Notes under the pieces: generated by a model
What the model was told of the DNA's origin: nothing
What the model saw: only the letters and a program-made list of their open reading frames with translations
Databases searched by the model: none
Part shown: positions 1 through 64,000 of the stretch, one piece after another
Layout: each line of letters starts with the position of its first letter
How positions within the stretch are numbered: position 1 is the stretch's first letter
Made by a program: the position numbers and the translations under genes
Assembly (NCBI GenBank): GCA_023131895.1
Contig: JAGLYZ010000002.1
Coordinates: 240,474 to 304,473 of the forward strand
Origin: Candidatus Parcubacteria bacterium
Lineage (GTDB): Bacteria > Patescibacteriota > Minisyncoccia > Minisyncoccales > JAGMDC01
Length of the DNA stretch: 64,000 nt
Reading direction: 5' to 3'

Positions 1-13
1 TTATTAAAAAGTT

Positions 14-907
14 TTATTTCAAATCATTGAGCAGTTTTTCTGCTTCGTGTTTTGAATCAAAGAATACTGTTAATTTTGGCCTGCCGTCTTCAAGCTTTAA
101 TTTAATTGTTTTGGCAGTAACTCCAAAAAGCTCTTTGAATTTCATCTCTAAATCAACTAATTCATCAACTATTTCTTTTTTAACGCCTTTGCCCGGCTGC
201 CATATATTAAGTTTTCTCGCAAGATGTTCTGCTTCCCTCACATTTAAGTTATCTCTTAAAATCTTATCAAAAACTACTTTTCTTTTCTGCGGCTCTTTAG
301 TCAATAAAATGGCTTTTGCCAGCCCCTCAGTGATTTTATTTTCTCTAATTGCTTGTTTTATTTCTTGAGATAGGCCTAAAAATCGGACCATATTGCTGAC
401 AACCGGTCTAGTAATACCTGCTAATTGTCCGATTTTTTCATGAGTCAAGCCAAACTCCTTATGAAGACGGTCAAATGCCTCTGCTTTTTCTATTGGATTT
501 AAATCCTGGCGCTGAACATTTTCTACTAAAGATAATTCCAGCCTTTCTTTATTTGTAGGATGCCTTACTATCACTGGCACCTCTTTTAAACCAATTATTT
601 TAGACGCCATTAAACGTCTTTCACCAGCAATTAACTGATATTGCGTCTGCATGCTTTTATCCTTTAAGCCAGATGTTTCAATTTTAGCAACAACTAATGG
701 CTGTAAAATTCCATGCTCTCTAATTGACTCTGCCAGAGAATTTAAAGCATCCATATTAAATTCTCTCCTTGGCTGATATGGATTAGATTTTATTCTCTCA
801 ACTTCAATATAAAAAACTGCTTCTTTCTTGGTTGCTGATTTTTCAATATTTTTTTGTTTTTTATTAGGAATTAATGATTCTATCCCCTTGCCAAATGTTT
901 GTTTCAT
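14..907 (-). CDS. parB: Chromosome partitioning protein ParB/Spo0J
   Basis: 297 aa ORF with ParB N-terminal box (LIAGERR) and an HTH region. It lies directly downstream of parA on the same strand. Confidence 0.9.
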   Translation of the reverse strand: MKQTFGKGIESLIPNKKQKNIEKSATKKEAVFYIEVERIKSNPYQPRREFNMDALNSLAESIREHGILQPLVVAKIETSGLKDKSMQTQYQLIAGERRLMASKIIGLKEVPVIVRHPTNKERLELSLVENVQRQDLNPIEKAEAFDRLHKEFGLTHEKIGQLAGITRPVVSNMVRFLGLSQEIKQAIRENKITEGLAKAILLTKEPQKRKVVFDKILRDNLNVREAEHLARKLNIWQPGKGVKKEIVDELVDLEMKFKELFGVTAKTIKLKLEDGRPKLTVFFDSKHEAEKLLNDLK

Positions 908-919
908 AAAATTAAATAA

Positions 920-1699
920 TTAAGATTCTAAATTTTTAGTTTCAAGAATAAGAATTTCTTCGGCTAATTGCTTATATGCTTTGGCTGCTTGAGAACCAGG
1001 AGCGTATTGTAAAATTGTCTGGCCGTATTTTGGCGCTTCAGCTAAAACCACGCTTCTAGGAATAATAGTATCAAACACATACCCAGAAAAGCTTCTTCTT
1101 ACTTCTTTGGCAACATCCCTGCAAATACGATTTCTTCTATTATACATTGTTAATAAAGCTCCAGTAATTTTTAAATCTTGGCCAAGATTGTTTTTTACTA
1201 AGGCAATGGTATCAAGCAGCTGATCTAACCCCTCTAAAGCCAAGTATTCACACTGAACAGGAATTAAAACTTCCTTGGAGCCGACTAAAGAATTAAGGGT
1301 TAAAATGCCTAAGCTTGGAGGTGAATCAATAATGATAAAATCATAAGATTCTTCAACCTTTTTTAGAACTTGAGACAATTTAAATTCTCGGTTTTTCATT
1401 CCAACCAATTCCACAGTAGCACCGGCTAAATCCGGAGAAGCAGGCATAATATCATAACCAAAAAAAGAACTTTTTCTAATAATTGCCGAAGGAGTAATCT
1501 GCTCCATTAAAACATTATAAATAGAAAGAGGCAGATTACGGCAGTTAATTCCTAAACTCAAAGTTGCATTGGCTTGGGGGTCCATATCTACTAATAAAAC
1601 TCTCTTCCCTTTGGCACTCAAAAAAACTGGCATGTTTACAGCAACATTTGACTTCCCTACCCCTCCTTTTTGGTTACATATAGAGATAATCCTAGCCAT
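920..1699 (-). CDS. parA: Chromosome partitioning ATPase ParA/Soj
   Basis: 259 aa with deviant Walker A KGGVGKS and typical ParA/MinD layout. Adjacent to parB. Confidence 0.92.
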   Translation of the reverse strand: MARIISICNQKGGVGKSNVAVNMPVFLSAKGKRVLLVDMDPQANATLSLGINCRNLPLSIYNVLMEQITPSAIIRKSSFFGYDIMPASPDLAGATVELVGMKNREFKLSQVLKKVEESYDFIIIDSPPSLGILTLNSLVGSKEVLIPVQCEYLALEGLDQLLDTIALVKNNLGQDLKITGALLTMYNRRNRICRDVAKEVRRSFSGYVFDTIIPRSVVLAEAPKYGQTILQYAPGSQAAKAYKQLAEEILILETKNLES

Positions 1700-1727
1700 T
1701 ATTTTATTTTAGCATAAGATTTCAAAA

Positions 1728-1757
1728 TTGACAAAGGGGGATAATTTTTGATAGAAT
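1728..1757 (+). promoter_or_regulatory. Sigma70-like promoter for tRNA-Leu
   Basis: TTGACA at 1728-1733, an 18-nt spacer ending in TG, and TAGAAT at 1752-1757. This sits about 8 nt before the tRNA 5' end. Confidence 0.5.
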
Positions 1758-1765
1758 TAAATTGA

Positions 1766-1849
1766 GCCGGGGTGGCGGAATTGGTTTACGCGTACGATTC
1801 AAAATCGTATAGACGAAAGTCTGTGAGGGTTCGAGTCCCTCCTCCGGCA
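1766..1849 (+). tRNA. tRNA-Leu (anticodon CAA), class II with long variable arm
   Basis: Hand-folded cloverleaf. Acceptor GCCGGGG/CTCCGGC, anticodon loop TTCAAAA, variable arm AGAC-GAAA-GTCT, T arm GAGGG-TTCGAGT-CCCTC. CCA is not encoded. Confidence 0.9.
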
Positions 1850-1857
1850 CAATAAAA

Positions 1858-1885
1858 ACGGGAAATCAATCCCCGTATTTTTTTG
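1858..1885 (+). terminator. Rho-independent terminator after tRNA-Leu
   Basis: Stem ACGGG/CCCGT followed by a run of 7 T. An A-run on the other side could also serve the convergent GH130 gene. Confidence 0.5.
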
Positions 1886-1887
1886 TT

Positions 1888-2808
1888 TCAAAGAAATTTA
1901 GAAATGTCTGCGGTAGCCACTCCTATTACAGTGTCAGCGCCGCCATAATAAACAAAAAGCTTTTTTCCTTTAATAACAGCAGCGCATGAAAAAACCACAT
2001 TTGGAACCTGTCCTTTTAATTCATAATTCTTGACTGGTTCAAGAATTGGTTTTTTGGATCTATATAAAATTTTTTCTGGGTTTTTGAGATCTATTAAAGT
2101 AAATCCTAATCTATAAATTCTTCCGGCTTGCTTTTGTTCAACTCCATGATAAATTAATAGCCAGGAATTATTCAATTTTAGAGGAGGTCCGGCTATACCA
2201 ATTTTGTATTCATCCCACATCCCTTTTCTTGGTTTCATTACTATTTTTGGTCTTGACCAGTTTTTCAAATCTCTTGAATAACTCACCCAAATATTCGGCA
2301 TAAATCTTGTATAAAGAACATATTTACCATTTATCTTTTCTGGAAATAAACCTGCATTTCTATCATCAATATCTGGAAAAATAACCCCATGCCTTTTCCA
2401 ATTCCATTTCTTTTGTAAAAAATCTTCAACTTCAATTGAAGCCATAGATGATTGGGCTGTTCTGCCATTTACGCCGGCATAAAGCATATAAATTCTGCTG
2501 CCAATCCTTGTTAATCTTGGGTCCTCAATACCAGAATTATTGAATTTTACCATTGGTTTTTCAAATTCTAACTCTGGGATAAAAATTGGTTTTTCTAACC
2601 TTTCATCAATGCGAAAACCATCTTTACTTGACGCATAACCAAGCCTTGATACTTTATCCCTGCCTAATGCTCTATAAACTATATGGACTTTATTGTCCAA
2701 GATTATTGCAGCGCAATTGTAAACGTATTCTTCCCAATGATGGGTTTTTATCGGTTTAAGAATAGGGTTTTTAATATATCTTTTTAAGGTTATCATTTTT
2801 TTTGCCAT
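1888..2808 (-). CDS. Glycoside hydrolase family 130-like glycosidase/phosphorylase
   Basis: 306 aa. The N-terminal NPILKP...W...NCAAI...VYRA pattern and length are typical of the GH130 (DUF377) beta-propeller family. Confidence 0.7.
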   Translation of the reverse strand: MAKKMITLKRYIKNPILKPIKTHHWEEYVYNCAAIILDNKVHIVYRALGRDKVSRLGYASSKDGFRIDERLEKPIFIPELEFEKPMVKFNNSGIEDPRLTRIGSRIYMLYAGVNGRTAQSSMASIEVEDFLQKKWNWKRHGVIFPDIDDRNAGLFPEKINGKYVLYTRFMPNIWVSYSRDLKNWSRPKIVMKPRKGMWDEYKIGIAGPPLKLNNSWLLIYHGVEQKQAGRIYRLGFTLIDLKNPEKILYRSKKPILEPVKNYELKGQVPNVVFSCAAVIKGKKLFVYYGGADTVIGVATADISKFL

Positions 2809-3914
2809 TATAGTAAATTTATGATTTTTTTATAATATAATATTTTTTTGTATGCTTCGTCAACTCTCTCTAAAAATTTTTCATTTTTATTTGCTTCTTT
2901 AATAATCGCATCCCGCATAACAATAAAATCTTCCGGATGACTGGTTAATATAATATCATTAACTTTTAATGCATCAACAGCAGCTCTTTTAGGAACTTCT
3001 TTATGGTCCAGTCTATAATATTGTCTTATTGCGCCCATATGTAATTCATCCACAATTACCAAACCATTAAAACTTAATTCATTCTTTAGAAATTTATCAA
3101 TTTTGACTGAAAGTGATGTAGGCACATTCCAATCCAAACAAGTTATTATATGTCCTTTCATTATAGCATAGCACCCATTTTTAAAAGCTTTTTTATATGG
3201 CTCAATCTGTGCTAAAATTTTATTTCTAAGAATAGCTAATTTTAGCAGAATTCTGTGTGGATTTTGATTCTTCTTCAAAATTCCATATGAAGGAAAATGT
3301 TTCAATGTTGGTATAATATTCTGTTCTTGAAAAATTCGCATTGCAGTCAAGCCCAATGTGATTACTGTTTCCATTTTGTCAGAATAAGACCTGCATGCTG
3401 CTATAGTTTCAGATTTTGTCAAATCATCTTTATTTTTAATCAATACTCTTTCCTCTGCCACATATCCTTTATACCCTTTTTTTGCACAATCAACCAATGG
3501 CGCAAAATTCATATTAAACCCAATTTGATTCATTAACTTAGCAAATTTTCCAACTTCTTTTTTAAAGAATTCTAAATTCCTATCTTTTTCAAATTTCTTT
3601 CCATAGAAACGTGGAGATTTATAATCAGAGATAGATTTTAGCCTGTTGAAATATTTTCCTCCTTCCCCATCAATTGCCAAAAACAAAGGGATTTTTTTAT
3701 TTTTCTGCGATAATCTATTCAATAATTTTACAAATCGTTTTAACGATTCCGAGCTATCTCCTTCTAATGTTGATTGACTTTCAGAAACGATTTCACCGCC
3801 TTTACCAATCATAAATCCGCCAATTCCTTCCTTTATAAACATTTCAATTTGGTCGATATTATCCGGGGTTTTACAAATAAACAATTGCCCAACTTTTTCT
3901 TTCAAATTTTCCAT
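2808..3914 (-). CDS. Glycoside hydrolase family 3 N-terminal domain protein (NagZ-like)
   Basis: 368 aa with a KHFPSYG motif (GH3 KHFPGxG) and AIDGEGG (DQEGG-like). Overlaps the GH130 start by 1 nt. Confidence 0.6.
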   Translation of the reverse strand: MENLKEKVGQLFICKTPDNIDQIEMFIKEGIGGFMIGKGGEIVSESQSTLEGDSSESLKRFVKLLNRLSQKNKKIPLFLAIDGEGGKYFNRLKSISDYKSPRFYGKKFEKDRNLEFFKKEVGKFAKLMNQIGFNMNFAPLVDCAKKGYKGYVAEERVLIKNKDDLTKSETIAACRSYSDKMETVITLGLTAMRIFQEQNIIPTLKHFPSYGILKKNQNPHRILLKLAILRNKILAQIEPYKKAFKNGCYAIMKGHIITCLDWNVPTSLSVKIDKFLKNELSFNGLVIVDELHMGAIRQYYRLDHKEVPKRAAVDALKVNDIILTSHPEDFIVMRDAIIKEANKNEKFLERVDEAYKKILYYKKIINLL

Positions 3915-3919
3915 TAGAT

Positions 3920-4447
3920 TTATTTTTTGAAAATTTTTATTATTAGCCAGCTAGAGAAAACGCCAATAACAGCGCCAGCAAAAATATCTAAGGGCCAATG
4001 AATCCCGCAAAAAACTCTGGCTAAACAAATTAAAAAACTGGCTATAAAAAATAAAATGCCAGCTCTTTTATTGTAAAAATAAATTATTGTTGATAAAGCA
4101 AAGTAAAAAGCGGCATGCCCTGAAGGAAAAGCAGAAGTAGGAGCATGAGTTAAGAGAAGATTAACATCGTTATCAATAAAGGGTCTGGCTTTTGGCAAAA
4201 TCCAGCGAATGATTTCTGTAAAAACTAAACGGGAAAGAATGCCGGCTAAAATCGCCTGCCAAACCATTGGCCAATATCTCTTGAAGTTCTTTACTAGAAA
4301 GAAGAATAAACAAAAAACTAAAGCATACTCAAAATACTTGGCAAAAAAAATACCTAAACTATCTAACCAGGCATACTGCCCTGCCCAATTATTTACTATT
4401 TGAAATAAATAAAAATCTATATCCATTGTTTCATTTTTTATTCCCAA
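3920..4447 (-). CDS. PAP2-family lipid phosphate phosphatase (membrane)
   Basis: 175 aa polytopic protein with the three PAP2 motifs: KARPF, PSGH and ARVFCGIHWPLD. Confidence 0.85.
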   Translation of the reverse strand: MGIKNETMDIDFYLFQIVNNWAGQYAWLDSLGIFFAKYFEYALVFCLFFFLVKNFKRYWPMVWQAILAGILSRLVFTEIIRWILPKARPFIDNDVNLLLTHAPTSAFPSGHAAFYFALSTIIYFYNKRAGILFFIASFLICLARVFCGIHWPLDIFAGAVIGVFSSWLIIKIFKK

Positions 4448-5636
4448 ACCAGGATTTAAATTCTGGGATTTTTCCCATAAATATAAATCCTAACGAAAAC
4501 ACTGCCGCCAAAATAAAGGCAAAGTTTATGTTAGAAATAACCAAAGACAGTCCTGCTAAAACTATAAGAAAAGCGCAACGAGGAAGCGCTATCGCCATTT
4601 CTCTATAAATAATAAATTCATCAATTTCTGCGCCTTTATCTTCTGCTTTTTGATATAAAATAGTTTGAAAAGGAATTCCCGCAGAGGTTCTAGCAAATCT
4701 ATAAAAACCTTGAGCCAAAAAAGCAGAAATGGGGTTGAATACAAAAAACTTTCCGAGCCAGGCGCCAGAAGTAAGCACTGAACCAATAGCTAAAAGTTTG
4801 GTTTTGTTCATTTTGTCAGTAATTCTGCCCATATACAAAGTAAAAAATAAAGAGATCATTAAAGCTACAGTAGCCACGCTTCCAATAGTGATATAGCCAA
4901 TAGCTAAAATAGCTAAAAATAGAGGCCAAATGCAGTTATTTATTGTTCCCTCTATTCCCAAAATGGCAAAAGCTAAATTATGATATCTATTTTCTTTTTT
5001 AAATATTCTTTGATAGGCACCGAGATAAGAGTCGGTATAAATTTGATGAATATCTTTGGATAAAAATAAAGGAATAGCTGAGCTGAAAAGGACAGCTAAA
5101 ACCGTTACAAATAAAGCTGGGTATCCGAAAAGAGCTATAATAGTTCCTCCAATAGCTGGAGCTAAAATTCCTGGCAAAGCAACTACAAAATTAAGCTTGC
5201 CTACCTCTTTTCCTAATTTTTTTCCTTCAGAAACACGAGCAAAATTGGTGTGATAAGCAGGCCAGAAAAAAATTATTCCTAACACATATAAGATTATTGA
5301 TAGAAAAATAAAAAACTGAGAAATATTAAAATAAAGCAGACAGATATAAAATCCCCAAAAAAATGGCAGAGAAACAAGCATAGCTTTTTTAAGGCCAATT
5401 TTCATCATTATCTGACCTCCAAATGGCGCTAAGGCTCCTTGTAATCCATAAATTCCGGCGAAGAATAAAAAAGTTAAAGGCAGTGAATTAAAATGTTGAT
5501 AGATATAAATCGGCACAAATATAGTAATCATCCCAAATCCAAAACCTCGTATAGCCATGCTAGTAAAAAATCTATCTGATTCTCTTTTCAGGAAGAAAAA
5601 TAAATATGAAACTGGATTTATATTAGAAAAAGTCAT
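4431..5636 (-). CDS. MFS-type transporter
   Basis: 401 aa hydrophobic protein with about 12 predicted TM segments and MFS-like loop spacing. Confidence 0.65.
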   Translation of the reverse strand: MTFSNINPVSYLFFFLKRESDRFFTSMAIRGFGFGMITIFVPIYIYQHFNSLPLTFLFFAGIYGLQGALAPFGGQIMMKIGLKKAMLVSLPFFWGFYICLLYFNISQFFIFLSIILYVLGIIFFWPAYHTNFARVSEGKKLGKEVGKLNFVVALPGILAPAIGGTIIALFGYPALFVTVLAVLFSSAIPLFLSKDIHQIYTDSYLGAYQRIFKKENRYHNLAFAILGIEGTINNCIWPLFLAILAIGYITIGSVATVALMISLFFTLYMGRITDKMNKTKLLAIGSVLTSGAWLGKFFVFNPISAFLAQGFYRFARTSAGIPFQTILYQKAEDKGAEIDEFIIYREMAIALPRCAFLIVLAGLSLVISNINFAFILAAVFSLGFIFMGKIPEFKSWFGNKK

Positions 5637-5712
5637 TTCTCAATTATATCTTAATTTCAAAGAATAAAAAAGAGCTGACTATTTACCGCCAGCTTTAATT
5701 TTTATCTATTAC

Positions 5713-6465
5713 TCACCCTATCCCTACTTTCCCTCTTTTTGTGGCTAATATGATATCTTGTAATTTGGTCAATTGTCCTTCAATTATGTTACCGGTAACT
5801 AAAATATCAGCCCCAGCTTTTAGTTTTTCCTTTGCAATCCTATCGCTTCTTATTCCTCCACCTACGATTAAAGGAATATCTATATTTCTCTTGACTTCAG
5901 CTATCATTTTATCCGGCACCGAAAGTAGAGAACCGGAACCGGCTTCCAAATAGACAAATTTCATACCGAAATACTGAGCTGTTAAGGCGTATCTGGCCGC
6001 CAAATCAATATCTTCTCTTTGAATCAAATCTGCACGACCTATCTCTCCGACTTTCATCCCTGGCTTAACCAATATATAACCCACTGAAATTGGCTCTATC
6101 CCTATCTTTTTTATAATTGATACTCCTTTCACTTGCTCTCCGACCAAATACCTTCTATCTTTTGAATTTGACAAACTCAAGAAAAATATAGCGTTGGCAT
6201 ACCTACTCAAAAAGTTAGCACTCGAAGGAAATAAGATTACCGGTAACTCTGTTTTTTTTACTTCTATTACAGTCCGGTCTAAAATCTTCTGCTCTATTGG
6301 AGTAGAGCCTCCAACCATTATAGCATCAGTCCCAGCTTCTTTTGCCACCCTGGCTAAATCCTTAGATCTTTTCGTATTTTGTTTTTCGGGATCAATTAAG
6401 GTGAAATGCAATCGCTCTTTTTCTAGTTTATCCATCAGATATTCAAATACCTTCATTTTACTCAC
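5713..6465 (-). CDS. Geranylgeranylglyceryl/heptaprenylglyceryl phosphate synthase (GGGPS/PcrB family)
   Basis: 250 aa TIM-barrel protein with family blocks LIDPEK, GTDAIMVGGS, PVILFPSS, YLEAGSG and VGGGIR. Confidence 0.85.
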   Translation of the reverse strand: MSKMKVFEYLMDKLEKERLHFTLIDPEKQNTKRSKDLARVAKEAGTDAIMVGGSTPIEQKILDRTVIEVKKTELPVILFPSSANFLSRYANAIFFLSLSNSKDRRYLVGEQVKGVSIIKKIGIEPISVGYILVKPGMKVGEIGRADLIQREDIDLAARYALTAQYFGMKFVYLEAGSGSLLSVPDKMIAEVKRNIDIPLIVGGGIRSDRIAKEKLKAGADILVTGNIIEGQLTKLQDIILATKRGKVGIG

Positions 6466-6517
6466 CCCATATATTTTTGTTAAAGATATTTCATCTTACC
6501 AATCACAAAAAATTTTG

Positions 6518-7450
6518 TCAAATTTTGGCTGTAATTCTAAACTCTATATCTTTTTTCTGACGGGCTTTGGTTGAATAATATTGAGTCAGTTTTTTAGCTT
6601 TTTCTATAACTTTTTCAGAAATTCTTGCTTTACTATAATTTCTAACTAAAGTTAAGGGTCCAGGATAATTTTTCATTTCAATTAAAATATCCCGCCCAAA
6701 AGCAATTTTCCTAATTTTTTTGTTTTCTTTTTCATCGCGGCCTATAACAACCTTTGATTTATCAAGCCATACATGCCTGCCGAATTTTAATGATTCAATA
6801 TCATTTTCTTTGCATTTTGGATAGATTTTCAATAGTTCTTTTAATCGCTCGCTAAATTCTGGATCAGTTAATAAACAGCCGCCAGAAGGCGCAGGATATT
6901 CTTTCATCTTATATTTTTTAGCTAAAGCAATCTGTTTTTTTCTTGAACGGCCGGAAATATCTAAAAATTCTTTTCTATTCACCCAGCCCAGTTTCTCTGG
7001 AATGGTAGGTTTCAGCAATTGAGCAGACAGAGGCCGCAATAAATATCCAGATAAAGAAGATTGTTTTTCTATTAATTCTAATGCTTTTCTATTCTGGCTC
7101 ATTGGTCTCTCGCCTAAAACCTCGCCAGTGACTATGAAATTAAATCCTTGTTTCTTCATTGTTTTCTTAGCTGTTTCCAGCATTAATATATGGCAATCAA
7201 TGCAAGGATTTATATTCTTCCCATAGCCATAAATTGGCTTTTTCACTATTTTTAAATGTTCTTCTGAAAAATCAATAACTTTTAGCGACAATTTTATTTG
7301 TTTAGCAGCTTCTTTTGCTTGCTCTTCATCAAAAAAATAACTTTTGAGAGTTATTCCCAAAAGCTCTACCACTTGTTCTTGCAAAAGCTTAACAGCTAAA
7401 ATTGAATCTAACCCGCCTGAAAACAAGATTATAGCTTTAATCTTTTTCAT
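6518..7450 (-). CDS. PP-loop ATP pyrophosphatase, ThiI/MnmA-like tRNA sulfurtransferase (putative)
   Basis: 310 aa with N-terminal PP-loop SGGLDS and NPCIDCH cysteines. Its start overlaps the stop of the FTR-like gene (ATGA). Confidence 0.6.
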   Translation of the reverse strand: MKKIKAIILFSGGLDSILAVKLLQEQVVELLGITLKSYFFDEEQAKEAAKQIKLSLKVIDFSEEHLKIVKKPIYGYGKNINPCIDCHILMLETAKKTMKKQGFNFIVTGEVLGERPMSQNRKALELIEKQSSLSGYLLRPLSAQLLKPTIPEKLGWVNRKEFLDISGRSRKKQIALAKKYKMKEYPAPSGGCLLTDPEFSERLKELLKIYPKCKENDIESLKFGRHVWLDKSKVVIGRDEKENKKIRKIAFGRDILIEMKNYPGPLTLVRNYSKARISEKVIEKAKKLTQYYSTKARQKKDIEFRITAKI

Positions 7451-7722
7451 CTAACGGGTTTTAAAAATAAACCGCAATGGCAATGCCCTTTTTCTTCTAT
7501 TTCAGAATTCATGAAAATACAAGGACAAATTTTCTTGTCATCTTCTTCGTGGTTTCCTGTAATAACTCGGCAAGGACAAAACTTTTTACCATATTTCTCT
7601 TCATTATCTAATAATTTTCTCATCAGACCCACTACGACTTCCTTGTTCTGGTTCAATTCAAAACCATTTTCCTGGGCATAAATATTATATTCTTTAAGTA
7701 GGGCTTCTATTTTATCATCCAT
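7447..7722 (-). CDS. Ferredoxin:thioredoxin reductase catalytic-subunit-like protein
   Basis: 91 aa carrying the FTR catalytic-chain cysteine signature CPCR...CPC...CHCGLF. Confidence 0.8.
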   Translation of the reverse strand: MDDKIEALLKEYNIYAQENGFELNQNKEVVVGLMRKLLDNEEKYGKKFCPCRVITGNHEEDDKKICPCIFMNSEIEEKGHCHCGLFLKPVR

Positions 7723-7726
7723 ATAA

Positions 7727-8041
7727 TTAAAAACTATCTTCTATTTTTTTTATTAAAACTTCATAAGGAACAAGACCGACTATTCTATCTTTTACTTGGC
7801 CTTGTTTAAAAATCATTAAGGTAGGAATCGCCTCAATACCATAAGTCATAGCCGTTCCTCTTGCTTCGTCTACATTAAGTTTCCCGACCTTAATTTTCTC
7901 CTGATAATCTTCGGCTATTTTTTCTACCATCGGAGCAATAACTTTGCATGGAGGGCACCAATTAGTATACATATCAACTAAAACAGGCTTGTTACTTTCC
8001 AACACTTCCTCTTTAAAATTTTGGTCATTTAAATCAATCAT
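7727..8041 (-). CDS. trxA: Thioredoxin
   Basis: WCPPCK active site and a thioredoxin-sized protein. The start is taken at MIDLND (8041) and overlaps the ftsZ stop; the track start at 8062 is probably an upstream extension. Confidence 0.88.
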   Translation of the reverse strand: MIDLNDQNFKEEVLESNKPVLVDMYTNWCPPCKVIAPMVEKIAEDYQEKIKVGKLNVDEARGTAMTYGIEAIPTLMIFKQGQVKDRIVGLVPYEVLIKKIEDSF

Positions 8042-8975
8042 TATTATTAAAACCAGTAGCAATAACTGTAATTTTTATTTCTCCAGGCGCCAAGCTTTTG
8101 TCCTGAACTGCCCCAAAAATTATTTTTGCCTTGGAATTAGTGTTTTTCGTAATGATATTTGCAATATCGTTTACTTCATCCAAGCTAATATCTTTTCCTC
8201 CACTAACATTGAATAAAATACCTTTTGCCCCATGAATTGAAAAATCAAGCAATGGAGAATTAATCGCTCTGTTTACTGCTTCCTCTGTTCTGTTTTCTCC
8301 TTTTCCATAACCAATACCAAACAAGGCAGGACCAGAGTTTTTCATAATTGCTTTTAAATCAGCAAAATCAACATTAATAATGCCCGGAAAAACAATTAAG
8401 TCAGAAATCCCCTGAACCGCTTCCCTTAAAACTTCGTCGCATGCCCAAAAAGCAGAAAGTAATGTTGTTTCTTGGTCAATAAGAGAAAGGATTTTGTCGT
8501 TGGGAATAATAAGCAAAGTGTCTACCCTATCTTTAAAATTTTCTAATGCTTTCTCAGCTATTAACTGCCGCTGGTTGCCTTCAAAAGAAAATGGTTTTGT
8601 AACTACAGCAATAGTTAAAGCTCCTTGTTTTTTAGCAATTTCTGCTACCATTGGGCCAGCGCCGCTTCCTGTGCCTCCGCCTAATCCGCAGGTGATAAAA
8701 ACCATATCAGAATCTTTTAAAATCTGTTCAATTTCTTCTCTATTTTCTTCAGCTGCTTTTTTTCCTATTTCCGGATTCATTCCAGCGCCCAAACCTTTAG
8801 TTGCTTCCCTGCCAATACGAATTTTTTTATGCGCCTGCGTTTTTGCTAAATCCTGAACATCAGTATTCAAAGCAATTAAATCAATGCCTTGAATTTTACA
8901 TTTCATCATCCGAGAAACAGCATTAGAGCCAGACCCGCCAACCCCTATTACTTTTATTTTAGTTAAATTTGTCAT
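8034..8975 (-). CDS. ftsZ: Cell division GTPase FtsZ (core only, no C-terminal tail)
   Basis: 313 aa with tubulin signature GGGTGSG. The protein ends at ...ITVIATGFNNND, right after the globular core. Confidence 0.93.
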   Translation of the reverse strand: MTNLTKIKVIGVGGSGSNAVSRMMKCKIQGIDLIALNTDVQDLAKTQAHKKIRIGREATKGLGAGMNPEIGKKAAEENREEIEQILKDSDMVFITCGLGGGTGSGAGPMVAEIAKKQGALTIAVVTKPFSFEGNQRQLIAEKALENFKDRVDTLLIIPNDKILSLIDQETTLLSAFWACDEVLREAVQGISDLIVFPGIINVDFADLKAIMKNSGPALFGIGYGKGENRTEEAVNRAINSPLLDFSIHGAKGILFNVSGGKDISLDEVNDIANIITKNTNSKAKIIFGAVQDKSLAPGEIKITVIATGFNNND

Positions 8976-10189
8976 GGTATAAAAATTTTAAAAACTTTTT
9001 TGATTCTTCCGATGATACCTTTCCCAGCACTAAAGCCGGGAAAACTTGCTTCTTTAGACCAATCTGCTCCTTCTAACGCCAAACCGCAGACAGTGCTTAA
9101 AGAAGTATCTTGCTCTATTTCTGAAAAACCTTGTGGGAATCCGCGCCGAACCGGAAGCTTTAATTCTTTTCTGGCAAATTCTACAATCTTTGGCATTTTT
9201 GCGCCGCCGCCGGTTAAAACAATACCTGCTGGAAACGATACTTGCGGAGATATTTTTTTGATTTCTTTCTGGACTAAATTAAAAATTTCAGAGACTCTTG
9301 CCTCAATAATTTTTGTAAGCATTTTTTTAGAAAAAACCAAAGGCGTGCCTTTAGATAATAAAATTTTTTCTTTTTTATTTCTTCCAGTATTATTGAGAAT
9401 ACAAGTGCCAAACTGCTTTTTGATTTTTTCAGCAATATCAATATCGGTTTGCAAACCAATAGCAATATCATTGGTAATATGTGCAGAACCAATAGGAAAA
9501 ACAGCGCTATGTATCAAGTCCCCTTCCCCATAAACAGCTAAAGAAGTAGTGCCAGCGCCAATATCTACTAGAACTACGCCTAATTCTTTTTGATGCGGAG
9601 TCAGCACTGCTTTGGCTGACGCTAAAGCAGATGGGATAATATCTCCCACTTGGACATCTGAACCTTCAACAGCTTTAGTTAAATTATTTAAATAAGGAGC
9701 AAAAACGCAAAGAGCTAAAGCATCTACTTCCAGTTTTACCCCCCTCATTCCTTCAACTTGTTTTATTTCTTTTACTCCATCAACAATAAATTCTTTAGGA
9801 AAAATTTCAAGTATCTCTTTATTTAAAGGCAGAGAAAAGGCTTGGGCAGATTGAAGAACTCTGTCAATGTCTTCTTTAGAAATTTTCTGGTCAGCCCTGG
9901 AAACAACCACAGTTCCATGAGATGGAACGCAAAAAATATGTCCTCCGCCTAAATTAACATAAACATCCTGAATTTTCTGCCCTGATTCGTTTTCAAGTTG
10001 GTTTATCACTAAGCGAATATTTTTAGAAACTGTTTCAGGATCAACTATCACTCCTTTTCTAATCCCTAAAGAGAACTTCTCTGATCTTCCCAAAACTTCA
10101 AAACTTTGAGAATCTTGTCTCTTTAAAATAGTCAAACCTTTTATAGAACCAGTCCCTATATCCAAACCAGTGATGAAAGATTGTTTCAT
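8972..10189 (-). CDS. ftsA: Cell division protein FtsA
   Basis: 405 aa actin-like ATPase (DIGTGSIKG, VDIGAGTT) with an amphipathic C-terminal helix. Overlaps the ftsZ start. Confidence 0.9.
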   Translation of the reverse strand: MKQSFITGLDIGTGSIKGLTILKRQDSQSFEVLGRSEKFSLGIRKGVIVDPETVSKNIRLVINQLENESGQKIQDVYVNLGGGHIFCVPSHGTVVVSRADQKISKEDIDRVLQSAQAFSLPLNKEILEIFPKEFIVDGVKEIKQVEGMRGVKLEVDALALCVFAPYLNNLTKAVEGSDVQVGDIIPSALASAKAVLTPHQKELGVVLVDIGAGTTSLAVYGEGDLIHSAVFPIGSAHITNDIAIGLQTDIDIAEKIKKQFGTCILNNTGRNKKEKILLSKGTPLVFSKKMLTKIIEARVSEIFNLVQKEIKKISPQVSFPAGIVLTGGGAKMPKIVEFARKELKLPVRRGFPQGFSEIEQDTSLSTVCGLALEGADWSKEASFPGFSAGKGIIGRIKKVFKIFIP

Positions 10190-10192
10190 ATT

Positions 10193-10636
10193 TTAAACTT
10201 TTGATAAATAATATTTTTCTTTTTCTTCCATCTGCTTTGCCTCTTCTTCTGTTTTTTCATGGTCATATCCTAACAAATGCAGAATTCCATGAATTAAAAC
10301 TCTATTTAACTCTTTCTTAAAAGAAGAATTAAATTTTTTAGCATTTTTTTTAACCTCGCGCAGGCAAATAATTATTTCTCCTAATCCTTGAATTCTTTGA
10401 GTAGGACCTACCTTAAATTTCTGTAATAAAACCTTTGATTCTGGAAAACTTAAAACATCGGTAACTCGGTTCTTGTCTCGATATCTCTTATTTATTTCCC
10501 TCATTCTTCCCTGTCCAACAAAAGCAATTGATACATTAGCTTCTTTCTTTGCCTCGCCTTTTAATATTATTTTAGCAGTTTTTTTCAAAAATTTCTCATC
10601 TACAGAATTAGTTGTCAGATTATTAATTTCAATCAT
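10193..10636 (-). CDS. ybeY: rRNA maturation endoribonuclease YbeY
   Basis: 147 aa with the HGILHLLGYDH zinc-binding motif. Confidence 0.9.
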   Translation of the reverse strand: MIEINNLTTNSVDEKFLKKTAKIILKGEAKKEANVSIAFVGQGRMREINKRYRDKNRVTDVLSFPESKVLLQKFKVGPTQRIQGLGEIIICLREVKKNAKKFNSSFKKELNRVLIHGILHLLGYDHEKTEEEAKQMEEKEKYYLSKV

Positions 10637-11133
10637 AACAATAATTCTCTAATCATTTTACTTATCTCGCTCATATCTGCCTTTCCTTTTATTTGCGGCA
10701 CTAGCTCTTTTATAACCCTGCCCATATCTTTTATTGACTCTGCCCCAACTTTTTTAATACTTTCTTCTATTATTTTTTTAAGCTCTTCTTTAGAAAGCTG
10801 CTCTGGCAAGTATTTTTTTAAAACCTCAAGTTCTTTTTTTTCTTTTTCTGCCAGGTCCTGCCTTTCTCCTTTTTCATATTCAAAAATCGCTTCTTTTCTT
10901 GTTTTGATTTCTGAAAAAATGACTTCTATTATTTCTTTGTCATTTAATTGGCTTTCTTTTACTAATTCCTCTTCTTTTAAATCAGGCTTTTCCTTGGTCG
11001 TTTTGAATCTTTTTTCTTTTTCTCTATTCAAAATTGCAGCGCTTAACATTCTTAAGGTTGATAATTCAATCTCTCTTTTGTTTTTCAGGGATGAATTTAA
11101 GCTCTCTTGAATTTTCTCTTTTAATTCATTCAT
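10633..11133 (-). CDS. GatB/YqeY domain protein
   Basis: 166 aa helical K/E-rich protein with YqeY-like N-terminus (LKNKREIELSTLRML) and C-terminus. Confidence 0.7.
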   Translation of the reverse strand: MNELKEKIQESLNSSLKNKREIELSTLRMLSAAILNREKEKRFKTTKEKPDLKEEELVKESQLNDKEIIEVIFSEIKTRKEAIFEYEKGERQDLAEKEKKELEVLKKYLPEQLSKEELKKIIEESIKKVGAESIKDMGRVIKELVPQIKGKADMSEISKMIRELLL

Positions 11134-11147
11134 AACCCAAGTAATTA

Positions 11148-11366
11148 TTATTTTTCCTTGCCAAGTTTTTTTAATTCTTCATATTCTTTCCTTAGCTCCT
11201 CTTTTCTTAAAGCTCCCTTTTTCTTTAATTGCTTGCTTTTTGGCCTTTTCCTAAATCTAATTTTTTTTGCCCGGCGCAAAATCCCGCTTTGCTTGATTCT
11301 TCTTGAAAAGCGTCTTGTCAAAGATTGAGAATTTTCTCTTAATTGTTTTTCTATTTTAATAGGCAT
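11148..11366 (-). CDS. rpsU: 30S ribosomal protein S21
   Basis: 72 aa very basic protein. The pattern MPIKI...SLTRRFSRRIKQSGIL matches S21. Confidence 0.75.
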   Translation of the reverse strand: MPIKIEKQLRENSQSLTRRFSRRIKQSGILRRAKKIRFRKRPKSKQLKKKGALRKEELRKEYEELKKLGKEK

Positions 11367-11375
11367 GTTTTAATC

Positions 11376-11732
11376 TTATGGCATTCCGGGAATATCCCTT
11401 TCTTTTGGAGTTTTCCAACCAGTAATTAAATGCAGATGAAGATGGTCTATTATTTGTCCGCCACCTCTTCCCACATTAAAAACTAATTTATATCCTTTCT
11501 CGGCAATGCCTTTTTCTTGGGCTATTTTTTTGGCAAGGAGAAATAATTCTCCTATTAGTTCCTTATCTTCCAATTCTAAATTCTGGACAGAAGGAATATG
11601 TTTCTTAGGAACAATTAAGAGATGGATAGGAGCTTTGGGTTTAATATCTTTGAAAACTACAAATTTTTCATCCTCATAGATTATATCAGCCGGTATTTCT
11701 TTATTGATAATTTGACAAAATAAACAAGCCAT
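11376..11732 (-). CDS. HIT-family nucleotide hydrolase
   Basis: 118 aa with the histidine triad HLHLHLI. Confidence 0.88.
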   Translation of the reverse strand: MACLFCQIINKEIPADIIYEDEKFVVFKDIKPKAPIHLLIVPKKHIPSVQNLELEDKELIGELFLLAKKIAQEKGIAEKGYKLVFNVGRGGGQIIDHLHLHLITGWKTPKERDIPGMP

Positions 11733-11733
11733 A

Positions 11734-13014
11734 TTATTTTCTAAGTTTTTTCCTCATAATATCAACTATTTTATCTAATTTAACTGTTTCCTGCTTGCCT
11801 GTTTTCATTTCTCTTAAAATTATTACTCCTTCAAAAACCTCTTTCTGGCCAAGGATTAAAGTCCAATCAACACCTATTTTATCAGCTATTCTTAATTGTG
11901 TTTTTAAAGAATCCTTGCTAAATGATTCAGCTGCTGGAATCTTAGCTTCTCTGAATTCCTCGAAGAGTTTCAAGCTTCTTTGCTTGGAAAGTGCGCCTAA
12001 TTGAGCTAAAAAAATCCGAGGGGAAGACGGATGAAATGGATATAGCCCCATATTCTTCATTATATTAACCACTCTTTCTATGCCTAAGGACCCGCCGCAA
12101 GCTCCAGTATCCCTGCCTCCCAAAAGTTTAACTAATCTATCATATCTTCCTCCAGCAGATAAAGCGCCTTGCTTTCTTCCTTCTTCTGTGTCCTGATAGA
12201 TCTCAAAAACGGTTTTAGTGTAATAATCAAGCCCGCGAACCAAATATGGATTAAGATTATAAGGCAGCTGCATGTCATCTAAAAACTCCAGAACTCCTTT
12301 GAAATGCTGCTTGCATTCATCGCAAAGATGATCAATCATTTGAGGCGCTTGATCCACTACTTTCTGGCACCTTTCCTCCTTACAATCCAATATTCTTAAA
12401 GGATTTTCTTTAAGCCGTTTTCTGCAATTAGAGCATAGCAAACCCTCTCTATTTTTCAAATAACTCACTAATAGCTTTCTGTAATATGAACGGCACTGGG
12501 AGTCTCCAACACTGTTTATCTCTATTATTATATCCTTAATTTTTAATTCTTTTAAAATATTATAAAAAATTTGAATAATCTGAGCATCAATAACTGGACT
12601 TTCCTCGCCTAAAATATCAAAATCTATCTGATGAAATTCTCTATAACGGCCTGTTTGCGGACGTTCATGCCTGAAAAATGGACCAAAATGCCAAAGCTTT
12701 ACTGGTTGGGGCAAAAACTGCATGCCATGCTCAATATAAGCTCGAACAATAGAAGGAGTTCCTTCCGGCCTTAGGGTTACTAAATCTCCTCCCTTGGTTC
12801 TAAAGCCATACATCTCTTTCTGAATAATATCAGTAGTTGGACCAGTTCCTTTCTCAAAAAGCTCAGCATACTCAATAATAGGTGTATCAATTTTTTCAAA
12901 AGCATAGAAATCAGCAATATTTTTAGATACATCAAAAATTTTTTGAAAATATTTCTGCTCTTCGCCTAAAATATCGTGCATTCCAGTTAGGGTTTGAAAT
13001 TTCGGCTTCCTCAT
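11734..13014 (-). CDS. hisS: Histidine--tRNA ligase
   Basis: 426 aa class II aaRS with HisRS blocks (FRHERPQTGRYREF, GGGRYD) and an anticodon-binding C-terminus. Confidence 0.93.
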   Translation of the reverse strand: MRKPKFQTLTGMHDILGEEQKYFQKIFDVSKNIADFYAFEKIDTPIIEYAELFEKGTGPTTDIIQKEMYGFRTKGGDLVTLRPEGTPSIVRAYIEHGMQFLPQPVKLWHFGPFFRHERPQTGRYREFHQIDFDILGEESPVIDAQIIQIFYNILKELKIKDIIIEINSVGDSQCRSYYRKLLVSYLKNREGLLCSNCRKRLKENPLRILDCKEERCQKVVDQAPQMIDHLCDECKQHFKGVLEFLDDMQLPYNLNPYLVRGLDYYTKTVFEIYQDTEEGRKQGALSAGGRYDRLVKLLGGRDTGACGGSLGIERVVNIMKNMGLYPFHPSSPRIFLAQLGALSKQRSLKLFEEFREAKIPAAESFSKDSLKTQLRIADKIGVDWTLILGQKEVFEGVIILREMKTGKQETVKLDKIVDIMRKKLRK

Positions 13015-13018
13015 GGAT

Positions 13019-13573
13019 CTAATAATTTGGTATTTCTATCTTAGCCAAAGCTTTAGCTGGCCAGGCTCTAAAAATTACTCTGCCTATAATATCTTCTTCT
13101 GGCAGAACGCCCCATTTTCGCGAATCAAAAGAAGCATCTCTATTATCGCCTAAAACAAAATACTCGTTTTCTCCCAAAGAAACCGTAATATTCCCTGGTG
13201 TTTGCACAAACTCAGAAAGGTACATCGATTCATTTAGTATAAATTCATAATCGTTACTTAGAATGTTTACTTTTTTATCTTCTATTTTTATTGTTTCTTC
13301 TGGCAAACCAATAATCCTTTTAATATAACGTTGAGAAGGATTGTTAGGATAATTAAAAACAATTACCTCTCCTCTTTCAGGAGCTGAAAAACGATAAGAG
13401 AGCTCATCAACAATTAAGTAATCGCCATTATGGAAATTCGGCTCCATGGATTGGCCTTTAACAAAAAACGGCTGGAATATAAAATAACGGATAGGAATTA
13501 CTATCAGCAAGGCAATAATAACGATTTTAGAAATTTCCCAGATAAATGATAATGTCCCTTTTAAGAATTTCAT
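13019..13573 (-). CDS. lepB: Signal peptidase I
   Basis: 184 aa with an N-terminal TM segment, catalytic SMEPN and GDNRDASFDSR boxes. Confidence 0.9.
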   Translation of the reverse strand: MKFLKGTLSFIWEISKIVIIALLIVIPIRYFIFQPFFVKGQSMEPNFHNGDYLIVDELSYRFSAPERGEVIVFNYPNNPSQRYIKRIIGLPEETIKIEDKKVNILSNDYEFILNESMYLSEFVQTPGNITVSLGENEYFVLGDNRDASFDSRKWGVLPEEDIIGRVIFRAWPAKALAKIEIPNY

Positions 13574-13616
13574 ACTAATTCTATTCTAACAACTTTTTTT
13601 ATTTTTACAAGGGAAG

Positions 13617-13625
13617 TGCTATAAT
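13617..13625 (+). promoter_or_regulatory. Extended -10 promoter (TGcTATAAT) for pth
   Basis: TGCTATAAT at 13617-13625, about 90 nt upstream of the pth ATG in the lepB/pth divergent spacer. Confidence 0.45.
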
Positions 13626-13637
13626 AGAAAAATCATA

Positions 13638-13716
13638 CTAACATTTTAACATATAAACATTTTAACAAAATTAAATCAAAAATGTTTAGATGTTTGAATG
13701 TTTAAATGTTTAAATG
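13638..13716. repeat. Imperfect inverted repeat of AAACATT-type heptads in the pth leader
   Basis: Left arm aacattttaacatataaacattttaac and right arm aaaatgtttagatgtttgaatgtttaaatgtttaaATG. The right arm contains the pth start codon. Confidence 0.7.
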
Positions 13717-14283
13717 ATTCTTATAGTGGGGTTAGGCAATCCTGGAGAAAAATATAAAAGGACGCGGCATAATGTTGGATTTATGGTTTTAGATGAATTT
13801 AAAAAAATTCATAGTTTTTCTGATTGGCAATTAAAAAAGAAATTTAAAGCAGAAATTTCAGAAGGCACTTTAACAGGCAAAAAAATAATTTTAGCAAAAC
13901 CGCAAACTTTTATGAACGAGTCAGGCAAAGCAGTAAAAATCATGCAACAAGAGACAAGAGACAAGAGACAAGAACTATATGTTATTCATGACGACTTGGA
14001 TTTGGGATTAGGAAAAATGAAAATCGTTCAAAACCGCGGCTCTGCCGGACACAAAGGAGTACAGTCAATTATTAATGAGATTGGCAATAAAAACTTTATC
14101 CGTTTTAGAATTGGAATTAAAAATAAAGAACTGGAAATCCAAAATATTGAGGATTTTGTTTTAAAAAAATTTACAAAAGATGAAAAAAAAGTTATAAAAG
14201 AAACTGTGCAAAAAACCTGCAAGGCAATTGAAATGGCAATAAAACAAGGCATTGAAAAAACAATGTCAGAATTTAATAAATAA
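13714..14283 (+). CDS. pth: Peptidyl-tRNA hydrolase
   Basis: 189 aa with GLGNPGEKYKRTRHNVGF N-terminal signature. Confidence 0.92.
   Translation: MILIVGLGNPGEKYKRTRHNVGFMVLDEFKKIHSFSDWQLKKKFKAEISEGTLTGKKIILAKPQTFMNESGKAVKIMQQETRDKRQELYVIHDDLDLGLGKMKIVQNRGSAGHKGVQSIINEIGNKNFIRFRIGIKNKELEIQNIEDFVLKKFTKDEKKVIKETVQKTCKAIEMAIKQGIEKTMSEFNK
13951..13971. repeat. Tandem heptamer (GAGACAA)x3 inside pth
   Basis: A perfect 3-unit tandem repeat, in frame, encoding ETRDKRQ. Confidence 0.85.
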
Positions 14284-14292
14284 ATCTTTTCT

Positions 14293-16338
14293 ATGAACTT
14301 AATTATTGTAGAAAGTCCAACGAAATCAAAAACAATTCAGCAATTTTTAGGGCCTAAATACAAGGTCATTTCTTCATATGGCCATATCCGCGATTTGCCG
14401 AAAAGCGAATTAGGAATTGATATAGAAAACGATTTTAAGCCAAAATACATTATCCCTTTAAAAGCAAGAAAAACTGTTAACTCTTTAAAAAAAGATTCTC
14501 AAAAAGCAGACCTGCTTATTCTGGCTACTGATGAAGACAGAGAAGGAGAAGCAATTGCCTATCATCTAAGCCAGATTTTAAATTCAAATGGTAAAAAACA
14601 TCAGAGGATTGTCTTTCATGAAATAACTAAACAGGCGATTGAACAAGCACTAAAAAATCCTCGTGATATAGATATGGATCTTGTTGACGCCCAGCAAGCA
14701 AGAAGAATTTTAGACCGTTTAGTTGGCTATAAACTCTCCCCTCTTTTATGGAAAAAAGTTGCCAGAGGGCTCTCTGCAGGAAGGGTTCAGTCAGTGACAG
14801 TTCGGCTTGTGGTAGATCGGGAAAGAGAAATTGAAAATTTTAAGCCAGAAGAATATTGGACAATTATCGCCCATCTTGAAAAATACATCGAGAACAGTTC
14901 TCGATGTATTGAAGCGCTTTTGGTTAAAAAAAACGGCAAAGTAATTCCTAAATTAGGGATTAAAGTAAAAAAAGAAGCAGAAAAAATAATTGAAGATTTA
15001 AAAGGAGCAGAATACAAAATTTCAAATATTGAAAAAAAAGAAACTAAAAGAAATCCTTTGCCTCCATTTACTACTTCTACTTTACAGCAAGAATCATGGA
15101 GAAGGCTGCGTTGGCCAGTAAGACATACAATGAGAATTTCCCAGCAGCTTTATGAAAAAGGATTTATCACCTATCATAGAACCGATTCTTTAAATTTATC
15201 TGAAATATCTTTATTTTCCGCTAAAAAATTTATTATTAATAGCTTTGGAAAAGAATATTGGGCTGGATTTTTGAAAAAATACAAAACAAAAACAAAAGCA
15301 GCTCAAGAAGCCCACGAAGCTATAAGGCCTGCTTATCCTGATAAAAAGCCAAACAAAATAAAAGAAAAACTAGATGATAATCAATTTCGGCTCTATGATT
15401 TGATTTGGAGAAGATTTATTGCTTGTCAAATGAGCCAAGCTCGTTTCGATTCCACTACTGTTGACATCTCTGCCAAAAACTATATTTTTAGGGCTTCTGG
15501 ACAAGTATTGAAGTTTGATGGTTTTCTAAAAGTGTACCCTTTGAAATTTGAGGAATCAGAGTTACCTATTTTAGAAAAAAATGAAGTTTTAAAATTAAAA
15601 AAGCTTGTTCCTTCCCAGCACTTTACCCAGCCGTTGCCTCGCTATACTGAAGCTGGTTTAATTAAGGTTTTGGAAGAAAACGGCATTGGCAGGCCGTCAA
15701 CCTATGCGCCAACAATTTCTACTATTCAGGATAGAAATTATGTTCAGAAAAATGAAAATAAAAAGTTTGAACCGACAGAAATAGGAATTATTGTAAATGA
15801 TCTTTTGGTTGAACATTTTCCTAAAATTGTAGATATGAAATTCACAGCAGAAATGGAAAAGGATTTAGATGAAATCTCTGAAGGCAAGAAAAAATTGGTT
15901 CCAGTAATACAAGAATTTTATAAACCTTTTGAAAAAAACTTAAAGGCAAAAGAAAAAGAAATAGATAAAAAAGAAATTGCTGAAGAAAAAACAGATGAAA
16001 ACTGCCCTGAATGCGGCTCGCCATTGATAAAAAAAATGGGCAGATATGGAAAATTTTACGCTTGTTCCGGCTTCCCAAAATGCAGATATACCAAACCAAT
16101 AGAGAAACCAAAGCTTGGAATAAAATGCCCAAAATGCGAAAAAGGAGAAATAGTTGAAAAAAGAACTAGAAAAGGAAAAATTTTTTACGCTTGCAATCGC
16201 TACCCGGAATGCGATTTTGCCTTATGGGACAAACCTATAAATGAAAAATGCCCTGAATGCGGTTCTCTTTTAATTCAAACAAAAAAAGGCAAAATCAAAT
16301 GCTCAAACAAGGAATGCGATTATGTTAGAGATTCTTAA
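14293..16338 (+). CDS. topA: DNA topoisomerase I
   Basis: 681 aa with a Toprim N-terminus (IIVESPTKSKTI), active-site region ITYHRTDS and three C-terminal CxxC...CxxC zinc ribbons. Confidence 0.94.
   Translation: MNLIIVESPTKSKTIQQFLGPKYKVISSYGHIRDLPKSELGIDIENDFKPKYIIPLKARKTVNSLKKDSQKADLLILATDEDREGEAIAYHLSQILNSNGKKHQRIVFHEITKQAIEQALKNPRDIDMDLVDAQQARRILDRLVGYKLSPLLWKKVARGLSAGRVQSVTVRLVVDREREIENFKPEEYWTIIAHLEKYIENSSRCIEALLVKKNGKVIPKLGIKVKKEAEKIIEDLKGAEYKISNIEKKETKRNPLPPFTTSTLQQESWRRLRWPVRHTMRISQQLYEKGFITYHRTDSLNLSEISLFSAKKFIINSFGKEYWAGFLKKYKTKTKAAQEAHEAIRPAYPDKKPNKIKEKLDDNQFRLYDLIWRRFIACQMSQARFDSTTVDISAKNYIFRASGQVLKFDGFLKVYPLKFEESELPILEKNEVLKLKKLVPSQHFTQPLPRYTEAGLIKVLEENGIGRPSTYAPTISTIQDRNYVQKNENKKFEPTEIGIIVNDLLVEHFPKIVDMKFTAEMEKDLDEISEGKKKLVPVIQEFYKPFEKNLKAKEKEIDKKEIAEEKTDENCPECGSPLIKKMGRYGKFYACSGFPKCRYTKPIEKPKLGIKCPKCEKGEIVEKRTRKGKIFYACNRYPECDFALWDKPINEKCPECGSLLIQTKKGKIKCSNKECDYVRDS
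14884..14908. repeat. GAGAAC-N-GTTCTC family palindrome inside topA
   Basis: tacatcgagaac-a-gttctcgatgta, with 12-bp perfect arms. In frame, encoding YIENSSRCI. Confidence 0.85.
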
Positions 16339-16912
16339 GAATCTGGAAATCTTTTTTGAGAATTTCCTTCATGCTTGGATTATAGGTTGCTGCAGCTGGA
16401 TGATAAAGAGAAACAATTTTCACCCTGTTAAATTCTCTCACTTCAAAAACTTTTCCATGAATCTTGCTTATTCCCTCAATTTTATCTTTCAGGCCGTATT
16501 TCTCAAAAATAAAAGCTGTAGAAAAATTACCCAAAGCGCAAATTGCTTTGGGTTTTATGATTTCAATTTGTTTCAAAAGATAAGAAGTGCAGGCCTCTAT
16601 TTCTTCTGTTTTAGGATTGCGATTTTCTGGAGGACGGCATTTCAGGATATTACAAATATAGACATCTGTTCTCTTAATTCCTACAGAGCTTAAAAGCTCG
16701 TCTAAAATTTTACCAGCTGCTCCGCAAAAAGGCCGACCAGTCTTGTCTTCTGACGCACCAGGCGCCTCGCCAATAAACATTATTTCTGCTTCATGGTTTC
16801 CCTGTCCAATAACAGGCAGACCTCGTGTTTTATAAAGTGAGCACTTTTTACATTGGAGAACTTCCTCTTTTATTTCTTTAAGTTCTTTTTCTATTTTTTT
16901 AAGTTCCTCCAT
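16325..16912 (-). CDS. udg: Uracil-DNA glycosylase, family 4
   Basis: 195 aa with CxxC near the N-terminus and GEAPGASED, a family-4 UDG motif. The 3' end overlaps the topA 3' end by 14 nt. Confidence 0.88.
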   Translation of the reverse strand: MEELKKIEKELKEIKEEVLQCKKCSLYKTRGLPVIGQGNHEAEIMFIGEAPGASEDKTGRPFCGAAGKILDELLSSVGIKRTDVYICNILKCRPPENRNPKTEEIEACTSYLLKQIEIIKPKAICALGNFSTAFIFEKYGLKDKIEGISKIHGKVFEVREFNRVKIVSLYHPAAATYNPSMKEILKKDFQILKNL

Positions 16913-16923
16913 AATTATTTTTT

Positions 16924-17080
16924 AGACCTCTTGCAAAATAATCTTTTCTACTGCAATCCCAGAATTTTGGCTGCAAATCATTCAGAGATGCGCGCTATAC
17001 AATGTATAACCTCCTCATTCTTCATAATTTTCGCTCAAAATTTTGTGATTTCGTTACGAAAAATTATTTCGCAATAGGTC
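16924..17080 (-). mobile_element. MITE-like element, copy 1 (about 157 bp, imperfect 18-23 bp terminal inverted repeats)
   Basis: About 88% identical by manual alignment to the reverse complement of 52969-53127. Ends are AGACCT(A/C)TTGC(G/A)AAATAA. The right end supplies the sufD codons RPIAK plus stop. Confidence 0.75.
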
Positions 17081-18026
17081 TTTCTAAAAATCCATTAACA
17101 ATTAAATTAATGGCTTCTTTTTCGTTTAATCCACGCATTCTTAAATAATTTAATTCCTCTCCTGAAATTCTTCCAATTGAGGCCTCATGAGTAATTTGAG
17201 CTTTTGGGTGTTTGCAAATAAGCTCTGGTATAAGCCTTATTACAGAAGCTTTGCCTGCCCCGTAGGTCCCGCCCCTGCGGGATCCTTCGGGGTCAACTAA
17301 TAACCCCTGGCAGTCCAAATGACCTTTGCTTTCAGACTCGGCTATAACTTGAGAACGAGCAGTAATTTCGCTATCTTTATCTCCAACTAATCTTAATTTC
17401 ACTATTCCAGAAGCACCTTTTTCTTTTAGAATTAATGTCTCTTCAAATTCTGTTTTGGTTTGAGAAAATTTTCCCACAATATTCAGATTAGCAGAGGATC
17501 CTTCCAAAAGAGTAATTAATGTTTTCATCTTTAATTTTTTAGGAGGAGAAAAAACTTTATAACTATAATCTAATTTCGCCTTTTTCTCTAAGAAAAACTC
17601 ATAATTTGGCTCAACAATATCTCTTTCTCCCCAAGAGTGAATATGTCTATATTGAAGAGTTGATCCTTGTCTTAAAATAATCTTCCCTTTTGCCTGATGT
17701 ATTCCAGCTAAATTCTTTTTTAAAGCATTACAAGTTCCTTGGAGCTCTACTTTTAAATTCTTTTCTACAATTAAAAGATTCTGAAGCTCCTGCTTTATGC
17801 TTTTATTAGCAAGAGTAATACAAGTAAAAATGGGCTGTTGAGGTTGTTCTTTAACCCAAATAAAATAGCCGCTTTTTGGTTTTTTAAAAAAATATTCTTT
17901 AGTCCAGTTATATTTCTGCCAAGCCAATTCAGAAGGAAGAATCTCTATTTCTTTCAACTCACAAATTTCTGGAATTTGATTATTTATCTGATAATAATTC
18001 ACATTTTTTACATTTTTCATATCCAT
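17064..18026 (-). CDS. sufD: Fe-S cluster assembly protein SufB/SufD family
   Basis: 320 aa with C-terminal SufBD beta-helix pattern (ITHEASIGRISGEELNYLRMRGL). Overlaps the sufC 3' end. Confidence 0.75.
   Translation of the reverse strand: MDMKNVKNVNYYQINNQIPEICELKEIEILPSELAWQKYNWTKEYFFKKPKSGYFIWVKEQPQQPIFTCITLANKSIKQELQNLLIVEKNLKVELQGTCNALKKNLAGIHQAKGKIILRQGSTLQYRHIHSWGERDIVEPNYEFFLEKKAKLDYSYKVFSPPKKLKMKTLITLLEGSSANLNIVGKFSQTKTEFEETLILKEKGASGIVKLRLVGDKDSEITARSQVIAESESKGHLDCQGLLVDPEGSRRGGTYGAGKASVIRLIPELICKHPKAQITHEASIGRISGEELNYLRMRGLNEKEAINLIVNGFLERPIAK
17258..17292. repeat. GC-rich hairpin inserted in sufD
   Basis: ccccgtagg-tcccgc-ccct-gcggga-tccttcgggg, a stem of about 15 bp with one mismatch. 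In frame, encoding PEGSRRGGTYGAG. Confidence 0.8.
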
Positions 18027-18714
18027 ATCTTTTAATGGTTTTCAGAATCTTTTTATAATTTTTTTCTTTACAAATAATCCTTCCATTAACTATTACATTA
18101 GTAATATTTGGTTTTAAAAATTTTAAAATTTCTCCAGAGTGAGTAATCAAGAGAATTGAAATATCTTTTGCGAGCAGTTCTTTTTTAATTATCTCTGCTA
18201 CTTCTTTTATTTTCTTTAAATCCAAGCCAGAATCAATCTCATCAAAAATTACTAGCTTTGGTCTTAAAGATAAAATCTGTAATAATTCTGACATTTTTTT
18301 CTCTCCACCGGAAAAATTAACATTAATCTCTCTATCTAATAAGTAGAGCGAGAACTGTTCTCGCTCTATCAGAGCGAGAACAGTTCTCGCTCTAGATCTC
18401 GCGTGGATCTTCTCTAATAATTGAGAAAGTTTTACTCCTTTTACAGCTGGCGGATTTTGCCAAGTTAAAGCAATCCCTAATTTAACTCGTTTTTCAGGAG
18501 AAAGTTTGGTAATATCTTCTTTATTAAAAAAAATCCTGCCTTCTATAATTTTAACATTCGGATTCCCTAAAATCACTTGAGCAAGAGTGGATTTCCCGCT
18601 GGCATTTGGACCAAGAAGAGCTTGTATCTCCCCTTTTTTTATTGTTAAATCAATCCCTTCTAATATCTCCTTACCATCGCCTGAAACTTTTAAATTTTTA
18701 ATTTCTAAAAGCAT
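17980..18714 (-). CDS. sufC: Fe-S cluster assembly ATPase SufC
   Basis: 244 aa ABC ATPase with Walker A GPNASGKST, signature FSGGEKK and Walker B VIFDEIDSGLD. Confidence 0.9.
   Translation of the reverse strand: MLLEIKNLKVSGDGKEILEGIDLTIKKGEIQALLGPNASGKSTLAQVILGNPNVKIIEGRIFFNKEDITKLSPEKRVKLGIALTWQNPPAVKGVKLSQLLEKIHARSRARTVLALIEREQFSLYLLDREINVNFSGGEKKMSELLQILSLRPKLVIFDEIDSGLDLKKIKEVAEIIKKELLAKDISILLITHSGEILKFLKPNITNVIVNGRIICKEKNYKKILKTIKRYGYEKCKKCELLSDK
18345..18410. repeat. Two tandem 23-bp GAGAAC-N-GTTCTC palindromes plus an AGATC..GATCT palindrome inside sufC
   Basis: agagcgagaac-t-gttctcgctct at 18345-18367, agagcgagaac-a-gttctcgctct at 18371-18393, then agatctcgcgtggatct. In frame, encoding SRARTVLALIEREQFSLY. 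Confidence 0.9.
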
Positions 18715-18825
18715 AAAAATTATTTTTCTAATTATATTCTTCTAAAATCTTTCTTGTTTTCGGCTATTTTAAAACCTCAGCCAAAGTCGTATCTTTAGTG
18801 ATTTTGTTTTTCATTTTTACAAGGA

Positions 18826-19587
18826 TCAACCAGATAGCCAGCCGCCGTCAATCACTACTGTAGAGCCAGTGATGTAAGAGGATTCATCTGAAGCTAAAAA
18901 CAAGACCAAATTAGAAACCTCTTCTGGTTTGCCTACTCGGTGCATTGGGACTCGAGCCAGCATTCCTTCCATTGTTTTAGGGTCCTGCTTGACTGATTCA
19001 ATCATTGGTGTTTCAATCATTCCCGGAGCAATGGCATTAACTCGAATATTATAAGGAGCTAACTCCACTGCTAATGCTTCGGTCATTCCAATAATTCCGC
19101 CTTTTGAAGCACAATAATGCACAATATTAGGGAATCCAATTCCCTGTTGACCCATAGCTACTGAGGAGATATTGATAATTCTTCCGAATTTCTGCTTTGC
19201 CATTTCTTTAACTGCTGCCTGGGCGCAGAGAAAATATCCTTTGAGATTAATATCCAATGTTCGAGCCCAATCCTCCTCTGTTAATTCCAGAAATAGTTTG
19301 AACTGGCAGATTCCAGCGTTATTAACTAAAATATCTATTTTACCAAATTTCTCCACTGTTTTTTTTACCATTTCATCTACTTCCTCTTTTTTAGAAACAT
19401 CACATTTTACAGCCATTGCCTCTCCCTTATTTTTCTTTATCTCTTCCACTACTTTCTCACAGTCCTCCTGAGAAATATCAGAAACAACTACTTTTGCTCC
19501 GGCTTTTGCTAAAATCAAAGCATGAGTTCTACCCATCCCTCTTCTAGCACCAGTAATAATAGCTACTTTGTTTTTTAATTCAAACAT
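18826..19587 (-). CDS. SDR-family oxidoreductase (FabG-like)
   Basis: 253 aa with TGARRGMG cofactor motif and the YCASKGG catalytic YxxxK. Confidence 0.85.
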   Translation of the reverse strand: MFELKNKVAIITGARRGMGRTHALILAKAGAKVVVSDISQEDCEKVVEEIKKNKGEAMAVKCDVSKKEEVDEMVKKTVEKFGKIDILVNNAGICQFKLFLELTEEDWARTLDINLKGYFLCAQAAVKEMAKQKFGRIINISSVAMGQQGIGFPNIVHYCASKGGIIGMTEALAVELAPYNIRVNAIAPGMIETPMIESVKQDPKTMEGMLARVPMHRVGKPEEVSNLVLFLASDESSYITGSTVVIDGGWLSG

Positions 19588-19624
19588 AGATTTTGAGTTT
19601 TTTAATTTTAAACCGACCTTTTTT

Positions 19625-19641
19625 CCGAGAACGGTTCTCGG
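19625..19641. repeat. Intergenic GAGAAC-N-GTTCTC palindrome
   Basis: ccgagaac-g-gttctcgg lying between the ccdA-like stop and the SDR start. Confidence 0.8.
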
Positions 19642-19645
19642 TATT

Positions 19646-20476
19646 TTACTCCATTAACATTAATAATTCTGGATTGACTAATAAAATTATTCCCAAGGCA
19701 ATCATTATTACTCCGCCAATAAGTTTTATTATTTGTGTTTGCTCTTTACTAATCTTTTTACCTTTAAAAAACCAGCCAAATAATAATATCACTGCGCTAA
19801 GAGGTATGATGTAAATAAAGTTGTAAAATAATAAATAGATATAATAGGAAATAGTTCCTTCAAAAACTTTTGCTGACAATACGCCTGTATAAATTATGGG
19901 CCAGCCAGCAGTGCAAGGCAGTTCCACTAAAGAAGAAAATAGAGCAAGGACAACAGAAGCTGTGATTAAGGCAGGAAGAGAGCCGTATTTTATAACCTCT
20001 TTCATTTTTTCTATCTTTTGCATTAAAAGAGGTTTATGCTTTTCTTGAATCATTAGAGTGACACCTTTTCTAAAGGCGAAAAATTCTTTGCAATTAATTG
20101 TTCCGGCAATTAAAGCTACAATAGCAATAATTATCCTTAAAGGATCAATAAATCCTATATAACGAAATACATTTAACCAGGCAGCCATAAACATAAGATA
20201 AACAAAAAAAATAACTGATACAAAAGTTAAACCAACAATAAATATCCTTTTTCTGCTTTCAGATACAGAAATCAGTAAAACAAGCAAAAAAGTTAAAACC
20301 CATAAAGTACAGGGATTAAAACCGTCAATAATAGCAATAATAAAAGTGAACCAAGGTAAAGACAAACTCAAACCGAGCTCTTTAAAGGTCTCTGGAGAGG
20401 CCTGTTTGGCTAAGAAAAAAAGGCCTATCAACCCTATAGCAATTAAAACAGCAATGATAATTTTATCTTTTTCCAT
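19646..20476 (-). CDS. DsbD/CcdA-family transmembrane thiol:disulfide electron transporter (putative)
   Basis: 276 aa polytopic protein with two membrane-embedded cysteines in NPCTLW and LPCTAGW contexts. Confidence 0.55.
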   Translation of the reverse strand: MEKDKIIIAVLIAIGLIGLFFLAKQASPETFKELGLSLSLPWFTFIIAIIDGFNPCTLWVLTFLLVLLISVSESRKRIFIVGLTFVSVIFFVYLMFMAAWLNVFRYIGFIDPLRIIIAIVALIAGTINCKEFFAFRKGVTLMIQEKHKPLLMQKIEKMKEVIKYGSLPALITASVVLALFSSLVELPCTAGWPIIYTGVLSAKVFEGTISYYIYLLFYNFIYIIPLSAVILLFGWFFKGKKISKEQTQIIKLIGGVIMIALGIILLVNPELLMLME

Positions 20477-20486
20477 AGCTTAATTT

Positions 20487-20942
20487 TTAATGACTTAAAT
20501 TTTCTATTGCCTCTTTATATTTTTCTTTAGAATAAGCGCCAATAAAAACATCACAACCTATTAAAACAGTAGGCGTCCATTTAGGCCAAATTTTAAATTC
20601 TTTAGCCCTATTTCGATCCTCTTCTTTAGACAAATCTAAATAAATAATTTCCTTCCCTAATTCCATCTCAAGTTCTTGTAATCTCGGAACAACGATTTTA
20701 CAAGCGCTGCAATGTTTTGATTCTAAAAGTATAATTTTATCAGAAAGTCCTCTTTCTAAACAAGCATCTAAAGCTATTCTCCCTTCCTTATCTAAAACAA
20801 AGAGTTCTAAATTAACTTTGTTTTGATCAGGAGCCGGGCTTGGGCTCGGGCTTGGATTTTGCTTTGCATAAACTAAATAGCCAGCAATAATGGCGATAAT
20901 TATAATCCCAAAACCAAATATTATAATGGTATTTTTTTTCAT
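20487..20942 (-). CDS. Membrane-anchored thioredoxin-fold protein (CxxC)
   Basis: 151 aa with an N-terminal TM segment, a PSPSPSPAP linker and a CSAC motif in a Trx/Grx-like fold. Confidence 0.6.
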   Translation of the reverse strand: MKKNTIIIFGFGIIIIAIIAGYLVYAKQNPSPSPSPAPDQNKVNLELFVLDKEGRIALDACLERGLSDKIILLESKHCSACKIVVPRLQELEMELGKEIIYLDLSKEEDRNRAKEFKIWPKWTPTVLIGCDVFIGAYSKEKYKEAIENLSH

Positions 20943-20945
20943 TTT

Positions 20946-21212
20946 TTACTTATCTTTATCCTCTAAAATTGCTTTTACTAAAACATCTTTTTCCACTATT
21001 TTGGAAAATCTGCGAATCTCATTACCTTCTTTGTCAAGAAAGATAAAACTGGGAATAGCCAAAAGATTGTATTTCTCTACAATTTCTGGATGCTCATTTC
21101 TTTCAATGTATTCTGTTTCTAACCAAGGATATTCTTTTTCAATTTCTTTCCAGCGAGGCACCATTGTCTCGCAATCATCACATCCTTTTTCACCAATTTT
21201 TAAAACTTTCAT
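20946..21212 (-). CDS. Small thioredoxin-fold protein (CDDC)
   Basis: 88 aa with a CxxC motif near the N-terminus and a cis-Pro-like IPSF segment. Confidence 0.6.
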   Translation of the reverse strand: MKVLKIGEKGCDDCETMVPRWKEIEKEYPWLETEYIERNEHPEIVEKYNLLAIPSFIFLDKEGNEIRRFSKIVEKDVLVKAILEDKDK

Positions 21213-21261
21213 ATTTGTATTTTAAATATAACTCTTTAAATTTTATTTACGACCTTTCTAA

Positions 21262-22194
21262 TTATTCTTTTAATTTTTGTAAATATCGCGAAACTGATAA
21301 GGCAGTTTTTGCGCCTTGGCCAGCAGCGATAATAATCTGTTTATATTTTTCATCAGTAATATCGCCAGCAGCAAAAAGTCCGGGAATTTTTGTTTCTCCT
21401 GTTCTAGAATCAATAATAATTTCGTCTCTTTTGTTGAAATCAATTAATCCTTTTACAAAGCCAGTAGCTGGAATACTTCCAATTTCAATGAAAACACCAT
21501 TTATTTTAAGAGTTTCTAATTTTTTACTTTTATTATTTTTATAAACTATTGTTTCCACAAAATTTTTCCCTTTGATTTCTTTTAATTCAGCATTAGTGAT
21601 AACTTCAATATTTTTAGCTCTCTTAGCTCTTTTTTGATTAGTTTCATCAGCTTTTATTTCTGGACCATATTCTAAAATACAAATCTTTTCCGCAATCCTG
21701 CTTAAAAAAATAGCTGCTTCAAAACCAGCATTGCCGCCGCCGATAACAACTACTGTTTTGTTTTTATATAATGGCCCGTCGCAAACCACGCAGTAACTAA
21801 CACCGCGGCCAATTAGTTCTTTTTCCCCTGGAACCTCCAAGGGCCTTGGATCAGCCCCAGAAGCGATAATAATTGAATATGATTTAAATTGTTTTTTGTT
21901 TTCAGTTAAAACAGAAAAAATCTCTCCTTGTTTTTTGATTTTTACTGCTTTATCTTGTATTATTGGTATCTTAAATTTCTTTAAATGGCTCTCAAATCTT
22001 TGGATTAGCTTCTGCCCGGAAATTTTCTTAAACCCGGAATAATTCTCAATTTCTATTGATTTTCTTTTAATCTGCCCGCCAAAATCTTTAGTGACTAAAA
22101 GAATATCAAGATTTTCTCTTGCTCCGTAAATCCCGGCTGTTATTCCAGCCGGCCCCCCGCCAATGATTATTAAATCGTATTGTTTTTGATTCAT
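21262..22194 (-). CDS. trxB: Thioredoxin-disulfide reductase
   Basis: 310 aa with FAD motif GGGPAG, redox-active CVVCDG and NADPH motif GGGNAG. Confidence 0.9.
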   Translation of the reverse strand: MNQKQYDLIIIGGGPAGITAGIYGARENLDILLVTKDFGGQIKRKSIEIENYSGFKKISGQKLIQRFESHLKKFKIPIIQDKAVKIKKQGEIFSVLTENKKQFKSYSIIIASGADPRPLEVPGEKELIGRGVSYCVVCDGPLYKNKTVVVIGGGNAGFEAAIFLSRIAEKICILEYGPEIKADETNQKRAKRAKNIEVITNAELKEIKGKNFVETIVYKNNKSKKLETLKINGVFIEIGSIPATGFVKGLIDFNKRDEIIIDSRTGETKIPGLFAAGDITDEKYKQIIIAAGQGAKTALSVSRYLQKLKE

Positions 22195-23390
22195 ATTGTA
22201 TCTTTTTTAATTATTTCTCCAGGCCTGGTAAATTTTCCAGGCCAAATTTTTCTGCCTGGATAAATTAAAGTTCCTACGCCAGTTTTAACATTATCACCAA
22301 AGACAGTGCCAAATTTTCTTCTTTTGGTGTCTATTAATTGTCCTTTGACAATTGTTTTCACATTATCATAATCATGCCTTAGATTAGCTGTAATTGTTCC
22401 AGCCCCAAAATTACAATCATCTCCAATAATAGAATCAGCGACATAACTCAAATGAGCAATATTGGTTCCTTTCCCAATAAGACAATTTTTTATTTCCACG
22501 GCCTGGCCAATATGACAACTATCTCCAACATCAGTATATTTTCTTAAATAACAATTTGGTCCGATTTGGCAATTCTTGCCAATATAGACCGGTCCTTCAA
22601 TATATGTTCCTTTTTTAATAATAGTTCCTTTTTCTACAACAATCCTCCCTTTTATCTGGCAACCCTTTTCTATTTTTCCTAAAACTTTCTTTTTCATCTT
22701 TTCCATTAGAAATTGGTTGGCATCAAGCAAGTTCCAAACATAAGGCAAAGGAATCCAATTTTCAGCCAAGGAAAAATATAGCCTTTCTTTTTTTATAAAT
22801 TCTTTAATAAAATCAGTAAATTCGTATTCACTGCGAGACGATTTTTTTATTTTAAAATGAAAAATGTTTTTATCCAAAAAATAAACGCCTGTATTAACTA
22901 AATTGCTTACATTTTTCTTTGGTTTTTCTTTTAATTCCTTAACTATGTTTCTTTTTATTAATACTTGGCCAAAAGCTGATGGTTCCTCTATTTTTTTTAA
23001 TAAAATACAAGGAAATTTTTTCAAGCATTTTTTAATATCTTCTCTGTAATATAAGTCATCACCATATAAAAGTAGAAATTTATTTTTTAATAGTAGAGCA
23101 ACTTTTTTAGCAGCATCTCCAGTTCCTAAGGCATTTTTTTGCCAGACATATTTTATTTTCAAACCTTTATATTCACTGCTAATAAGTTTTCTTATCATCT
23201 CTCCTTTATATCCAATAACTAAGATTACTTCTTTTACTAAACCGTTTAACTGGTCCAGATTATGTTCAAGAATAGTTCTGTTGCAAATCTTCAAAAGAGG
23301 TTTTGGCTTGGTTAAAGTAAGTGGCTCAATCCTTGTTCCCTTACCGGCAGCTAAAATAACTGCTTGAGAAATTGTATTTTTAGTAGTCAT
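22191..23390 (-). CDS. Bifunctional sugar-1-phosphate nucleotidyltransferase/acetyltransferase (archaeal-type GlmU-like)
   Basis: 399 aa with N-terminal LAAGKGTR nucleotidyltransferase fold and C-terminal hexapeptide (left-handed beta-helix) repeats. Confidence 0.75.
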   Translation of the reverse strand: MTTKNTISQAVILAAGKGTRIEPLTLTKPKPLLKICNRTILEHNLDQLNGLVKEVILVIGYKGEMIRKLISSEYKGLKIKYVWQKNALGTGDAAKKVALLLKNKFLLLYGDDLYYREDIKKCLKKFPCILLKKIEEPSAFGQVLIKRNIVKELKEKPKKNVSNLVNTGVYFLDKNIFHFKIKKSSRSEYEFTDFIKEFIKKERLYFSLAENWIPLPYVWNLLDANQFLMEKMKKKVLGKIEKGCQIKGRIVVEKGTIIKKGTYIEGPVYIGKNCQIGPNCYLRKYTDVGDSCHIGQAVEIKNCLIGKGTNIAHLSYVADSIIGDDCNFGAGTITANLRHDYDNVKTIVKGQLIDTKRRKFGTVFGDNVKTGVGTLIYPGRKIWPGKFTRPGEIIKKDTI

Positions 23391-24748
23391 TATTTAGGAA
23401 TTCTTTCTACGATTTTATAAACAAATTCTTCTAATTTTTTAAATTCGTTTTTTGTCTTTGCTTCATAAGCAATAGAAATTTTTGCTTCAGTATTAGACGC
23501 TCTAAATAAAACCCAGGAATCCTTAAAAATAATTTTAAGACCGTCTAAATAATCTAATTTATATTTTTGCCTGAAGTTAATCTTCAAATCCTCTATAAAC
23601 TTAAACTTATCTTTTTTTCTTATCTCAACCCTCATAGAATTAAAATAATAGTTTTGAACATCTTTATAGGCCTCTGATAATTTTATTTTCTTCTTTTCTA
23701 AATATTCTAAAATTTTCAAGGTTGCAAAAGCGGCATCATCTGCACCAAAAATTTCTCTAAAGAAATAGTGTCCGGAAATTTCTCCTCCTATTACTGCTTG
23801 GGAGTCTAAAAGTTTTTTCTGAATAAAAACATGTCCTACCCTACAACCTATAGGCAGCCCTTTATAATATTTAATTATCTCATCAATTACGCTTGAACTC
23901 AAAGAATCATGAACAACTTTTTCTTTTTTATCTTCTAAATAACTTTTTATTAAGATACTGAATAATTGCGCAAAATTAAGGATTTTTCCATTCTCATCTA
24001 CGGCGACAATCCTGTCAGCGTCTGCGTCATAGCCAAATCCACAATCGGCTTTTTGGGCAATTACTGTCTTTTGTAGTTCTTTTAAGTTCTCTTTTTTGGG
24101 CTCTGGTTCTCTATTTGGAAAATTTCCATCTAATTCACAAAATAAGGGCTCGTATTTTATATTAAATCTATCTAACAACTCAAATAAAACAGTAGAAATA
24201 ACACCATTACCGCAATCAATAACAACTTTTTTATTTGCTTCTTTTAAAGTGATTTTCTTAGATATAAAATTAATATAATCCTCTAAAACAAATTTTTCTT
24301 TGATAATACCTTTGCCCTTTTTGAATTTTTCAGAAAGAATTAATTCTTTAATTTCCTCTAATCCATTTTCTACTCCAACTCCTACACCTTCTTTATTATA
24401 AAGTAAAAAACCTTGATACTCTTTCGGATTATGGCTTGCAGTGATAGAAATTCCCCCATTAAAACCATAATAGCTGATAACAAAAATTATTAATGGAGTA
24501 GGAACAATCCCAATATCAATCACTTCAGCGCCGCTTTCAGTCAATCCTTTGACTAATTCCTTTTTCAGAGATTCTCCTCCAATTCTGCAATCTCTGCCAA
24601 CCACAATTTTTCCTTGGTTAAAAGTTGCAAATGATTTACCAAGCCTATAAGCAAATTCTTCATTTATTTGAGAAGGATAAATTCCTCTAATATCATAAGC
24701 CCTAAAAATATATGGATCAATCTTTGTCATATTTTTTGGCAAATTCAA
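23390..24748 (-). CDS. Phosphomannomutase/phosphoglucomutase/phosphoglucosamine mutase family
   Basis: 452 aa with active-site TASHNP and Mg site GYDADADR. Confidence 0.88.
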   Translation of the reverse strand: MNLPKNMTKIDPYIFRAYDIRGIYPSQINEEFAYRLGKSFATFNQGKIVVGRDCRIGGESLKKELVKGLTESGAEVIDIGIVPTPLIIFVISYYGFNGGISITASHNPKEYQGFLLYNKEGVGVGVENGLEEIKELILSEKFKKGKGIIKEKFVLEDYINFISKKITLKEANKKVVIDCGNGVISTVLFELLDRFNIKYEPLFCELDGNFPNREPEPKKENLKELQKTVIAQKADCGFGYDADADRIVAVDENGKILNFAQLFSILIKSYLEDKKEKVVHDSLSSSVIDEIIKYYKGLPIGCRVGHVFIQKKLLDSQAVIGGEISGHYFFREIFGADDAAFATLKILEYLEKKKIKLSEAYKDVQNYYFNSMRVEIRKKDKFKFIEDLKINFRQKYKLDYLDGLKIIFKDSWVLFRASNTEAKISIAYEAKTKNEFKKLEEFVYKIVERIPK

Positions 24749-25301
24749 AAGTTTTTTTATTTAATTCAAAGTATTTTTCTGACACCACCTTCTCCATTGC
24801 TTTTAAAATAGAATTTGGCTTTAAAGGAATAATTTTCTTGTGAGAAGCATAACTTAATAAAAAAACGCCTGCCACTACATTTTTACCAAGCTCTTTTTCA
24901 CAAATATCAGCTGCTGGAATTAAAATTATATTATTGCTTATTTTTCTAAGCGATTTTAAAATTTCCTGCTCTTTTAATAATTTCTCTCCTAAAATTGGAA
25001 TAAAAAACCTATTTATCAAAAAAATTGTATTTTTATTTGCAAAATAAACGCCTTTCAAACTCTCCTGTATTTCTAATGCCAAAATTAAATCTGCCCCTCC
25101 CTGTATGACTAAAGGCGAAGATATTTCTTTGCCAAACCTAATATGCACCTCTACTGAACCTCCTCTTTGAGACAAACCATGAAGCTCTGATGTTTTTACA
25201 TCATAGCCCTCAATTAAGGCTGCTTCAGCCAAAACTTGAAGCAGGGTAATCAATCCCTGCCCACCTGTCCCAACAATAACTATGTTAAATTCTTTTTTCA
25301 T
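24717..25301 (-). CDS. iorB: Indolepyruvate/2-oxoacid:ferredoxin oxidoreductase beta (gamma-type) subunit
   Basis: 194 aa with the family pattern GTGGQGL...HGLSQRGGSV. Confidence 0.8.
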   Translation of the reverse strand: MKKEFNIVIVGTGGQGLITLLQVLAEAALIEGYDVKTSELHGLSQRGGSVEVHIRFGKEISSPLVIQGGADLILALEIQESLKGVYFANKNTIFLINRFFIPILGEKLLKEQEILKSLRKISNNIILIPAADICEKELGKNVVAGVFLLSYASHKKIIPLKPNSILKAMEKVVSEKYFELNKKTFEFAKKYDKD

Positions 25302-25344
25302 ATTTTGTTATTTTAGCACAAAAAGTATTGATTCGCAATTCCTG

Positions 25345-25380
25345 AAAATAAAAAAAACGGTTCTGGAAAACCAAAACCGG
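25345..25380 (-). terminator. Rho-independent terminator after the PRTase-like fragment
   Basis: On the minus strand, ccggttttgg-tttt-ccagaaccg (9-bp stem, 1 mismatch) is followed by a run of T. Confidence 0.5.
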
Positions 25381-25413
25381 ATTATTTTTTGTTTTCTTTA
25401 TCTCCTTATTCCG

Positions 25414-25644
25414 CTATGCCACAAATCTGGCAAATCGTTTCCAATTCGGTTTTGGCGGTAAAGCTTCGGATCCTTTCTTGCACAGTGGACATTCTTCTGC
25501 TGGCCAATTATGGGCTTCTGTTTCCAGCAACGCAAGAACTTTATGGTCACGATAGTTCTTCGGCACTTTTTCAGGACGATGAACAATTGTGATTACAACT
25601 ATCTTCCCATAAAGGATGCCTGCTTTCCTCTCTGCATTGCTCCA
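25414..25644 (-). pseudogene. Type I phosphoribosyltransferase (PyrE-like) C-terminal fragment
   Basis: A 76-codon open frame with no start codon. It reads ...KAGILYGKIVVITIVHRPEK...NWPAEECPLCKKGSEALPPKP, resembling PRTase C-termini. It overlaps the end of the pyrD-like ORF in another frame. Confidence 0.4.
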
Positions 25645-26146
25645 TCAATTTTCTAAAAAGAAGAACATCTTTTTCCCAGTCAATTTTAACACTAGGGCAA
25701 GAAACGTTTAGTTCAATGGCTATTATTGCTAAATCATTCAACCGCCTGATCATTTCCAGATATTCTTTTATGGAAAACCCTCCGATAGAGACAATTTTGG
25801 GAACTTTCTCTGTTTTTGGATAAATCTCACTGATATATCTTTTGATTCCAATATTCCACCAGCCAAAAGCATTAATCCATCCGTTGGGAATTTTTCGCAA
25901 AACTGTTGGCCGTTCATTCAGTATCTGAATACCCCAAAGTGTCTGTTTTAAAATCCCATTAGGTTTTATTGGACTAACTCCAAAATTTCCCTGCCGCTGT
26001 TCCAATGTTAGAGTCCTGGTTACTACTGCGCCAAATATAGTCGGGTCAATAAACGGTTTTGCCCAAAGGTATTTATTGCCATAAGCCAAAGCGCCGGAAG
26101 AAACAAAAAACCTATTTTCTACTTCTATCCCATTCAGATTTGTCAT
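25571..26146 (-). pseudogene. Dihydroorotate dehydrogenase-like gene, truncated (N-terminal ~185 aa only)
   Basis: DHODH class-1 blocks GAVVTRTLTLEQRQGN, INAFGWWNIG and ELNVSCP are present, but the C-terminal third of the barrel is missing. About 47% GC in a 100-nt sample, with an SD-like AGAGGTGA upstream. Confidence 0.5.
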
Positions 26147-26235
26147 TTTATCACCTCTTTTTGTTTTTCAGCCCACACTTAATTTAAAAAGGGCTGTTTT
26201 AGCCCTATCAAATTTTTGATGAATTGTTAAACAAT

Positions 26236-27933
26236 CTATTTTTTCTGCACGAATTTGCAGGGATGTTTAGCAATTATTACTGAAACCTCTTTTTTGTTTA
26301 AAAAATCCTTAATTGCTTTTACAAATTCTTCCTGTTTGACCGGGTCAATTGTTTTTAAATGCTTAACTCCGCAGGCTTTAACAATATTTTCAATACTTAC
26401 TCCATCTGGTTCAGTCGGCGCGCTTGGATGCGGCTGATGGCCAGTCATAGCAGTAGTGGAATTATTCATAATAATTATTAATGGGTTTGATTTATTAAAA
26501 ACCGTGTTAATCAAACCAGTAATGCCGGAATGGAAAAAAGTTGAATCACCAATAAAAGTAATCAGTTTTTGCTCGCTTACCTTCTTAATCCCATGAGCAA
26601 TACCAATTGAAGAACCCATACAGTAAAGATAATCCTGAACATTGTGGGGAGAAAATCCTGCCAACATATAACAGCCAATATCACCGCCGAAAATTACATC
26701 CATACCTTTTGCAGCTTTTTTGACGCCTCCAAAAACCAACCAATAAGGACAGCCATGGCAAAGCTGAGGATGACGACGAGGAATTTTTCTAGCTTCGCCA
26801 GATCTGGCAGAGCCAAACAATTCCAATTTTTTATCAGTAAATTTGGCGATTGCCTGAATAACTATTTCAGGTTTCAACTCGCCGACTTCTGGTACTAAAT
26901 CTTTGCCAATAATCTTTAAATCACAATTTACTTCTTTTGCCATTCTTATTACTTCATTTTCTAAATATGGTTCTAATTCTTCTACTATTAAAACCTTATC
27001 CAAATTTTTAATAAAATTTTTAATTTTTTTCTCTGGCAAGGGATGAAAAAATCCAAGCTTTAAAACCGGCAAAGAAATATTTAATTCCTTTAATGCTTCT
27101 TTCACATAGAGATAAGAAACTCCGGAAGTAATAATTCCGAGCTTCGCAGAGACCCGACCTCCGCCAATTCTGGCGGAGGTCGGGTCTCTTCCGGCTTCTC
27201 TTCTAATTAAATTCAATTTGCTTTTCTCGCTATACTCACGTATTTTTTCAATCTTATCCAAAAGTTCCTTATGCATTTCCATAACTCGAGGCGGCATTGT
27301 TACAAATTTCTTATTGTCCTTTATAAATTTTCCATGGAGAACTGTTCTCAATGTTTTTAATTTGTCTAGTTTGACTGGAGCGCTTTGGTGCGCTACTCTT
27401 GTTGTCTCTCTAATCATTATCGGAATTTCAAATTTTTCAGATAAATCAAAAGCAAATTTAATAAAATCCTTACATTCTTGAGGGATTGACGGTTCAAGAA
27501 CAGGAATATTGGCTAAAGCCGCAAAAGCCCGGCTGTTCTCTTCTGATTGAGCCGAGCTATGGCAGGAAGGATCATCTGCTATTAAAATTACCATTCCTCC
27601 CTTAACTCCAGAATAAACCAATGGAAGTAAAAAATCAGAAGCAACATTTAAACCAAAATTTTTCATTGCCACCAAAGAGCGCAAACCAGAAAAAGAAGCG
27701 CCTCCTGCTGCTTCTATCGCGACTTTTTCATTAACAGAAAACTCAAAATATAAGCTTTTAATTTTGTCTTTAGAGTTTTGAATCTGATAAAAACTATTAC
27801 CGATCTCTGAAGCCGGCGTCCCAGGATAAGTGGAAACAAACTGAACGCCTGCTTCCAAAGCGCCTCTTACTATTGCCTCGTTTCCTAAAAGAATAACTTT
27901 TTTGTTTGGTTTCTCTAAAATATTTTCAAACAT
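26236..27933 (-). CDS. iorA: Indolepyruvate:ferredoxin oxidoreductase alpha subunit (TPP-binding)
   Basis: 565 aa with N-terminal LLGNEAIVRGALEAG...STYPGTPASE and TPP block GDIGCY. No C-terminal 2x[4Fe-4S] CxxCxxCxxxCP motifs are visible. Confidence 0.8.
   Translation of the reverse strand: MFENILEKPNKKVILLGNEAIVRGALEAGVQFVSTYPGTPASEIGNSFYQIQNSKDKIKSLYFEFSVNEKVAIEAAGGASFSGLRSLVAMKNFGLNVASDFLLPLVYSGVKGGMVILIADDPSCHSSAQSEENSRAFAALANIPVLEPSIPQECKDFIKFAFDLSEKFEIPIMIRETTRVAHQSAPVKLDKLKTLRTVLHGKFIKDNKKFVTMPPRVMEMHKELLDKIEKIREYSEKSKLNLIRREAGRDPTSARIGGGRVSAKLGIITSGVSYLYVKEALKELNISLPVLKLGFFHPLPEKKIKNFIKNLDKVLIVEELEPYLENEVIRMAKEVNCDLKIIGKDLVPEVGELKPEIVIQAIAKFTDKKLELFGSARSGEARKIPRRHPQLCHGCPYWLVFGGVKKAAKGMDVIFGGDIGCYMLAGFSPHNVQDYLYCMGSSIGIAHGIKKVSEQKLITFIGDSTFFHSGITGLINTVFNKSNPLIIIMNNSTTAMTGHQPHPSAPTEPDGVSIENIVKACGVKHLKTIDPVKQEEFVKAIKDFLNKKEVSVIIAKHPCKFVQKK
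27149..27188. repeat. Perfect 17-bp-stem GC-rich hairpin inside iorA
   Basis: gagacccgacctccgcc-aattct-ggcggaggtcgggtctc. In frame, encoding GRDPTSARIGGGRVS. Confidence 0.92.
27337..27349. repeat. GAGAAC-N-GTTCTC core inside iorA
   Basis: gagaac-t-gttctc, read in the gene as LRTVLH. Confidence 0.7.
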
Positions 27934-28479
27934 CTATTTATTATTTGTTTTATACTTTTCAACTGCTTTTTGAATTATTTCCATTGCCTTTTCTTTTTTC
28001 TCAAAATCTTCTACTTTCACATATTTATATTTCTCCGGCTCTAATTTCTTACAATCTTCAAAAAAGTTTTTAATCTCTTTCTTATGATGTTCACCAATAT
28101 CTTCAATGTCTTGAATTTCTTTAAATCGCGGATCAACTTTTTCTACTGGTACAGCTATAATTTTATTATCAATCCCTGCTTCATCTTTCATTAAAAGCAA
28201 ACCAACTGGTCTGGCTTTAACAACGCAACCAGAAAAAGTAGGATAAGTAGTTAAAAGCAAAACATCCAAAGCGTCGCTGTCTTCTGAATGTGTCTGAGGT
28301 ATAAAACCATAATCGCAAGGATAAAATAAGGACGAATAATTAACTCTGTCTAACTTAAAGCATCCTTTTTCTTCATCATATTCATACTTGTTAGCACAAC
28401 CTTTTGGAATATCAATTACTACATTTATTTCCTCTGGCAAATTATCGCCAGCTGGAATGTCTTTATAAAGATTGGTCAT
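27934..28479 (-). CDS. ppa: Inorganic pyrophosphatase (family I)
   Basis: 181 aa with metal-binding blocks EIPKGCANKYEYD and DSDALDVLLL. Confidence 0.9.
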   Translation of the reverse strand: MTNLYKDIPAGDNLPEEINVVIDIPKGCANKYEYDEEKGCFKLDRVNYSSLFYPCDYGFIPQTHSEDSDALDVLLLTTYPTFSGCVVKARPVGLLLMKDEAGIDNKIIAVPVEKVDPRFKEIQDIEDIGEHHKKEIKNFFEDCKKLEPEKYKYVKVEDFEKKEKAMEIIQKAVEKYKTNNK

Positions 28480-28484
28480 ATTTT

Positions 28485-30302
28485 TTATTCTACAGTTACA
28501 CTTTTTGCTAAATTTCTGGGCTTGTCTATATCCAAACCAAGTTCCAAGCCAAGATAAGCAGCAAAAAGTTGTAAAGGTATAATACTTAAAATTGGAGTAA
28601 GCATCTCAAGGGTTTTTGGAATATAAATTACGTCATCAGCCAAATTTTTTATTTCTTCATTTCCTTCAGTAGCCACAGCTAAAATCTTTCCGTGTCTTGC
28701 CTTAATTTCTTCTATGGCATTTTTCATTTTATCATAAACTGAATCAGAAGGACAGATAACACAAGTGGGAAAATTCTCATCAATTAAAGCAATTGCTCCA
28801 TGTTTCATGTCTCCTGCAGGATAAGCTTCAGCATGAATTTTCCAAGCAATTTCTTTTAATTTATGAGAACCCTCTAGGGCAATAGGAAAATTATATTTTC
28901 TCCCCAAAAAATAAAAATTCCTATATTGAGAATATTTCCTTGCCAATTCTTTGATGTAATCGGCCTGACTAAAAATCTTTTTAGACAACTCAGGCAATTT
29001 CTGCAGTTCCTCCAAAATCTTTTTACCAACAACTAAACTCATTTCTCTCTGTCTGCCAAGTCCAACAGTAATCAGAACCAAAATAGACAATTGGGAAATA
29101 AATGCTTTAGTTGAGGCAACAGCAATTTCTGGACCAATGCGACAATAAACACCAGCATCTGTTTCCCTGGCAATTGAAGAACCGACTCTATTCACTAATC
29201 CTAAACACAAACATCCTTTTCTTTTTGCTTCTTTCACTGCCTCTAAAGTATCTGCTGTTTCACCTGATTGGGAAATAACTAAAACAGCTGTTTTATCGTC
29301 TAAAATAGAATTCTTATAACGAAACTCGGAACCTATCTCCAATTTTGTCGGAATCTTAGCATACTCTTCAAACATATATTCTCCTACTTTGCCGGCGTAA
29401 CTTGCAGTGCCACAGGCAACAATAACGACTTTTTCTATCTTCTTTAATTGTTCTGAAACCTGTTCTAACCCTCCTAATTTCGCTAATCCCTGCTCTAAAA
29501 TCATTCTTCCGGCAATGCTTTTTTCTATTGTTGATGGCTGTTCAAAAATCTCTTTTAACATAAAATGTGAAAAACCCTGTTTTTGCGCCTCTTCTGTCTC
29601 CCATTCAATTTTTTCAATTGGTTTTTCTTTTAATATAAAAAAATTATTTGGGGACAAAACAGCGATTTCATTATCATCTAATGTAATAACCTGATTAGTA
29701 TGTGAAATAATAGCAGAAGTATCTGAAGCTACTAAAAACTCATCATTGTTGATTCCTAAAATTAAAGGTGAACCAAGTTTTGCCGCAACAATCTTTTCCG
29801 GGTCTTTTCGGGCAATAACTGCCAAAGCATAAGCTCCTTTAACTTTTTTCAGCGCTTGTCTTACAGCTTCTTCTAAATTGCTTTTGAAGCAACTCTCTAT
29901 TAAATGAGCGATAACCTCTGTGTCTGTTTCGCTAATAAATTGATGCCCTTCTGACATTAACTGCTCTTTCAATTCTTTATAGTTTTCAATAATACCGTTG
30001 TGGACGACATAAATGTTTTTTTTACAGTCCCAATGCGGATGCGCGTTTATTTCACTTGCTTCGCCATGAGTTGCCCAGCGAGTATGCAGTATAAAAGGAT
30101 TACCGTTGAAAGGCGATTGAGAAAATTTATTCTCAAGCTCGCTTATCTTTCCTTTTGCTTTCAAACAAAAAATCTCCTGTTTTTCAGGATTAAATACTGC
30201 CATTCCAGCAGAATCATATCCTCTGTATTCCAAACGCTTCAAGGCGTTCAGACCAATTTGGGGATCATTTTTTTTACCAATGTAGCCAACGATGCCGCAC
30301 AT
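28485..30302 (-). CDS. glmS: Glutamine--fructose-6-phosphate aminotransferase
   Basis: 605 aa with N-terminal MCGIVGY, two SIS domains and the C-terminal ...KPRNLAKSVTVE. Confidence 0.95.
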   Translation of the reverse strand: MCGIVGYIGKKNDPQIGLNALKRLEYRGYDSAGMAVFNPEKQEIFCLKAKGKISELENKFSQSPFNGNPFILHTRWATHGEASEINAHPHWDCKKNIYVVHNGIIENYKELKEQLMSEGHQFISETDTEVIAHLIESCFKSNLEEAVRQALKKVKGAYALAVIARKDPEKIVAAKLGSPLILGINNDEFLVASDTSAIISHTNQVITLDDNEIAVLSPNNFFILKEKPIEKIEWETEEAQKQGFSHFMLKEIFEQPSTIEKSIAGRMILEQGLAKLGGLEQVSEQLKKIEKVVIVACGTASYAGKVGEYMFEEYAKIPTKLEIGSEFRYKNSILDDKTAVLVISQSGETADTLEAVKEAKRKGCLCLGLVNRVGSSIARETDAGVYCRIGPEIAVASTKAFISQLSILVLITVGLGRQREMSLVVGKKILEELQKLPELSKKIFSQADYIKELARKYSQYRNFYFLGRKYNFPIALEGSHKLKEIAWKIHAEAYPAGDMKHGAIALIDENFPTCVICPSDSVYDKMKNAIEEIKARHGKILAVATEGNEEIKNLADDVIYIPKTLEMLTPILSIIPLQLFAAYLGLELGLDIDKPRNLAKSVTVE

Positions 30303-30304
30303 GC

Positions 30305-30387
30305 CAATTTTGTCCGCGAAGCAAGCCGTAAGGCAAAGCTAAGCGGAAACAAAATTGAGCATCCCGATACTAATTTGTAAAATTAGT
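30305..30387. repeat. Structured GC-rich intergenic element between leuS and glmS
   Basis: Outer stem caattttgtccgc / gcgga(aa)caaaattg enclosing gcc-gtaa-ggc. A second perfect hairpin follows: actaattt-gta-aaattagt. Confidence 0.7.
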
Positions 30388-30407
30388 GGCGAGATAACTC
30401 AAAAATT

Positions 30408-32849
30408 TTAACAAACAATATTAATTAATCTTCCTTTAATAAATACCACCTTCTTGATGGGCTTGTCCTCTATCCATTTTTTAACTTTTTCTCTCTCTAA
30501 TGTCAATCTTTTTGCTTCTTCTTCTGAAATGTCTATTTCAACTTCTATTTTGTCGCGCATTTTGCCATTAATCTGGATGATTAAAAAGATTTTTTCTTCT
30601 TTAATTAACTTCGGATTATACTTGGGCCATTTTTCTTTAAAAATAGATTTTTTATAACCTAAATTTTGATAAATCTCTTCTGAAATATGCGGCGCAAAAG
30701 GAGAAAGCAAAATCAACATTTTTTCAATTGTATCTTTGCCAACTTCTTTTTTATCTTCCAAACCCAAATTTACAAACTTCATAAAACCAGCAATGATGGT
30801 ATTGAATTTTGTTGCTTCTAAATCCTCATCTATTTTTTTATTAAGTTGATGAATCGCTCTTATTATTTTGGGACTGCTTTTTTCGTTTTTAGAACACTCC
30901 AAACTCAATTTCCAAACTTTTTCTAAAAACCGATAAACACCTTTCACTCCTTTAGCGCTCCAGACAATTGCCTGACCAAATGGACCCATAAACATTTCAT
31001 AAACACGCAAAGTATCTGCTCCGTATTCTTTAATAATATCATCAGGATTAACTACATTGCCAAATGACTTTGACATTTTTCTTCCATCTTCAGCTAAAAC
31101 TATACCATGAGAAGTCCTTCGAGTATAGGGTTCTGCCTGCGGAGCAATGCCAATATCAAAAAGAAATTTATACCAAAAACGAGAATATAGAAGATGCAAA
31201 GTTGTGTGCTCCATGCCGCCGTTATACCAATCTACTGGCAGCCAATATTTTAATTTTTTGGAATCAGCTAACGATTTATTATTATCAGTATCAGTATAGC
31301 GCATAAAATACCAAGAAGAACCAGCCCAGTTAGGCATAGTGTCGGTTTCTCTTTTAGCTGGTCCCTTGCATTTTGGACACTTGATATCAACCCAATCTTT
31401 AATTTTTGCTAAAGGCGATTCACCAGTGCCTGTTGGCTGATACTTTTCAATATAAGGAAGTTTTACTGGTAAATCTTTCTCCGGCACTGGAATTGCACCG
31501 CATTTTTCACAATGAATAATTGGCATCGGTTCTCCCCAGTAATGCTGTCTGGAAAAAACCCAGTCCCTTAGTCTGTAGTGAACTGTTTTTCTGCCAAAGC
31601 CCTGCTTTTCAGCACATTTTAGCATTTCATCTCTTGCTTTTTTTGAACTCAAACCCGAAAATTGTCCGGAGTTAATCAAAACTCCGTCTTCTACAAAACA
31701 TTCATTTAACTTGGGGAGAACGGTTCTCGTTGATTTCGTCAACGAGAACCGTTCTCGCGAGACTATTACTTCTTTGACTGGCAATTTATATTTTTTAGCA
31801 AAATTAAAATCTCGTTTGTCATGAGCAGGAACTACCATTACTGCCCCTCCTCCATAAGTCGCCACTATATAATCTCCTATCCAAATAGGAATTTTTTCAT
31901 TATTTACTGGATTAATACAATAAGAGCCAGTAAAAACTCCTGTTTTTTCTTTTTTTAATTCTGTTCTTTCAAAATCACTTTTTTTCTTTGATTGTTCAAT
32001 ATAATTAATTACTTTCTCATTGTTGCCATCTGTAATTAGCTTTTCAATCAAGGAATGTTCCGGAGCTAAGACAACAGCTGTCACCCCGAAAATAGTGTCA
32101 GTCCTAGTAGTAAAAACTTTTATTGTGTCTTGAGAATTTTCAATTTTGAAATTAATTTCTATGCCATAACTTCTGCCAATCCAATTTATCTGCTGGGCTT
32201 TAATTTTTTCTAAATAATCAAGCTTTTCTAAATCATCTATCAGCCGGTCAGCATATTTAGTGATTTTTAACATCCATTGTTTTTTTATTTTTTTTTCTAC
32301 TTGAGTATTGCAGCGCTCGCACTTACCGGAAACCACTTCTTCATTGGCTAAGCCAATTTTGCAGGAAGGACACCAGTTAATAGGTATTTCTGCCTGATAA
32401 GCCAAGCCCTTTTCAAAAAGCTGAAGAAAAATCCATTGAGTCCATTTGTAATATTTTGTGTCAGTGGTATTAATTTCCCTATTCCAATCAAAAGAAAGAC
32501 CTAAATTTTTAAATTGTCTTTTAAAATTGGCGATATTTTTTTTAGTTGCTTCTTGAGGATGAATCCCTGTTTTTATAGCATAATTTTCTGCCGGCAAACC
32601 AAAAGCATCCCAGCCAATAGGAAACAAAACATTATATCCTTCCATTCTTTTTTTTCGAGCAACAGCGTCTAAGGCAGTATAAGGTCTTAAATGACCAACA
32701 TGAAGCCCTTCTCCTGAAGGATAAGGAAATTCAATTAAAATATATTTTTTAGGTCTCTTTGAAAAATCTTGAGCTCTATATATTTCTGATTTTTCCCAAG
32801 TTCTTTGCCATTTTGGCTCAATTTTTTGCGGTTCGTATTTTTTCATCAT
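30408..32849 (-). CDS. leuS: Leucine--tRNA ligase
   Basis: 813 aa class I aaRS with HVGH, the KMSKS motif (RKMSKSFGN) and a CP1 editing domain. Confidence 0.95.
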   Translation of the reverse strand: MMKKYEPQKIEPKWQRTWEKSEIYRAQDFSKRPKKYILIEFPYPSGEGLHVGHLRPYTALDAVARKKRMEGYNVLFPIGWDAFGLPAENYAIKTGIHPQEATKKNIANFKRQFKNLGLSFDWNREINTTDTKYYKWTQWIFLQLFEKGLAYQAEIPINWCPSCKIGLANEEVVSGKCERCNTQVEKKIKKQWMLKITKYADRLIDDLEKLDYLEKIKAQQINWIGRSYGIEINFKIENSQDTIKVFTTRTDTIFGVTAVVLAPEHSLIEKLITDGNNEKVINYIEQSKKKSDFERTELKKEKTGVFTGSYCINPVNNEKIPIWIGDYIVATYGGGAVMVVPAHDKRDFNFAKKYKLPVKEVIVSRERFSLTKSTRTVLPKLNECFVEDGVLINSGQFSGLSSKKARDEMLKCAEKQGFGRKTVHYRLRDWVFSRQHYWGEPMPIIHCEKCGAIPVPEKDLPVKLPYIEKYQPTGTGESPLAKIKDWVDIKCPKCKGPAKRETDTMPNWAGSSWYFMRYTDTDNNKSLADSKKLKYWLPVDWYNGGMEHTTLHLLYSRFWYKFLFDIGIAPQAEPYTRRTSHGIVLAEDGRKMSKSFGNVVNPDDIIKEYGADTLRVYEMFMGPFGQAIVWSAKGVKGVYRFLEKVWKLSLECSKNEKSSPKIIRAIHQLNKKIDEDLEATKFNTIIAGFMKFVNLGLEDKKEVGKDTIEKMLILLSPFAPHISEEIYQNLGYKKSIFKEKWPKYNPKLIKEEKIFLIIQINGKMRDKIEVEIDISEEEAKRLTLEREKVKKWIEDKPIKKVVFIKGRLINIVC
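31716..31756. repeat. Nested double GAGAAC-N-GTTCTC palindrome inside leuS
   Basis: gagaacggttctcgttga-tttcg-tcaacgagaaccgttctc. The two 18-nt arms are perfect inverted copies and each arm contains its own palindrome. In frame, encoding SRERFSLTKSTRTVLP. Confidence 0.9.
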
Positions 32850-32929
32850 TGAACTATAATTATATCTTAATCTTACAAAAAAAATCAGCCTATTACAAGC
32901 CGAATATAAAATGTGTCTGTATAAAAAAC

Positions 32930-33790
32930 TTAAATTTTAAACAACTTTTTAGCGTTTGTACTGGTGATTTCAGCTATTTTCTCAAGAGGGATATTTTTAA
33001 TTTTAGCAATATGTTCGGCAATGTATTTGATAAAAATGGGTTCATTTCGGCCCGCCTTCGCTAAAGCTTTGGCGGGCAAAGGCGGAGTTAAAAAAGGACA
33101 ATCTGTTTCAATCAAAATTCTATCTAATGGCGTTTTTTTAATTATTTCATCAAGGTCTAATTTAAAAACAATTCCATTAAAACCTAAATAAAATCCCATT
33201 TCTAAAAATTTCTCTGCCTGCTCCCAAGTACCGGTAAAAGAATGGATTACCGAGGTCAGACCTTCTATAGGAGGTCTGACCTCAAGTATTTCTATTAAAT
33301 CGTCGTGAGCCATTCGGCAGTGAAAGATTACTGGCAGATTTAATTCTTCGGCTAATTTTAATTCCTGCTCAAGAAGTGCTTTTTGTTTTTCTTTAAAAAG
33401 CGCAAGCTTTTTCTTTGTTTTCGGCTTATAGTAATAATCCAATCCAATTTCGCCAATAGCCACTACTTTTTTAGATTTTGCTAATTCTTTGTATTTATTG
33501 AAATTAAAATTCTCTTCTAATATATCTTCTAAGTTTTGAGTTTTAAGTTGTGGCTTTGACTTTTGAGTTTTGACTTTTGAGTTTTGTTTAATATTAATAG
33601 GGTGAAGTCCAATCGCCGCATATACTCTTTCATTATAATCCTTTGAAATTTCAACTGCTTTTTTTGAGGTCTCATAATTTGTCCCTACATTTATCATCCA
33701 AATATTATTATCTAAACATCTCTTTATAACTTCATCTCTATCTCTGTCAAAAGCAGCAAAATTAAGATGAGCATGAGTATCTACAAGCAT
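32930..33790 (-). CDS. tatD: TatD-family metal-dependent hydrolase/DNase
   Basis: 286 aa with MLVDTHAHL, the ...ETDCPFLTP... blocks and NEP. About 30 aa longer than usual because of three repeat insertions. Confidence 0.9.
   Translation of the reverse strand: MLVDTHAHLNFAAFDRDRDEVIKRCLDNNIWMINVGTNYETSKKAVEISKDYNERVYAAIGLHPINIKQNSKVKTQKSKPQLKTQNLEDILEENFNFNKYKELAKSKKVVAIGEIGLDYYYKPKTKKKLALFKEKQKALLEQELKLAEELNLPVIFHCRMAHDDLIEILEVRPPIEGLTSVIHSFTGTWEQAEKFLEMGFYLGFNGIVFKLDLDEIIKKTPLDRILIETDCPFLTPPLPAKALAKAGRNEPIFIKYIAEHIAKIKNIPLEKIAEITSTNAKKLFKI
33049..33085. repeat. AAGCTT-centred GC-rich element inside tatD
   Basis: ggcccgccttcgctaaagctttggcgggcaaaggcgg. Its reverse complement closely matches argS 47682-47708. 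Encodes PLPAKALAKAG between the CPFLTP and RNEP motifs. Confidence 0.8.
33252..33283. repeat. Perfect 12-bp-stem hairpin inside tatD
   Basis: gaggtcagacct-tctatagg-aggtctgacctc. In frame, encoding EVRPPIEGLTSV. Confidence 0.9.
33531..33587. repeat. G/T-rich ~57-nt repeat shared with ileS
   Basis: aagttttgagttttaagttgtggctttgacttttgagttttgacttttgagttttg is about 80% identical to 44810-44866. Encodes NSKVKTQKSKPQLKTQNL. Confidence 0.85.
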
Positions 33791-33825
33791 AATTAAAAAG
33801 TTAAAATGTAAAAGTAAAATCTTCT

Positions 33826-33962
33826 TGCAAAGAAAACAGATTTTTCAAATTAGGTTGGCGAGGATTCTGAATTTTCCGAAGACGTGTCGGAGCCCTTTAG
33901 GGTAAAGCGCGAGGAAATTTCGAAATCCGAGCAAACTGTAATGATTTAAAAATCTTGTTTTT
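33826..33962. repeat. Structured intergenic element between metG and tatD
   Basis: Long outer stem aaaacagatttttcaaat / atttaaaaatcttgtttt encloses GC-rich sub-hairpins. The scaffold resembles 41395-41498. Confidence 0.7.
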
Positions 33963-33969
33963 GTAGCCT

Positions 33970-35427
33970 TTACTTAATTCGCGGAAAAAGCGATTTGCTT
34001 TTTTTGGCTTTGATTTGTTTCAATATCTTTTCTGATGTTTCTGGTAAAAACGGCTCTAACATTTCAGCTATATTTGTTAAAGCAAATAACAACTCACTAA
34101 TTACTAATAACTGTCTCTCGGATTTCTCCCAAGGCCTTTCCTTTTCTATATATCTATCGCAATAACTAATTAACTTCCAAATTTCTTCCAATGCTTCATT
34201 AAATTTAAAATTATCTAAGGCATTTTTATATTTTTTCTCTGTATTTCTAATAGCTTTGGTTACTTTTAAATTTTGCTTGTCTCGTAGCAAGCTTGCTCTG
34301 CTTCGGGAAGTTTTTATTTTTTCTGCCATGGTCAAGACCCGAGCAGTAAGATTTCCCAGCCCTTTTGCCAAATCTGCATTATATCTTGCTTCAAATTTTT
34401 CATAAGTAAAGTCACCATCTTCAGTTGGAGAAATCTCCCTCAAAAGAAAATACCTAACAGCATCAGTCCCGTATTTTTCAACTAATACAAATGGGTCAAC
34501 AACATTTCCCAAAGATTTTGACATTTTCTGACCGCCAGATGTGATAAAACCGTGAACAAGAATAATTTTAGGTAGTTTTAGCTTTAAAGAAAGCAATATG
34601 CCAAGCCAAATTATAGCATGGAATCTGATTATATCTTTTCCAATACAATGTACATCAGCTGGCCAGAATTTTTTGAATTTTTCATTGTTCTGAGCATAGC
34701 CAAGAGCAGAAACATAATTTACAAGGGCATCGCTCCATACATAAATGGTCTGATTTTTGTCTTCTGGCACAGGAATTCCCCATTTCGAATTTTGCCTTGA
34801 GCGAGAGAAACTAATATCTTTTAACCCTTGCTTTACAAAACTTAAAATCTCATTTTTTCGGGTTTGAGGAATAATTTTAACCTTATCTTTTTCTATCGCC
34901 TTTTTTATTTTTTTTGAGTACTTTGAGAGTTTAAAAAAATAATTCTCTTCTTCAATAATCTCTGGCCTCTTTTTGTGAATAGGACATTTTCCATTCACTA
35001 AATCTTTCTTCGTAATAAAGGCTTCACAACCAATACAATAAAATCCTTTATATTTTTTCTTGCAAATATCGCCATTTTTTTTTAATTTCAGCCAAACCTT
35101 TTTTACTGTCGGCCAATGACGTTTTTGATCAGTAGTTCTGATAAAATCATCGTTAGATAAATTCAAAACATTTGTTAGGTTTCTAAACTTATCTGAAATC
35201 TCATCTGTAAATTCTTTTGGGTTCTTTCCAGCTTTTTCAGCCGCCTTTAAATTTTTTTGGCCATGTTCATCTGTTCCGGTTAAAAAGAAAGTTTCTTCAC
35301 TCAAAAACCGATGATATCTAGCAAGAACATCGGCTTGAATCAGTTCTTGAGCAAATCCTATATGCGGCAGAGCATTTGTATAGGCTAAACTACTAGTGAT
35401 ATAAAATTTTTTCTTTTTGCTTGACAT
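33970..35427 (-). CDS. metG: Methionine--tRNA ligase
   Basis: 485 aa class I aaRS with HIGF (HIGH-like), KMSKS and CxxC zinc knuckles. Confidence 0.93.
   Translation of the reverse strand: MSSKKKKFYITSSLAYTNALPHIGFAQELIQADVLARYHRFLSEETFFLTGTDEHGQKNLKAAEKAGKNPKEFTDEISDKFRNLTNVLNLSNDDFIRTTDQKRHWPTVKKVWLKLKKNGDICKKKYKGFYCIGCEAFITKKDLVNGKCPIHKKRPEIIEEENYFFKLSKYSKKIKKAIEKDKVKIIPQTRKNEILSFVKQGLKDISFSRSRQNSKWGIPVPEDKNQTIYVWSDALVNYVSALGYAQNNEKFKKFWPADVHCIGKDIIRFHAIIWLGILLSLKLKLPKIILVHGFITSGGQKMSKSLGNVVDPFVLVEKYGTDAVRYFLLREISPTEDGDFTYEKFEARYNADLAKGLGNLTARVLTMAEKIKTSRSRASLLRDKQNLKVTKAIRNTEKKYKNALDNFKFNEALEEIWKLISYCDRYIEKERPWEKSERQLLVISELLFALTNIAEMLEPFLPETSEKILKQIKAKKSKSLFPRIK
34262..34320. repeat. AAGCTT-centred in-frame element inside metG
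   Basis: acttttaaattttgcttg + core (agcaagcttgct, a perfect 12-bp palindrome) + agtttttatttt. The flanks match the argS element. Encodes KTSRSRASLLRDKQNLKV. Confidence 0.75.
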
Positions 35428-35461
35428 AAATTTTGTGAGTAATTCTGTTTCTTTTCCTCTA

Positions 35462-35743
35462 CTATAATAATTTTCTTCTTTTGCGATAGTCGTCTTTTCC
35501 TTTTTCTATAAAAATATCTACAATTTCTATTCGTTTCTCTTTTGAGAAAAGAGCAAACAAAATACGCCACCGGCCGATGCGGAGGCGATAACCAAACTCA
35601 GTATCTTGAATTTTTCTAACTTGTGGATGTTCAAAAATATCTACTGAAAGTTTTTTGAATTCGTTATAAAATTTCTGTTTTAAATTATTCGGCAATCTAT
35701 TGAATTCTCTTTCTGCCCGTTTTGTTAATTGAACTTCAAACAT
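35462..35743 (-). CDS. RelE/ParE-family type II toxin
   Basis: 93 aa with the RelE-like pattern GYRLRIGRWRILF. Its ATG overlaps the upstream antitoxin stop (ATGA). Confidence 0.8.
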   Translation of the reverse strand: MFEVQLTKRAEREFNRLPNNLKQKFYNEFKKLSVDIFEHPQVRKIQDTEFGYRLRIGRWRILFALFSKEKRIEIVDIFIEKGKDDYRKRRKLL

Positions 35744-35955
35744 TATGATTTTAAGCTATATTTTCTTTTCAATTCTTTTAAGCTAATCATTTTTTCTCCA
35801 CGACTTTCTTTAAAGGCCTTATTAAACCTGATCATATCCTCAAAATCCTCAAGCATTTCTTCTATCTCTTCCCACTTTTTCAAAGGCAAAATCACCATTG
35901 GTTCTTTGCCAATTTTTATAGTGTTTTTTTCTTTTATTATTGTTGTAGTCATCAT
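35743..35955 (-). CDS. Type II antitoxin (putative)
   Basis: About 70 aa acidic protein directly upstream of and overlapping the RelE-like gene. The start is taken at MMTTT; the track start at 35988 is probably an extension. Confidence 0.6.
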   Translation of the reverse strand: MMTTTIIKEKNTIKIGKEPMVILPLKKWEEIEEMLEDFEDMIRFNKAFKESRGEKMISLKELKRKYSLKS

Positions 35956-36042
35956 TTTTATTATAATACACGAAGTGTAATATATCAAGACTTGTCTTGC
36001 TATATCTTTTTCAAATGAAAAGTCAAATAAAACAAATTAAAT

Positions 36043-37110
36043 TTACTCATTTTGTGATATTACTTCCTCTTCCTCTTCCTCTTCCTCTTCCTCTTTTCGC
36101 TTTTCTAAAAAGTCCTTGAAAAAATCCATTAAGATTGCGGCTAATGGCACAGCCAAAATGGCTCCTAACGGTCCCCAAAATTTTCCGCCAATGAAAAGGG
36201 CTATTATAACCAAGAGAGGTGAAACTTTGATAACTTTTTTTGAAAGAACTGGCAAAAGAATACTATTCTCAATAAGCTGAATAAGGCCGAAAGCTATTAA
36301 AACAAAAATCGCTTTTGCGATATTATCCATAGAAATTATAAAGAAGGCGATAATAGCGGCAAAAAATGGTCCAATTATAGGAACAAAATCAAAAATACCG
36401 GCAATTAAAGCTAAAGAAACAGCATACTCTACATTAAGAAAATAGAAAGCAATATATGAACTTATTCCGACAAAGGCAACTCCGATAATGCGCATTAAAA
36501 ACCAGCCAGTAATTTTTTTCTGTGATTTTATCCAGGCATTAAGCAAATAATCCTCATATTTTTTGGGGAAGAAAAGAGTTAATCCTTTTTCTATATTCTT
36601 CCTTTCTAAAGAAAGAAAAATAGCAATAGTAATAATAAAAACAGCGCTAAAAATACCGCCAAAGAACACAAAAATAGCGCTAAAAACATTTCCACCCAAT
36701 TGTTCTAAATTTCCTTGAATTTTACTTAAAAATGTTTCCAAATCTTTAAATGATTCAAGGCCTATCTTTTCAAAAAAAGGAGATATTTTTCCAAAGTATT
36801 CTGGAAATACCTGTGGAAAATATTCTGAAAAATATTGAACTTCAGCAATAAAATAAGGAGCTGAAAGATAAATACAAATGCTTAAAATGCCAAAAATTGA
36901 AAGATAAATAAAAGTAATTGCTAAAAAACGAGGGACTCTTCTTCTGCCAAACCATTTAATGGCTGGCTCAAAAAGCATTGCAATAACAAAAGCAAAAGCA
37001 AACAAAACTAAAAATTCGCTAATTGAATATAAAAAATAAAAAATTATACCAGCTACAGCAATTTTTAAAATTGTTGCCCAGCTAATATCTAATATTTTCT
37101 CATTAGTCAT
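36043..37110 (-). CDS. AI-2E family transporter (PerM/UPF0118)
   Basis: 355 aa with about 8 TM segments and the UPF0118 layout. Has a C-terminal run of 10 Glu. Confidence 0.75.
   Translation of the reverse strand: MTNEKILDISWATILKIAVAGIIFYFLYSISEFLVLFAFAFVIAMLFEPAIKWFGRRRVPRFLAITFIYLSIFGILSICIYLSAPYFIAEVQYFSEYFPQVFPEYFGKISPFFEKIGLESFKDLETFLSKIQGNLEQLGGNVFSAIFVFFGGIFSAVFIITIAIFLSLERKNIEKGLTLFFPKKYEDYLLNAWIKSQKKITGWFLMRIIGVAFVGISSYIAFYFLNVEYAVSLALIAGIFDFVPIIGPFFAAIIAFFIISMDNIAKAIFVLIAFGLIQLIENSILLPVLSKKVIKVSPLLVIIALFIGGKFWGPLGAILAVPLAAILMDFFKDFLEKRKEEEEEEEEEEVISQNE
36063..36094. repeat. Hexanucleotide tandem repeat (CTTCCT)x5
   Basis: A perfect microsatellite encoding the poly-Glu tail of the AI-2E protein. 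Confidence 0.9.
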
Positions 37111-37165
37111 AAAAAATATCTTTAGCTACTTTTAGAATATCATTTTTTATAATATAATCAACTAT

Positions 37166-38479
37166 TTATTGAACCGATTCAAAACTTACATTTGTTTCTA
37201 TTAAAAAACCAGGAAATTTTTCTGTAGCAAAATTTATTAGCTGAAAATCTTTTTGATTCATATCCTCAAAAAGATTGCCTACAATTATTGCTCTTGTCCT
37301 GCCAACGATTTTGCCATTTTTAACATATAGCACTTGCGGGGAGGGCAAGGAATAATCACCGCTCACCGGACTTTGGGTATGCAGACCCAAGACATTAAAA
37401 ACCATAATTCCTTCGTCAATTATATTAAAACATTTCTCAAAAGAGATTTCTTTTCCAGATTTTAGTAAAGGTATTGCTTGGCTGCTAAAAATGGCTGTTG
37501 GCTTACTTTTCTGTAATTTAGCATATTTTAAGTCCAAAATCGGGGTTTCTAATTTGCCGTTTTTTATAAAATCAGTTGGCTGGCTGTTCACACCTTCCCC
37601 GGTAAATTTGTAAGAACCAACATCAAAATCAATAGTAGGGTCATATTTCAAACTTAAATCTCTTCTTAAAATTTGCTTCTTATTTTTGAAATTATTTATA
37701 GAAAAGCAACTTTGTTTGTTATAAACCGAAGAACCGTCCAAATTACTAATAATAAAATGATAAAATATATCTTTGGAAACCCAAGGCGCCAAGAGACATA
37801 GCATTTTTTTATCTTTTGGTTTAACTTTGCGACTCTTTGTCAACTCAAAATAAAATTGCTCAATAAATCTTCTTTTTTCGTCAATTTTATTTTTTTTAGG
37901 AACTTTTCTTAAGCTATCTTCAAGAACGATTGTATCTTCATAGGTAGAGGCATAACCGCATAAGGTTGACTTTTCTGATTCAAACAAGCCATTAGAAGTA
38001 AAAACCACATTTTCTATATTTATAGCATAAGCAGAAATTTCCTTTACTTTTGTCTTTATTCTATCCTGCCATTTTTTTAACTTTAATACCAAATCTAGTA
38101 GTATCTTTTCTTTACCTTCAATAATGTCATCTACATTTTTATCGTATAATTTGACATTAGGATATTTTTGAGGAGGAAGAAAATTCGCCATAGCCGGGTC
38201 TTTATAGCTTAAAAATTTTAGCTCCCGCAAAAATTTTTCAAAACGATATAAGGTTTCATCATCTAAATTAGCCGAACTGATTAGGCCATTTTGCCATTGA
38301 ACAAGACAATCACCTGAAATTTCTGAAGAAAGAGTGATGGGATTATACACGCCGGCTATTTCCTCGTTAGTGACACCTATCTGACAACCCTTTGTTTTTG
38401 AAATAAAAACCCGATAATTTGAAATTATTTTTTTATTCTTAGCGTCTTCAAATTTTTTATAAAATTTTTGAGCAAACAT
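37166..38479 (-). CDS. TldD/PmbA-family protein (PmbA/TldE-like, divergent)
   Basis: 437 aa with a C-terminal family pattern (LGLHTQSPVSGDYSL...NGKIVG) and no HExxxH motif. Paired with tldD. Confidence 0.65.
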   Translation of the reverse strand: MFAQKFYKKFEDAKNKKIISNYRVFISKTKGCQIGVTNEEIAGVYNPITLSSEISGDCLVQWQNGLISSANLDDETLYRFEKFLRELKFLSYKDPAMANFLPPQKYPNVKLYDKNVDDIIEGKEKILLDLVLKLKKWQDRIKTKVKEISAYAINIENVVFTSNGLFESEKSTLCGYASTYEDTIVLEDSLRKVPKKNKIDEKRRFIEQFYFELTKSRKVKPKDKKMLCLLAPWVSKDIFYHFIISNLDGSSVYNKQSCFSINNFKNKKQILRRDLSLKYDPTIDFDVGSYKFTGEGVNSQPTDFIKNGKLETPILDLKYAKLQKSKPTAIFSSQAIPLLKSGKEISFEKCFNIIDEGIMVFNVLGLHTQSPVSGDYSLPSPQVLYVKNGKIVGRTRAIIVGNLFEDMNQKDFQLINFATEKFPGFLIETNVSFESVQ

Positions 38480-38485
38480 AAAAAA

Positions 38486-39988
38486 CTAATTGCCTCCGAT
38501 TTTGACTTTTTTGTTGGCAGCAATAAAAATAAATTGATTGGCAATTTCAGAAACAGGAGCCCACTGTCCTGTCTTACCGCAAGTACCCGGAAAACCGTAA
38601 GTTTTTTTACCTAAAGCAAATTTTATTGAGCGAAGAGCATCTAAAGTTGTTCCGCTAAACGAAGCAGGTTTAAATAATTTAACCGAGTTTTCAGTAAATT
38701 CGTAAAGTGCATTCATACCAAGCATAAATGCTCCTTTTAGGGTATTAACTTGTCCTCCTCTGGTTCCTTGAAGAAAAAGAATTTTTCTTCCTTTTTTCAA
38801 AATATCAGATTTAACTAAAAAATTTTTGAGCTCTTGTATAGAAATGTCGGACAATTCTTTAGAAAATATTTTATCATCAATAACTTTTTCTACTTCTAAA
38901 ATCGTGTTGCTCATTCGGGGTATAGGAATAGAACTATAAAATTCTGCTTTTGAACCACCTGTTAAAAGCGCTCCAATTTTTTCTGCTGTATAGACATCAG
39001 ATATCGCTTCTTTCAAAATTCCTTTATCTACAATAGTTATTTTTTTTCTTTTTACGCCTTGAGAATCATAGGGATAAAAACCTCGTTCATTTTCTTGAGC
39101 ATAATCGTAAATAGAAACCACAGAGTTAGCTACTTTTTTACCTTTTAATAATTTTCTATTTTTGCTTAGAATAGAACCTGCATAAAGTATATCGGATTCA
39201 GCAGCATGCCCAAATGCCTCGTGAATTAGGGTACCAGCTAATCGTGTATCTAAGAGTAAATCGTAACTTCCAGATTTATACACAGAAGCTTTAATTAATT
39301 TGGGCATCACTATAGATAATTTTTTGATTTCTTTTATCAGCTTTTGCCGACTTTCTCTACCTAACAGTATTTCATAACTTTTACCGCCTATACTTGCACC
39401 TCTCTGGATGGTTTCTCCCTTTTCCTTATAGGTTAAGATACTACCCAAAACACTGCGAGGAATTTGAAAACTTACATCTGTTCCGTCAGACCTGGTTATT
39501 CTCCATATTTCTTCAGCTATATTAAATGAACTGTTAGCTTTTACTAGAAGGAACTCTTTTGCTTCTTTGTTTATATCAATTAGTATTTTTTTAATTTCTT
39601 CTAATTTAATTTTCTCAAAAGAATATTTTGTCTTAGGAACTATAATATCTCTTGTCGGTTTTAGTTTGAAAATTTCTTTATTTGTAGCAAATTTTAATTT
39701 TTCTGCCTTTTTCGCTGAAGAAATAATTTGTTTTAAAAGTTTAATAACCTCATTTTTATTGCGAATATCGTCTATTGACCCAAAGGCATTATGACCACTC
39801 TTGGTAAAAACACGCATACCTATGCCTAATAAACAATCTTTTCTCGCCTGTTCTAATTTATTATCTATCACATTCACAGATTTTGTTTTTTGTTCTTGAA
39901 TGCGCGCAATTAAATAACAATCGCTTTTTAAAGCGATTTGATGAAGATTTTTTAATAAAGAAGAATATTCAGATAAAAGTTCTTTCAT
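38486..39988 (-). CDS. tldD: TldD-family metalloprotease
   Basis: 500 aa with the HEAFGHAAE zinc motif and a C-terminal TldD/PmbA domain. Confidence 0.8.
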   Translation of the reverse strand: MKELLSEYSSLLKNLHQIALKSDCYLIARIQEQKTKSVNVIDNKLEQARKDCLLGIGMRVFTKSGHNAFGSIDDIRNKNEVIKLLKQIISSAKKAEKLKFATNKEIFKLKPTRDIIVPKTKYSFEKIKLEEIKKILIDINKEAKEFLLVKANSSFNIAEEIWRITRSDGTDVSFQIPRSVLGSILTYKEKGETIQRGASIGGKSYEILLGRESRQKLIKEIKKLSIVMPKLIKASVYKSGSYDLLLDTRLAGTLIHEAFGHAAESDILYAGSILSKNRKLLKGKKVANSVVSIYDYAQENERGFYPYDSQGVKRKKITIVDKGILKEAISDVYTAEKIGALLTGGSKAEFYSSIPIPRMSNTILEVEKVIDDKIFSKELSDISIQELKNFLVKSDILKKGRKILFLQGTRGGQVNTLKGAFMLGMNALYEFTENSVKLFKPASFSGTTLDALRSIKFALGKKTYGFPGTCGKTGQWAPVSEIANQFIFIAANKKVKIGGN

Positions 39989-40006
39989 AAAAATAGTTTG
40001 TCGGTA

Positions 40007-41380
40007 TCAAATAGCGACAGCAAATTTCTTATTTATTACCTCAACAATTTGATTAATCTTTACTCTTTCCTGCTTCATTGTGTCGCGGTCGCGGAGAGTA
40101 ACTGCGTTATCCTCCAAGGTCTCAAAGTCCACTGTAACTGCAAAAGGAACACCAATCTCATCAACTCTTCGGTACCGGCGACCTATAGAACCAACCTCAT
40201 CGTATTGGCAGGTAAAATTGGTTTTTAACAATTTATAAACTTCTTTAGCTTTTTTTACCAGCTTCTGCTTGTTTTTTACTAAAGGCAAAACTGCTGCTTT
40301 AATTGGAGCTAACCGCTTATCTAATTTCAAAACTGATTCAACTTCTTTTACTGCCTTGGTTGTTTCTGTTCTTCCGCCTTTTACTTCTGTATAAGCATCG
40401 CAAAGAAAAGCTAATAAAATCCGCTCTACTCCTACTGATGTTTCAATAATATGAGGAATGTATTTTTTGCCATTCGCTTCGTCAAAATAAGATAAATCTT
40501 CCTTACTGTGTTTCGCGTGATTGGATAAATCAAAATCACCTCTATTATGAACCCCTTCAATTTCCTTCCAGCCCGCTTCGCCGCCCGGCGAGCCGAATGG
40601 AAAATGATATTCAATATCTATTTGTCGTTTAGCATAATGAGCTCGTTCTTTTTTAGGAATTTCTACGGCTCTCAAGTTCTCTTTTTTTATCCCTAAATTT
40701 AAATACCATTTTAAGCGCTTTTCTTTCCAATAATTAAACCAATCATCTGCCTTAGATGATTCAGAGAACCACTGCATTTCCATTTGTTCAAATTCACGAA
40801 GACGAAAAATATAATTGCCAGGCGTAATTTCATTTCTGAATGCCTTGCCGATCTGGGCAATACCAAAAGGAATTTTCATTCTCATTGAATTTAAAACATT
40901 TAAAAAATTAACATAAATCCCCTGACAGGTCTCCGGCCTTAAATAAGTTTTAGCTGCTTCATTCTCAACAGGCCCTACAAATGTCTTCATCATTAGGTTA
41001 AATTTCTTTGGTTTAGTTAATTCTCCCCTGCATTCCGGACATTTTTCCCGCATACTGCGGGATTTTGTTTCTATTTCATCTAACTTAAATCGCTTATGGC
41101 ATTTTTTACATTCAACTAATTCATCAGCAAAACCAGCAGCTAAATGACCAGATGCCTGCCAAACTTTTGGCGACATTAGAATACCAGCATCTAATCCCGT
41201 AATATTATCATGGAGTTTTGTCATTTCATCCCACCAGAGATTTTTAATATTTCTTTTGAGTCCTACTCCCAAAGGTCCGAAATCATAACAGCTTGAAAAA
41301 CCGCCATAGATTTCAGAACTGGGAAAGACAAATCCCCGCCTTTTGCAAAGAGAAATAATTTTATTTATTAAATTATCCAT
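40007..41380 (-). CDS. glyQS: Glycine--tRNA ligase (dimeric GlyQS type)
   Basis: Conserved start MDNLINKIISLCKRRGFVFPSSEIYGG at 41380. The track extension to 41533 runs through a structured intergenic repeat. Confidence 0.92.
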   Translation of the reverse strand: MDNLINKIISLCKRRGFVFPSSEIYGGFSSCYDFGPLGVGLKRNIKNLWWDEMTKLHDNITGLDAGILMSPKVWQASGHLAAGFADELVECKKCHKRFKLDEIETKSRSMREKCPECRGELTKPKKFNLMMKTFVGPVENEAAKTYLRPETCQGIYVNFLNVLNSMRMKIPFGIAQIGKAFRNEITPGNYIFRLREFEQMEMQWFSESSKADDWFNYWKEKRLKWYLNLGIKKENLRAVEIPKKERAHYAKRQIDIEYHFPFGSPGGEAGWKEIEGVHNRGDFDLSNHAKHSKEDLSYFDEANGKKYIPHIIETSVGVERILLAFLCDAYTEVKGGRTETTKAVKEVESVLKLDKRLAPIKAAVLPLVKNKQKLVKKAKEVYKLLKTNFTCQYDEVGSIGRRYRRVDEIGVPFAVTVDFETLEDNAVTLRDRDTMKQERVKINQIVEVINKKFAVAI

Positions 41381-41394
41381 ATTTATATAGTATT

Positions 41395-41498
41395 TTTGCG
41401 AAGAAAACCTATTTTTAAAATAGGATGGTGAGGATTTCTTGCTTTCCGAGACCCCGCCTTGGCGGGGAGGAAAGAAAGAAATTCGAGCGATCCTATTG
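41395..41498. repeat. Structured intergenic element upstream of glyQS
   Basis: Closing stem ataggat/atcctat, inner ccccgcc-tt-ggcgggg, and on the minus strand a second hairpin cctatttt-a-aaaatagg followed by TTTTCTT. Shares a scaffold with 33826-33962. Confidence 0.7.
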
Positions 41499-43187
41499 AA
41501 CAATGCCTTGTTCGTCAGTAATGGTTTCATCATCAGGCAGGGTTGTATCTATGTTTTCATCATTGCTCTCTAATAATTCTTCTGTCCAAGTATCTTCAGC
41601 AAAAATCAAAACTTCCTTAATAATTTCTGGTGTTTGTCCTGTTTGATGAATACTTGGCGTAAAAGCAATCTGGAAAGCCAAACTCATACTAACAGCAGAA
41701 ACATCAGAATCTAAAATACCTATTTCTGCTCCTAAATTTTCTATATTCCAAACAATTTCTCTAGAATCAGAGTCAAAAGAAAATTTTTCTTTTTGTTGTT
41801 CTGGAAAAATCTTACTAGTAAGGCTTACTTCTTTTGGCAAAACTGCTTTAACTCTTACATTTTTGATATCATTGTAATAATTCTTAATTTGCCAGATTAT
41901 AGTATAAGTGATAGTTTTACCAACTTCTGGAGGAATTGGTCCGGAATTCCCAAAGACCTCGTCTTGGAAATATCCTTTTTGTTCAACAACTAACTTTGAA
42001 TTCACTTTAGTTATAAATTCTTCCCGAGCTTGTTGAGCTAAATAAATTTTATTTTTTATTGTCAAATTTTTATCTCCTGAATTGTCCATTTGCCAGTCAT
42101 CTTTCAAATTTATCCAGAACTCAACCCTGCCCTCTTCTTGAGAATCTAAAAACTGGAGCTTTGAAACTTTTTTCCAGTCAAAAATAATTGAATTGTCTCC
42201 AGGCCCAAAATTACCATCAAATGTTTTAATGCTATTAAGATCAAACAGCTTTCCTTCCAGCTTTGTTACTAAAGAAAGATTAGTTAGCGCCTTTTCCCCG
42301 ATATTCCTAAAAAAAATCTCATAATGCAGCAAATCCCCTGCATTAGCAACATATTGCGGATTGCTATTAATCTGTTGTGAGATATAAAGCGATGGTTCAA
42401 TAATTTCAACGCCTTTGGACGCTTGTTTTAACAACACAAATTCCCCTTCTTGCCAAACACCAAATTCAGCTTGAAAAATTTTCTTTTCTCCAACATTGCC
42501 GGAAAGCTTGCCTGTAATCTCAATCCTGCCTCCCTCTGATTTATCTAAAAGATTGATTGACCAATCTGTATTTTCTAAAGCAGAAGGAGAAGACTTTATG
42601 AACTCAAAACCAAAAGGATATTCAACTTTTATGCCTAAATCAGAAAGAGGATAGTCAATATAAGAAAAATAATTCAAATGAAATTTAATTTCTTTGCCTT
42701 CCTGGATTCTTGAAGGAAAATCAAACTCAAAAGTCAAAGGGACCTTTTCAATAATAGAAGTAAAAGTGGTTTTTGATTCATATCGTGATTCTAAATTCTT
42801 GGGCCTGTAGGTCAGAACTGCCTTTGCCTGTTTTTTCTCGCCCTCTTTTCCTAAAAGCCGGGCTTTAAAACTGAATGTTTTCTCTTGACCAGGATAAATT
42901 GCCTCGCCTAATTTTTCAATCTCTATCTCGTCCCTCAAATGACCATCATCAGTTATTGAGTTTTCAGGGTATTCAAAAATAAGCTTTGGCTCTTCAACTC
43001 TTGTATTACCATTATTTTTATATTTAACAAGATACTCAATCTCTTCACCTGCTTCTACTTTTTCAGAACCCAATATTTCAAGCTTTATAATTTCTTTTGA
43101 ATAAATATTTTTCTGATAATACCAAAAACCAGTTACTCCTATAAGAACACTCAAAAATATTAAAAATAATATCAATTTGTTTCTCAT
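41493..43187 (-). CDS. N-terminally anchored hypothetical protein with repeated beta-sandwich-like modules
   Basis: 564 aa with a single N-terminal TM segment and recurring module pattern (..G..i.Y.i.y.N.G). No recognisable catalytic motif. Confidence 0.4.
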   Translation of the reverse strand: MRNKLILFLIFLSVLIGVTGFWYYQKNIYSKEIIKLEILGSEKVEAGEEIEYLVKYKNNGNTRVEEPKLIFEYPENSITDDGHLRDEIEIEKLGEAIYPGQEKTFSFKARLLGKEGEKKQAKAVLTYRPKNLESRYESKTTFTSIIEKVPLTFEFDFPSRIQEGKEIKFHLNYFSYIDYPLSDLGIKVEYPFGFEFIKSSPSALENTDWSINLLDKSEGGRIEITGKLSGNVGEKKIFQAEFGVWQEGEFVLLKQASKGVEIIEPSLYISQQINSNPQYVANAGDLLHYEIFFRNIGEKALTNLSLVTKLEGKLFDLNSIKTFDGNFGPGDNSIIFDWKKVSKLQFLDSQEEGRVEFWINLKDDWQMDNSGDKNLTIKNKIYLAQQAREEFITKVNSKLVVEQKGYFQDEVFGNSGPIPPEVGKTITYTIIWQIKNYYNDIKNVRVKAVLPKEVSLTSKIFPEQQKEKFSFDSDSREIVWNIENLGAEIGILDSDVSAVSMSLAFQIAFTPSIHQTGQTPEIIKEVLIFAEDTWTEELLESNDENIDTTLPDDETITDEQGIVQ

Positions 43188-43207
43188 CTTTTTATCTTAA
43201 CAGTTTT

Positions 43208-43960
43208 TCAGAAATTTTCCAAAACAAAAGAAAGATAATCTTCAGAAATTGTTTCTAATAACTCTTTATTTTTTTCTTCAACTTTTAACTTTGATAGAAC
43301 AGACCAATCTTTTTGCAGAAAAAGCCGTAAAATTTTTATAACATCTGGCTTTATCTCTATTAATTTAGTCAAAGAATCCTCTTTTTTAATTTCCTGAGCG
43401 CAAACATTACAAACAATTCCCCCTTGCTCTGGACTGAAGTATAATTGAAATGGTTTTAATTCTTTTCCACAAGATGAACATTTATAAAACTCTGGCTGAT
43501 ATCCTAAAGCAGAAAGAAGATTCCAAAGAAAATAGTAGTATATAATTTCTAATTTCCAATTTCCAATTTTCATTGAATTTTCAATTTTCAATTTCTCAAA
43601 AACTTCTTTCAGTAATTCCCAAATTTTCTCGTCTTTTTCTTCATCTTTAACTAATTTATCCAAGACATCGCTAATTTGAAAAGCAGTTTTTAATTTTTCT
43701 AAATCTTTTCTTATATCTGGAAAGCTATTAATCAAAATAGTATCAGTCAAGGTTTTATAAGTTTTTCCTTGAATAAATTCAATTTCTGAAAGATAAAAAA
43801 GCCCTGCTCCGCCCCTTAGCTTTGATTTAATTTTTCTAATTGCTTTTCCTAAAATCTTTAACTTTCCAAAATCCTTTGTATAAACTACAAATAATTTATC
43901 TGATTCTCCTTGAGCAATCTCTGTTATAAAAAAACTTTTTGTCCTATAATGAACAGCCAT
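43208..43960 (-). CDS. recO: DNA repair protein RecO
   Basis: 250 aa with an OB-like N-terminus and a CxxC...CxxC zinc finger (CSSCGK...CNVC). Contains an AATTTYC low-complexity insertion at 43547-43595. Confidence 0.75.
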   Translation of the reverse strand: MAVHYRTKSFFITEIAQGESDKLFVVYTKDFGKLKILGKAIRKIKSKLRGGAGLFYLSEIEFIQGKTYKTLTDTILINSFPDIRKDLEKLKTAFQISDVLDKLVKDEEKDEKIWELLKEVFEKLKIENSMKIGNWKLEIIYYYFLWNLLSALGYQPEFYKCSSCGKELKPFQLYFSPEQGGIVCNVCAQEIKKEDSLTKLIEIKPDVIKILRLFLQKDWSVLSKLKVEEKNKELLETISEDYLSFVLENF

Positions 43961-43962
43961 AA

Positions 43963-46900
43963 TTAAATTCTTCTAATTCCCAGCCAGAGTTCTTGGCCTT
44001 CTATTTTAAAAGTTTTCTCAATATCAAAAACTCTTTTTGGTCTGTCACCCTCTAAAAGGTCCTTAACTACAATCTCTTTTAAAATTGTCTTTTTATTTTT
44101 CTTTAAAATTTCACAGAGCTTTTCTTCCCCAGAATATCTAACAAACACCCGGTGTTTGGGCTTATAACCAGCTTTTTTACGCATTTCTTGAATATTTCGA
44201 ATAATCTCCCTGATTATTCCTTCTTCTCTTAACTTCGGCGTAATTTTAGTATCTAATTTAAAGGTTTTATCAAAGGTAATTTTTTTCACATTTACTTCAT
44301 CTTTAATCAATCCTAATAATTCTTTATTCCTTTTTAGCTTTTCATTTTTACTTTTTACTTCGAGCAAAGCGAGCGGCTGACGGACTTTTATTCCTGCCTT
44401 TGCTCGTTGAGCCAATCCCTTTGCTACAATTTCCCGCACTATTTTCATTTTTTCTTCTAATTTCTTATCAATTGCCTTCTTATCTGGTTTTGGCCAATCT
44501 TCTAAATGAACAGATTTATTTTTCGAAGAATTTTGGCATATTTCTTCTGAAATAAATGGAACAAACGGGGCTGTCAACTTAGCTAAGCTAAGAAGAACAA
44601 ATCCCAAAGTTTGCGACGCTTCTTGAAAATCTTTTTTTGTTTTGGGGTTCTGAAATCTCTTCCTAGATCTTCTCACATACCATAAAGATAAATCGTTGAT
44701 AACAAAATCCTCTATATCTCTGGCCGCTGAAGTAATATCGTAATTATCTATCTTTTCAGAAACCCCTGAAATTAATTCATTTAATCTGGAAATTATCCAT
44801 CTATCTAACAAGTTTTGAGCTTTGCGTTGTGGCTTTGCACTTTGAATTTTGAGCTTTGAGTTTTCTTTTGGAACATATGTTTCAAAAAAGGTATATACAT
44901 TATAGTAAGTAAGAATAAATTTCTTTAATGCCTTATCTACATCTTTTTCTGTAAATAGTTTGGAATCGCCTGGCTGATTTATAGTATAAAAATACCAGCG
45001 AGCAGCATCTGAACCATATTTTTCAATTATATGCCAGGGATCAACCACATTGCCCTTGGACTTTGACATTTTTTCTCCCTTTTCGTCTAAAACATGGCCT
45101 AAAGAAATAACATTTTTATAAGGAGTGCCAAAATCTAATAAAGTTGAGATTGCCAACATGGTATAAAACCAGCCTCTTGTTTGATCAATTGCTTCGCAAA
45201 TATAATCAGCTGGAAATTGATTTTTAAATTTTTCTTGCTCAAAAGGGTAATGATACTGGGCAAACGGCATTGCGCCAGAATCAAACCAGCAATCAATCAC
45301 TTCTGGAACTCGCTTCATTAAATTATTACATTTAGGACACTCAAATTTTACTTCATCAATATATGGTTTGTGAAAATCCAATTCTTGATTTTCTTTATTA
45401 TAAGGAAAAAGCTTAAATTCTAATCTCCTTAATTCTCCAACATCCATACTTCTATCTTGCCAGTGTTGTGTAATTTCTTGTTGAGAAAATCCTTTAACAA
45501 TACTTTCCGCCATTAAGATTGGACCGCCATGGCTAACAATTAAAATATTCTTATTTTTGTATTTTTTATCTACTTCTTTTAGAAAATCGTAGACTCGCTT
45601 TTTAACATCTGTGTAGCTTTCTCCTTTAAACGGCCTTTTGTCAAATTTATCTATTTTCCCTTCAAATAATTTACGGTACTCTTTAATATTTTTACCATCA
45701 AAAATACCAATATTTACTTCTATTAAACGTTTATCATATTTTACTTTCTTTCCAATTTCTTTTGAAATAATTTCAGCTGTTTGCTTAGTTCTTAAAAAAT
45801 CAGAAGAGAATATTAAATCTATTTTTTCTTTTTTTAACTCTTGCACTGCTTTTTTAATTTGCTCCCTGCCTTTTTTAGTCAAAGGACAGCCAGCTCCCTT
45901 ATTTTTATAAGAAAGAATATGCTTTTTGAAGCACTCTGATTCTCCATGTCTTAAAATAAAATATTTATTAGTGCTGAATTTCTGTTTTAATAAATCATCT
46001 TTGCTTCCGATAATTTCTTGATAACCGCATTTTTTACACTGCCAAATAGGCAATGGAGTTCCCCAATATCTTTCTCTGGAGATAGCCCAATCCTTTAATC
46101 CTCTCAACCATTCGCCGAACCTGCCCTGCTTTAAATGCTTAGGAACCCAGTTTATCTTTTCGTTATTTTTAATCAAATCTCTCTTAACTTTTGTCATTTT
46201 AATAAACCAACTCTTCTGGGCATAGTAGATTAAAGGCGTCTTGCATCTCCAGCAAAAAGGATAGTCATGTTCATACAGTTCTTCTTTAAAAAGCAGCTTT
46301 CTCTTTTTTAAATCTTCAATAATCAGCGGATCAGCCTTTTTTACAAACAAATTATTCCACTTATATCCTGAAGTCATCATCTTGCCCTGCTCATCTACCG
46401 TAATCAAAACAGGAAGATTGTTTTCTTTGCTAACGTTCATATCATCCTCACCAAATGCTGGCGCAATATGAACCAATCCTGTGCCATCCTCTGTTGTTAC
46501 AAAATCTCCAGCAACTATCTTATAAATGTTTGGAATTTGGAATTTATACAAGGGTTTGTATTTAAGGCCGATTAAATCTTTTCCTTTAAATTCCTCTATA
46601 ACTTCGCCTTCTATGCCAGATTCTTTTATTCTGTTTTTCGCCAAAATCAAAAATTCATTATTAACTTTTACCTTAGCATAAATAAACTTCGGGTTGACTG
46701 CTACTGCTGCATTACCAGGCAAAGTCCATGGCGTTGTAGTCCAAACAAGCAAATATGTATTTTTCTGCCCTTTGATAGAAAACTTTACATAAATTGAGTT
46801 TTCTTTGACTTTCTTGTATCCTTGCGCCACTTCATGGGAAGATAAAGATGTTCCGCATCTGGGACAGTATGGCACAACTTTATAATCCTTATATAAAAGT

Positions 46901-47391
46901 TTTTTCTGCCATATCTGTTTTAAGAGCCACCAAACGGTTTCAATATAATCGGTTTCGTAAGTAATATAAGGATTTTTCATATCCAGCCAATAACCAATTT
47001 TCTCTGTTAAATCTTCCCAGTCCTTTTTATACTGCCAGACAGATTCCTGGCATTTTTGATTAAATTTTATAATTCCAAATTTCTCAATATCTTTCTTGCT
47101 TCTTAGCCCTAATTTTTTCTCAACCTCCAATTCAACTGGCAGACCATGCGTATCCCAGCCAGATTTTCTGATTACCTTAAAGCCATTCATTGTCTTATAA
47201 CGGCAAATCATATCTTTAAATACTCTTGCTTCAAGATGATGAATACCCGGCTTGCCATTGGCAGTAGGCGGCCCTTCATAAAAAACAAAATTGGGCGCTT
47301 TTTTTCGCTGCTCAATTGATTTTTCAAAAATCCTGTTTTCTTTCCAGAATTTTATAATCTTTTTTTCTAACTTAGAAAATTCAACTAACAT
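43963..47391 (-). CDS. ileS: Isoleucine--tRNA ligase with internal extra domain
   Basis: 1142 aa with a HIGH-type motif (PGIHH), KMSKS, a CP1 editing domain and zinc knuckles. Carries a ~190-aa insertion at about aa 476-665. Confidence 0.93.
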   Translation of the reverse strand: MLVEFSKLEKKIIKFWKENRIFEKSIEQRKKAPNFVFYEGPPTANGKPGIHHLEARVFKDMICRYKTMNGFKVIRKSGWDTHGLPVELEVEKKLGLRSKKDIEKFGIIKFNQKCQESVWQYKKDWEDLTEKIGYWLDMKNPYITYETDYIETVWWLLKQIWQKKLLYKDYKVVPYCPRCGTSLSSHEVAQGYKKVKENSIYVKFSIKGQKNTYLLVWTTTPWTLPGNAAVAVNPKFIYAKVKVNNEFLILAKNRIKESGIEGEVIEEFKGKDLIGLKYKPLYKFQIPNIYKIVAGDFVTTEDGTGLVHIAPAFGEDDMNVSKENNLPVLITVDEQGKMMTSGYKWNNLFVKKADPLIIEDLKKRKLLFKEELYEHDYPFCWRCKTPLIYYAQKSWFIKMTKVKRDLIKNNEKINWVPKHLKQGRFGEWLRGLKDWAISRERYWGTPLPIWQCKKCGYQEIIGSKDDLLKQKFSTNKYFILRHGESECFKKHILSYKNKGAGCPLTKKGREQIKKAVQELKKEKIDLIFSSDFLRTKQTAEIISKEIGKKVKYDKRLIEVNIGIFDGKNIKEYRKLFEGKIDKFDKRPFKGESYTDVKKRVYDFLKEVDKKYKNKNILIVSHGGPILMAESIVKGFSQQEITQHWQDRSMDVGELRRLEFKLFPYNKENQELDFHKPYIDEVKFECPKCNNLMKRVPEVIDCWFDSGAMPFAQYHYPFEQEKFKNQFPADYICEAIDQTRGWFYTMLAISTLLDFGTPYKNVISLGHVLDEKGEKMSKSKGNVVDPWHIIEKYGSDAARWYFYTINQPGDSKLFTEKDVDKALKKFILTYYNVYTFFETYVPKENSKLKIQSAKPQRKAQNLLDRWIISRLNELISGVSEKIDNYDITSAARDIEDFVINDLSLWYVRRSRKRFQNPKTKKDFQEASQTLGFVLLSLAKLTAPFVPFISEEICQNSSKNKSVHLEDWPKPDKKAIDKKLEEKMKIVREIVAKGLAQRAKAGIKVRQPLALLEVKSKNEKLKRNKELLGLIKDEVNVKKITFDKTFKLDTKITPKLREEGIIREIIRNIQEMRKKAGYKPKHRVFVRYSGEEKLCEILKKNKKTILKEIVVKDLLEGDRPKRVFDIEKTFKIEGQELWLGIRRI
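44810..44866. repeat. G/T-rich ~57-nt repeat shared with tatD
   Basis: aagttttgagctttgcgttgtggctttgcactttgaattttgagctttgagttttc. In frame, encoding NSKLKIQSAKPQRKAQNL. Confidence 0.85.
45397..45966 (-). other. Histidine phosphatase (PGAM-like) domain embedded in IleRS
   Basis: YFILRHGES (RHG catalytic motif), SSDFLRTKQTA, IEVNIGIFDG and IVSHGG (second catalytic His). It lies between the IleRS blocks ...PIWQCKKCGYQEIIGS and DFHKPYIDEVKFECPKC. Confidence 0.7.
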
Positions 47392-47393
47392 AT

Positions 47394-48989
47394 TTACATT
47401 TTTTTTGGCGCGGAAATGCCCATTAAATCAAGAGCATTTTTTAAAACGATTTTAACCGCCTCAATTAAAGCTAAACGGCTTTGGAAAAGCGCTTTGTCTT
47501 CTGTAATAACTTTGCAATCGCGATAAAACTGATGAAAAACATTTGCTAAATCAAAAGCGTATTGAGGAATTCTCTGAACCTGATAATCTTTAGTAGTATC
47601 CTCTATAATCTCTGGAAATCTAATAAGCTGTTTAATAAGTTTTAATTCAGTTGGATGATTTAATACTTTTAAGTTTTGCTTGCCCGCCGAAGCTTTAGCG
47701 AAGGCGGGAGTTTCGTATTTTGACTTTGCGAGGATACTGTGTATCCGAGCATAGGCGTATTGTATATAATAAACCGGATTTTTCTCTGACTGTTCTCTAG
47801 CTAATGCTATGTCAAAATTCAAATGTGTATTTATAGATTTTTGCAGAAAAAAGAACCTCATTACATCAGAACCAACTTCATCAAGCAACTCATCAATAGT
47901 AAAATAAACTCCTTTTCTTTTTGACATTCTCTGTTTTTCCCCTTTTCTTAAAATAGTTACAAACTGATGTAGAATAATTTCCAGTTTATCTTTATGTCCT
48001 AAAGCTTCTATTCCAGCTTTTAGTCCTGGAATATCTCCATAATGGTCAGTTCCCCAAACATTTATCACTTTAGTAAATTTTTTCTTTTCAAATTTATATC
48101 TATGATAGGCGATATCTCCAGCTAAATATGTTTTAGAACCATCTTGTTTAACTAACACCCTATCTCTATTATCACCATACTTTGAGGATTTAAACCATAA
48201 AGCTCCATCTTTTTTATAAACCAGCTTTTTCTTTTTTAAAAACTCTATTATTTCATCAACTTTTCCTGATTTATAAAGCCGGCTTTCAAAAAACCATTCA
48301 TCATATTTAATACCCATTTTCCGAACTGTTTTTTTAATCATTTCATCTATAATAATCTTTGCTGATTTTTGTCCAGCTTTATATGGATCTTTTTCTTTTA
48401 TTTGTTTATGAAGCTTATCTATATATTCTCCCTTATAAACTGCTTCTTTATCTTTTAAAACAGAATGGCCAAGAGCTAAAATCTGTTTTCCAAAATCATT
48501 GATATAGTATGCTTTTTCTATTTTAAATCCTGATTTTTTTAAAACATTTGCTAAAACATCGCCGAACGGTCCTCCTCTGGCATTACCAATAGTTAAAGGA
48601 CCAGTAGGATTTGCTGAAATAAACTCTATTTGGATTTTTTTATTTTTACCAATATTTAAATCTCCGAATTTTTCTCTTTTCTTTAAAATTTCTTTAACTT
48701 GTTTCTGCAAATATTCTTTAGAAATAAAAAAATTGACAAACCCGGGCTTTACAATCTCAACTTTCTCTAAAAACTCTGGATCAATAATCAATAAGTGATT
48801 ATTAATAATTTTTGCTATTTCCATTGGATCTTTCTTAAGGGTTTTACTAATCTGCATAGCGATATTTGTGGAATAATCGCCATATTTTTCCTGTTCCGGA
48901 TGCTCAATAGAAAAATCAATCCTATCTATAGAAAATTTTGCTTTAAAACATGCCTTTTCAACTATATTTTTTATATCCTCTCTAATCAT
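47394..48989 (-). CDS. argS: Arginine--tRNA ligase
   Basis: 531 aa with an N-terminal Arg-tRNA-binding domain, SANPTGPL (HIGH region) and a C-terminal DALR anticodon-binding domain. Confidence 0.92.
   Translation of the reverse strand: MIREDIKNIVEKACFKAKFSIDRIDFSIEHPEQEKYGDYSTNIAMQISKTLKKDPMEIAKIINNHLLIIDPEFLEKVEIVKPGFVNFFISKEYLQKQVKEILKKREKFGDLNIGKNKKIQIEFISANPTGPLTIGNARGGPFGDVLANVLKKSGFKIEKAYYINDFGKQILALGHSVLKDKEAVYKGEYIDKLHKQIKEKDPYKAGQKSAKIIIDEMIKKTVRKMGIKYDEWFFESRLYKSGKVDEIIEFLKKKKLVYKKDGALWFKSSKYGDNRDRVLVKQDGSKTYLAGDIAYHRYKFEKKKFTKVINVWGTDHYGDIPGLKAGIEALGHKDKLEIILHQFVTILRKGEKQRMSKRKGVYFTIDELLDEVGSDVMRFFFLQKSINTHLNFDIALAREQSEKNPVYYIQYAYARIHSILAKSKYETPAFAKASAGKQNLKVLNHPTELKLIKQLIRFPEIIEDTTKDYQVQRIPQYAFDLANVFHQFYRDCKVITEDKALFQSRLALIEAVKIVLKNALDLMGISAPKKM
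47665..47722. repeat. AAGCTT-centred GC-rich in-frame element inside argS
   Basis: acttttaagttttgcttg + gcccgccgaagctttagcgaaggcggg + agtttcgtatttt. Encodes ETPAFAKASAGKQNLKV. Confidence 0.8.
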
Positions 48990-49020
48990 ATTTATTATTT
49001 AACTTTACCCTATTTCTCCA

Positions 49021-49051
49021 CAAAAAAAAAGAGGGTGAAAAGAAACACCCC
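49021..49051 (-). terminator. Rho-independent terminator after the 105-aa gene
   Basis: On the minus strand, gggtg-tttctttt-caccc is followed by a T-run of 9. Confidence 0.55.
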
Positions 49052-49073
49052 ATAACTTTTTATTTTTTGATTT

Positions 49074-49391
49074 TTAGTTTTGAAAGAGCTCCGATAATAC
49101 TTTGTTAACTTCTCTGCCCTCTTCTGTTTCCGTATATTGAAAGACCATTTTAGAAATTCTCTCTTGAATATCTGAATCCTGAAAATACTTATCTGAAAGA
49201 ACATTTTTAAGCCACGCTGCCGCTCTAAAAATATGATAAGATTCTCTGGTGCTTAAAGATAAAACTTCTTTCACTTTTTGTAAAACATCCCAGATTTCTG
49301 TATTCCAAATCTCATCGCTTTTTCCTTGCTCTTTCATTTTTTCATATACCAACATAACTGCATCAAATGGCAATCTTATTTGTTCTTTCAT
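49074..49391 (-). CDS. Hypothetical helical protein
   Basis: 105 aa ORF divergent from smpB. No recognisable motif. Confidence 0.4.
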   Translation of the reverse strand: MKEQIRLPFDAVMLVYEKMKEQGKSDEIWNTEIWDVLQKVKEVLSLSTRESYHIFRAAAWLKNVLSDKYFQDSDIQERISKMVFQYTETEEGREVNKVLSELFQN

Positions 49392-49466
49392 TTTTACCTC
49401 CTATTTTTAGGATATTCCCTAAACTTAAATTTGTCAACCGACTTTAAAGTTGTTAAACTAAAATTG

Positions 49467-49916
49467 ATGAGTATTCTTGCTCAAAATAAAAAAGCATATT
49501 TTGATTATGAAATTTTAGAAACCTATGAAGCAGGGATTGTTTTGATTGGCCAAGAAGTAAAAGCAATTAAAACCGGCCATGTCAGCTTGAAGGGTTCTTA
49601 TGTCGTAATTAAAAACCAGGAAATGTTTTTAATTGGAGCTAATATTCCGCCATATCAGCCGAAAAACGCGCCATCTAATTATAGTCCAGAACGTTCCAGA
49701 AAACTGCTTTTAAAAAAATCAGAAATCAAATCTTTAATCGGCAAATCCAAGCAAAAGGGCTTGACTTTAATGCCTTTAAAGATGTATACTAAGAGAGGAA
49801 AAATAAAATTATTGTTTGGATTGGCAAAAGGCAAGAAAGAATATGACAAAAGAGAGAAAATAAAAAAAAGAGAGTTTGAAATAGAAAAAGAAAGAATTAT
49901 TAGAGAAAAAATCTAA
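49467..49916 (+). CDS. smpB: SsrA-binding protein SmpB
   Basis: Conserved start region MSILAQNKKAYFDYEI at 49467. The track start at 49326 is an upstream extension. Confidence 0.92.
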   Translation: MSILAQNKKAYFDYEILETYEAGIVLIGQEVKAIKTGHVSLKGSYVVIKNQEMFLIGANIPPYQPKNAPSNYSPERSRKLLLKKSEIKSLIGKSKQKGLTLMPLKMYTKRGKIKLLFGLAKGKKEYDKREKIKKREFEIEKERIIREKI

Positions 49917-49919
49917 GAT

Positions 49920-50319
49920 GGGAGTGTCAGGTCTCGACAGAAATTTGAGTTAAAATATGCAAGTCGAGTTTTCTCAAATCTCGCAAAACTTTGAGAAAAA
50001 AATAAGTGTCAACTTATTTTCTAAAGCTAAAACGGCTCTCGTTAACGCCATTGGCGAATATCCGAGTGTTCCGACTTTAGCTCCTGCTTACGTTTAATCG
50101 TAAGTCATCTGATTGTTGATTCTCGCTGGGCAAAATCAGGTGTTATATTTAGCGAGATACTCAGTTCTCTTGTCTCAAAGGACTGGGAAAAATATAGAGG
50201 CTAAGAATATTGAAATTTTGTTCATTTTTTATTTAGTATTCCGAAAAAACAAAATGGACTAAATTTGTAGAAATATTTTGGCAAAATTTCTGGACAGGGC
50301 TTCGATGCCCTCACTTCCA
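49920..50319 (+). ncRNA. ssrA: tmRNA (SsrA)
   Basis: Begins 4 nt after the smpB stop. 5' GGGAGTG pairs with 3' CACTTCC, and a tRNA-like T arm (agggcTTCGATgccct) plus discriminator A are present. An internal ORF at 50026-50097 ends ...TLAPAYV-stop. Confidence 0.8.
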
Positions 50320-50330
50320 CATAAAATAAT

Positions 50331-50843
50331 TTGTTTAAAAGAGCTTTAGTCAACAATAGAATATGGGCAAAGGAAGTAAGAGTGATTGATGAGACAGGAA
50401 AGAATTTAGGAGTTTTGAAATTGAATGAAGCGCTCCAAATAGCTCGGGAGCGCAATTTAGATTTAATACAAATTACAGAAAAGCTAGATACGCCTGTTTG
50501 CAAAATAATGGATTACGGAAAGTACGAATATTCAGAAAAAAAACAGGAAAAAAAATCAGCTCAAAAACAAAAAAGCGGAGAAATGAAAGGGATAAAACTG
50601 GGATTTAATATCTCTCCTCATGATTTAGAAATACGAGCCAAGCAAGCGGAGAAATTTTTAAAACAAGGGAATAGGGTCAGAATAGAAATGCGTCTGCGAG
50701 GAAGAGAAAAAGCTCTGCAAGGTTTTGCCAGAGAGAAAATCAATAAGTTTACAGAAACATTAGGAAATCTTATCCCATACAAGATAGAAAAGGAATTAAA
50801 AAAAGAACCAAGAGGACTAACAATGATAATTGCTAAACAATAA
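50331..50843 (+). CDS. infC: Translation initiation factor IF-3
   Basis: 170 aa with INNRIWAKEVRVIDETGKNLGV and both IF-3 domains. It apparently uses a non-AUG (TTG) start, as is common for infC. Confidence 0.9.
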   Translation: MFKRALVNNRIWAKEVRVIDETGKNLGVLKLNEALQIARERNLDLIQITEKLDTPVCKIMDYGKYEYSEKKQEKKSAQKQKSGEMKGIKLGFNISPHDLEIRAKQAEKFLKQGNRVRIEMRLRGREKALQGFAREKINKFTETLGNLIPYKIEKELKKEPRGLTMIIAKQ

Positions 50844-50847
50844 TTCT

Positions 50848-51033
50848 ATGAAAACAAGAAAATCTATTACAAAAAGGTTTAAAATTACTAAAACTGGGAA
50901 GATTCTACGGAGGCCGTGCGGGCAAGACCATCAGCTGGCAAAAAAAAGCGGTAATAAAAGAAGACAATCCAGAAAATGGGTTTTGGTTTCTAAATGGGAA
51001 ACAAAAAAGATAAAAAAATTATTAGGAGCATAA
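50848..51033 (+). CDS. rpmI: 50S ribosomal protein L35
   Basis: MKTRKSITKRFKITKTGKILRR, a typical L35 N-terminus. ATG at 50848. Confidence 0.9.
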   Translation: MKTRKSITKRFKITKTGKILRRPCGQDHQLAKKSGNKRRQSRKWVLVSKWETKKIKKLLGA

Positions 51034-51052
51034 AAAAATGTAGAAAACAATT

Positions 51053-51400
51053 ATGGTTAGAGTAAAAAGAGGAACAACTGCGCATAAACGCAGAAAAAAT
51101 ATATTAAAGCATGCTAAGGGTTTTAAATGGGGAAGAAAATCAAAATATAAGGCAGCCAAAGATGCATTGGCTCATGCATGGTCTTATGCTTATAGAGACA
51201 GAAGAACTAAAAAAAGAAATTTCAGGCGGCTTTGGCAGATTCAAATTAATGCTGCCTGCCGCGAACAAGGAATTTCTTACAGCAAATTCATTGCCGGTTT
51301 GAAAAAGAATAAAATTGAATTAGATAGAAAAATCTTGTCAGAATTAGCTAAAAAAAATCCTGAAGTTTTCAAAAAAATTGTTGAGAAAGTAAAATCGTAA
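51053..51400 (+). CDS. rplT: 50S ribosomal protein L20
   Basis: 115 aa starting MVRVKRGTTAHKRRKNILK..., with infC-rpmI-rplT synteny. Confidence 0.93.
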   Translation: MVRVKRGTTAHKRRKNILKHAKGFKWGRKSKYKAAKDALAHAWSYAYRDRRTKKRNFRRLWQIQINAACREQGISYSKFIAGLKKNKIELDRKILSELAKKNPEVFKKIVEKVKS

Positions 51401-51427
51401 AATCCGCGTTTTTAAATAAAAAAAGAG

Positions 51428-51458
51428 GCTCGACTGAATAACTCATCGAGCTTTTTTA
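51428..51458 (+). terminator. Rho-independent terminator after rplT
   Basis: gctcga-(12 nt)-tcgagc followed by TTTTTT. Possibly bidirectional with the convergent 90-aa gene. Confidence 0.6.
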
Positions 51459-51728
51459 TTTTTTTAAATGATAAGTAAAACTACTTATATACTCATTACC
51501 TGTATCTATTAATACTTTTCCATTATTTGTTAACTGTCTGTTACCGTTGTTTACTTCTACTGTAGCACTTTGGAAATGAAATGAACCAGTGTGGTCCGGT
51601 CTTAGTTCTTTTATCATTCCTTTATCTGTTATCATTTTTTTTGTAGGTATGAACACAATATCTATGTCTTCTATCTCTGTACCAACAGGTAACTTATATA
51701 TATCTACTAAATATCCTTTTTTGTCCAA
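51456..51728 (-). CDS. Orphan 90-aa protein (predicted beta-rich)
   Basis: TTG start preceded by a strong SD (AAGGGGGGG, 5-nt spacing), which is unusual in this window. Driven by duplicated consensus promoters. Confidence 0.55.
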   Translation of the reverse strand: MDKKGYLVDIYKLPVGTEIEDIDIVFIPTKKMITDKGMIKELRPDHTGSFHFQSATVEVNNGNRQLTNNGKVLIDTGNEYISSFTYHLKK

Positions 51729-51767
51729 TTTTACCCCCCCTTATTCTTTTTTTAAATTACAATTTTC

Positions 51768-51849
51768 TTTTCTTTATTATAACAGACTTTAGTCTGATAT
51801 ATCAAATCTTTTCTTTATTATAACAAACTTTAGTTTGATATATCAAGTC
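51768..51849 (-). promoter_or_regulatory. Tandem duplicated (2 x 41 bp) consensus promoter with spacer palindrome
   Basis: Each unit on the minus strand reads TTGATA, an 18-nt spacer, then TATAAT. The spacer palindrome is cagac-taaa-gtctg in the proximal copy and caaac-taaa-gtttg in the distal copy. Confidence 0.65.
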
Positions 51850-52298
51850 TCTGATTTGCTGTAGCGCTTTTTTTCAATAAAATCATTGGCTTTTTTGAGA
51901 ACTTCTTTAGTATTATCAAATTTAAGCCGCTTTGTTGCCTGCTCATATAGCAGCCACTGAAAGCCAATATGTTCAGGAGAAAGCTTTATTTTTTCTATTT
52001 TTGTTTCAGCTAAATAGAAAGTGACTATCTTAAAAATGTTTTCCTTCTTAAATTTAAAAAAATATTTTATCCATTCTTTAAATCCATTAACAAATTTTAA
52101 ATCTTTAATTCCTGTTTCTTCTTCGGCCTCTCTTTTCACTGTTTCTAATTCTTTTTCTCCTTTTTCAATATGGCCTTTGGAAAAATCCCAATAATCTTCC
52201 TGGGATCTTGAACCAGAAGGATAATGTAAAAGAAGATAATAAATTTTATCTTTTTCTTTTCTAAAAATTACTGCTCCAGCAGATTTTTCAAAAGGCAT
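51843..52298 (-). CDS. NUDIX hydrolase
   Basis: 151 aa with Nudix box GHIEKGEKELETVKREAEEETGI. Confidence 0.88.
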   Translation of the reverse strand: MPFEKSAGAVIFRKEKDKIYYLLLHYPSGSRSQEDYWDFSKGHIEKGEKELETVKREAEEETGIKDLKFVNGFKEWIKYFFKFKKENIFKIVTFYLAETKIEKIKLSPEHIGFQWLLYEQATKRLKFDNTKEVLKKANDFIEKKRYSKSET

Positions 52299-52322
52299 AC
52301 TATTTAAAAAATTTTAACAATA

Positions 52323-52967
52323 TTATTCTTTTGAAATCGGGGGTTGGATTATTTTAATTTTAGAAATTTTAGACATTCTCCCGCTTCTAGGCTTCATTTC
52401 TTTTAAGATTAAAATCGGTAAAAATGCACTAAGAAAAATAAAAATTCCTACTCCAATAAAAAGAATGTTAAAACCAAAATTATGAGCGATTATTCCTCCT
52501 AATGCCCCAGCTATCCCTGTGCTTATTCCAATTGAAGCACCCCTAACACTCCAATCAAATGCCTCTTTATTTTTATCAATATGCCTTGTAAAAATAGCAG
52601 TATAACCAGGAATATTCATTCCCATTCCTACAGCGTAAAGTACCTGTAAAAAATAAATATGCCATGGTAAATAAGAAAAAATATAACCAAAGACAGCTAA
52701 AGCTGCTAGAATATTACCAACAACTATAAAACAAATATCATCTTTTTCTCCATGATTTTTATCTAAATATTTACCAAAAGGGATTAAAACTACTGAGTTT
52801 ATTATCCAATAAATTGCAGCGGCAAATCCGACTACTTCAATATTACCTCCCTGAATATTATCAGTCAAAAAAACAGCAAAGATTGGAGTTATAAAACCAA
52901 ATCCTGTTAATAAAGCTACATCAGACCAAATTAAAATCTTTATAACTTTGTTTATAGATTTAAACAT
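52323..52967 (-). CDS. Half-size (6-TM) MFS-like membrane protein
   Basis: Start taken at MFKSINKV (52967). The upstream 39 codons of the track ORF read through the MITE-like element. Has an MFS motif-A-like loop, PFGKYLDKNHG. Confidence 0.55.
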   Translation of the reverse strand: MFKSINKVIKILIWSDVALLTGFGFITPIFAVFLTDNIQGGNIEVVGFAAAIYWIINSVVLIPFGKYLDKNHGEKDDICFIVVGNILAALAVFGYIFSYLPWHIYFLQVLYAVGMGMNIPGYTAIFTRHIDKNKEAFDWSVRGASIGISTGIAGALGGIIAHNFGFNILFIGVGIFIFLSAFLPILILKEMKPRSGRMSKISKIKIIQPPISKE

Positions 52968-52968
52968 A

Positions 52969-53127
52969 AGACCTATTGCGAAATAATTTTTCGTAGCGAA
53001 ATCACAAAATTTTGAGCGAAAATTGTGAAGAATGAGAAGGTTATATGTTGTATAGCCAACGAATTCTGAACAATTTGCAGCCAAAATTTTGGGATTGCAG
53101 TAGAAAAGGTTATTTTGTAAGAGGTCT
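52969..53127 (+). mobile_element. MITE-like element, copy 2 (about 159 bp)
   Basis: An inverted copy of 16924-17080. Its right end supplies the DUF72 codons RPLTK plus stop, and its left end lies 1 nt from the ATG of the MFS-like gene. Confidence 0.75.
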
Positions 53128-53865
53128 ATAACTTAAAAGTTGTTTTGCGTTTTCAACAGCATAACCCATAGTATCATTGTTGAAATACACATAAACATCC
53201 AAACCTTTTTTTCGCCATTTTTTGATTTTCTGAGCCAAATTTTCAAGTTCTTTTTTCGTATATTTCGAACTAAATAAAATTTTAGAACCATGCATTCTAA
53301 TATAAACAAAATCAGCTGTTATCTCCTCGGCTTTTGGAAAGGAAGGTGAATCACTAATAACCCATGCGCAGTTGTATTTTTTTAGTAACTTGTAAATTTT
53401 CTCATTACACCAAGTTTGATGCCGAAATTCAAAACTATACTTTAAATTTATCGAAGTCCGACTTCGTAATATTGTTAAAAACTCTTCTAATCTTTTTGTA
53501 TTCTCGTCAGTAGCTTGAAAGTTTGGAGGAAATTGGAACAAAATCGGACCAAGCTTTTCTTTGAGATTTAGGGCATTTTCTAAAAAAGTTTTCCAGGGTA
53601 TTTTTACATCCTTTAACCGTTTGATGTGGGTAATGAAACGACTTGCTTTGACACTAAATATAAAATCTTTAGGAGTTTGTTTATACCAATTCTGATAAGT
53701 AGCTGGCTTTGGTAAATGATAAAAAGAATAATTTACTTCCGCTGTCTTGAAATGCTCTGAAAAATATTTCAATTTATCTTTTCCTGATAAATCTTCAGGA
53801 TAAAAAATACCATCCCAATGAGAATAGACCCAACCCGATGTTCCGATAAAAACTTTGCCTGCCAT
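53110..53865 (-). CDS. DUF72-family protein (YecE-like)
   Basis: 251 aa with the N-terminal IGTSGWVYSHW signature of DUF72. Confidence 0.8.
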   Translation of the reverse strand: MAGKVFIGTSGWVYSHWDGIFYPEDLSGKDKLKYFSEHFKTAEVNYSFYHLPKPATYQNWYKQTPKDFIFSVKASRFITHIKRLKDVKIPWKTFLENALNLKEKLGPILFQFPPNFQATDENTKRLEEFLTILRSRTSINLKYSFEFRHQTWCNEKIYKLLKKYNCAWVISDSPSFPKAEEITADFVYIRMHGSKILFSSKYTKKELENLAQKIKKWRKKGLDVYVYFNNDTMGYAVENAKQLLSYRPLTK

Positions 53866-53935
53866 TCTTCAATTTTAACATATTTAGATTAAAAAACTAA
53901 TAATCTTGACATTTCTATCTTTTTAGCAAACTGAA

Positions 53936-53982
53936 TAAAAAAATCCGCCTTGAGAATTAGATTTTCACCTAACCCAAGACGG
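53936..53982 (-). terminator. Rho-independent terminator after purC
   Basis: On the minus strand, ccgtcttg...caaggcgg (8-bp stem with one G-U pair) is followed by a T-run. Confidence 0.5.
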
Positions 53983-54017
53983 CTATTTTGTTTTTTGGTT
54001 TATTAATGGCTGTAGAT

Positions 54018-54803
54018 TTACCGAATATCAATATTCAGAGAAGAAAATCGGTTTGTCAAATTTGAGACAATCTCATAGAGATTTTTTACTTCCTTCAGCT
54101 CTCCGCCTTCTCGATAGACCTGTTTATCAAGTTGTTTGCCATCTTCTGTCTGAATTCTCCAACTATCGTTGTCAATTACATCAGCGACTACAATTTTACC
54201 ATTGTCTTTCCGCCTGCCGAATTCTATTTTGAAGTCCAAAAGTGTAATACCAAGTTCTTTCCATGCTTTTTCCAGAATTAGGAATATCTGTTTAGCTTGC
54301 TCTTTAATATATACCGCCTCTTCAAGTGTGAGTTCACGCTGAACTGATTTGATAAAACTCAAATCGTTTATTGGCTTATGCGCGTCGTGAAGCAACCAAT
54401 TGCCTAAAGCGAACACTATTATCGGGTCATGTAGCTCGTCGTCTTTGTAAAAAAATTCCACTTCCAGTTCGTCAAAAACAGTGCCATCCGCAATTTTTGG
54501 GTTCCGCTTAAGATAACTGCCTTTAGCAATCCTTCTAATCACCACTTCTACTGGTATCATATCGCATTCTAAAGCGTAAAAACCTGTTTCTCCTGCTCGT
54601 TTGATAAAATGTGCCCTTATGTTGCGCTGATTAAGCAATTCAAAAATATTTGATGTCGTGTTGTTCGCCCATTTGTCTTTACCTTCCATTGGATCTTTTT
54701 TCTTTCCGTCTCCAGCTGTAATAATCGGCTTGCTGATAATTTTCACTATTCCCGGTTCAGCTCGCCAAATTTCTTTTGTTTTTCCTTCATCTATTTTTTC
54801 CAT
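54018..54803 (-). CDS. purC: Phosphoribosylaminoimidazole-succinocarboxamide (SAICAR) synthase
   Basis: 261 aa with GKTKEIW, IPVEVVIRR and SAICAR synthetase layout. A canonical SD (GGAGGTG) lies upstream, and GC is higher than the surroundings. Confidence 0.88.
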   Translation of the reverse strand: MEKIDEGKTKEIWRAEPGIVKIISKPIITAGDGKKKDPMEGKDKWANNTTSNIFELLNQRNIRAHFIKRAGETGFYALECDMIPVEVVIRRIAKGSYLKRNPKIADGTVFDELEVEFFYKDDELHDPIIVFALGNWLLHDAHKPINDLSFIKSVQRELTLEEAVYIKEQAKQIFLILEKAWKELGITLLDFKIEFGRRKDNGKIVVADVIDNDSWRIQTEDGKQLDKQVYREGGELKEVKNLYEIVSNLTNRFSSLNIDIR

Positions 54804-54821
54804 TTCTTTTCATTTCACCTC

Positions 54822-56228
54822 CTAAGCTTTTTCATCCTTTTCCTCCTTAATGTCAAATCTCTTTGCCCATTCATCAGCGACTTTCTTCGCTTTTTGCGCC
54901 GCAATTCCTGTATATTTAAATTTGCCAGAAAGAATATCTTTTTGCCGCTTTGTCATTCTCGTAAAATATGGTTTTAATTCCGTCTCTTGTTTTGCTGCCT
55001 CTATTAACGACAATTCACTTTCCTGCATTACCCAGGTGGTTAAACCCCGTATCTTTTCGTGGGCATCAGGATGCCCTAATGAAGCCAATATGATATAAAG
55101 CGGCTCTGCGACTGAATCCTGTGCCGAAGCAAGATTTCGTTTGAGATTTTCTTCATCAACCACCAACTTTTCCATTATTCCGGTCAAACGTTTTACCATA
55201 TATGCCGCGTACGCAAAAACCTCTGGATATGTTTTGCCCGAAGCTGAATTCGTAAGGTCTCGCTGGTGTTCGCTAATTTGGTCCATCAAAACTGTTATAA
55301 TTCTCGGCATAGTAAATTTCCAAACGCTCTTACCGTTCTCAAATCCTATGGGATTACGTTTATGCGGCATTGTTGAAGAGCCGACTTGTTTTGGGCTTAC
55401 TGCTTCGCCTACTTCGCCAATTTCAGACCTCTGCAAATGCCGCATATCATCGCATAAATTCGCTAACACGCCAAGAAGAGTTATAATCTCCTGCAATAAT
55501 CGCAGTAATGGCTCTGGCTGAACAATTTGTGTTGAATGGCTCGCGGGTTCTAACCCTAATTCAGCCAAAATTTCTGCTTCAAACTCTTCGGGGTCGTCAA
55601 AAAGCAATGATGACGCGTTATAAGCGCCTACTGCTCCTGAAAATTGTCCAACAAGTTTAGATGTCCGTTCCTGAATAGCAACAATGCATCCGCCAACACG
55701 GCTAACATATTCTGCCATTGTGAATCCAAATGTTATTGGCTCTGCGTGTTGTCCGTGTGTCCTGCCGATTTGTCCTGTGTTTGCATATCGTCTTGTTATA
55801 TCTATAAGCACTCTCTCTAATGTTATAAGAGACGGCAAAAAAATCGTCTTAATAAAGTCCTTATATCTGGCGGCGTTAGCAGTGTCTATAATGTCAAACG
55901 AAGTCGCTCCTAAATGCACAAACGGCTTGGCTTCATTACTCACCTTGTTTGTGATACAATTCACAAGCGCGCGAATATCATGTTTAATGCGCGCTTCTTC
56001 TTCATAAATCTCTGCTGTGGTTACTCTACCGCAAGCCAATGCGATTTCTCTTACCGTGCTTTCTTTGCACAATCCTCGTCTGCATAAAACTTTTGCCAAC
56101 GCAATTTCCACCAATAACTTATATTTTGTTGCCCCGTTCTCTGATAAATAAAATGCGACATCCTCGTTCCAATAGCGGTAGTCTCCCGGAGATATATTCT
56201 TAAAAATATCCCTTTTTTCTTTTTCCAT
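54822..56228 (-). CDS. purB: Adenylosuccinate lyase
   Basis: 468 aa with fumarate-lyase signature GSSTMPHKRNP. SD AAGGAGGT lies upstream. About 45% GC in a hand-counted 100-nt sample. Confidence 0.92.
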   Translation of the reverse strand: MEKEKRDIFKNISPGDYRYWNEDVAFYLSENGATKYKLLVEIALAKVLCRRGLCKESTVREIALACGRVTTAEIYEEEARIKHDIRALVNCITNKVSNEAKPFVHLGATSFDIIDTANAARYKDFIKTIFLPSLITLERVLIDITRRYANTGQIGRTHGQHAEPITFGFTMAEYVSRVGGCIVAIQERTSKLVGQFSGAVGAYNASSLLFDDPEEFEAEILAELGLEPASHSTQIVQPEPLLRLLQEIITLLGVLANLCDDMRHLQRSEIGEVGEAVSPKQVGSSTMPHKRNPIGFENGKSVWKFTMPRIITVLMDQISEHQRDLTNSASGKTYPEVFAYAAYMVKRLTGIMEKLVVDEENLKRNLASAQDSVAEPLYIILASLGHPDAHEKIRGLTTWVMQESELSLIEAAKQETELKPYFTRMTKRQKDILSGKFKYTGIAAQKAKKVADEWAKRFDIKEEKDEKA

Positions 56229-56346
56229 TTTATTACCTCCTTTATTTCTTTTTTTTGTTAAAGAACTCTATCTGCCTTATCCAAGGCAGGACTTCATTGT
56301 CCTTTACTCTCACCTTAATTATTTTTACAAATCTGTCAATCTTTTG

Positions 56347-57378
56347 CTAAACCAAAGCTATTCTTTTGTTTTTGTAATTGATGAAAATTTGTTTTTCTTT
56401 AATTACTTTCCCAATTGTCTCGGCTTCAACTTTTTCCCTTTTTAATAAATTTAAAATTCTATCTTTGTCTTTATCTTTAACAATTATAGCAAATCCCCAG
56501 CCCATGTTAAAAATTCTAAACATTTCTTTTAAACTGATTTTTCCTGTTTCTTGGATTAAATTAAAAATCGGCTGAGGTTTAAAATTATTAAACTCAAAGC
56601 CAACTTTTCTATTTAATTTTTTAAATTTTAAATAAGCATCACCAGTTATATGGACAGCGCCAAAAATCTCAAATCTTTTGGCAATCTCTAAAAATGGTTT
56701 AACATAAATTTTTGTTGGTTTAAGACACTCAAAAATTAATTCTCTTTTAAAACCTTTCAGCTTGTCAAAAGCATTAAATTTACCGCCCCATTTTTTAAAA
56801 AGCACTTTTCTTACTAAAGTTAAGCCGTTAGAATGAATTCCAGAGCTTTGAAAGCCAATTATAATACTGCCTGGTTGTATTTTCTCTCCAGTGATTATAT
56901 CTTTTTTCTCTATTTCTCCAACGCAATCACAATTTATATGGTAAAAAGTATTTAGAAGTTCTAATACATCGGCTGTCTCTCCTCCTATTAAAGGACAATT
57001 TGCTTCTTTAACCCCGATAATCAATCCTTTCTGAATCTCTCTTAATATTTTCGGCTCTGACTTTTTAATATCAATCACATCTGTAATAGCTATTGGTTCT
57101 GCTCCGCATCTTATACAATCATTTGCCACCATAGCCACAGCATCTTGGCCAATAGTATCATGTTTATTAATCCATTCAGCTAAAAGGACCTTTGTTCCTA
57201 CTCCATCACAGGTCTTCACCTGATATCTATCATTTCCAATTGGATAAAGAACATTGAAAGGAGTTTTGATTATTTTTCCATATTTACTTAATTTGTAAGT
57301 AAGCTCAAAACTCTTTAAAGATTTTTTTGCCTTATCCCTTATTTCTCTGCTAACTCCGGCTTTTGAATAAGTTATCAT
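56347..57378 (-). CDS. purM: Phosphoribosylformylglycinamidine cyclo-ligase (AIR synthase)
   Basis: 343 aa with YSKAGVS and SSGIHSNGLTLVRK motifs. Composition is host-like AT-rich with no SD. Confidence 0.88.
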   Translation of the reverse strand: MITYSKAGVSREIRDKAKKSLKSFELTYKLSKYGKIIKTPFNVLYPIGNDRYQVKTCDGVGTKVLLAEWINKHDTIGQDAVAMVANDCIRCGAEPIAITDVIDIKKSEPKILREIQKGLIIGVKEANCPLIGGETADVLELLNTFYHINCDCVGEIEKKDIITGEKIQPGSIIIGFQSSGIHSNGLTLVRKVLFKKWGGKFNAFDKLKGFKRELIFECLKPTKIYVKPFLEIAKRFEIFGAVHITGDAYLKFKKLNRKVGFEFNNFKPQPIFNLIQETGKISLKEMFRIFNMGWGFAIIVKDKDKDRILNLLKREKVEAETIGKVIKEKQIFINYKNKRIALV

Positions 57379-57390
57379 AAGAGGTCTATA

Positions 57391-57684
57391 CTAAAAATCT
57401 GTTATGCCGCTTTTTTCTTTTAGATATCTAATAATCCTATCTATCTCCGACTGATCAAAATCTTTAATCGATTCAAATTCTTTAGCTCTTACTTTACGGA
57501 GAACTCCTTTAAATTCCTCCTTCTTAATATCCTCGCCACAGCTGTTAAATAATTCATTCATTATCTTTTCTCTTTCATATTTACTAAATATCTTGCTGTC
57601 TGTAGGCAGATCATGCGAGGGGTCTCTTAAGGTATCTCTAAGCTCACTGCTATTGATTTTTTCTTTTTCTTCAAACAAAGACAT
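57391..57684 (-). CDS. Hypothetical acidic helical protein
   Basis: 97 aa ORF in an operon-like position after the secreted PG-binding protein. No motif recognised. Confidence 0.4.
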   Translation of the reverse strand: MSLFEEKEKINSSELRDTLRDPSHDLPTDSKIFSKYEREKIMNELFNSCGEDIKKEEFKGVLRKVRAKEFESIKDFDQSEIDRIIRYLKEKSGITDF

Positions 57685-57691
57685 ATTGCGA

Positions 57692-57731
57692 GTTAAAAGT
57701 TTAAAGTTAAAAATTTAAAGTTAAAAATTCC
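57692..57731. repeat. 14-bp tandem repeat (~2.9 units)
   Basis: gttaaaagtttaaa / gttaaaaatttaaa / gttaaaaattccc, filling the spacer between two minus-strand genes. Confidence 0.8.
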
Positions 57732-59300
57732 CTATTTCTCTATGTTTTCTAAATACGCTCGGGTAGAAGAACCGACAAAACCAGTGCCTTTAATCAATCC
57801 GACCGGTTCCAAAATCTCTGAACTATATTTTTCTTGAAATCTAATTACTGCTTGTTGAGTAATCGAGCCAAAATAGCCGGTAGCTTCAACATCCGACCTT
57901 TGCCATACTCCTTCAGCAATTAAAACTTCTTGCAATGATTTAACATCATCACCCTTCATTCCTAAAGATAAATTACGAACCCATTTAACAATCACTTTTG
58001 TGTCTATGTCTATTTTAATAAAAAAGTCATCAAAACAAATTCTGGTTTTCTCACCAAAATATCCGGTTCCTTTTTCTAATCCAATCGGTCTTAAAATTTT
58101 GTATTTTTGTTCTTCTTGAAATTTCGCTAAAGCATTTTTTGTAATTGGTCCAAAAAATCCAGTTGCTTCTGTTTCAGAATCCCAAAGTTCTATATTTATT
58201 AAAAACTTTTGAAGCATTTTTACGTCTTCACCAGAACTGCCAATACTTAAATCCCTTTTCCATAAACCAGAAGGAAATAAAATAAGGTCTTCATTAAATT
58301 GATGCAATCTGCCATAAAAATTAACTGATAATACTTCTACGCTTGATTCAAATAAATCAGCTATTTCCTCGCTCACTTCTTTAATTTCCTCTTGGCTAAA
58401 TTCAACAGGAAATTCAGATTGATGTTTTTCTGGAATAAAATCTTTAGCAATAAAGAAAACTTGAATCTTTCCATAACTGTCTTTGATTTCAGAAATAGCA
58501 GTTACTTTTAAAGGATAATATAAATAATCAGAATCAAATTTGTAAATTAAAGGTTGTATACTTTCTTTTGTTTCTTTAGTGTTTATCACATCAAAAACAA
58601 AATACTTTATATCTCTTTTCAAGTAATTAGAGATGCCATTTTTGAATTCTGATGAAATCTTATATGTACTAATTTTATCACCCACACAACTTCCGGGTTT
58701 ATCAGCACAATCAGTGGTACAAATCCCTTCTGGTGAACAATAACTAGCTATGCAAACTCTCTTACAACTATCCGGGCATGTACTAAAAGTATAATCTTCA
58801 CAATTTATTTCATATGTCATTGAAAAACCTTTTTTCTCGGCAAAATTTTCAATCCATTCCAGAAAATAATCTAAATCATTCACTTTTACTACTGTTACGT
58901 CATGCGCTCCAATTTGTTCATGAAAGGTAATCTCTATTTCAACGCCTGCTGTTTTATTATCGCCTTCTCTACCAAAACCGGGCGTTTGAATTTTTTCTAT
59001 TTTTTCATTCATAATCTCTGTGATTTTATCAAACGACTCAAAACTCCCTTCTTTAATTTCAGAAGGGTTGGAAGGCAACGGCACCATTCTTAAAGCAATG
59101 ACTTCTGTATCACTTTCTATGTCATTAGAAAGAATTATTATTTCTTCTTCACCATTCCAAGCAACAATTGCATTCTGGGCTGTTTGGTCCAAATGAACTT
59201 TTGGCGGCCAAACTATCATTCCGCCGTCCGCGAAAATATAATTTGGGATTATTAAAACAAAAGCAACTAAAATTGTTAGAAAAATTATTTTGTTTTTCAT
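57732..59300 (-). CDS. Secreted protein with Cys-rich middle module and two C-terminal peptidoglycan-binding (PG_binding_1-like) domains
   Basis: 522 aa with a signal peptide and a Cys cluster (CEDYTFSTCPDSCKRVCIASYCSPEGICTTDCADKPGSC). Two repeats of the form G.DVK.LQ..L......ATGYFG..T..A...FQ are present. Confidence 0.6.
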   Translation of the reverse strand: MKNKIIFLTILVAFVLIIPNYIFADGGMIVWPPKVHLDQTAQNAIVAWNGEEEIIILSNDIESDTEVIALRMVPLPSNPSEIKEGSFESFDKITEIMNEKIEKIQTPGFGREGDNKTAGVEIEITFHEQIGAHDVTVVKVNDLDYFLEWIENFAEKKGFSMTYEINCEDYTFSTCPDSCKRVCIASYCSPEGICTTDCADKPGSCVGDKISTYKISSEFKNGISNYLKRDIKYFVFDVINTKETKESIQPLIYKFDSDYLYYPLKVTAISEIKDSYGKIQVFFIAKDFIPEKHQSEFPVEFSQEEIKEVSEEIADLFESSVEVLSVNFYGRLHQFNEDLILFPSGLWKRDLSIGSSGEDVKMLQKFLINIELWDSETEATGFFGPITKNALAKFQEEQKYKILRPIGLEKGTGYFGEKTRICFDDFFIKIDIDTKVIVKWVRNLSLGMKGDDVKSLQEVLIAEGVWQRSDVEATGYFGSITQQAVIRFQEKYSSEILEPVGLIKGTGFVGSSTRAYLENIEK

Positions 59301-59331
59301 ATTATTTTAATATAACACATTTTTGTTATTT

Positions 59332-60618
59332 CTAAAATAGGGTTTTCTGGTTTGGCGACTTTTTCCGCTCAGCTTTAGAAAAAATTCTGACTTTGCCGAA
59401 AACACCGTCATAACCTGGCTCAACATCAACCCTTCCCTGTCTTACTCTTATTATTCCTTCAGTAATCTCTGGCAAGGTTGCTGACTGTAAATCTGTTTTG
59501 GGAATATCTAATAAAATTTTAAACTCCTGACCAAATTTTTCAATTAGATTTTTATACTCTGCTACTACTCGCTTTGTGCCTGTATTTTGACCCAAACTTT
59601 CAGCAATTATTTCTTCTAAGAGAACCATGCTTTTAAAAGGAACTACTCCTTCTGGTTTAAATCCCTCTGGCTTATCTGCTAACTCTTCTACTCGGTTTAA
59701 AACTCCAATAGTTAATGGCTTGCCGCAATTAGGGCATATATTGTTATATTTTTTTGATTCTAAAGGCGATAAGCTAATTTCGCAAGTTCTATGTCCGTCA
59801 TAATGGTATTTTCCTTCTTCAGGGTAAAACTCAATAGTGTAAAGAAACTTTTTGGGATTTTTTGATTTCATTGCTTCCATAATAGAAAAATAATCTAATT
59901 CTGTATCAAAAACATTTGCTTCCCTGCCAAGTTTAGGGCCACTGTGCGCGTCACTGTTTGAAATTATAGCAACCTTTCGACCATCAGGTATTCGCCAGAG
60001 CATTGCCGGGTCCGCGCTTAAACCGCTCTCTATTGCATAAATATACTTTGTGTAATCTTCAAAACATTCTTCCAAAGAATCAAAGCCTGACTTTGAACCA
60101 AATATACCAAACCATGGAGTAAAACAATGTGCTGGAACAATTAAACAATCTTGGGAAGTATTTAAAACGATTTTTGCTAATTCTTTTACATCCAAACCTA
60201 AAATTGGCCTGCCATCAGATTTTAAGTTTCCAATCCCGCTCAATTGAGTATTGATTTTTTCAACAACTTCAAAAGAAGGCGCGAAAACTATGATATGAAT
60301 TTTACGAACTCTTCCATTTTTAGAATAAATACAGCTAATTTCTGAAGTTAGAATAAACCTTGTCTCTTTTTCGCGTAGTTTCGCGTTTAGTCCTGCGTGG
60401 TTTCGCGAACCAGGGCTTTTTATTCTAAAAAGCCCTGGTTCTGCTGGTTCCAATTTCTCTTTTATATTTTGAAACCATTCTGGATGAGTAAAATCACCTG
60501 TTCCTAAAACTTTAATCCCTTTGATCTTTGCCCATTTATCTAAATTTTCTAAATCCATTTGCGGGCTGGTCGCTCTTGAATATTTAGAATGAAGATGAAA
60601 GTCAGCTATAAATTTCAT
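59332..60618 (-). CDS. endoQ: Endonuclease Q (EndoQ) family, PHP domain plus zinc finger
   Basis: 428 aa with ADFHLHSKYSRATS, GTGDFTHPEW, NSDAHS and CPNCGKPLTIGVLNRVEELAD. It is collinear with archaeal EndoQ as I recall it. Confidence 0.75.
   Translation of the reverse strand: MKFIADFHLHSKYSRATSPQMDLENLDKWAKIKGIKVLGTGDFTHPEWFQNIKEKLEPAEPGLFRIKSPGSRNHAGLNAKLREKETRFILTSEISCIYSKNGRVRKIHIIVFAPSFEVVEKINTQLSGIGNLKSDGRPILGLDVKELAKIVLNTSQDCLIVPAHCFTPWFGIFGSKSGFDSLEECFEDYTKYIYAIESGLSADPAMLWRIPDGRKVAIISNSDAHSGPKLGREANVFDTELDYFSIMEAMKSKNPKKFLYTIEFYPEEGKYHYDGHRTCEISLSPLESKKYNNICPNCGKPLTIGVLNRVEELADKPEGFKPEGVVPFKSMVLLEEIIAESLGQNTGTKRVVAEYKNLIEKFGQEFKILLDIPKTDLQSATLPEITEGIIRVRQGRVDVEPGYDGVFGKVRIFSKAERKKSPNQKTLF
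60368..60441. repeat. TTTCGCG direct repeats (x3) plus perfect 16-bp-stem hairpin inside endoQ
   Basis: gaaccagggcttttta-ttc-taaaaagccctggttc at 60407-60441, preceded by tttcgcg at 60369, 60379 and 60401. In frame, encoding PGLFRIKSPGSRNHAGLNAKLRE. Confidence 0.85.
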
Positions 60619-60621
60619 AAT

Positions 60622-61740
60622 TTACTTGAAAATAAAATAGAAAATTTGAAATCCTGCGCCTAAAAGAAAAAATAAAGGCAATAAATATAACAATGGATTC
60701 ATTTTTTTAGAAAATTTCTTTTTCAAAAAAGCTTTGTAAAGCAAAACAATAATTATTCCCTCTCCCCCAAGAGCAAAAGCACCAGTAATACCAATAACAT
60801 CGATAAATTCCCTTATACCTGCTAAAAACAAAAACAAAGGCAGAAAACAAGCTATAACCCAGGAAAGATTTTTAGACAATTTAAAATCATACCAAAAAAC
60901 TTTTTTTAGAGTCAAACCCAAAGTAAGAAATGAAGTAAAGCAAGCTATAATTCCAAAAATAAAACCAAGCTTAATAATGCCATTGCCAGTTATCCTCGCA
61001 AAACCAGAAATGGCTTTTTCTGAAGTATAAGGGCCGCAGACACTGAATATAACAAATACAAAAAATAAATAAGCAACAGCTGCGATTAAAATTCCAGAAA
61101 CAATAACTTTTTTAAGTTTGTCTTTATCTCCTTTAACTATTTCCTTCAACTCTGGAATTATTGCCGAACCATATAAAGAGAAAAGAATAACGCCGTAAGG
61201 AAAAGTTAAAAACTTCCAATCAATTGTTTTTAAGTAATCAATATTAATAAAAGGCAGAGCTTTTAGAAAAAAAATAATTAAGATAACAAAAAAAATAAAT
61301 AAGAGAGAAAGTTCAATTTGGGATATACTCTTAATTCCTCGAAAAATCAGGTAACTGCCAGCACTAAAAAATATTAGAGTATAAATTAAATTACTTCCGC
61401 CAAAAGCTGGAGCAAAGAGAAATTTTAAAAACTCTCCGCCAACAATTAAGTAAGCCAGAGAAGCGCCGGTCAAGCCAAGCCAAATAAGTAAAAAAGATAA
61501 ATTTTTCCAGCCAGTTCCAAGATATTTATTTACATAACCGGGTAAACGGTGAAGTCCCTTTGTTCCTAAACAAATTTTTCCATAAATTAAATGAATAGTG
61601 ATTACTATTCCTAAAGTCAGTAAAAAATAAAAAAGGATAATAAAAAACCCTGCCTTAGAAGCAACATAAGGCAAGGCGAAAATTCCTACTCCAATTATGG
61701 TTCCAACAAAAACAGCTAAAGCTTTTAAAAAGTCTTTCAT
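60622..61740 (-). CDS. Amino acid permease (aromatic/hydroxy amino acid transporter-like)
   Basis: 372 aa with about 11 TM segments and the N-terminal GTIIGVGIFALPY motif typical of amino acid transporters. Confidence 0.6.
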   Translation of the reverse strand: MKDFLKALAVFVGTIIGVGIFALPYVASKAGFFIILFYFLLTLGIVITIHLIYGKICLGTKGLHRLPGYVNKYLGTGWKNLSFLLIWLGLTGASLAYLIVGGEFLKFLFAPAFGGSNLIYTLIFFSAGSYLIFRGIKSISQIELSLLFIFFVILIIFFLKALPFINIDYLKTIDWKFLTFPYGVILFSLYGSAIIPELKEIVKGDKDKLKKVIVSGILIAAVAYLFFVFVIFSVCGPYTSEKAISGFARITGNGIIKLGFIFGIIACFTSFLTLGLTLKKVFWYDFKLSKNLSWVIACFLPLFLFLAGIREFIDVIGITGAFALGGEGIIIVLLYKAFLKKKFSKKMNPLLYLLPLFFLLGAGFQIFYFIFK

Positions 61741-61766
61741 TTAAATACTTTTAGATTTTATTTATT

Positions 61767-62135
61767 CTAAAACTTTCTTCTTATTTTTACCCGCCCTTCC
61801 TTAACTATCATTAAAGTATTTTGAAATTCTTTTTTCTCTAAAATTTTAGTTTTAAAAAGCCACTCCAATGTTTCATTTACTGATTCTACTGTTTGATTTC
61901 TTAATTTCAAAACAATAACCCAAATTTTTTGTTTAGTTGAGAAATAAAAAATTTCACCGAAATCTAAATCGAAAGTAATGATAATCATTCTCTCTTTTAC
62001 GGCTTTTTCAGCTATTTTAATGTCTTCGGCTTTCTCTAAACCAAAATGAGCTACGGTTTTTGCTTCGTAGCCCTTAGATTTCAAAAATTCTGCGGTCTCG
62101 TAGGAAATATTTGCATCAAGTAAAAACTTAAGCAT
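61767..62135 (-). CDS. DUF5615/PIN-like (Mut7-C-like) putative toxin
   Basis: 122 aa starting MLKFLLDANIS.... Overlaps the upstream DUF433 gene by 8 nt, the usual pairing for this family. Confidence 0.6.
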   Translation of the reverse strand: MLKFLLDANISYETAEFLKSKGYEAKTVAHFGLEKAEDIKIAEKAVKERMIIITFDLDFGEIFYFSTKQKIWVIVLKLRNQTVESVNETLEWLFKTKILEKKEFQNTLMIVKEGRVKIRRKF

Positions 62136-62373
62136 AAACCTTTTTATGAGAAATTCGAGGGATTAATTCCTCCTCATATTTAGTAAGCAACTGGGCATAA
62201 TCCAAGGCAGCTTTAATATCTTTTTTAGTAAGTTGAGGATAAGCTTTTATAACTCGCTCAAAAGTATAGCTAGCTGCTAATAGATTCAATATCAAATAAA
62301 CCGGAATTCTCGTTCCTTTAATCACCGGTTTACCGCGCATTATTTTTGGATTAACTTCAACTCGTTTCTCCAT
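62128..62373 (-). CDS. DUF433-family putative antitoxin
   Basis: 81 aa with the DUF433 core GKPVIKGTRIPVYLILNLL. Confidence 0.7.
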   Translation of the reverse strand: MEKRVEVNPKIMRGKPVIKGTRIPVYLILNLLAASYTFERVIKAYPQLTKKDIKAALDYAQLLTKYEEELIPRISHKKVYA

Positions 62374-62406
62374 ACAATTTTATGATAGAAAATTTTAAAA
62401 CTGATG

Positions 62407-62760
62407 TCAAAATGTTATATTGAAATTTTCTACTTTTAAAAATTCTTTACCATTAATATATACTATTACCTCATGTTTGGTGGAACTCCAAGTAATGACA
62501 AAATGAATTCTTTCGCCTATTCTAAAATTCATTAAAGGCTTTCCTTTAGAAAATAATTCTTGATTTGGAGAATATACTTTTAACTCTAATATTGGAGGAG
62601 CACCATTGGTCGCTTCCAATGATAACAATATCCGCCCATCAGTTCTTGGACTAATTAAATCAGTTATATCTGTTTTTTTGGTTCCAATACTAGTCGGAGT
62701 AAATTTGAATTCTATGGTTCCCTCTGGAGTTTCTAAATTTTGTATATTAAGAATTGGCAT
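62407..62760 (-). CDS. Hypothetical protein, possible LamG/concanavalin-like jelly-roll fragment
   Basis: 117 aa. The pattern HFVITWSSTKHEVIVYINGKEF resembles LamG-type strands. Weak call. Confidence 0.35.
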   Translation of the reverse strand: MPILNIQNLETPEGTIEFKFTPTSIGTKKTDITDLISPRTDGRILLSLEATNGAPPILELKVYSPNQELFSKGKPLMNFRIGERIHFVITWSSTKHEVIVYINGKEFLKVENFNITF

Positions 62761-62789
62761 TTTAATAAATTTATTTTTATTAATAATCT

Positions 62790-63233
62790 CTACAAAATAG
62801 GAGGAGGAATAGCCTCACTTTTCTTTATAATCCCATCAATTTTTGCATTTATCTTCTTTTCTATTTCCTCTGTTTTTTCTTTTTTGAATTCTCTCCAATC
62901 TTTTTCAAATTTAATAAAACTGTAAAATCCAAGCAATACTATTAAAATTGTCATTAAACCTATAATCCACGTGAATGTATTAATATATCTATCCAATCTT
63001 ACTGATGCTTGTTCAAAAGAAGTAATAATATTTAATTCCTTTGTTTTCAAATAATTATCTATAACAACCTTAAAATCATCGTCTTGTAATAATTCTGTTA
63101 TTATTTCTTCTTTTATTTGTGTTTTATCTTCTGTATTTAAATTTTTTGCTTGAATTGAATCAACAGTGATGAAAAAAAATAGAAATAATATTAAGCAGAT
63201 ATAAATTTTATTAATTTGAACTTCTTTTATCAT
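62790..63233 (-). CDS. Hypothetical membrane protein
   Basis: 147 aa with an N-terminal signal/TM segment, an acidic segment, a second TM segment and a K/E-rich tail. Confidence 0.4.
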   Translation of the reverse strand: MIKEVQINKIYICLILFLFFFITVDSIQAKNLNTEDKTQIKEEIITELLQDDDFKVVIDNYLKTKELNIITSFEQASVRLDRYINTFTWIIGLMTILIVLLGFYSFIKFEKDWREFKKEKTEEIEKKINAKIDGIIKKSEAIPPPIL

Positions 63234-63386
63234 TTTAACATTTATTATAAATTTTTGAAAGTTTAATAATATTAAAATATTAAGATATTTACATTCCTAA
63301 ATCAAATTGTTTCTTTTACACTCCATTTCGTCAATTTCATATAGGCTTTTCAAAGATAGAATTAGCTTCATTTTCCCCGACTATAA

Positions 63387-63659
63387 TTATGTCCAGCCAA
63401 TCCAACTAAAAAACGCTATCAAAAAAAGTAATCCCAGGAGAACTACTAGAACATTAAAGATTATAAATTCCACCCAATCACCAATTGTTTTCTTTTGTTC
63501 TTTCTTTATCATCGGATAAGTTGGATAAGCGTGATGTTCCATGGCACTATTTCTTTCGTGCTTTAATCTTTTTTCCTTTCTACTTTCTCTATCTTTTTTC
63601 CATTTCTTAAATTCCTCCTTTAATCTAATTAACCCGCTAATATTGATATTAATAAACAT
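63387..63659 (-). CDS. Hypothetical small membrane protein
   Basis: 90 aa with a basic N-terminal half and a single C-terminal TM segment. Confidence 0.35.
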   Translation of the reverse strand: MFININISGLIRLKEEFKKWKKDRESRKEKRLKHERNSAMEHHAYPTYPMIKKEQKKTIGDWVEFIIFNVLVVLLGLLFLIAFFSWIGWT

Positions 63660-63700
63660 TTTATTGATTCTAAAGTTAAGGTTTGTTCTCTATGATGTAC

Positions 63701-63979
63701 TTAACGATTTAATGCTTCTAAATATGATTTATCATCACTATATGCCACTATATCCTGCATAATAAAAGTTATTTCAATAGGATTACAACCTTTTTTCTCT
63801 AACAATCTATATTTCTCTAATAAATTCCTATCAGAAATTACTTTATTCGCCACATCTTCACCAGCGCCGCCCATTACTAATAAATGATAAATATTCTCTA
63901 ATCTTTTTTTAGGAACCTTATGTTTCTTAATTTTCTCTTTCATAAAATAGTAATCGCTAAAATGGTAAACAAAAGCCAA
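63701..63979 (-). CDS. Hypothetical protein
   Basis: 92 aa ORF close to the window edge. No motif recognised. Confidence 0.3.
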   Translation of the reverse strand: MAFVYHFSDYYFMKEKIKKHKVPKKRLENIYHLLVMGGAGEDVANKVISDRNLLEKYRLLEKKGCNPIEITFIMQDIVAYSDDKSYLEALNR

Positions 63980-64000
63980 AAGATAATTCCAATAAGCCCA

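Follow-up and report, generated by a model that had tools for sequence, protein, structure and literature searches.

What is the sequence of roughly 158 bp that fills the entire spacer at two separate gene junctions of a Parcubacteria contig, and how do the genes on either side of it survive? Patescibacteria (candidate phyla radiation) have small genomes that are generally regarded as poor in mobile DNA. [quoted passage not shown] It combines three traits that are noteworthy but not revolutionary: (i) oriented targeting of start codons, (ii) a seamless fit to overlapping genes, and (iii) a maintained hairpin whose stability differs between the strands. In a literature search, “miniature inverted-repeat” and “candidate phyla radiation” co-occurred only on a different subject, and the terminal sequence of the element was not found. 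Patescibacteria are absent from the main text of a 2024 census of prokaryotic MITEs (PMC11602168).

Two copies with shared borders and termini

Copy 1 (16924..17081, − strand, 158 bp) occupies the spacer between a SUFBD_core gene (sufD, 17064..18026, − strand) and a UDG gene (udg, 16325..16912, − strand). Copy 2 (52969..53127, + strand, 159 bp, with its A-end at 52969 and its B-end at 53127) occupies that between a DUF72 gene (53110..53865, − strand) and an MFS_1 gene (52323..52967, − strand); all four gene assignments are from Pfam. The two copies have opposite orientations relative to these genes, which all lie on the − strand. Read on that strand, copy 1 runs from an A-end beginning with AGACCTATTGCGAAATAA to a B-end closing with TTATTTTGCAAGAGGTCT. 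The initial annotation had placed the end of copy 1 at 17080, which is corrected to 17081, since the terminal T is the pairing partner of the initial A in AGACCT. Its description of the element as filling the spacer, with the next ATG 11 nt (udg) and 1 nt (MFS) past the far end, holds for both distances.

The two-copy repeat is real. MAFFT alignment of 16900-17110 (+) with 52940-53150 (−) yields a mean column identity of 90%, with identity beginning and ending exactly at the element borders, AGACCT...AGGTCT, and BLASTN reports 90.6% over 160 nt, so the ~88% given at first was slightly low. The terminal inverted repeats, initially described as AGACCT...AAATAA, are 18 nt long; AGACCTNTTNCNAAATAA is exact at all four ends and conserved across the family, whose termini read AGACCTNTTGCNAAATAA. 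Without mismatches, AGACCTNTTNCNAAATAA occurs in the window four times, only at these ends; with up to two mismatches allowed there are five matches versus 0.9 expected, a number that no shuffle of the window reached.

A repeat search and an nhmmer search with the family profile found no copies in the 64 kb besides copies 1 and 2. A weak third profile match (23937-24026, E = 0.04) falls within a 452-aa open reading frame and was dismissed as chance. A possible remnant of a third copy is the 9-nt terminus AGACCTCTT at 57379..57387 (− strand), which has TAT and ATG flanks and is situated exactly between two genes; this assignment is tentative, and the 9-mer alone is not above chance (six matches versus 2.8 expected, with six reached by 4 of 100 shuffles). 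The elements themselves are small, below the ~500-bp bound applied to MITEs, have no capacity to encode a transposase, and are crossed only by mechanical open reading frames.

Empty sites and three-base-pair target duplications

Copy 2 is a textbook insertion: it duplicated a TAT at the start codon of the MFS gene, and the DUF72 gene lost its native Val-stop and gained RPLTK-stop. The duplication is a perfect 3 bp, TAT/TAT, centered on that start codon. Its upstream TAT (53128..53130, − strand) is also a Tyr codon of DUF72, and the AT of its downstream TAT (52966..52968, − strand) forms the MFS ATG together with the G at 52965. The B-end inverted repeat, AGA CCT CTT ACA AAA TAA (53110..53127, − strand), supplies RPLTK and the stop in place of Val-stop, such that the DUF72 protein ends in ...LLSYRPLTK-TAA. 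In two syntenic relatives (L139 and L141) the same site is empty and reads AAT TAT GTT TAA; the DUF72 and MFS genes overlap there by 8 nt (ATGTTTAA), with the MFS ATG embedded in the overlap. The window reads AGT TAT (element) TAT GTT TAA, from which the reconstruction gives ...LLSYV-stop, and the nearest DUF72 relatives end in ...LLNYV, as predicted by removal of the element and one TAT. In the MAG RS_14_22, whose DUF72-MFS site (L139) is empty, another locus (L046), unrelated and poor in genes, holds a copy that shares 96% identity with copy 2.

Copy 1 is an older, atypical insertion into a GAA one codon before the sufD stop, and it added RPIAK-stop. Its duplication is imperfect, and its target is atypical: in gene orientation, the upstream flank is GAA (17082..17084, − strand), also the last native codon of sufD (Glu), and the downstream flank is AAA (16921..16923, − strand), one base different. 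The A-end inverted repeat, AGA CCT ATT GCG AAA TAA (17064..17081, − strand), supplies RPIAK and the stop, and SufD ends in ...NGFLERPIAK-TAA. Orthologues of SufD end in ...NGFLE plus 0-2 residues or in unrelated tails (120 orthologues). When copy 1 and one 3-bp flank are removed, the window reads GGA TTT TTA GAA AAA TAA TT ATG, i.e., GFLEK-stop, 2 nt, and ATG. This is the commonest arrangement among orthologues, and its spacing is that of a syntenic relative (L002, GCA_030612885.1), in which the sufD-udg site is empty and 2 nt separate the sufD stop from the udg ATG (GGATTTTTAGAAAATTAATTATG). The exact SufD protein of the window has no database record, owing to a different start call; a 318-aa version is recorded.

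At the sufD site of a contig from a sibling sample (L001) lies a 35-bp derivative that is little more than a fusion of both terminal repeats, with the orientation and the imperfect GAA/AAA flanks of copy 1. Because the same imperfect duplication and orientation recur, a single shared insertion followed by internal deletion in the sibling lineage accounts for both; an independent insertion there was rejected on the grounds that this atypical duplication and orientation match copy 1. SufD of that contig reads through the 35-bp derivative and ends 13 nt into udg.

The two upstream genes are closed by opposite ends of the element, as originally proposed, with ERPIAK-TAA for sufD and YRPLTK-TAA for DUF72. 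Neither tail is native. RPIAK is absent from 118 of the 120 SufD orthologues, occurring only in the source genome’s own protein and in one relative (P0004) that has a cut-down element at the sufD site of copy 1, and RPLTK is found in 1 of 120 DUF72 orthologues, the source genome’s own protein. Two observations that would have spoken for ordinary conserved intergenic DNA, namely retention of the element in syntenic relatives and native RP(I/L)xK ends in orthologues, were thus not made, and both loci have empty counterparts. The flanking duplications had been considered too short to be convincing. They are real 3-bp target-site duplications, on the evidence of these empty sites and of the family, in which 34 of 49 non-redundant full-length copies have the same 3 bp on both sides. 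A 2-bp duplication (TT or TA) was rejected, as the orthologous empty sites are reconstructed by 3 bp only.

Spread of the family

A family profile built from 38 members gives at least 95 matches, at least 57 of them full-length, in the collected Patescibacteria MAG and metagenome loci; the full-length copies are spread over 46 or more loci. The loci of the copies are unrelated, both orientations to the neighboring genes occur, and a single MAG, NC_groundwater_404, has at least four (L052, L086, L124). A scan of GTDB species genomes with the terminal motif yielded, among the matches listed, paired-end elements of 136-195 bp. Their carriers include Parcubacteria/Patescibacteria MAGs (Uhrbacteria and Doudnabacteria among them) as well as MAGs labelled Gammaproteobacteria, a Caenarcaniphilales MAG, and many Oscillatoriales cyanobacteria. 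A JGI metagenome scan, which used a pattern specific to the Patescibacteria subfamily, returned 112 loci with 62 paired elements, mostly of 159-168 bp; many of these copies are at the end of a contig, where multi-copy repeats are expected to fall. Viral contigs gave 14 matches to single inverted repeats, with no real element among them, and plasmid and phage collections gave no match to the element.

Target choice and the survival of both neighbors

The 3-bp flanks are also identical in 41 of 61 metagenome pairs. Orienting the elements by the profile gives ATA as the duplication in 26 cases versus TAT in 3, which means that the target is non-palindromic and that the element enters it in a set direction. 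In 32 of 51 copies the A-end adjoins CATA, or TATG when the opposite strand is read. The ATG within it starts a reading frame of at least 80 codons in 21 of the 51 (~40%) and is not a start in 5-6 copies; in the window, gene starts make up 32 of 416 TATG sites (~8%). This pattern suggests that a transposase preference for (C)ATA, combined with strong purifying selection, would leave mainly start-codon insertions. The position of the copies at gene junctions would likewise reflect survivorship, because the window is ~93% coding and only junction insertions would persist. The commonest survivable target would be a TATG start codon, often one that overlaps the upstream gene.

The downstream gene survives through the duplication itself, as the downstream TAT plus the next G rebuilds its ATG. 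The upstream gene is closed by one of three routes: (i) the duplicated T and the AG of the element form TAG (T-AG), which is the commonest route family-wide, (ii) TA-A is formed where the target ends in TA, or (iii) the terminus is read in frame as AGA CCT NTT NCN AAA TAA, which adds five residues before the stop. The third is the route of both window copies. The original proposal that the element supplies the final codons and the stop of the gene running into it is therefore right for the two copies on which it was founded, whereas it describes a minority route across the family, in which T-AG prevails. Among ten reconstructed sites, insertion at the ATGA overlaps of L189, L223, L252, L052, and L090 left the upstream protein as it was, and an ATGA overlap is split with no change in either protein in 5-6 of the 9 informative cases. 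Neither protein is altered at such overlaps because the duplicated T plus AG rebuilds a TAG that replaces the TGA.

Transposase-encoding relatives of the IS5 family

Elements with the same termini and a transposase gene occur outside the Patescibacteria. Two are 1032-bp insertion sequences, one in Microcoleus sp. S13_B4 (L136) and the other in Lyngbya sp. CCAP 1446/10 (L137, frameshifted). The Microcoleus transposase (2243-2974, − strand of its locus) has HTH_Tnp_4, DDE_Tnp_4, and DDE_Tnp_1 domains (Pfam) and scores 181.2 bits against the NCBIfam model NF033581, “IS5 family transposase”, for which the cut-off is 140. Its homologues in Microcoleus and other cyanobacteria are named “IS5 family transposase” by NCBI, and the best 120 named homologues are all cyanobacterial. 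The terminal 18-22 nt of the Patescibacteria element and the cyanobacterial insertion sequences are nearly identical (21/22). A Trueperaceae MAG (L038) holds a 912-bp element with a transposase ~50% identical and tips similar over 18 of 19 nt (BLASTN).

The 155-bp MITEs of cyanobacteria are the two ends of the 1032-bp insertion sequence joined: one end contributes 85 nt and the other ~45-53 nt, and the identity is 84-91%. The window element matches the cyanobacterial insertion sequences over 18-28 nt at the tips, and the interiors are not alignable.

Searches by tblastn and by a profile HMM derived from 106 transposases found no homologue of the cognate transposase in the 64-kb window, which agrees with the initial description of the element as non-autonomous. 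The same searches found none in the Patescibacteria loci or in the 112 metagenome loci (508 kb), nor was a parent insertion sequence of the Patescibacteria subfamily found among the collected loci. The initial annotation had proposed to look for an autonomous partner; the autonomous relatives that were seen are IS5-family elements of other phyla with the same termini, and none was found in the Patescibacteria loci. Because no cognate transposase was found there, we infer rather than observe the mobilizing enzyme in Patescibacteria. Mobilization of the element would have occurred in trans, through a DDE transposase that belongs to the IS5 family and is of the HTH_Tnp_4 plus DDE_Tnp_4 (PIF/Harbinger-like) type. 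The two window copies are probably fossils, and the genome around them may have lost the transposase.

A hairpin of unequal strands

Every copy of the family folds as a near full-length hairpin, and the window copies have z-scores of −4.8 to −10.1. The two strands differ in stability. Copy 1 (folded as 16924-17080) reaches −52.2 kcal/mol on the − strand versus −36.9 on the + strand, and copy 2 reaches −59.8 kcal/mol on the + strand versus −38.0 on the − strand (the sense of the mRNA). Among Patescibacteria-type copies, the strand starting with AGACCTATTGCGAAATAA folds better than its complement by a median of 14 kcal/mol and by up to 28. Where the arms differ by a transition, the AGACCTATTGCGAAATAA strand has G·U and the complement A·C. 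Insertion in the usual orientation places the weaker strand in the operon mRNA; copy 2 conforms to this, and copy 1 does not.

In an alignment of 38 diverse members, 94.7% of stem pair cells are standard. Cells changed on both sides number 123 versus 28.7 in shuffles, with none of 500 shuffles as high and slid controls far lower, and the stem is therefore kept by compensatory change. This covariation exceeds the needs of a decaying selfish element and hints at an extra constraint. Each arm contains three iterations of a motif, CGAAA in one arm and TGCAA in the other, at ~10, 29, and 49 nt from the tip, which are probably subterminal transposase-binding sites. The 38-member alignment also has conserved internal loops, and a purine block (GAGGAGG/GAGAAGG) lies near the apex in 22 of the 38 members. 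That the better-folding strand, with this block and the loops, encodes a functional RNA is speculative and rather unlikely. A Shine-Dalgarno role for the AGG/GAGG of the tip was rejected as a general explanation, a Shine-Dalgarno-like 4-mer being present in 5 of 50 window open reading frames versus a background of 8%.

Alternative readings of the element

One explanation that accepts the mobile origin goes further and holds that the hairpin of the MITE is selected at the level of RNA or single strands, its stem bringing the donated stop and the downstream AUG of the operon mRNA together across its base and thereby restoring the coupling of termination and reinitiation by which the overlapping genes were linked before the insertion. 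The geometry is suitable, since the base of the stem has the stop (T-AG, or the TAA at nt 16-18) on one side and, 1 nt beyond the far end, the AUG on the other, and so are the surplus of compensatory changes that keep the pairing (123 versus 28.7) and the clean splitting of ATGA overlaps in 5-6 of 9 informative cases. Under this explanation the strand asymmetry, a median of 14 and at most 28 kcal/mol, would leave the mRNA-sense hairpin weak enough to open, and the usual mRNA does carry the weaker strand (−38 versus −60 kcal/mol for copy 2). Copy 1 is a counterexample on two counts, as its mRNA carries the strong strand, in line with its opposite orientation, and its ATG is 11 nt from the far end. 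The covariation of the arms may moreover reflect a need for the same transposase sites in both arms, or repair templated by the hairpin, the Shine-Dalgarno-like AGG of the tip is probably irrelevant at 5 of 50 reading frames against the 8% background, and no promoter or terminator consensus was found inside the elements. We consider coupling through the hairpin rather unlikely.

A broader form of the same idea is speculative and similarly doubtful: the MITE lineage would be adapted to the operon seams of very compact genomes and would be more than a tolerated parasite. Such a lineage would (i) target TATG starts in one orientation, (ii) restore the upstream stop in two of three frames through its terminal AG and AAATAA, (iii) set the stop beside the regenerated AUG by means of its hairpin, such that coupling could survive an insertion of 158 nt, and (iv) keep the mRNA-sense hairpin meltable through the G·U/A·C asymmetry.

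That the element is instead a non-mobile, conserved intercistronic regulatory hairpin or small RNA gene, present twice by chance, is very improbable. Its very stable fold (z-scores of −4.8 to −10.1), the covariation of the stem, and the conservation of the internal loops and purine block would all suit such a structure, but the empty sites in close syntenic relatives and the 3-bp duplications of the family contradict it, and copies are found at unrelated loci in both gene orientations with termini common to transposase-encoding elements. Rfam offers it no support either: at the gathering score the window gives tRNA and tmRNA matches only, and 16850-17150 gives no match even at E-values of up to 1.

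IS200/IS605 elements insert in an oriented manner at short targets, and the oriented insertion at a short non-palindromic target together with the full-length hairpin of strand-asymmetric stability might recall a REP/REPIN-like or IS200/IS605-type palindrome moved as single-stranded DNA by a Y1/RAYT tyrosine transposase; this is scarcely credible in view of (i) the 3-bp target-site duplications, which Y1 transposases are not known to produce, (ii) true terminal inverted repeats identical to those of DDE IS5-family elements, and (iii) cyanobacterial MITEs that are deletion derivatives of a DDE insertion sequence.

The MITE reading, which the initial annotation had already favored, thus accommodates the small size, the inverted repeats, the 3-bp duplication, the dispersed copies, and the empty sites.

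Significance for compact genomes

For Patescibacteria, the element adds a well-documented MITE family, one for which there are empty sites and target duplications as well as a likely family of transposases. It illustrates a way for a transposon to endure in a genome nearly devoid of intergenic DNA, namely by hitting start codons and gene overlaps while bringing its own stop and regenerating the ATG. That cyanobacterial IS5 elements have near-identical termini of 18-22 nt points to a clade of transposases with a distribution across phyla. For annotation, the family explains recurrent C-terminal tails of the type RP(L/I)(A/T)K and odd spacers of ~160 bp.

Comparison with known systems

The closest analogues are the Tourist-type MITEs of the PIF/Harbinger group in eukaryotes and the IS5-derived MITEs of bacteria, which are likewise short and non-coding with terminal inverted repeats. 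Further features shared with Tourist/PIF-Harbinger elements include the 3-bp duplication in an A/T-rich trinucleotide, a gene-proximal preference, and autonomous relatives whose transposase has DDE_Tnp_4 and HTH_Tnp_4 domains. The classical Tourist/PIF-Harbinger targets are TTA/TAA, whereas the Patescibacteria target is the non-palindromic ATA/TAT, usually TATG, and is used in one orientation; a partner transposase, moreover, was not found in the Patescibacteria host loci. Several IS5 subgroups of the ISfinder classification generate target-site duplications of 2-4 bp, and a length of 3 bp fits this family.

The 1032-bp insertion sequences and the 155/167-bp MITEs of Oscillatoriales share with the Patescibacteria element the terminal 18-22 nt (21/22) and a 3-bp duplication (AAT/ATT), and reading frames that run into them end in RPLAK-stop. 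They differ in their target, which is ANT and not ATA, in a weaker strand asymmetry, and in interiors that do not align with the window element. The Oscillatoriales MITEs are simple joins of insertion-sequence ends, in contrast to the Patescibacteria subfamily, for which no parent was found.

Correia elements (CREE/NEMIS) of Neisseria are ~100-155 bp long, have inverted repeats, lie beside genes, are co-transcribed with them, and form long RNA hairpins. They duplicate TA and have promoter and IHF-binding features, and we know of no cognate transposase for them. The window element differs in its 3-bp duplication, in its IS5-family relative, and in having no promoter consensus. Rickettsia palindromic elements (RPE) and intragenic ERIC elements are palindromic repeats that join reading frames and alter a protein without destroying the gene (PMC10969869). 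RPE lie inside reading frames and are read through in frame, whereas the family described here sits at gene ends, where it adds 0-5 residues and then a stop. What the window element has in common with Correia elements, ERIC, and RPE is a life inside transcription units and the altered reading frames that come with it.

Element Derivatives and Possible Recombination at the sufD–udg Locus

Across window positions 16000–18800, L001, a contig from a sibling sample that carries a 35-bp derivative of the element at the sufD site, shows mosaic similarity to the window. On the udg side, downstream of the element, the two share 92.6% nucleotide identity, while on the sufC/sufD side, upstream of it, L001 is only 79% identical to the window, which is below the 82% of L002, a syntenic relative with an empty sufD–udg site. 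The mosaic pattern points to a possible recombination event whose breakpoint lies in or close to the element.

The L001 derivative (L001:1525–1559) belongs to a recurring set of mini-derivatives of 35–53 bp, including those at L161, L175, L183, and L226 (53 bp) and L192 (50 bp), that consist of hardly more than the two terminal repeats. Some are flanked by TAT duplications. These short forms are either products of hairpin collapse or a separate mini subfamily.

Candidate Third Copy and Other Repeats in the Window

The 9-nt inverted-repeat tip AGACCTCTT, flanked by TAT and ATG, lies on the minus strand within window 57376–57390, where it exactly fills the gap between the stop codon of the ORF at 57391..57684 and the ATG of the ORF at 56347..57378 (343 aa). 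It may represent a remnant or footprint of a third element copy; the frequency of the 9-mer by itself is not above chance.

The repeat search returned two 41-nt units in tandem (window 51766–51847; 93% identical) in the spacer upstream of a NUDIX gene, each containing the palindrome CAGACTTTAGTCTG / CAAACTTTAGTTTG, as well as 14-nt-period repeats of the TTTTGAG/TTTTGAC type at two distant loci (33506–33603 and 44799–44868; 80% identity). The tmRNA gene (49920–50322; tag peptide VNLFSKAKTALVNAIGEYPSVPTLAPAYV) and tRNA-Leu(CAA) (1766–1850) are ordinary.

Conserved Purine Block and Translation Starts

In an alignment of 38 family members (A2), a purine block, GAGGAGG/GAGAAGG, is conserved at approximately position 66 of the element, near the hairpin apex. 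It resides on the better-folding strand, with the opposite strand reading CCUCCUC, and some members have an ATG and an ORF of 2–3 codons 4–5 nt downstream of it. Shine–Dalgarno sequences are barely used in the source genome: among all window ORFs of at least 150 aa, 5 of 50 have a Shine–Dalgarno-like 4-mer at −18 to −4, with a background of 8%. TATG, which is also the preferred target of the element, is the start context in half of the window ORFs of at least 100 aa.

Distribution and Related Insertion Sequences

MAGs labelled as uncultured Gammaproteobacteria (L113, L127, L049, L118, and L090) contain several Patescibacteria-type elements of full length (160–185 bp). Either the family truly extends to this phylum, or these bins carry a wrong label or contaminating sequence.

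The cyanobacterial IS5-family insertion sequences that share the termini of the element, each 1032 bp in length, are located in Microcoleus (L136:2197–3228) and Lyngbya (L137:331–1362). The Microcoleus copy is nested in another transposon gene pair, flanked by HTH_28 and DDE_3 ORFs. Both insertion sequences carry TGATATAAT, an extended −10-like motif that faces inward at approximately nt 24–32 of both ends.

Follow-up and report, generated by a model that had tools for sequence, protein, structure and literature searches.

The palindromes with the core GAGAAC-N-GTTCTC that recur in 64 kb of DNA from a Candidatus Parcubacteria (CPR) MAG are very probably REP elements, and their pairs REPIN-type doublets, of a RAYT-like system for which the transposase link comes from related genomes. 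The best explanation of the repeats is that they are short, non-autonomous and hairpin-forming, with a conserved apical stem that is recognized by a putative RAYT-like single-stranded DNA transposase or nuclease. Elements of this kind are known already; what is new is the host group, and their location is unusual. REP/RAYT systems have hitherto been studied mainly in Proteobacteria, while CPR/Patescibacteria genomes are tiny, gene-dense and usually called poor in mobile DNA.

In the 64-kb stretch that was analysed (the window) the exact sequence GAGAACNGTTCTC occurs seven times, starting at positions 14890, 18350, 18376, 19627, 27337, 31716 and 31744. A sequence-only reading of this DNA had listed at least seven such cores; the sites agree, and seven is the exact number. 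The expected count is zero, the core being absent from all of 100 dinucleotide-preserving shuffles of the window, so that a short palindrome is repeated here far above compositional expectation. Allowing up to two mismatches adds a single match, at a level expected by chance. The core is the sole 6-N-6 palindrome type that is enriched in the window, and its lone half-sites are not enriched there (11 and 12 observed, 7.9 and 14.9 expected). In correction of an earlier note, the copies are clustered: all seven are confined to 17 kb out of the ~84 kb of the genome that was covered, and no further core was found in the 10 kb walked beyond each end of the window. The perfect palindromes around this core span 13-29 bp, against a reference size of about 20-40 bp for REP palindromes, and whole elements span 13-51 bp. 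An Rfam scan of the window returned only tmRNA and one tRNA, with no family at the palindrome sites, and a literature search with the repeat sequence gave only two unrelated chance matches.

The elements, named according to the interpretation given above, are as follows.

14882-14910: REP singlet in topA, a perfect palindrome of 29 bp with 14-bp arms, AATACATC-GAGAAC-A-GTTCTC-GATGTATT
18344-18394: REPIN-like doublet in sufC, with REPs at 18344-18368 and 18371-18393 that form one hairpin with 24-bp arms
19625-19641: intergenic REP singlet, CCGAGAACGGTTCTCGG, 5 nt past the stop of the ORF at 19646-20476
27148-27189: GC-rich perfect palindrome, 42 bp long with arms of 19 bp, in the iorA-like gene
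27337-27349: core-only REP in the iorA-like gene, encoding LRTVL
31716-31756: REPIN-like doublet in leuS, a hairpin with 18-bp arms and the loop TTTCG
33252-33283: second REP-family doublet, in tatD, GAGGTC-A-GACCT ... AGGTC-T-GACCTC

Examples of the predicted peptides that span elements are SRARTVLALIEREQFSLY and SRERFSLTKSTRTVLPK.

The topA palindrome encodes KYIENSSRCI, and as single-stranded DNA has a calculated hairpin stability of -11.9 kcal/mol (z -7.1). It lies in a variable loop of TopA (+3/4 aa relative to TopA in the PDB), with no net change of length relative to a syntenic relative (L001) that has no palindrome there. In the sufC doublet the centre bases of the two REPs are complementary (T/A), and the single-stranded fold has a stability of -29.6 kcal/mol (z -10.2). 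It encodes RARTVLALIEREQFSLY and falls in a hypervariable stretch that follows the Q-loop and precedes the ABC signature; relatives have 6-20 unrelated residues here, and the sequence-only reading had placed a tandem pair at this point, just before the signature. SufC keeps all its ABC motifs intact. In the window GTAG adjoins an element at one place only, on the left of the sufC doublet. The intergenic copy is located 38 nt ahead of the start of an SDR gene (18826-19587) that is missing from the syntenic locus in L001. A reading of this copy as a terminator was rejected, since the hairpin precedes an A-run rather than a T-run on the gene strand.

The core-only copy of the iorA-like gene forms a weak hairpin (-3.7 kcal/mol, z -2.0) and is located in a variable stretch with one extra codon relative to L001. 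The longer palindrome in the same gene (27148-27189) encodes part of REAGRDPTSARIGGGRVSA, folds with -26.8 kcal/mol (z -9.9) and is an insertion of 13 codons relative to L001. It is similar to RAYT-flanking palindromes of the GAGG-tcggg/cccga-CCTC class, and its assignment to that family is by resemblance only. The two cores of the leuS doublet also have complementary centre bases (G/C); the doublet encodes RERFSLTKSTRTVL and folds with -23.2 kcal/mol (z -8.2). It adds ~13 aa relative to the LeuS proteins of close Parcubacteria, which have SGGDISK at this position, and 7 aa relative to the LeuS of T. thermophilus, and it has an orthologue in the Nealsonbacteria MAG JAUWMZ01 (L035, 7947-7987). 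Two LeuS fragments that end exactly at this site (P0184 and P0178) were set aside as uninformative, being likely frameshift errors; both come from a long-read assembly that breaks leuS into several pieces. The matches in the LeuS fragment search were mostly truncated gene calls. The tatD doublet (+1 aa relative to T. maritima TatD) has the core GAGGTC-N-GACCTC, which flanks RAYT-like genes at at least seven other loci.

Six of the seven copies of the GAGAAC-N-GTTCTC core lie within uninterrupted ORFs, namely those of TopA (681 aa), SufC (244 aa, two copies), an IorA-like protein (565 aa) and LeuS (813 aa, two copies). The earlier proposals that these copies sit in housekeeping genes without breaking the frame, and that all three frames are tolerated, are thus borne out: codon phases 0, 1 and 2 are all occupied by copies in the window. 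As its sequence shows, none of the six frames of the core contains a stop codon. Over the CPR loci as a whole, 108 of 221 copies are inside long ORFs.

This location bears on the possibility that the palindromes are selected at the RNA level and kept for a function in the host, as terminators, mRNA stabilizers or RNase sites. Several intergenic CPR copies do resemble bidirectional terminators with A-rich and T-rich flanks (L070 at 2304 and 3076, L090 at 6532 and 7318), orthologous doublets retain their pairing even though the sequence of the stem changes, and REPs elsewhere have been reported as RNA elements (PMC3733652). Strong terminators would, however, be harmful inside topA, sufC and leuS, and there are no T-runs on the coding strand at the copies in the window. 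Nor is there a match to an Rfam family, and the flanking of transposase genes would be left unexplained. We consider it highly improbable that such a function accounts for the repeats; RNA-level roles could be a secondary co-option.

The sequence-only reading had described the palindromes as inserted, and comparison with relatives upholds this for some of them. A net insertion is clear only for the leuS doublet and for the iorA palindrome at 27148-27189, both being clean insertions of ~39 nt. By contrast, the topA, tatD and iorA core copies involve little or no net insertion. The sufC block adds 12 aa relative to one relative (L003) but only 2 aa relative to another, in what is a hypervariable loop. 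In-frame insertions that are absent from orthologues, as described for the Rickettsia palindromic elements (RPEs), are therefore seen for leuS, for iorA 27148-27189 and for sufC when compared with L003, and not for the topA copy and the iorA core. The expectation that the peptides would be specific to the lineage holds in part: four of five loci of the window are without the palindrome in the syntenic Nealsonbacteria genome (L001), but the leuS doublet is common to both. Doublets in the enolase gene are orthologous in three MAGs, where the stem sequence has changed and the pairing has been kept.

One palindrome of the window, at 60407-60441, has a different appearance. One arm corresponds to the conserved host codons for EPGLF while the other overwrites ancestral codons, with the length unchanged. 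This palindrome is clearly made from host sequence and documents template switching in the genome from which the window derives. Such a process, or inverted duplication, acting in place on quasi-palindromes could in principle have generated the whole set with no mobile element, the common core being a mutational hot spot; this would agree with outer arms that are specific to each locus and with the copies that show little or no net insertion. Yet an identical 13-nt core at seven sites in the window and at hundreds of sites in different CPR orders cannot have arisen independently, and the half-sites alone are not enriched. Furthermore, the clean insertions in leuS and iorA, and the tight association of the core with a transposase gene, do not fit an origin of this kind, which we judge to be clearly unlikely. 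Template switching is regarded as a secondary contributor rather than the origin.

Palindromic repeats break assemblies, and many contigs of the MAG VGKE01 end at a doublet, so that chimeric inverted joins created during assembly or amplification have to be considered. Against this, the sufC and intergenic copies are identical in an independent ENA assembly (L115) from another sample record, and the leuS doublet is conserved in the genome of a different species. The reading frames are intact, and the same core is seen in hundreds of MAGs from different studies. We regard the probability of an artefact as virtually negligible.

A scan of 185,579 genomes revealed the paired core at 109 loci, ~95 of which are in CPR, in groups that include Nealsonbacteria, Portnoybacteria, Minisyncoccales and Paceibacterota. 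Among 74 distinct CPR doublets 57 (77%) are inverted and 52 form a perfect long hairpin; the sufC and leuS doublets likewise fold as one long hairpin. In 381 distinct flanks GTAG was found in 26, ranking 25th among tetramers, and CGTC in two. The family is thus without the unpaired GTAG or CGTC tetranucleotide tag of the superfamilies of Di Nocera (2013).

Six of the CPR palindrome loci, found via the palindrome alone, have a gene for a Y1_Tnp protein beside or between the copies (L070, L090, L004, L105, L061 and L052). This is six out of ~95 loci, and one out of ~21 in the MAG VGKE01, no complete genome being among them. The encoded protein is ~234 aa in length and scores 33-44 bits with the Pfam model PF01797 (Y1_Tnp), for which the cut-off is 23. 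The HUH motif (PNHIH) and the tyrosine of YIHxN, the catalytic features of the family, are invariant (A3 and A4), and the gene usually holds a REP of its own, internal and in frame. Among NCBIfam models the highest score is with that of the REP-associated tyrosine transposase (NF047646). On sequence the CPR family is a distant relative of the curated RAYTs, because its score with that model (40-45.5 bits) lies below the curated equivalog cut-off of 80. A phmmer search with the transposase against PDB sequences gave no match, and a profile search against the PDB returned only ISDra2 TnpA, around the HUH motif and with a marginal E value of 0.09. Structure prediction from an alignment of 32 sequences reached a pLDDT of only 41.

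The association is also found in the reverse direction. At a locus picked solely for the similarity of its protein (L116), the core stands 24 nt ahead of the ATG and 6 nt behind the stop codon of the transposase gene, and the 20.7 kb there contain no other copies. The transposase is therefore flanked by cognate REPs in related CPR genomes (L116, L070, L090 and L105). A protein search identified ~3,200 homologues, and this candidate Y1 HUH transposase family is widespread in CPR/Patescibacteria. In a set of 80 homologues from metagenomes, the exact core lies inside the gene or no more than 150 nt away from it in 14, while the rest of the flank around the 80, amounting to 240 kb, contains only two copies. 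GC-rich palindromes are present on both flanks of 58 of these 80 independently fetched homologues, with the same apical core on both sides in 46. The class of core tracks the relatedness of the transposases, with 20 of 62 nearest neighbours sharing a class where 3.8 were expected. Other classes of core from transposase loci recur within genes of the window, in tatD and in the iorA-like gene. A search of the 64-kb window and ~20 kb of extra flank, together 84 kb of the host genome, turned up no RAYT-like gene.

The sequence-only reading had likened the palindromes to the selfish RPEs of Rickettsia, and the presence of the core on both sides of a Y1 HUH transposase gene in related CPR genomes supports this. 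It had proposed as an alternative that the sites are targets of a nuclease or a DNA-binding protein; on the REP and transposase evidence the two proposals converge. A separate possibility is that they are operators or binding sites for a dimeric protein, such as the 7-1-7 box of the Fur family or the sites of a chromosome organizer, and lie in genes because non-coding DNA is scarce. Tandem pairs of the identical 13-mer do occur outside the CPR, in promoter regions of unrelated phyla. In Actinobacteria the pair adjoins rpmE2/rpsN paralogues and a COG0523 GTPase, a typical Zur regulon, and in Rhodocyclaceae it is upstream of feoAB and exbB-like genes, a typical Fur regulon. Within the window one copy is intergenic, upstream of the SDR-sufC-sufBD genes, and the cluster lies 14-31 kb from parAB. 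However, six of the seven copies are deep in coding sequence. The outer arms are symmetric and yet differ between copies, which points to the formation of a hairpin rather than the readout of bases, and the same core flanks Y1 transposase genes, with a type of core that shifts with the transposase lineage. The base preceding the core in CPR is C, G or A (C or G in the window), and not the T of the 7-1-7 boxes in other phyla; metal-regulon promoters with the T-N13-A 15-mer were matched only outside the CPR, and not in the window. We consider binding sites of this general kind very unlikely. A Fur/Zur operator was rejected for the CPR copies, given that they lie in coding DNA, vary in their stems and are associated with a transposase. 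The boxes of Fur, Zur and PerR share the 6/7-N-6/7 architecture, and the same 13-mer stands in tandem at promoters in Actinobacteria and Betaproteobacteria. But Fur-family boxes are promoter sites with T before the core; a genome has only a few of them, and they lack extended stems of varying sequence. The shared 13-mer is in our view a case of convergence on one sequence.

The literature searched yielded no account of REP/RAYT elements from CPR bacteria, in line with the earlier suggestion that such elements were new for this kind of genome; intragenic REPs, on the other hand, are already known in Rickettsia and Opitutus. Exemplars of REP/REPIN-RAYT systems are the REP and TnpA-REP of E. coli and the GI-GIII REPINs of P. 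fluorescens SBW25 (Bertels & Rainey 2011, PMC3116915). The CPR family shares with these the short palindromes in many copies, the inverted doublet forming one long hairpin as the main unit, and the gene for a Y1 HUH transposase placed between cognate repeats. The repeat families differ between transposase lineages, several may occur in one genome, and copies are inherited vertically at orthologous loci. REPINs have been described as extragenic, whereas the majority of the copies in the present family lie within genes and keep the frame. The conserved part is only the apical core of 13-15 bp while the outer stem is locus-specific, and the doublets measure 27-55 bp, compared with REP spacings of 71 or 110 bp in SBW25. 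The transposase differs from curated RAYTs in its length, in falling under the NCBI equivalog cut-off and in the usual internal REP, and the host is from the CPR and not the Proteobacteria.

RPE-4 and RPE-6 of Rickettsia have been classed as intragenic (CGTC) REPs (Di Nocera et al. 2013, PMC3733652). The CPR repeats resemble these intragenic elements in being palindromes, single or as dimers, that are in frame in housekeeping genes of reduced genomes, adding ~10-30 residues in presumably permissive regions. They differ in that a GTAG or CGTC tag is missing. No dedicated transposase is known for CGTC REPs or RPEs; the family described here is linked to one in related genomes. Intragenic copies are a minority in the species described for GTAG/CGTC REPs but make up about half or more here. 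RPE-1 is 100-150 bp in length with a conserved sequence, so that the 13-51 bp elements are set apart from the RPE families by their size as well as by the absent CGTC tag; they are presumably unrelated to RPE-1 by sequence. With IS200/IS605 elements and their miniature derivatives (IS608, ISDra2) they share the Y1_Tnp superfamily, the recognition of end hairpins on single-stranded DNA and the lack of target duplication. The ends of IS200/IS605 are imperfect and asymmetric, however, the left being unlike the right, whereas here the flanking palindromes are perfectly self-symmetric. In IS200/IS605 it is the whole IS that is multi-copy, while here the palindromes greatly outnumber the gene (~95 loci compared with six).

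On the REP interpretation, the transposase would bind the hairpin where DNA is single-stranded, as it is at replication forks, and would cut and rejoin the DNA so that copies spread or persist. Those copies that keep the frame and lie in permissive surface loops of essential proteins would survive selection and presumably be translated, since there is hardly any intergenic space in CPR genomes and the core carries no stop codon in any frame. Template switching on the hairpin (quasi-palindrome 'correction') would then probably lengthen the stems into adjacent codons with no change of length. We note that the outer stems vary between copies of one genome. This counts against the best explanation, since a master element that was simply copied and pasted would not be expected to give such variation; extension by template switching would account for the locus-specific outer arms and for the copies without net insertion. 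A bolder proposal is that the partnership of RAYT and REPIN has shifted into coding sequence in CPR bacteria and become an engine of loop remodelling, in which landing in essential genes is followed by template-switch extension and 5-17 codons of a surface loop are rewritten at a time, in some cases with the length unchanged. This is speculative, and on balance rather unlikely. If it were true, REPs would regularly supply otherwise conserved proteins with peptide segments specific to a lineage, and in a stronger version the clustered copies near parAB would also serve the host during replication, acting on single-stranded DNA.

There are some practical consequences. The repeats interrupt assemblies, as seen at the contig ends of VGKE01, and give rise to odd 'insertions' in the marker-protein alignments used for CPR phylogeny. 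They may also be confused with the sites of regulators, the same 13-mer being a Fur/Zur-type box in other phyla. Copies of the palindrome could equally be used as lineage markers. For the biology of these organisms, the analysis reveals a large family of Y1 transposases in the CPR, with cognate palindrome families across several CPR orders. The in-frame copies in leuS, topA, sufC and enolase would then constitute a natural experiment on the tolerance of essential proteins for foreign peptides.

The 13-nt core GAGAAC-N-GTTCTC (searched as GAGAACNGTTCTC) is present in seven exact copies in the window, at 14890, 18350, 18376, 19627, 27337, 31716 and 31744, against none in 100 dinucleotide-preserving shuffles, so that the palindrome family proposed in the sequence-only reading is borne out. 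It is the only enriched family of 6-N-6 palindromes in the window; isolated half-sites of the core show no enrichment there, and permitting two mismatches adds a single, chance-like match. The perfect symmetry extends to differing lengths.

Perfect symmetry of the palindromes holding the core
topA, 14882-14910: arms of 14 bp each
sufC, copies at 18350 and 18376: two palindromes, with arms of 12 and 11 bp
intergenic, 19625-19641: arms of 8 bp each
iorA-like gene, copy at 27337: the core alone
leuS, copy at 31716: the core alone
leuS, 31743-31757: the core and one base more per arm

The centre bases are opposed within each pair (T and A in sufC, G and C in leuS), so each pair is an inverted repeat that folds as a single long hairpin. 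Folded as single-stranded DNA, the sufC doublet (18344-18394) has 24-bp arms and -29.6 kcal/mol, and that of leuS (31716-31756) has 18-bp arms and -23.2 kcal/mol. All seven copies lie within 17 kb of the ~84 kb examined (the window plus ~20 kb of flank), and the other ~67 kb (the rest of the window and the 20 kb of flank, loci L197 and L198) contains no further core. We note that parB (14-907) and parA (920-1699) stand at the start of the window, all seven cores being 14-31 kb from parB.

Six of the seven copies lie inside unbroken ORFs, those of TopA, SufC, an IorA-like protein and LeuS, and phases 0, 1 and 2 are all used, as had been claimed when the frame was said to be kept and all three frames tolerated. 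Reading the 13-mer core in all six frames reveals no stop codon, so frame-preserving copies are possible in any phase.

The window's SufC is 100% identical to a protein of a Candidatus Parcubacteria MAG. An independently assembled ENA scaffold carries the same sufC gene with identical palindromes, which rules out an assembly artefact as the source of the copies. The syntenic locus L001 of a Nealsonbacteria MAG (SufC 77% identical), which spans topA, sufC, the intergenic site and iorA, contains no copy of the core. The leuS doublet, by contrast, is kept at the orthologous position in L035, from the same genome, so that the copies show both turnover and vertical persistence. Length changes at the topA, sufC, iorA and leuS copies were taken from codon-level alignments.

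Local length change at the core copies
topA, against L001: none
topA, against solved TopA structures: +3/4 aa, in a variable loop
iorA core, against L001: +1 codon
sufC block, against L001: +2 codons
sufC block, against the relative L003: +12 codons
leuS doublet, against close Parcubacteria LeuS (SGGDISK at the site): about +13 aa

The proposal that the copies were inserted thus holds for some of them, leuS among these, but not for topA compared with L001. The segment holding the sufC block is 6 to 20 residues long among 27 relatives, and in the SufC of E. coli and T. thermophilus it is longer than in the window's protein with its block. Enolase doublets are orthologous in three MAGs with the pairing preserved in each; in both REPs, A-T gives way to G-C at the stem base beside the core, which is compatible with either homogenisation by template switching or a swap by another subfamily.

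Other differences from L001 were seen in the same region. An SDR (FabG-like) gene lies between a 276-aa ORF and sufC in the window (18826-19641) and is missing from L001 (9986-10001); the intergenic REP is located exactly at its upstream junction. L001 has dprA between topA and pth (14278-15811), which is absent from the window (13714-14293). The pth gene of L001 has its own intragenic palindrome (15530-15560, TAAATTGACGAGAA-ATG-TTCTCGTCAATTTA), whose core GACGAGAA-N3-TTCTCGTC also flanks RAYT-like transposase genes in L160, L154 and L163, and a perfect intergenic palindrome of 32 bp lies between UDG and topA (L001 12217-12248). A palindrome in the UDG gene, ACCCAAAGC-N7-GCTTTGGGT with 9-bp arms, is common to the window (16529-16553) and L001 (11953-11977), with a single base difference, in the loop; it may reflect either coding constraint or a conserved hairpin. 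In the long-read metagenome assembly ERZ25039515, gene calling splits leuS of related Parcubacteria into three or four pieces (L113 4001-6363; L114 3256-5674), probably through homopolymer or frameshift errors; one break falls exactly in the variable linker that holds the window's doublet.

In two loci from other genomes, L070 and L090, the palindromes enclose an ORF of ~205-234 aa with the motifs MPNH[IV]HLL and YIHTN, and tblastn placed homologues beside palindromes also in L004, L061, L105 and L052. The palindrome-adjacent proteins all score above the Pfam cut-off for Y1_Tnp (IS200-like transposase). Among NCBIfam models the REP-associated tyrosine transposase scores best, but its cut-off of 80 bits lies above the 40-45 bits obtained; by these scores the CPR transposase is no more than a distant relative of the curated RAYTs. 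Homologues at E<=1e-5 number 3,185 and come for the most part from short contigs.

The association was also examined in reverse. The gene of homologue P0310 (locus L116), picked by protein similarity alone, has CAGAGAACAGTTCTCTG 24 nt upstream of its start and ATCAGAGAACAGTTCTCTGAT 6 nt downstream of its stop, with no further core copies within 20.7 kb. Among 80 homologous loci fetched from metagenomes, 14 have an exact core inside the gene or within 150 nt of it, against two copies in the remaining 240 kb of flank. Most of the others are flanked by other GC-rich palindromes, of classes that include GGAGGAC-N-GTCCTCC, GAGGTC-N-GACCTC, GAGG-N5-CCTC and CGAGAA-N3-TTCTCG. GC-rich palindromes occur on both flanks at 58 of the 80 loci, at 46 the two flanks agree in apical 6-mer and loop size, and the core class is shared with the nearest protein neighbour in 20/62 cases (3.8 expected). 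Usually the RAYT-like genes themselves contain their own REP core, in frame and within a variable segment rich in indels (residues ~60-70 of transposase alignments A3/A4; L070 2554; L090 7873; about +190 nt at 12/80 metagenome loci), with the predicted peptide KARGEQFSAD or NRSRTVLD. Neither the window nor the ~20 kb of flank added to it yielded a transposase gene.

When 185,579 species-representative genomes were scanned for two cores no more than 30 nt apart, 109 loci were returned, about 95 of them from CPR MAGs (Nealsonbacteria, Portnoybacteria, Minisyncoccales, Paceibacterota and MAGs labelled Saccharibacteria), some genomes contributing 10-20 each. The 74 distinct CPR doublets include 57 inverted and 14 direct pairs, and 52 of the 74 form perfect long hairpins. 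Of the 221 core copies in low-GC loci, 108 lie in stretches of 120 or more codons free of stops, and the three phases are used equally. In the Nealsonbacteria MAG VGKE01 the doublet lies within a ~260-bp non-coding repeat (e.g. L075 1897-2160) that begins TGTAAGAATTCACCGCG, contains a second long hairpin and has at least 20 near-identical copies (L075, L009, L018, L054, L055 and about 15 other contigs). Many VGKE01 contigs terminate at this repeat, which looks MITE-like and fragments the assembly.

Tandem pairs of GAGAACNGTTCTC also occur in promoter regions of unrelated phyla.

Loci with the paired 13-mer outside CPR
Actinobacteria: L006, L012, L028, L047, L053, L074, L091, L092, L104
Betaproteobacteria: L048, L068, L072
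Bacteroidota: L026, L058, L081, L103, L042

The actinobacterial pairs adjoin rpmE2/rpsN paralogues (ribosomal proteins L31/S14) and a COG0523 GTPase, resembling a Zur-type regulon, and those of Rhodocyclaceae precede feoAB or exbB-like genes, resembling a Fur-type regulon. These non-CPR pairs look like Zur- or Fur-type 7-1-7 operators that share the 13-mer by convergence.

That the core flanks RAYT-like genes in related CPR supports the main proposal of the sequence-only reading, selfish palindromic repeats in coding genes. The window palindromes are likely to belong, as REP singlets and REPIN-like doublets, to a RAYT-like system widespread in CPR. IS200/IS605 and RAYT enzymes recognise a hairpin on single-stranded DNA, which is cut and rejoined; by analogy the RAYT-like enzyme would act in this way on the core hairpin, and selection would retain only frame-preserving copies in permissive loops. 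A further process is needed to explain why the outer stems are locus-specific but complementary and why some copies leave the net length unchanged.

Further palindromes are present in the window.

Other palindromes in the window
tatD, 33252-33283: GAGGTC-N-GACCTC doublet, of a class also flanking RAYT-like genes
iorA, 27148-27189: GC-rich, a 13-codon insertion relative to L001
ORF 59332-60618, 60407-60441: 35 bp, perfect, not of the REP core type

The first two are both GC-rich and fit other RAYT-flanking classes. In the third, the left arm consists of conserved host codons for EPGLF, the same in the relative L051, and the right arm is their inverted complement in place of ancestral codons, with local length unchanged; a 13-residue insertion follows. 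Judged from its sequence, this is a clear example of quasi-palindrome correction via template switching, a process by which REP stems would grow into adjacent codons. Rfam matches in the window are limited to a tmRNA (49920-50322, 128 bits) and one tRNA (1766-1849).

A gene flanked by palindromes, the "REPtron" arrangement, defines REP-RAYT systems (PMC3733652, PMC3116915), and the CPR gene shares it; however, the GTAG and CGTC tags of described REP superfamilies are both absent from the CPR family. Both REP-RAYT systems and REPINs have been characterised in detail (PMC3116915, PMC3337134). For Opitutus terrae, Thauera, Thioalkalivibrio and Rickettsia, REPs within genes have been reported, both singles and dimers encoding 20-30 residues; the Rickettsia elements RPE-4 and RPE-6 belong to the CGTC REPs (PMC3733652). 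In the literature searched, no paper links REP, RAYT or REPIN with CPR/Patescibacteria, the sole near exception being a KEGG annotation of a REP-associated-type transposase, in an archaeon. Thus REP-RAYT systems, REPINs and intragenic REPs as such are already known; the new points are that CPR are hosts, that the family is large and diverse in them, and that copies placed in frame inside genes predominate.

Follow-up and report, generated by a model that had tools for sequence, protein, structure and literature searches.

The iorA gene of this Parcubacteria contig raises the question of how a perfectly symmetrical, GC-rich hairpin comes to lie inside a translated gene, and of what keeps its two arms matched. 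By the window we mean the whole stretch of DNA analysed, 64,000 nucleotides, and positions (Table 1) are counted within it. The original prediction placed the hairpin at 27149-27188 and its letters are exactly as quoted there, but the true palindrome is slightly larger, running from 27148 to 27189 with 19-bp arms that are 100% complementary and a 4-nt loop. It is also GC-rich and in frame, as had been said: GC is 64% in the palindrome and 68% in its arms, against 36% in iorA, 29% at iorA third positions and 33% in the window. The palindrome is in codon phase 0, codons 249-262 reading RDPTSARIGGGRVS, the 42-nt insert has no stop codon in any frame, and the iorA reading frame is continuous and open across it. 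Folded as RNA it gives -50.2 kcal/mol (z = -7.6) and as DNA z = -9.5, with 0 of 200 shuffles as good in either case; it is far beyond chance. With up to three mismatches allowed the 17-nt arm occurs at only two places in the window, both in iorA.

Table 1. Features of the window discussed in the text, with positions counted from the first nucleotide of the window
Feature	Position	Strand	Description
iorA	26236..27933	-	host gene, indolepyruvate ferredoxin oxidoreductase alpha subunit, 565 aa
iorA palindrome, left arm	27148..27166		AGAGACCCGACCTCCGCCA
Core arm in left arm	27149..27162		GAGACCCGACCTCC
13-mer in left arm	27149..27161		GAGNNC-N-GNNCTC
iorA palindrome, loop	27167..27170		ATTC on + strand, GAAU in mRNA
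iorA palindrome, right arm	27171..27189		TGGCGGAGGTCGGGTCTCT
Core arm in right arm	27175..27188		GGAGGTCGGGTCTC
13-mer in iorA	27337..27349		GAGAACTGTTCTC; second variable loop of IorA, codons 195-199, LRTVL
tatD hairpin	33252..33283		two GAGGTC-N-GACCTC 13-mers, one with a mismatch; length-variable TatD loop
leuS palindrome	31716..31756		18-bp arms, two GAGAAC-N-GTTCTC units; length-variable loop in LeuRS editing domain
ABC ATPase palindrome	18344..18394		nested, 24-bp arms, two AGAGCGAGAAC-N-GTTCTCGCTCT units; in ABC ATPase gene
topA palindrome	14882..14910		14-bp arms, AATACATCGAGAAC-A-GTTCTCGATGTATT; length-variable loop of topoisomerase I
Intergenic site	19625..19641		CCGAGAAC-G-GTTCTCGG

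The product of the host gene has the Pfam domains POR_N and TPP_enzyme_C, and an identical protein carries the name IorA in a source record. Alignment of 120 homologs puts the palindrome in a hypervariable inter-domain linker, between the conserved blocks 'SEKSxLNxI' and 'KxGIITSG', that ranges from about 4 to 45 residues, and the AlphaFold model, which is only moderate, has pLDDT below 50 over residues 247-260, which are flanked by a helix and a strand. Its location in this linker identifies the palindrome as an insertion and not as conserved protein sequence, and the claim that it is inserted is thus borne out. The GAGAAC-N-GTTCTC core reported elsewhere in the gene is present as described; at the orthologous position (we refer to related loci by L numbers) L006 has the same motif, L086 has one G.T mismatch and L001 has an extended form.

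In orthologous iorA genes of other Parcubacteria this site is taken, in unchanged phase, by palindromes that differ in sequence but are just as perfect. That of L001 is loop-free with 25-bp arms; in L002, L003 and L014, three assemblies with the L002 version, 18-bp arms enclose an 8-nt loop; the arms are 14 bp in L007 and 13 bp in L010; and L018, L037, L008 and L035 have shorter palindromes. At least eight lineages have a stable hairpin in this linker, with differing sequences; among the 38 IorA linkers examined, over half lack any stem of at least 6 bp. There are also single arms: L004 and L005 (79% amino acid identity) have only the remnant GGAAATCCGACTTCT, identical to the left arm at 11 of 15 positions and changed towards A/T at the others, and L087 retains the right arm only. 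A lone arm decays towards AT. The codon phase of the arm or remnant is identical in the window, L002, L001, L005 and L087. Since five lineages share the element or its remnant, identically placed and in one codon phase, the insertion is probably old and since maintained, decayed or rebuilt, and the recent insertion proposed in the original prediction is not favoured. The other possibility raised there, active maintenance of symmetry, is supported, as orthologous sites differ yet are perfect and diverged copies alter both arms together. The core arms of the window and L002 are identical at 28 of 28 nucleotides, as against 70% for iorA overall and 51% for third positions.

A metagenome scan for the arms gave 38 loci, 27 of them unique low-GC copies. 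All 27 share the 14-bp arms GAGACCCGACCTCC and GGAGGTCGGGTCTC and fold as perfect stems, the unit being 34-66 nt long, mostly 42-54, with a loop of 0-24 nt between the core arms. Related copies, which the original prediction had envisaged with the tatD hairpin as a candidate, are thus dispersed among metagenome loci, and the tatD hairpin is indeed related. Some family members are intergenic and others are in frame in ORFs, confirmed hosts being YchF, MiaA, TruB, a ComF-like protein and a Wzy_C+TPR membrane protein; the copies inside ORFs are that of the window and at least six more. Every intragenic copy examined keeps the frame and is free of stop codons, and in YchF about 13 residues are added, within a variable loop. 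All three reading frames are used (RDPTS..GGRVS, ETRPP..EVGS and RPDL..RSGL), and the conserved entity is therefore the nucleic acid and not a peptide.

The loop CYAAAGTTCTTTTCTTACTATT is common to 11 copies whose flanks are unrelated, which marks a discrete unit. Among 13 copies alternative Watson-Crick pairs occur at 9 of 15 stem positions, and 2 of the 182 core pairs are non-Watson-Crick, both T.G. Stem and loop trade off, with a shorter loop going with a longer stem, and the inner stem of L112 (AACAG) is the beginning of the L120 loop. Perfection is not universal: long GC-rich inverted repeats in the loci of relatives have 0, 1 and 2 mismatches in 18, 17 and 39 instances respectively, and the view that only perfect repeats exist was rejected on this spectrum. 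The intergenic long-loop copies are in co-directional gene pairs in six of six cases, many of them no more than about 25 nt from a stop codon, and this orientation bias and proximity hint at an RNA-level function of the family. The 64-kb window has one core-type and one sister-type copy. In 125 loci examined for arms that might be the ends of a longer element, no distant or unpaired arm was found; the exceptions were L090, with a second copy of the hairpin, and L111, with a repeat next to a scaffold gap.

Judged by its sequence, the iorA hairpin belongs to a dispersed repeat family as one of its copies and is hence not specific to iorA, and the family appears to be a hitherto uncatalogued hairpin repeat of Parcubacteria (Nealsonbacteria-like CPR bacteria). 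Searches of the literature on the arm sequences, on Patescibacteria palindromes and MITEs, and on RPE in combination with CPR turned up no account of the element. A role confined to iorA is unlikely, as unrelated genes and intergenic DNA carry the same element; the hairpin may affect translation or mRNA decay.

Each family arm is a 13-mer of the form GAGNNC-N-GNNCTC, and of this class (GAGNNCNGNNCTC) the window contains 10 sites where 0.15 would be expected. Their density is about 1 per 6 kb and they are regionally clustered, with all exact and one-mismatch sites within 14.9-33.3 kb. The common half-sites are of just three types, GAGAAC, GAGGTC and GAGACC, and the class includes the GAGAAC-N-GTTCTC sites and the tatD hairpin. 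The latter is as originally described and belongs to a sister subfamily, its arms G(A/G)GGTCAGACCTCC being present also in L031, there with a long loop. Palindromes with a loop of 1 number 24 against 2.8 expected, and the symmetry reaches the single central base, which in many related palindromes fits a site for a dimeric protein better than a hairpin. GAGAAC sites are kept at orthologous positions in other species.

The palindromes examined, in iorA, topA, the ABC ATPase gene, leuS and tatD, are all in length-variable protein loops. That in leuS is conserved in L005 with an altered loop; in the case of the ABC ATPase the L086 ortholog has the same core with different symmetric flanks, and the L005 ortholog has no palindrome. 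In both, the differences between the window and L086 or L005 are symmetric. The intergenic site of Table 1 is 4 nt downstream of the stop codon of the ORF at 19646..20476 (-).

Several other readings of the stem were tried and dropped. It is not an intrinsic terminator, as there is no U-tract, the stem in the mRNA being followed by GCGAAGCUCGG, and a scan calls the 19-bp hairpin terminator-like on neither strand; nearby promoter-like and terminator-like matches are weak consensus only. The right arm includes GGAGGU, but there is no ATG, GTG or TTG at a suitable distance for an internal translation start. Enrichment of G.U as a sign of selection on RNA was rejected: the pair beside the stem base is often G:T or A:C, and the transcribed strand of the intergenic copies reads A.C. 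The resemblances of the stem ends (GAGACC/GGTCTC) to the BsaI site and of an arm to a tRNA variable/T-arm segment are short coincidences.

With moderate confidence we lean towards a selfish palindromic repeat of the RPE/REP type, translated in tolerant protein loops, with its arms matched by hairpin-templated copying at the DNA level. The element would be non-autonomous DNA that persists only where a protein loop or intergenic spacer tolerates insertion, and the insert would be translated as about 14 extra surface residues. Arm complementarity would be kept by template switching or intrastrand conversion, and the same copying could push the stem into the flanks and collapse long loops so that the perfect stem lengthens; the window copy, with its short loop and 19-bp stem, would be such a form. 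Perfect stems can be both formed and mended by template switching (PMC8794818), a mechanism also put forward for the perfect coding palindromes in the mitochondria of Nematomorpha (PMC6649704). However, it keeps pairing and not sequence, and so cannot alone explain the 28/28 arm identity between the window and L002. The conserved arm sequence suggests either that a putative trans-acting factor reads the 13-mer or that other copies re-seed it repeatedly. As we found no mobilising enzyme or autonomous partner of the element, and no consistent direct repeat flanking the 27 copies that could be a target-site duplication, we infer mobility from the dispersed distribution alone. The hairpin had 0 matches in the viral contigs scanned, and there is thus no sign of a phage vehicle.

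A further reading, which we regard as rather unlikely, is that these are a hitherto undescribed class of self-maintaining 'coding palindromes', in which a putative dedicated protein seeds 13-bp units into genes and hairpin-templated synthesis grows, symmetrises, flips and collapses them. The protein that reads the 13-mer would then be a candidate hairpin- or cruciform-specific nuclease, recombinase or HUH-type enzyme.

With regard to known systems, the family resembles the Rickettsia palindromic elements (RPEs), as these are described, in being dispersed hairpin-forming repeats of an AT-rich reduced genome that are found in frame in unrelated housekeeping genes, the extra peptide being compatible with protein function (PMC10969869, PMC1779305). 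The RPE-like hosts here are IorA, YchF, MiaA, TruB, the ComF-like protein and the Wzy/TPR protein. The conserved dispersed hairpin and the in-frame insertion in tolerant regions are thus common to both, but length and a peptide conserved in one frame are not, as RPEs are about 100-150 bp with such a peptide and the Parcubacteria element is 34-66 nt and uses three frames. A passage in PMC6649704 also has RPE arms losing identity over time, whereas long-resident Parcubacteria copies stay perfectly paired.

The coding palindromes of Nematomorpha mitochondria are likewise perfect inverted repeats in translated genes, gained, lost or changed between species yet perfect, and active arm-to-arm conversion by template switching and a parasitic character have been proposed for them (PMC6649704). 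A perfect repeat in an intact ORF that is dynamic between species is what we see in the window, L001, L002, L007 and L010. However, the nematomorph palindromes are up to 284 bp, encode conserved protein regions and form no sequence-conserved family, whereas the Parcubacteria arms are short, encode hypervariable loops and are conserved in sequence across loci and genomes.

There is also a likeness to the REP/BIME elements associated with RAYT, which are short GC-rich dispersed palindromes, in that the intergenic copies are just past stop codons and biased in orientation. REPs are extragenic, imperfect, 20-40 nt long, present in hundreds of copies, have a GTAG or CGTC head (PMC3733652) and are linked to a gene for RAYT, a Y1 transposase. 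In contrast the window copy and at least six others are intragenic (long-loop class a is intergenic), copy number is apparently low and no RAYT was seen in the 64 kb of the genome and the short metagenome stretches covered, and the aligned copies have no GTAG or CGTC head, their arms starting with (G/A)GAGACC. MITEs too consist of a short non-coding core between terminal inverted repeats and are occasionally inserted in frame within genes (PMC10969869, PMC2229807). The Parcubacteria element differs in that no target-site duplication was found, in being at or below the lower size limit of MITEs, and in that its flanks become palindromic, which transposition does not produce. We know of no autonomous IS with these ends.

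The highly iterated palindromes (HIP1 of cyanobacteria) and the matS-type 13-mers are short palindromic words. The 13-mers of the window resemble them in being such words with strong over-representation in coding regions, and GAGNNC-N-GNNCTC has the 6-1-6 architecture of matS; the differences are the density and regional clustering given above and the embedding of the words in longer perfect hairpins. To our knowledge there is no methyltransferase or binding protein for GAGNNC-N-GNNCTC.

Selection might instead act on the palindrome as a functional RNA (or DNA) structure at this point of the iorA mRNA, with the palindromes of other species representing covariation under selection; it might be an inter-domain pause site for co-translational folding, a determinant of RNase III action or decay, or a stabiliser. 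The recurrence of a stable hairpin in the same linker with differing sequences, the joint change of both arms in diverged copies, the very stable RNA stem of -50 kcal/mol, arm conservation above the gene average and the orientation bias of intergenic members relative to transcription are all in accord with this, but we still think it unlikely. The structure is lost in the closest relatives (L004/L005 and L087) and more than half of the 38 linkers do without such a stem, while identical arms are present in unrelated genes and intergenic DNA. The stems are essentially without G.U pairs, neither a U-tract nor a start codon is found downstream, and several copies are symmetric through the centre with a loop of 0-1 base, which RNA folding cannot select. 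Nor is there a matching Rfam family: at gathering score the window gave only tmRNA and one tRNA and no match to the palindrome, in 12 loci with the element tRNAs were the sole matches, and nothing came near any gathering score when the surroundings of one long-loop copy were searched permissively.

The second alternative, that the GAGNNC-N-GNNCTC 13-mers are putative duplex sites for a dimeric DNA-binding or DNA-processing protein and the long palindromes pairs of such sites, is only partly a rival, as it is compatible with a selfish repeat for which that protein is the possible mobilising factor. Candidate roles are a chromosome-organisation, partition or uptake signal, or a recombinase or nuclease recognition site. 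The excess of sites, the restriction to three common half-site types, the symmetry to a single central base, the clustering in one part of the window, and the conservation of arm sequence and of GAGAAC sites at orthologous positions are in its favour. However no candidate protein was identified, and sites alone leave unexplained the perfect palindromy of flanks and loops over 18-25 bp, the near-constant total length and the discrete 50-nt unit with its conserved asymmetric loop. As a full account we regard it as quite unlikely.

It is very unlikely that the palindrome arose de novo, by template-switch inverted duplication of the native iorA linker with no repeat family or mobility involved. 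Template switching can indeed give a perfect stem in one step (PMC8794818), related copies show palindromisation of flanks and collapse of loops, and relatives have one-arm versions. But the copies found in the metagenome scan largely refute this origin, as the 14-bp arms are identical in 27 unrelated loci, other genes included, and with 68% GC in a 33% GC genome and G/C at third positions the arms are unlike native sequence.

Still less credible is an untranslated 42-nt insert that ribosomes skip or that is lost from the mRNA, the known parallels being the byp elements of Magnusiomyces mitochondria and the gap in T4 gene 60. A 19-bp GC-rich stem is a strong obstacle to ribosomes, and in one known system, cited in PMC6649704, ribosomes pass over GC-rich hairpins inserted in the coding genes of AT-rich genomes. 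However every intragenic copy keeps the frame, the inserts being always open though all three frames are used, and there is neither a frame break nor a stop after a take-off codon.

Finally, amplification can yield perfect palindromes, but an assembly or fold-back chimera artefact is refuted by independent assemblies, as the identical 42 nt are present in another sample and assembly, from a strain with 98.9% nucleotide identity whose gene has 19 differences outside the palindrome, the L002 version is in three assemblies, and the insert is short and in frame.

The genomes of CPR/Patescibacteria are tiny and gene-dense with little intergenic space, and a palindromic repeat inside essential genes would show how selfish DNA persists in them. 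The element would account for part of the length variation of CPR proteins and for some of their unusual GC-rich insertions, and such insertions affect annotation, alignment and structure prediction for these bacteria. The iorA site, where perfect palindromes differ by species and a lone arm decays, offers a natural system for concerted evolution of hairpin arms in bacteria, in which the mechanism, template switching or intrastrand conversion, can be studied; the puzzle is the same as that of the hairworm mitochondrial coding palindromes. The conserved 13-mer unit points to a putative recognition factor. If the self-maintaining coding palindromes considered above were real, they would be a new mode of selfish-DNA propagation, one that continuously remodels surface loops of essential proteins in ultra-small bacteria.

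The iorA hairpin was found with the sequence quoted in the original prediction, and its maximal extent is a fully complementary palindrome (see table). The ORF that carries it has Pfam domains POR_N and TPP_enzyme_C, and the product is identical to a protein named at NCBI as indolepyruvate ferredoxin oxidoreductase subunit alpha of Candidatus Parcubacteria bacterium. The palindrome starts at codon phase 0, encodes residues 249-262 (RDPTSARIGGGRVS) and has 64% GC, against 36% for iorA (29% at third codon positions). It folds as RNA at -50.2 kcal/mol (z = -7.6) and as DNA with z = -9.5, and no shuffle was as good in either case. The same 42 nt are present in a strain variant from another sample (iorA nucleotide identity 98.9%), and an assembly artefact is thus ruled out. 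The hairpin does not fit an intrinsic terminator.

In an alignment of 120 IorA homologs (identity 64-100%) the segment does not align to conserved residues, but lies in a linker without sequence conservation, about 4-45 residues long, that is bounded by the conserved SEKSxLNxI and KxGIITSG blocks. It is inserted sequence, one of the options first proposed, in a linker that tolerates it. In an AlphaFold model from a 43-sequence alignment, itself only moderate (mean pLDDT 67.5), residues 247-260, with a helix on one side and a strand on the other, have pLDDT below 50; the similarly low-scoring residues 178-222 include a second palindromic site. The iorA gene of L085, a metagenome locus of a different species, has another GC-rich repeat in the same linker, in two copies encoding ..VEEPQATKQ.. 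and ..HCEEPSPQGEATKQS, and the linker is thus a recurrent landing site for repeats. With regard to the neighbouring DNA, iorB follows iorA within 4-15 nt in related loci L004 and L086, and the window, with its much longer gap, appears to have had a pyrD fragment or pseudogene inserted between them.

Other perfect palindromes occupy this linker in orthologous iorA genes. L001 (75% amino acid identity) has 25-bp arms with no loop, TGGACGAGACCCGTTCTCGTCCGTG directly followed by CACGGACGAGAACGGGTCTCGTCCA; L002, L003 and L014 (71%) have AGGAGACCCGACCTCCTT-CATGAATA-AAGGAGGTCGGGTCTCCT; L007 and L010 have arms of 14 and 13 bp respectively, and in L018, L037, L008 and L035 the stems are shorter, of the type GGAGGTC-N-GACCTCC. 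In L004 and L005, the closest relatives (79%), only GGA AAT CCG ACT TCT remains; it shares 11 of 15 positions with the left arm and differs from it towards A or T. L087 has the right arm alone (CGGGTCTCT). The codon phase of the arm or remnant is identical in all five lineages compared, the window included, which favours a single old insertion over five independent ones, and so tells against the recent insertion first suggested. The 14-bp arms of the window and L002 agree at all 28 of 28 nt, against 70% identity for iorA overall and 51% for its third positions. Arms that still pair are thus conserved or renewed, and a widowed arm decays.

The arms have related copies elsewhere. The pattern GACCCGACCTCC-N(0-24)-GGAGGTCGGGTC, scanned against the metagenome collection, matched 38 loci, and with high-GC contigs (above 55% GC) set aside as seemingly unrelated there were 27 unique low-GC copies. 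Several sit within long ORFs of unrelated proteins: the YchF copy lengthens a variable loop by about 13 residues (the YchF relatives are named Candidatus Nealsonbacteria), and others are in MiaA, TruB, a ComF-like phosphoribosyltransferase and a Wzy_C and TPR membrane protein. Copies are read in three frames (RDPTS..GGRVS, ETRPP..EVGS and RPDL..RSGL), which indicates that the conserved entity is the nucleic acid and not the peptide. The remaining copies are intergenic, and 11 of them share the loop CYAAAGTTCTTTTCTTACTATT (21-22 nt) in unrelated flanks, and this marks out a discrete unit some 50 nt in length. Loop orientation relative to transcription is identical in all six CYAAAGTTCTTTTCTTACTATT-loop copies between co-directional genes, and many of the intergenic ones have a stop codon within about 25 nt. 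No target-site duplication was found at repeat copies, and viral contigs scanned for the hairpin had no copy. Rfam gave no match for the repeat in the window, in 12 element-bearing loci or around one long-loop copy, and we found no paper containing the arm sequence in the searchable literature; neither search was exhaustive, and within them the repeat has no earlier description. The Wzy_C/TPR protein also has repeat-like peptide insertions (SFPRKRESS and HSRESGNPVNKK) that vary among contigs L092, L094 and L107.

Copy length ranges from 34 to 66 nt and is mostly 42-54. Long loops (16-24 nt) mostly go with stems of 13-15 bp, and short ones (0-8 nt) with stems of 18-25 bp. The inner stem of L112 (AACAG/CTGTT) has the same bases as the loop start of L120 (AACAGTAAG...), as expected if a long loop had been overwritten by the complement of its own start. 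All four Watson-Crick forms are seen at the outermost stem pair, alternative Watson-Crick pairs occur at 9 of 15 stem positions, and only 2 of 182 core pairs are not Watson-Crick, both T.G. In diverged copies both arms change jointly: GTGACC/GGTCAC in L095, GCGACC/GGTCGC in L117, GAGATTCG/CGAATCTC in L119, GAGACCCGTTCTCG in L001, and G(A/G)GGTCAGACCTCC in L031 and the window tatD hairpin, which the original prediction had proposed for comparison with that of iorA and which groups here as a diverged copy. Symmetry often extends into the flanks, and the motif CCAAAGT is seen repeatedly beyond an arm, in either relation to the loop.

Each arm is one GAGNNC-N-GNNCTC 13-mer, and the window has 10 of these against 0.15 expected. 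Seven are GAGAAC-N-GTTCTC (one in topA, two in an ABC ATPase gene, one intergenic, one in the second iorA loop and two in leuS); the others are the two iorA hairpin arms and one in tatD. Half-sites in related Parcubacteria loci are mainly GAGAAC, GAGGTC and GAGACC, and the L001 palindrome, which mixes GAGACC and GAGAAC halves, links these groups. The intragenic palindromes of the window are all in length-variable protein loops, and some persist at the orthologous position, where their flanks are symmetric but different, for example in the ABC ATPase gene (window and L086), leuS (window and L005) and the second iorA loop (window, L006, L086 and L001). In 0.75 Mb of related loci there are 148 perfect stems with 8 bp or more and 40% GC or more, against about 26 per shuffle, with the excess greatest at loops of 1 and 3 nt. 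Matches to GAGNNCNGNNCTC, 10 exact and 5 with one mismatch, are confined to one 18-kb stretch, with none in the other 45.6 kb of the window. In topA orthologs of L005, L017 and L007 a palindrome ATTGAAGC-NNN-GCTTCAAT encodes a semi-conserved peptide, IEAxLQS, and in L007 the palindrome is compensated, ATTGCAGC-AGA-GCTGCAAT.

Coordinates of the palindromes and neighbouring features in the window and related loci
Feature	Sequence	Positions	Details
iorA hairpin as first described	window	27149-27188	
Maximal iorA palindrome	window	27148-27189	19-bp arms, 4-nt loop, 100% complementarity
iorA ORF	window	26236..27933	minus strand
Second iorA site	window	27337-27349	
tatD hairpin	window	33252-33283	
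Intergenic GAGAAC-N-GTTCTC	window	19627	
GAGNNCNGNNCTC matches	window	14890-33283	
iorA-iorB gap	window	25302-26235	934 nt
Truncated dihydroorotate-dehydrogenase-like ORF	window	25571..26146	in gap; Pfam DHO_dh positions 53-160 of 291
Perfect hairpin	window	60407-60441	16-bp arms, GAACCAGGGCTTTTTA-TTC-TAAAAAGCCCTGGTTC
ORF with this hairpin	window	59332..60618	no Pfam match
9-bp-stem hairpin	window	16529-16553	ACCCAAAGC-N7-GCTTTGGGT
Uracil-DNA-glycosylase-family gene with this hairpin	window	16325..16912	
Same hairpin	L005	19293-19317	one loop base differs
AT-rich direct and inverted repeat cluster	window	13631-13716	AAATGTTTA-like units; divergent intergenic region ahead of short plus-strand gene block with topA
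tmRNA gene	window	49920-50322	Rfam; with the tRNA gene, the only matches
tRNA gene	window	1766-1849	Rfam
iorA with other linker repeat	L085	3516-5237	
Other palindromic repeat	L013	5633-5663, 7706-7748, 15968-16004	CCCCACCACTTTTC-NNN-GAAAAGTGGTGGGG, three copies within 21 kb
Family variant	L094	5853-5955	arms GAGATCCGATCTC / GAGATCGGATCTC, separation 77 nt
Two neighbouring family copies	L119	499-539, 677-717	one with compensated arms
Second family copy	L090	3210-3264	one T.G mismatch

We thus have a conserved hairpin repeat, open in all frames, whose copies are found in intergenic spacers and in protein loops that tolerate them. The active maintenance of symmetry in the original prediction is borne out by the arms, which co-vary and, where a copy is long resident, remain perfect. 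The reading we favour, at somewhat better than even confidence, is a selfish repeat with conversion. The element would be selfish, non-autonomous DNA, the insert is predicted to be translated as a harmless surface segment, and copying templated by the hairpin would preserve arm identity at the level of DNA. Template switching creates and repairs perfect stems in a single step (PMC8794818), and is also the mechanism suggested for hairworm mitochondria and their perfect coding palindromes (PMC6649704). Action on DNA rather than selection on RNA is indicated because wobble pairs are nearly absent, several copies are symmetric through the centre, flanks turn palindromic and loops collapse. The orientation bias of intergenic copies leaves room for an RNA-level role in the extragenic habitat, for example as a 3'-end hairpin. 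Template switching does not explain conservation of the arm sequence, which calls for a putative recognising factor or re-seeding from other copies. A functional structure specific to its site is in our view unlikely, and a protein-binding site marginally less likely still.

The element is closest in behaviour to the Rickettsia palindromic elements (RPE), which are in-frame, translated, dispersed hairpin repeats of a reduced AT-rich genome (PMC10969869). It is set apart from them by size and by not keeping to a single frame, a comparison made with RPE descriptions. It does not fit a REP, as the GTAG/CGTC head is absent and the iorA copy is intragenic, or a MITE, as no target-site duplication was found and no autonomous partner is known. 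Nor does it fit a bypass element, because the reading frame is open through the insert. Perfect, dynamic arms are shared with the coding palindromes of Nematomorpha, but those are in conserved regions, whereas this element is in variable regions and forms a sequence family. In-frame palindromic repeats are a known kind of element, and the unusual and testable point here is that perfect symmetry is maintained over the long term.
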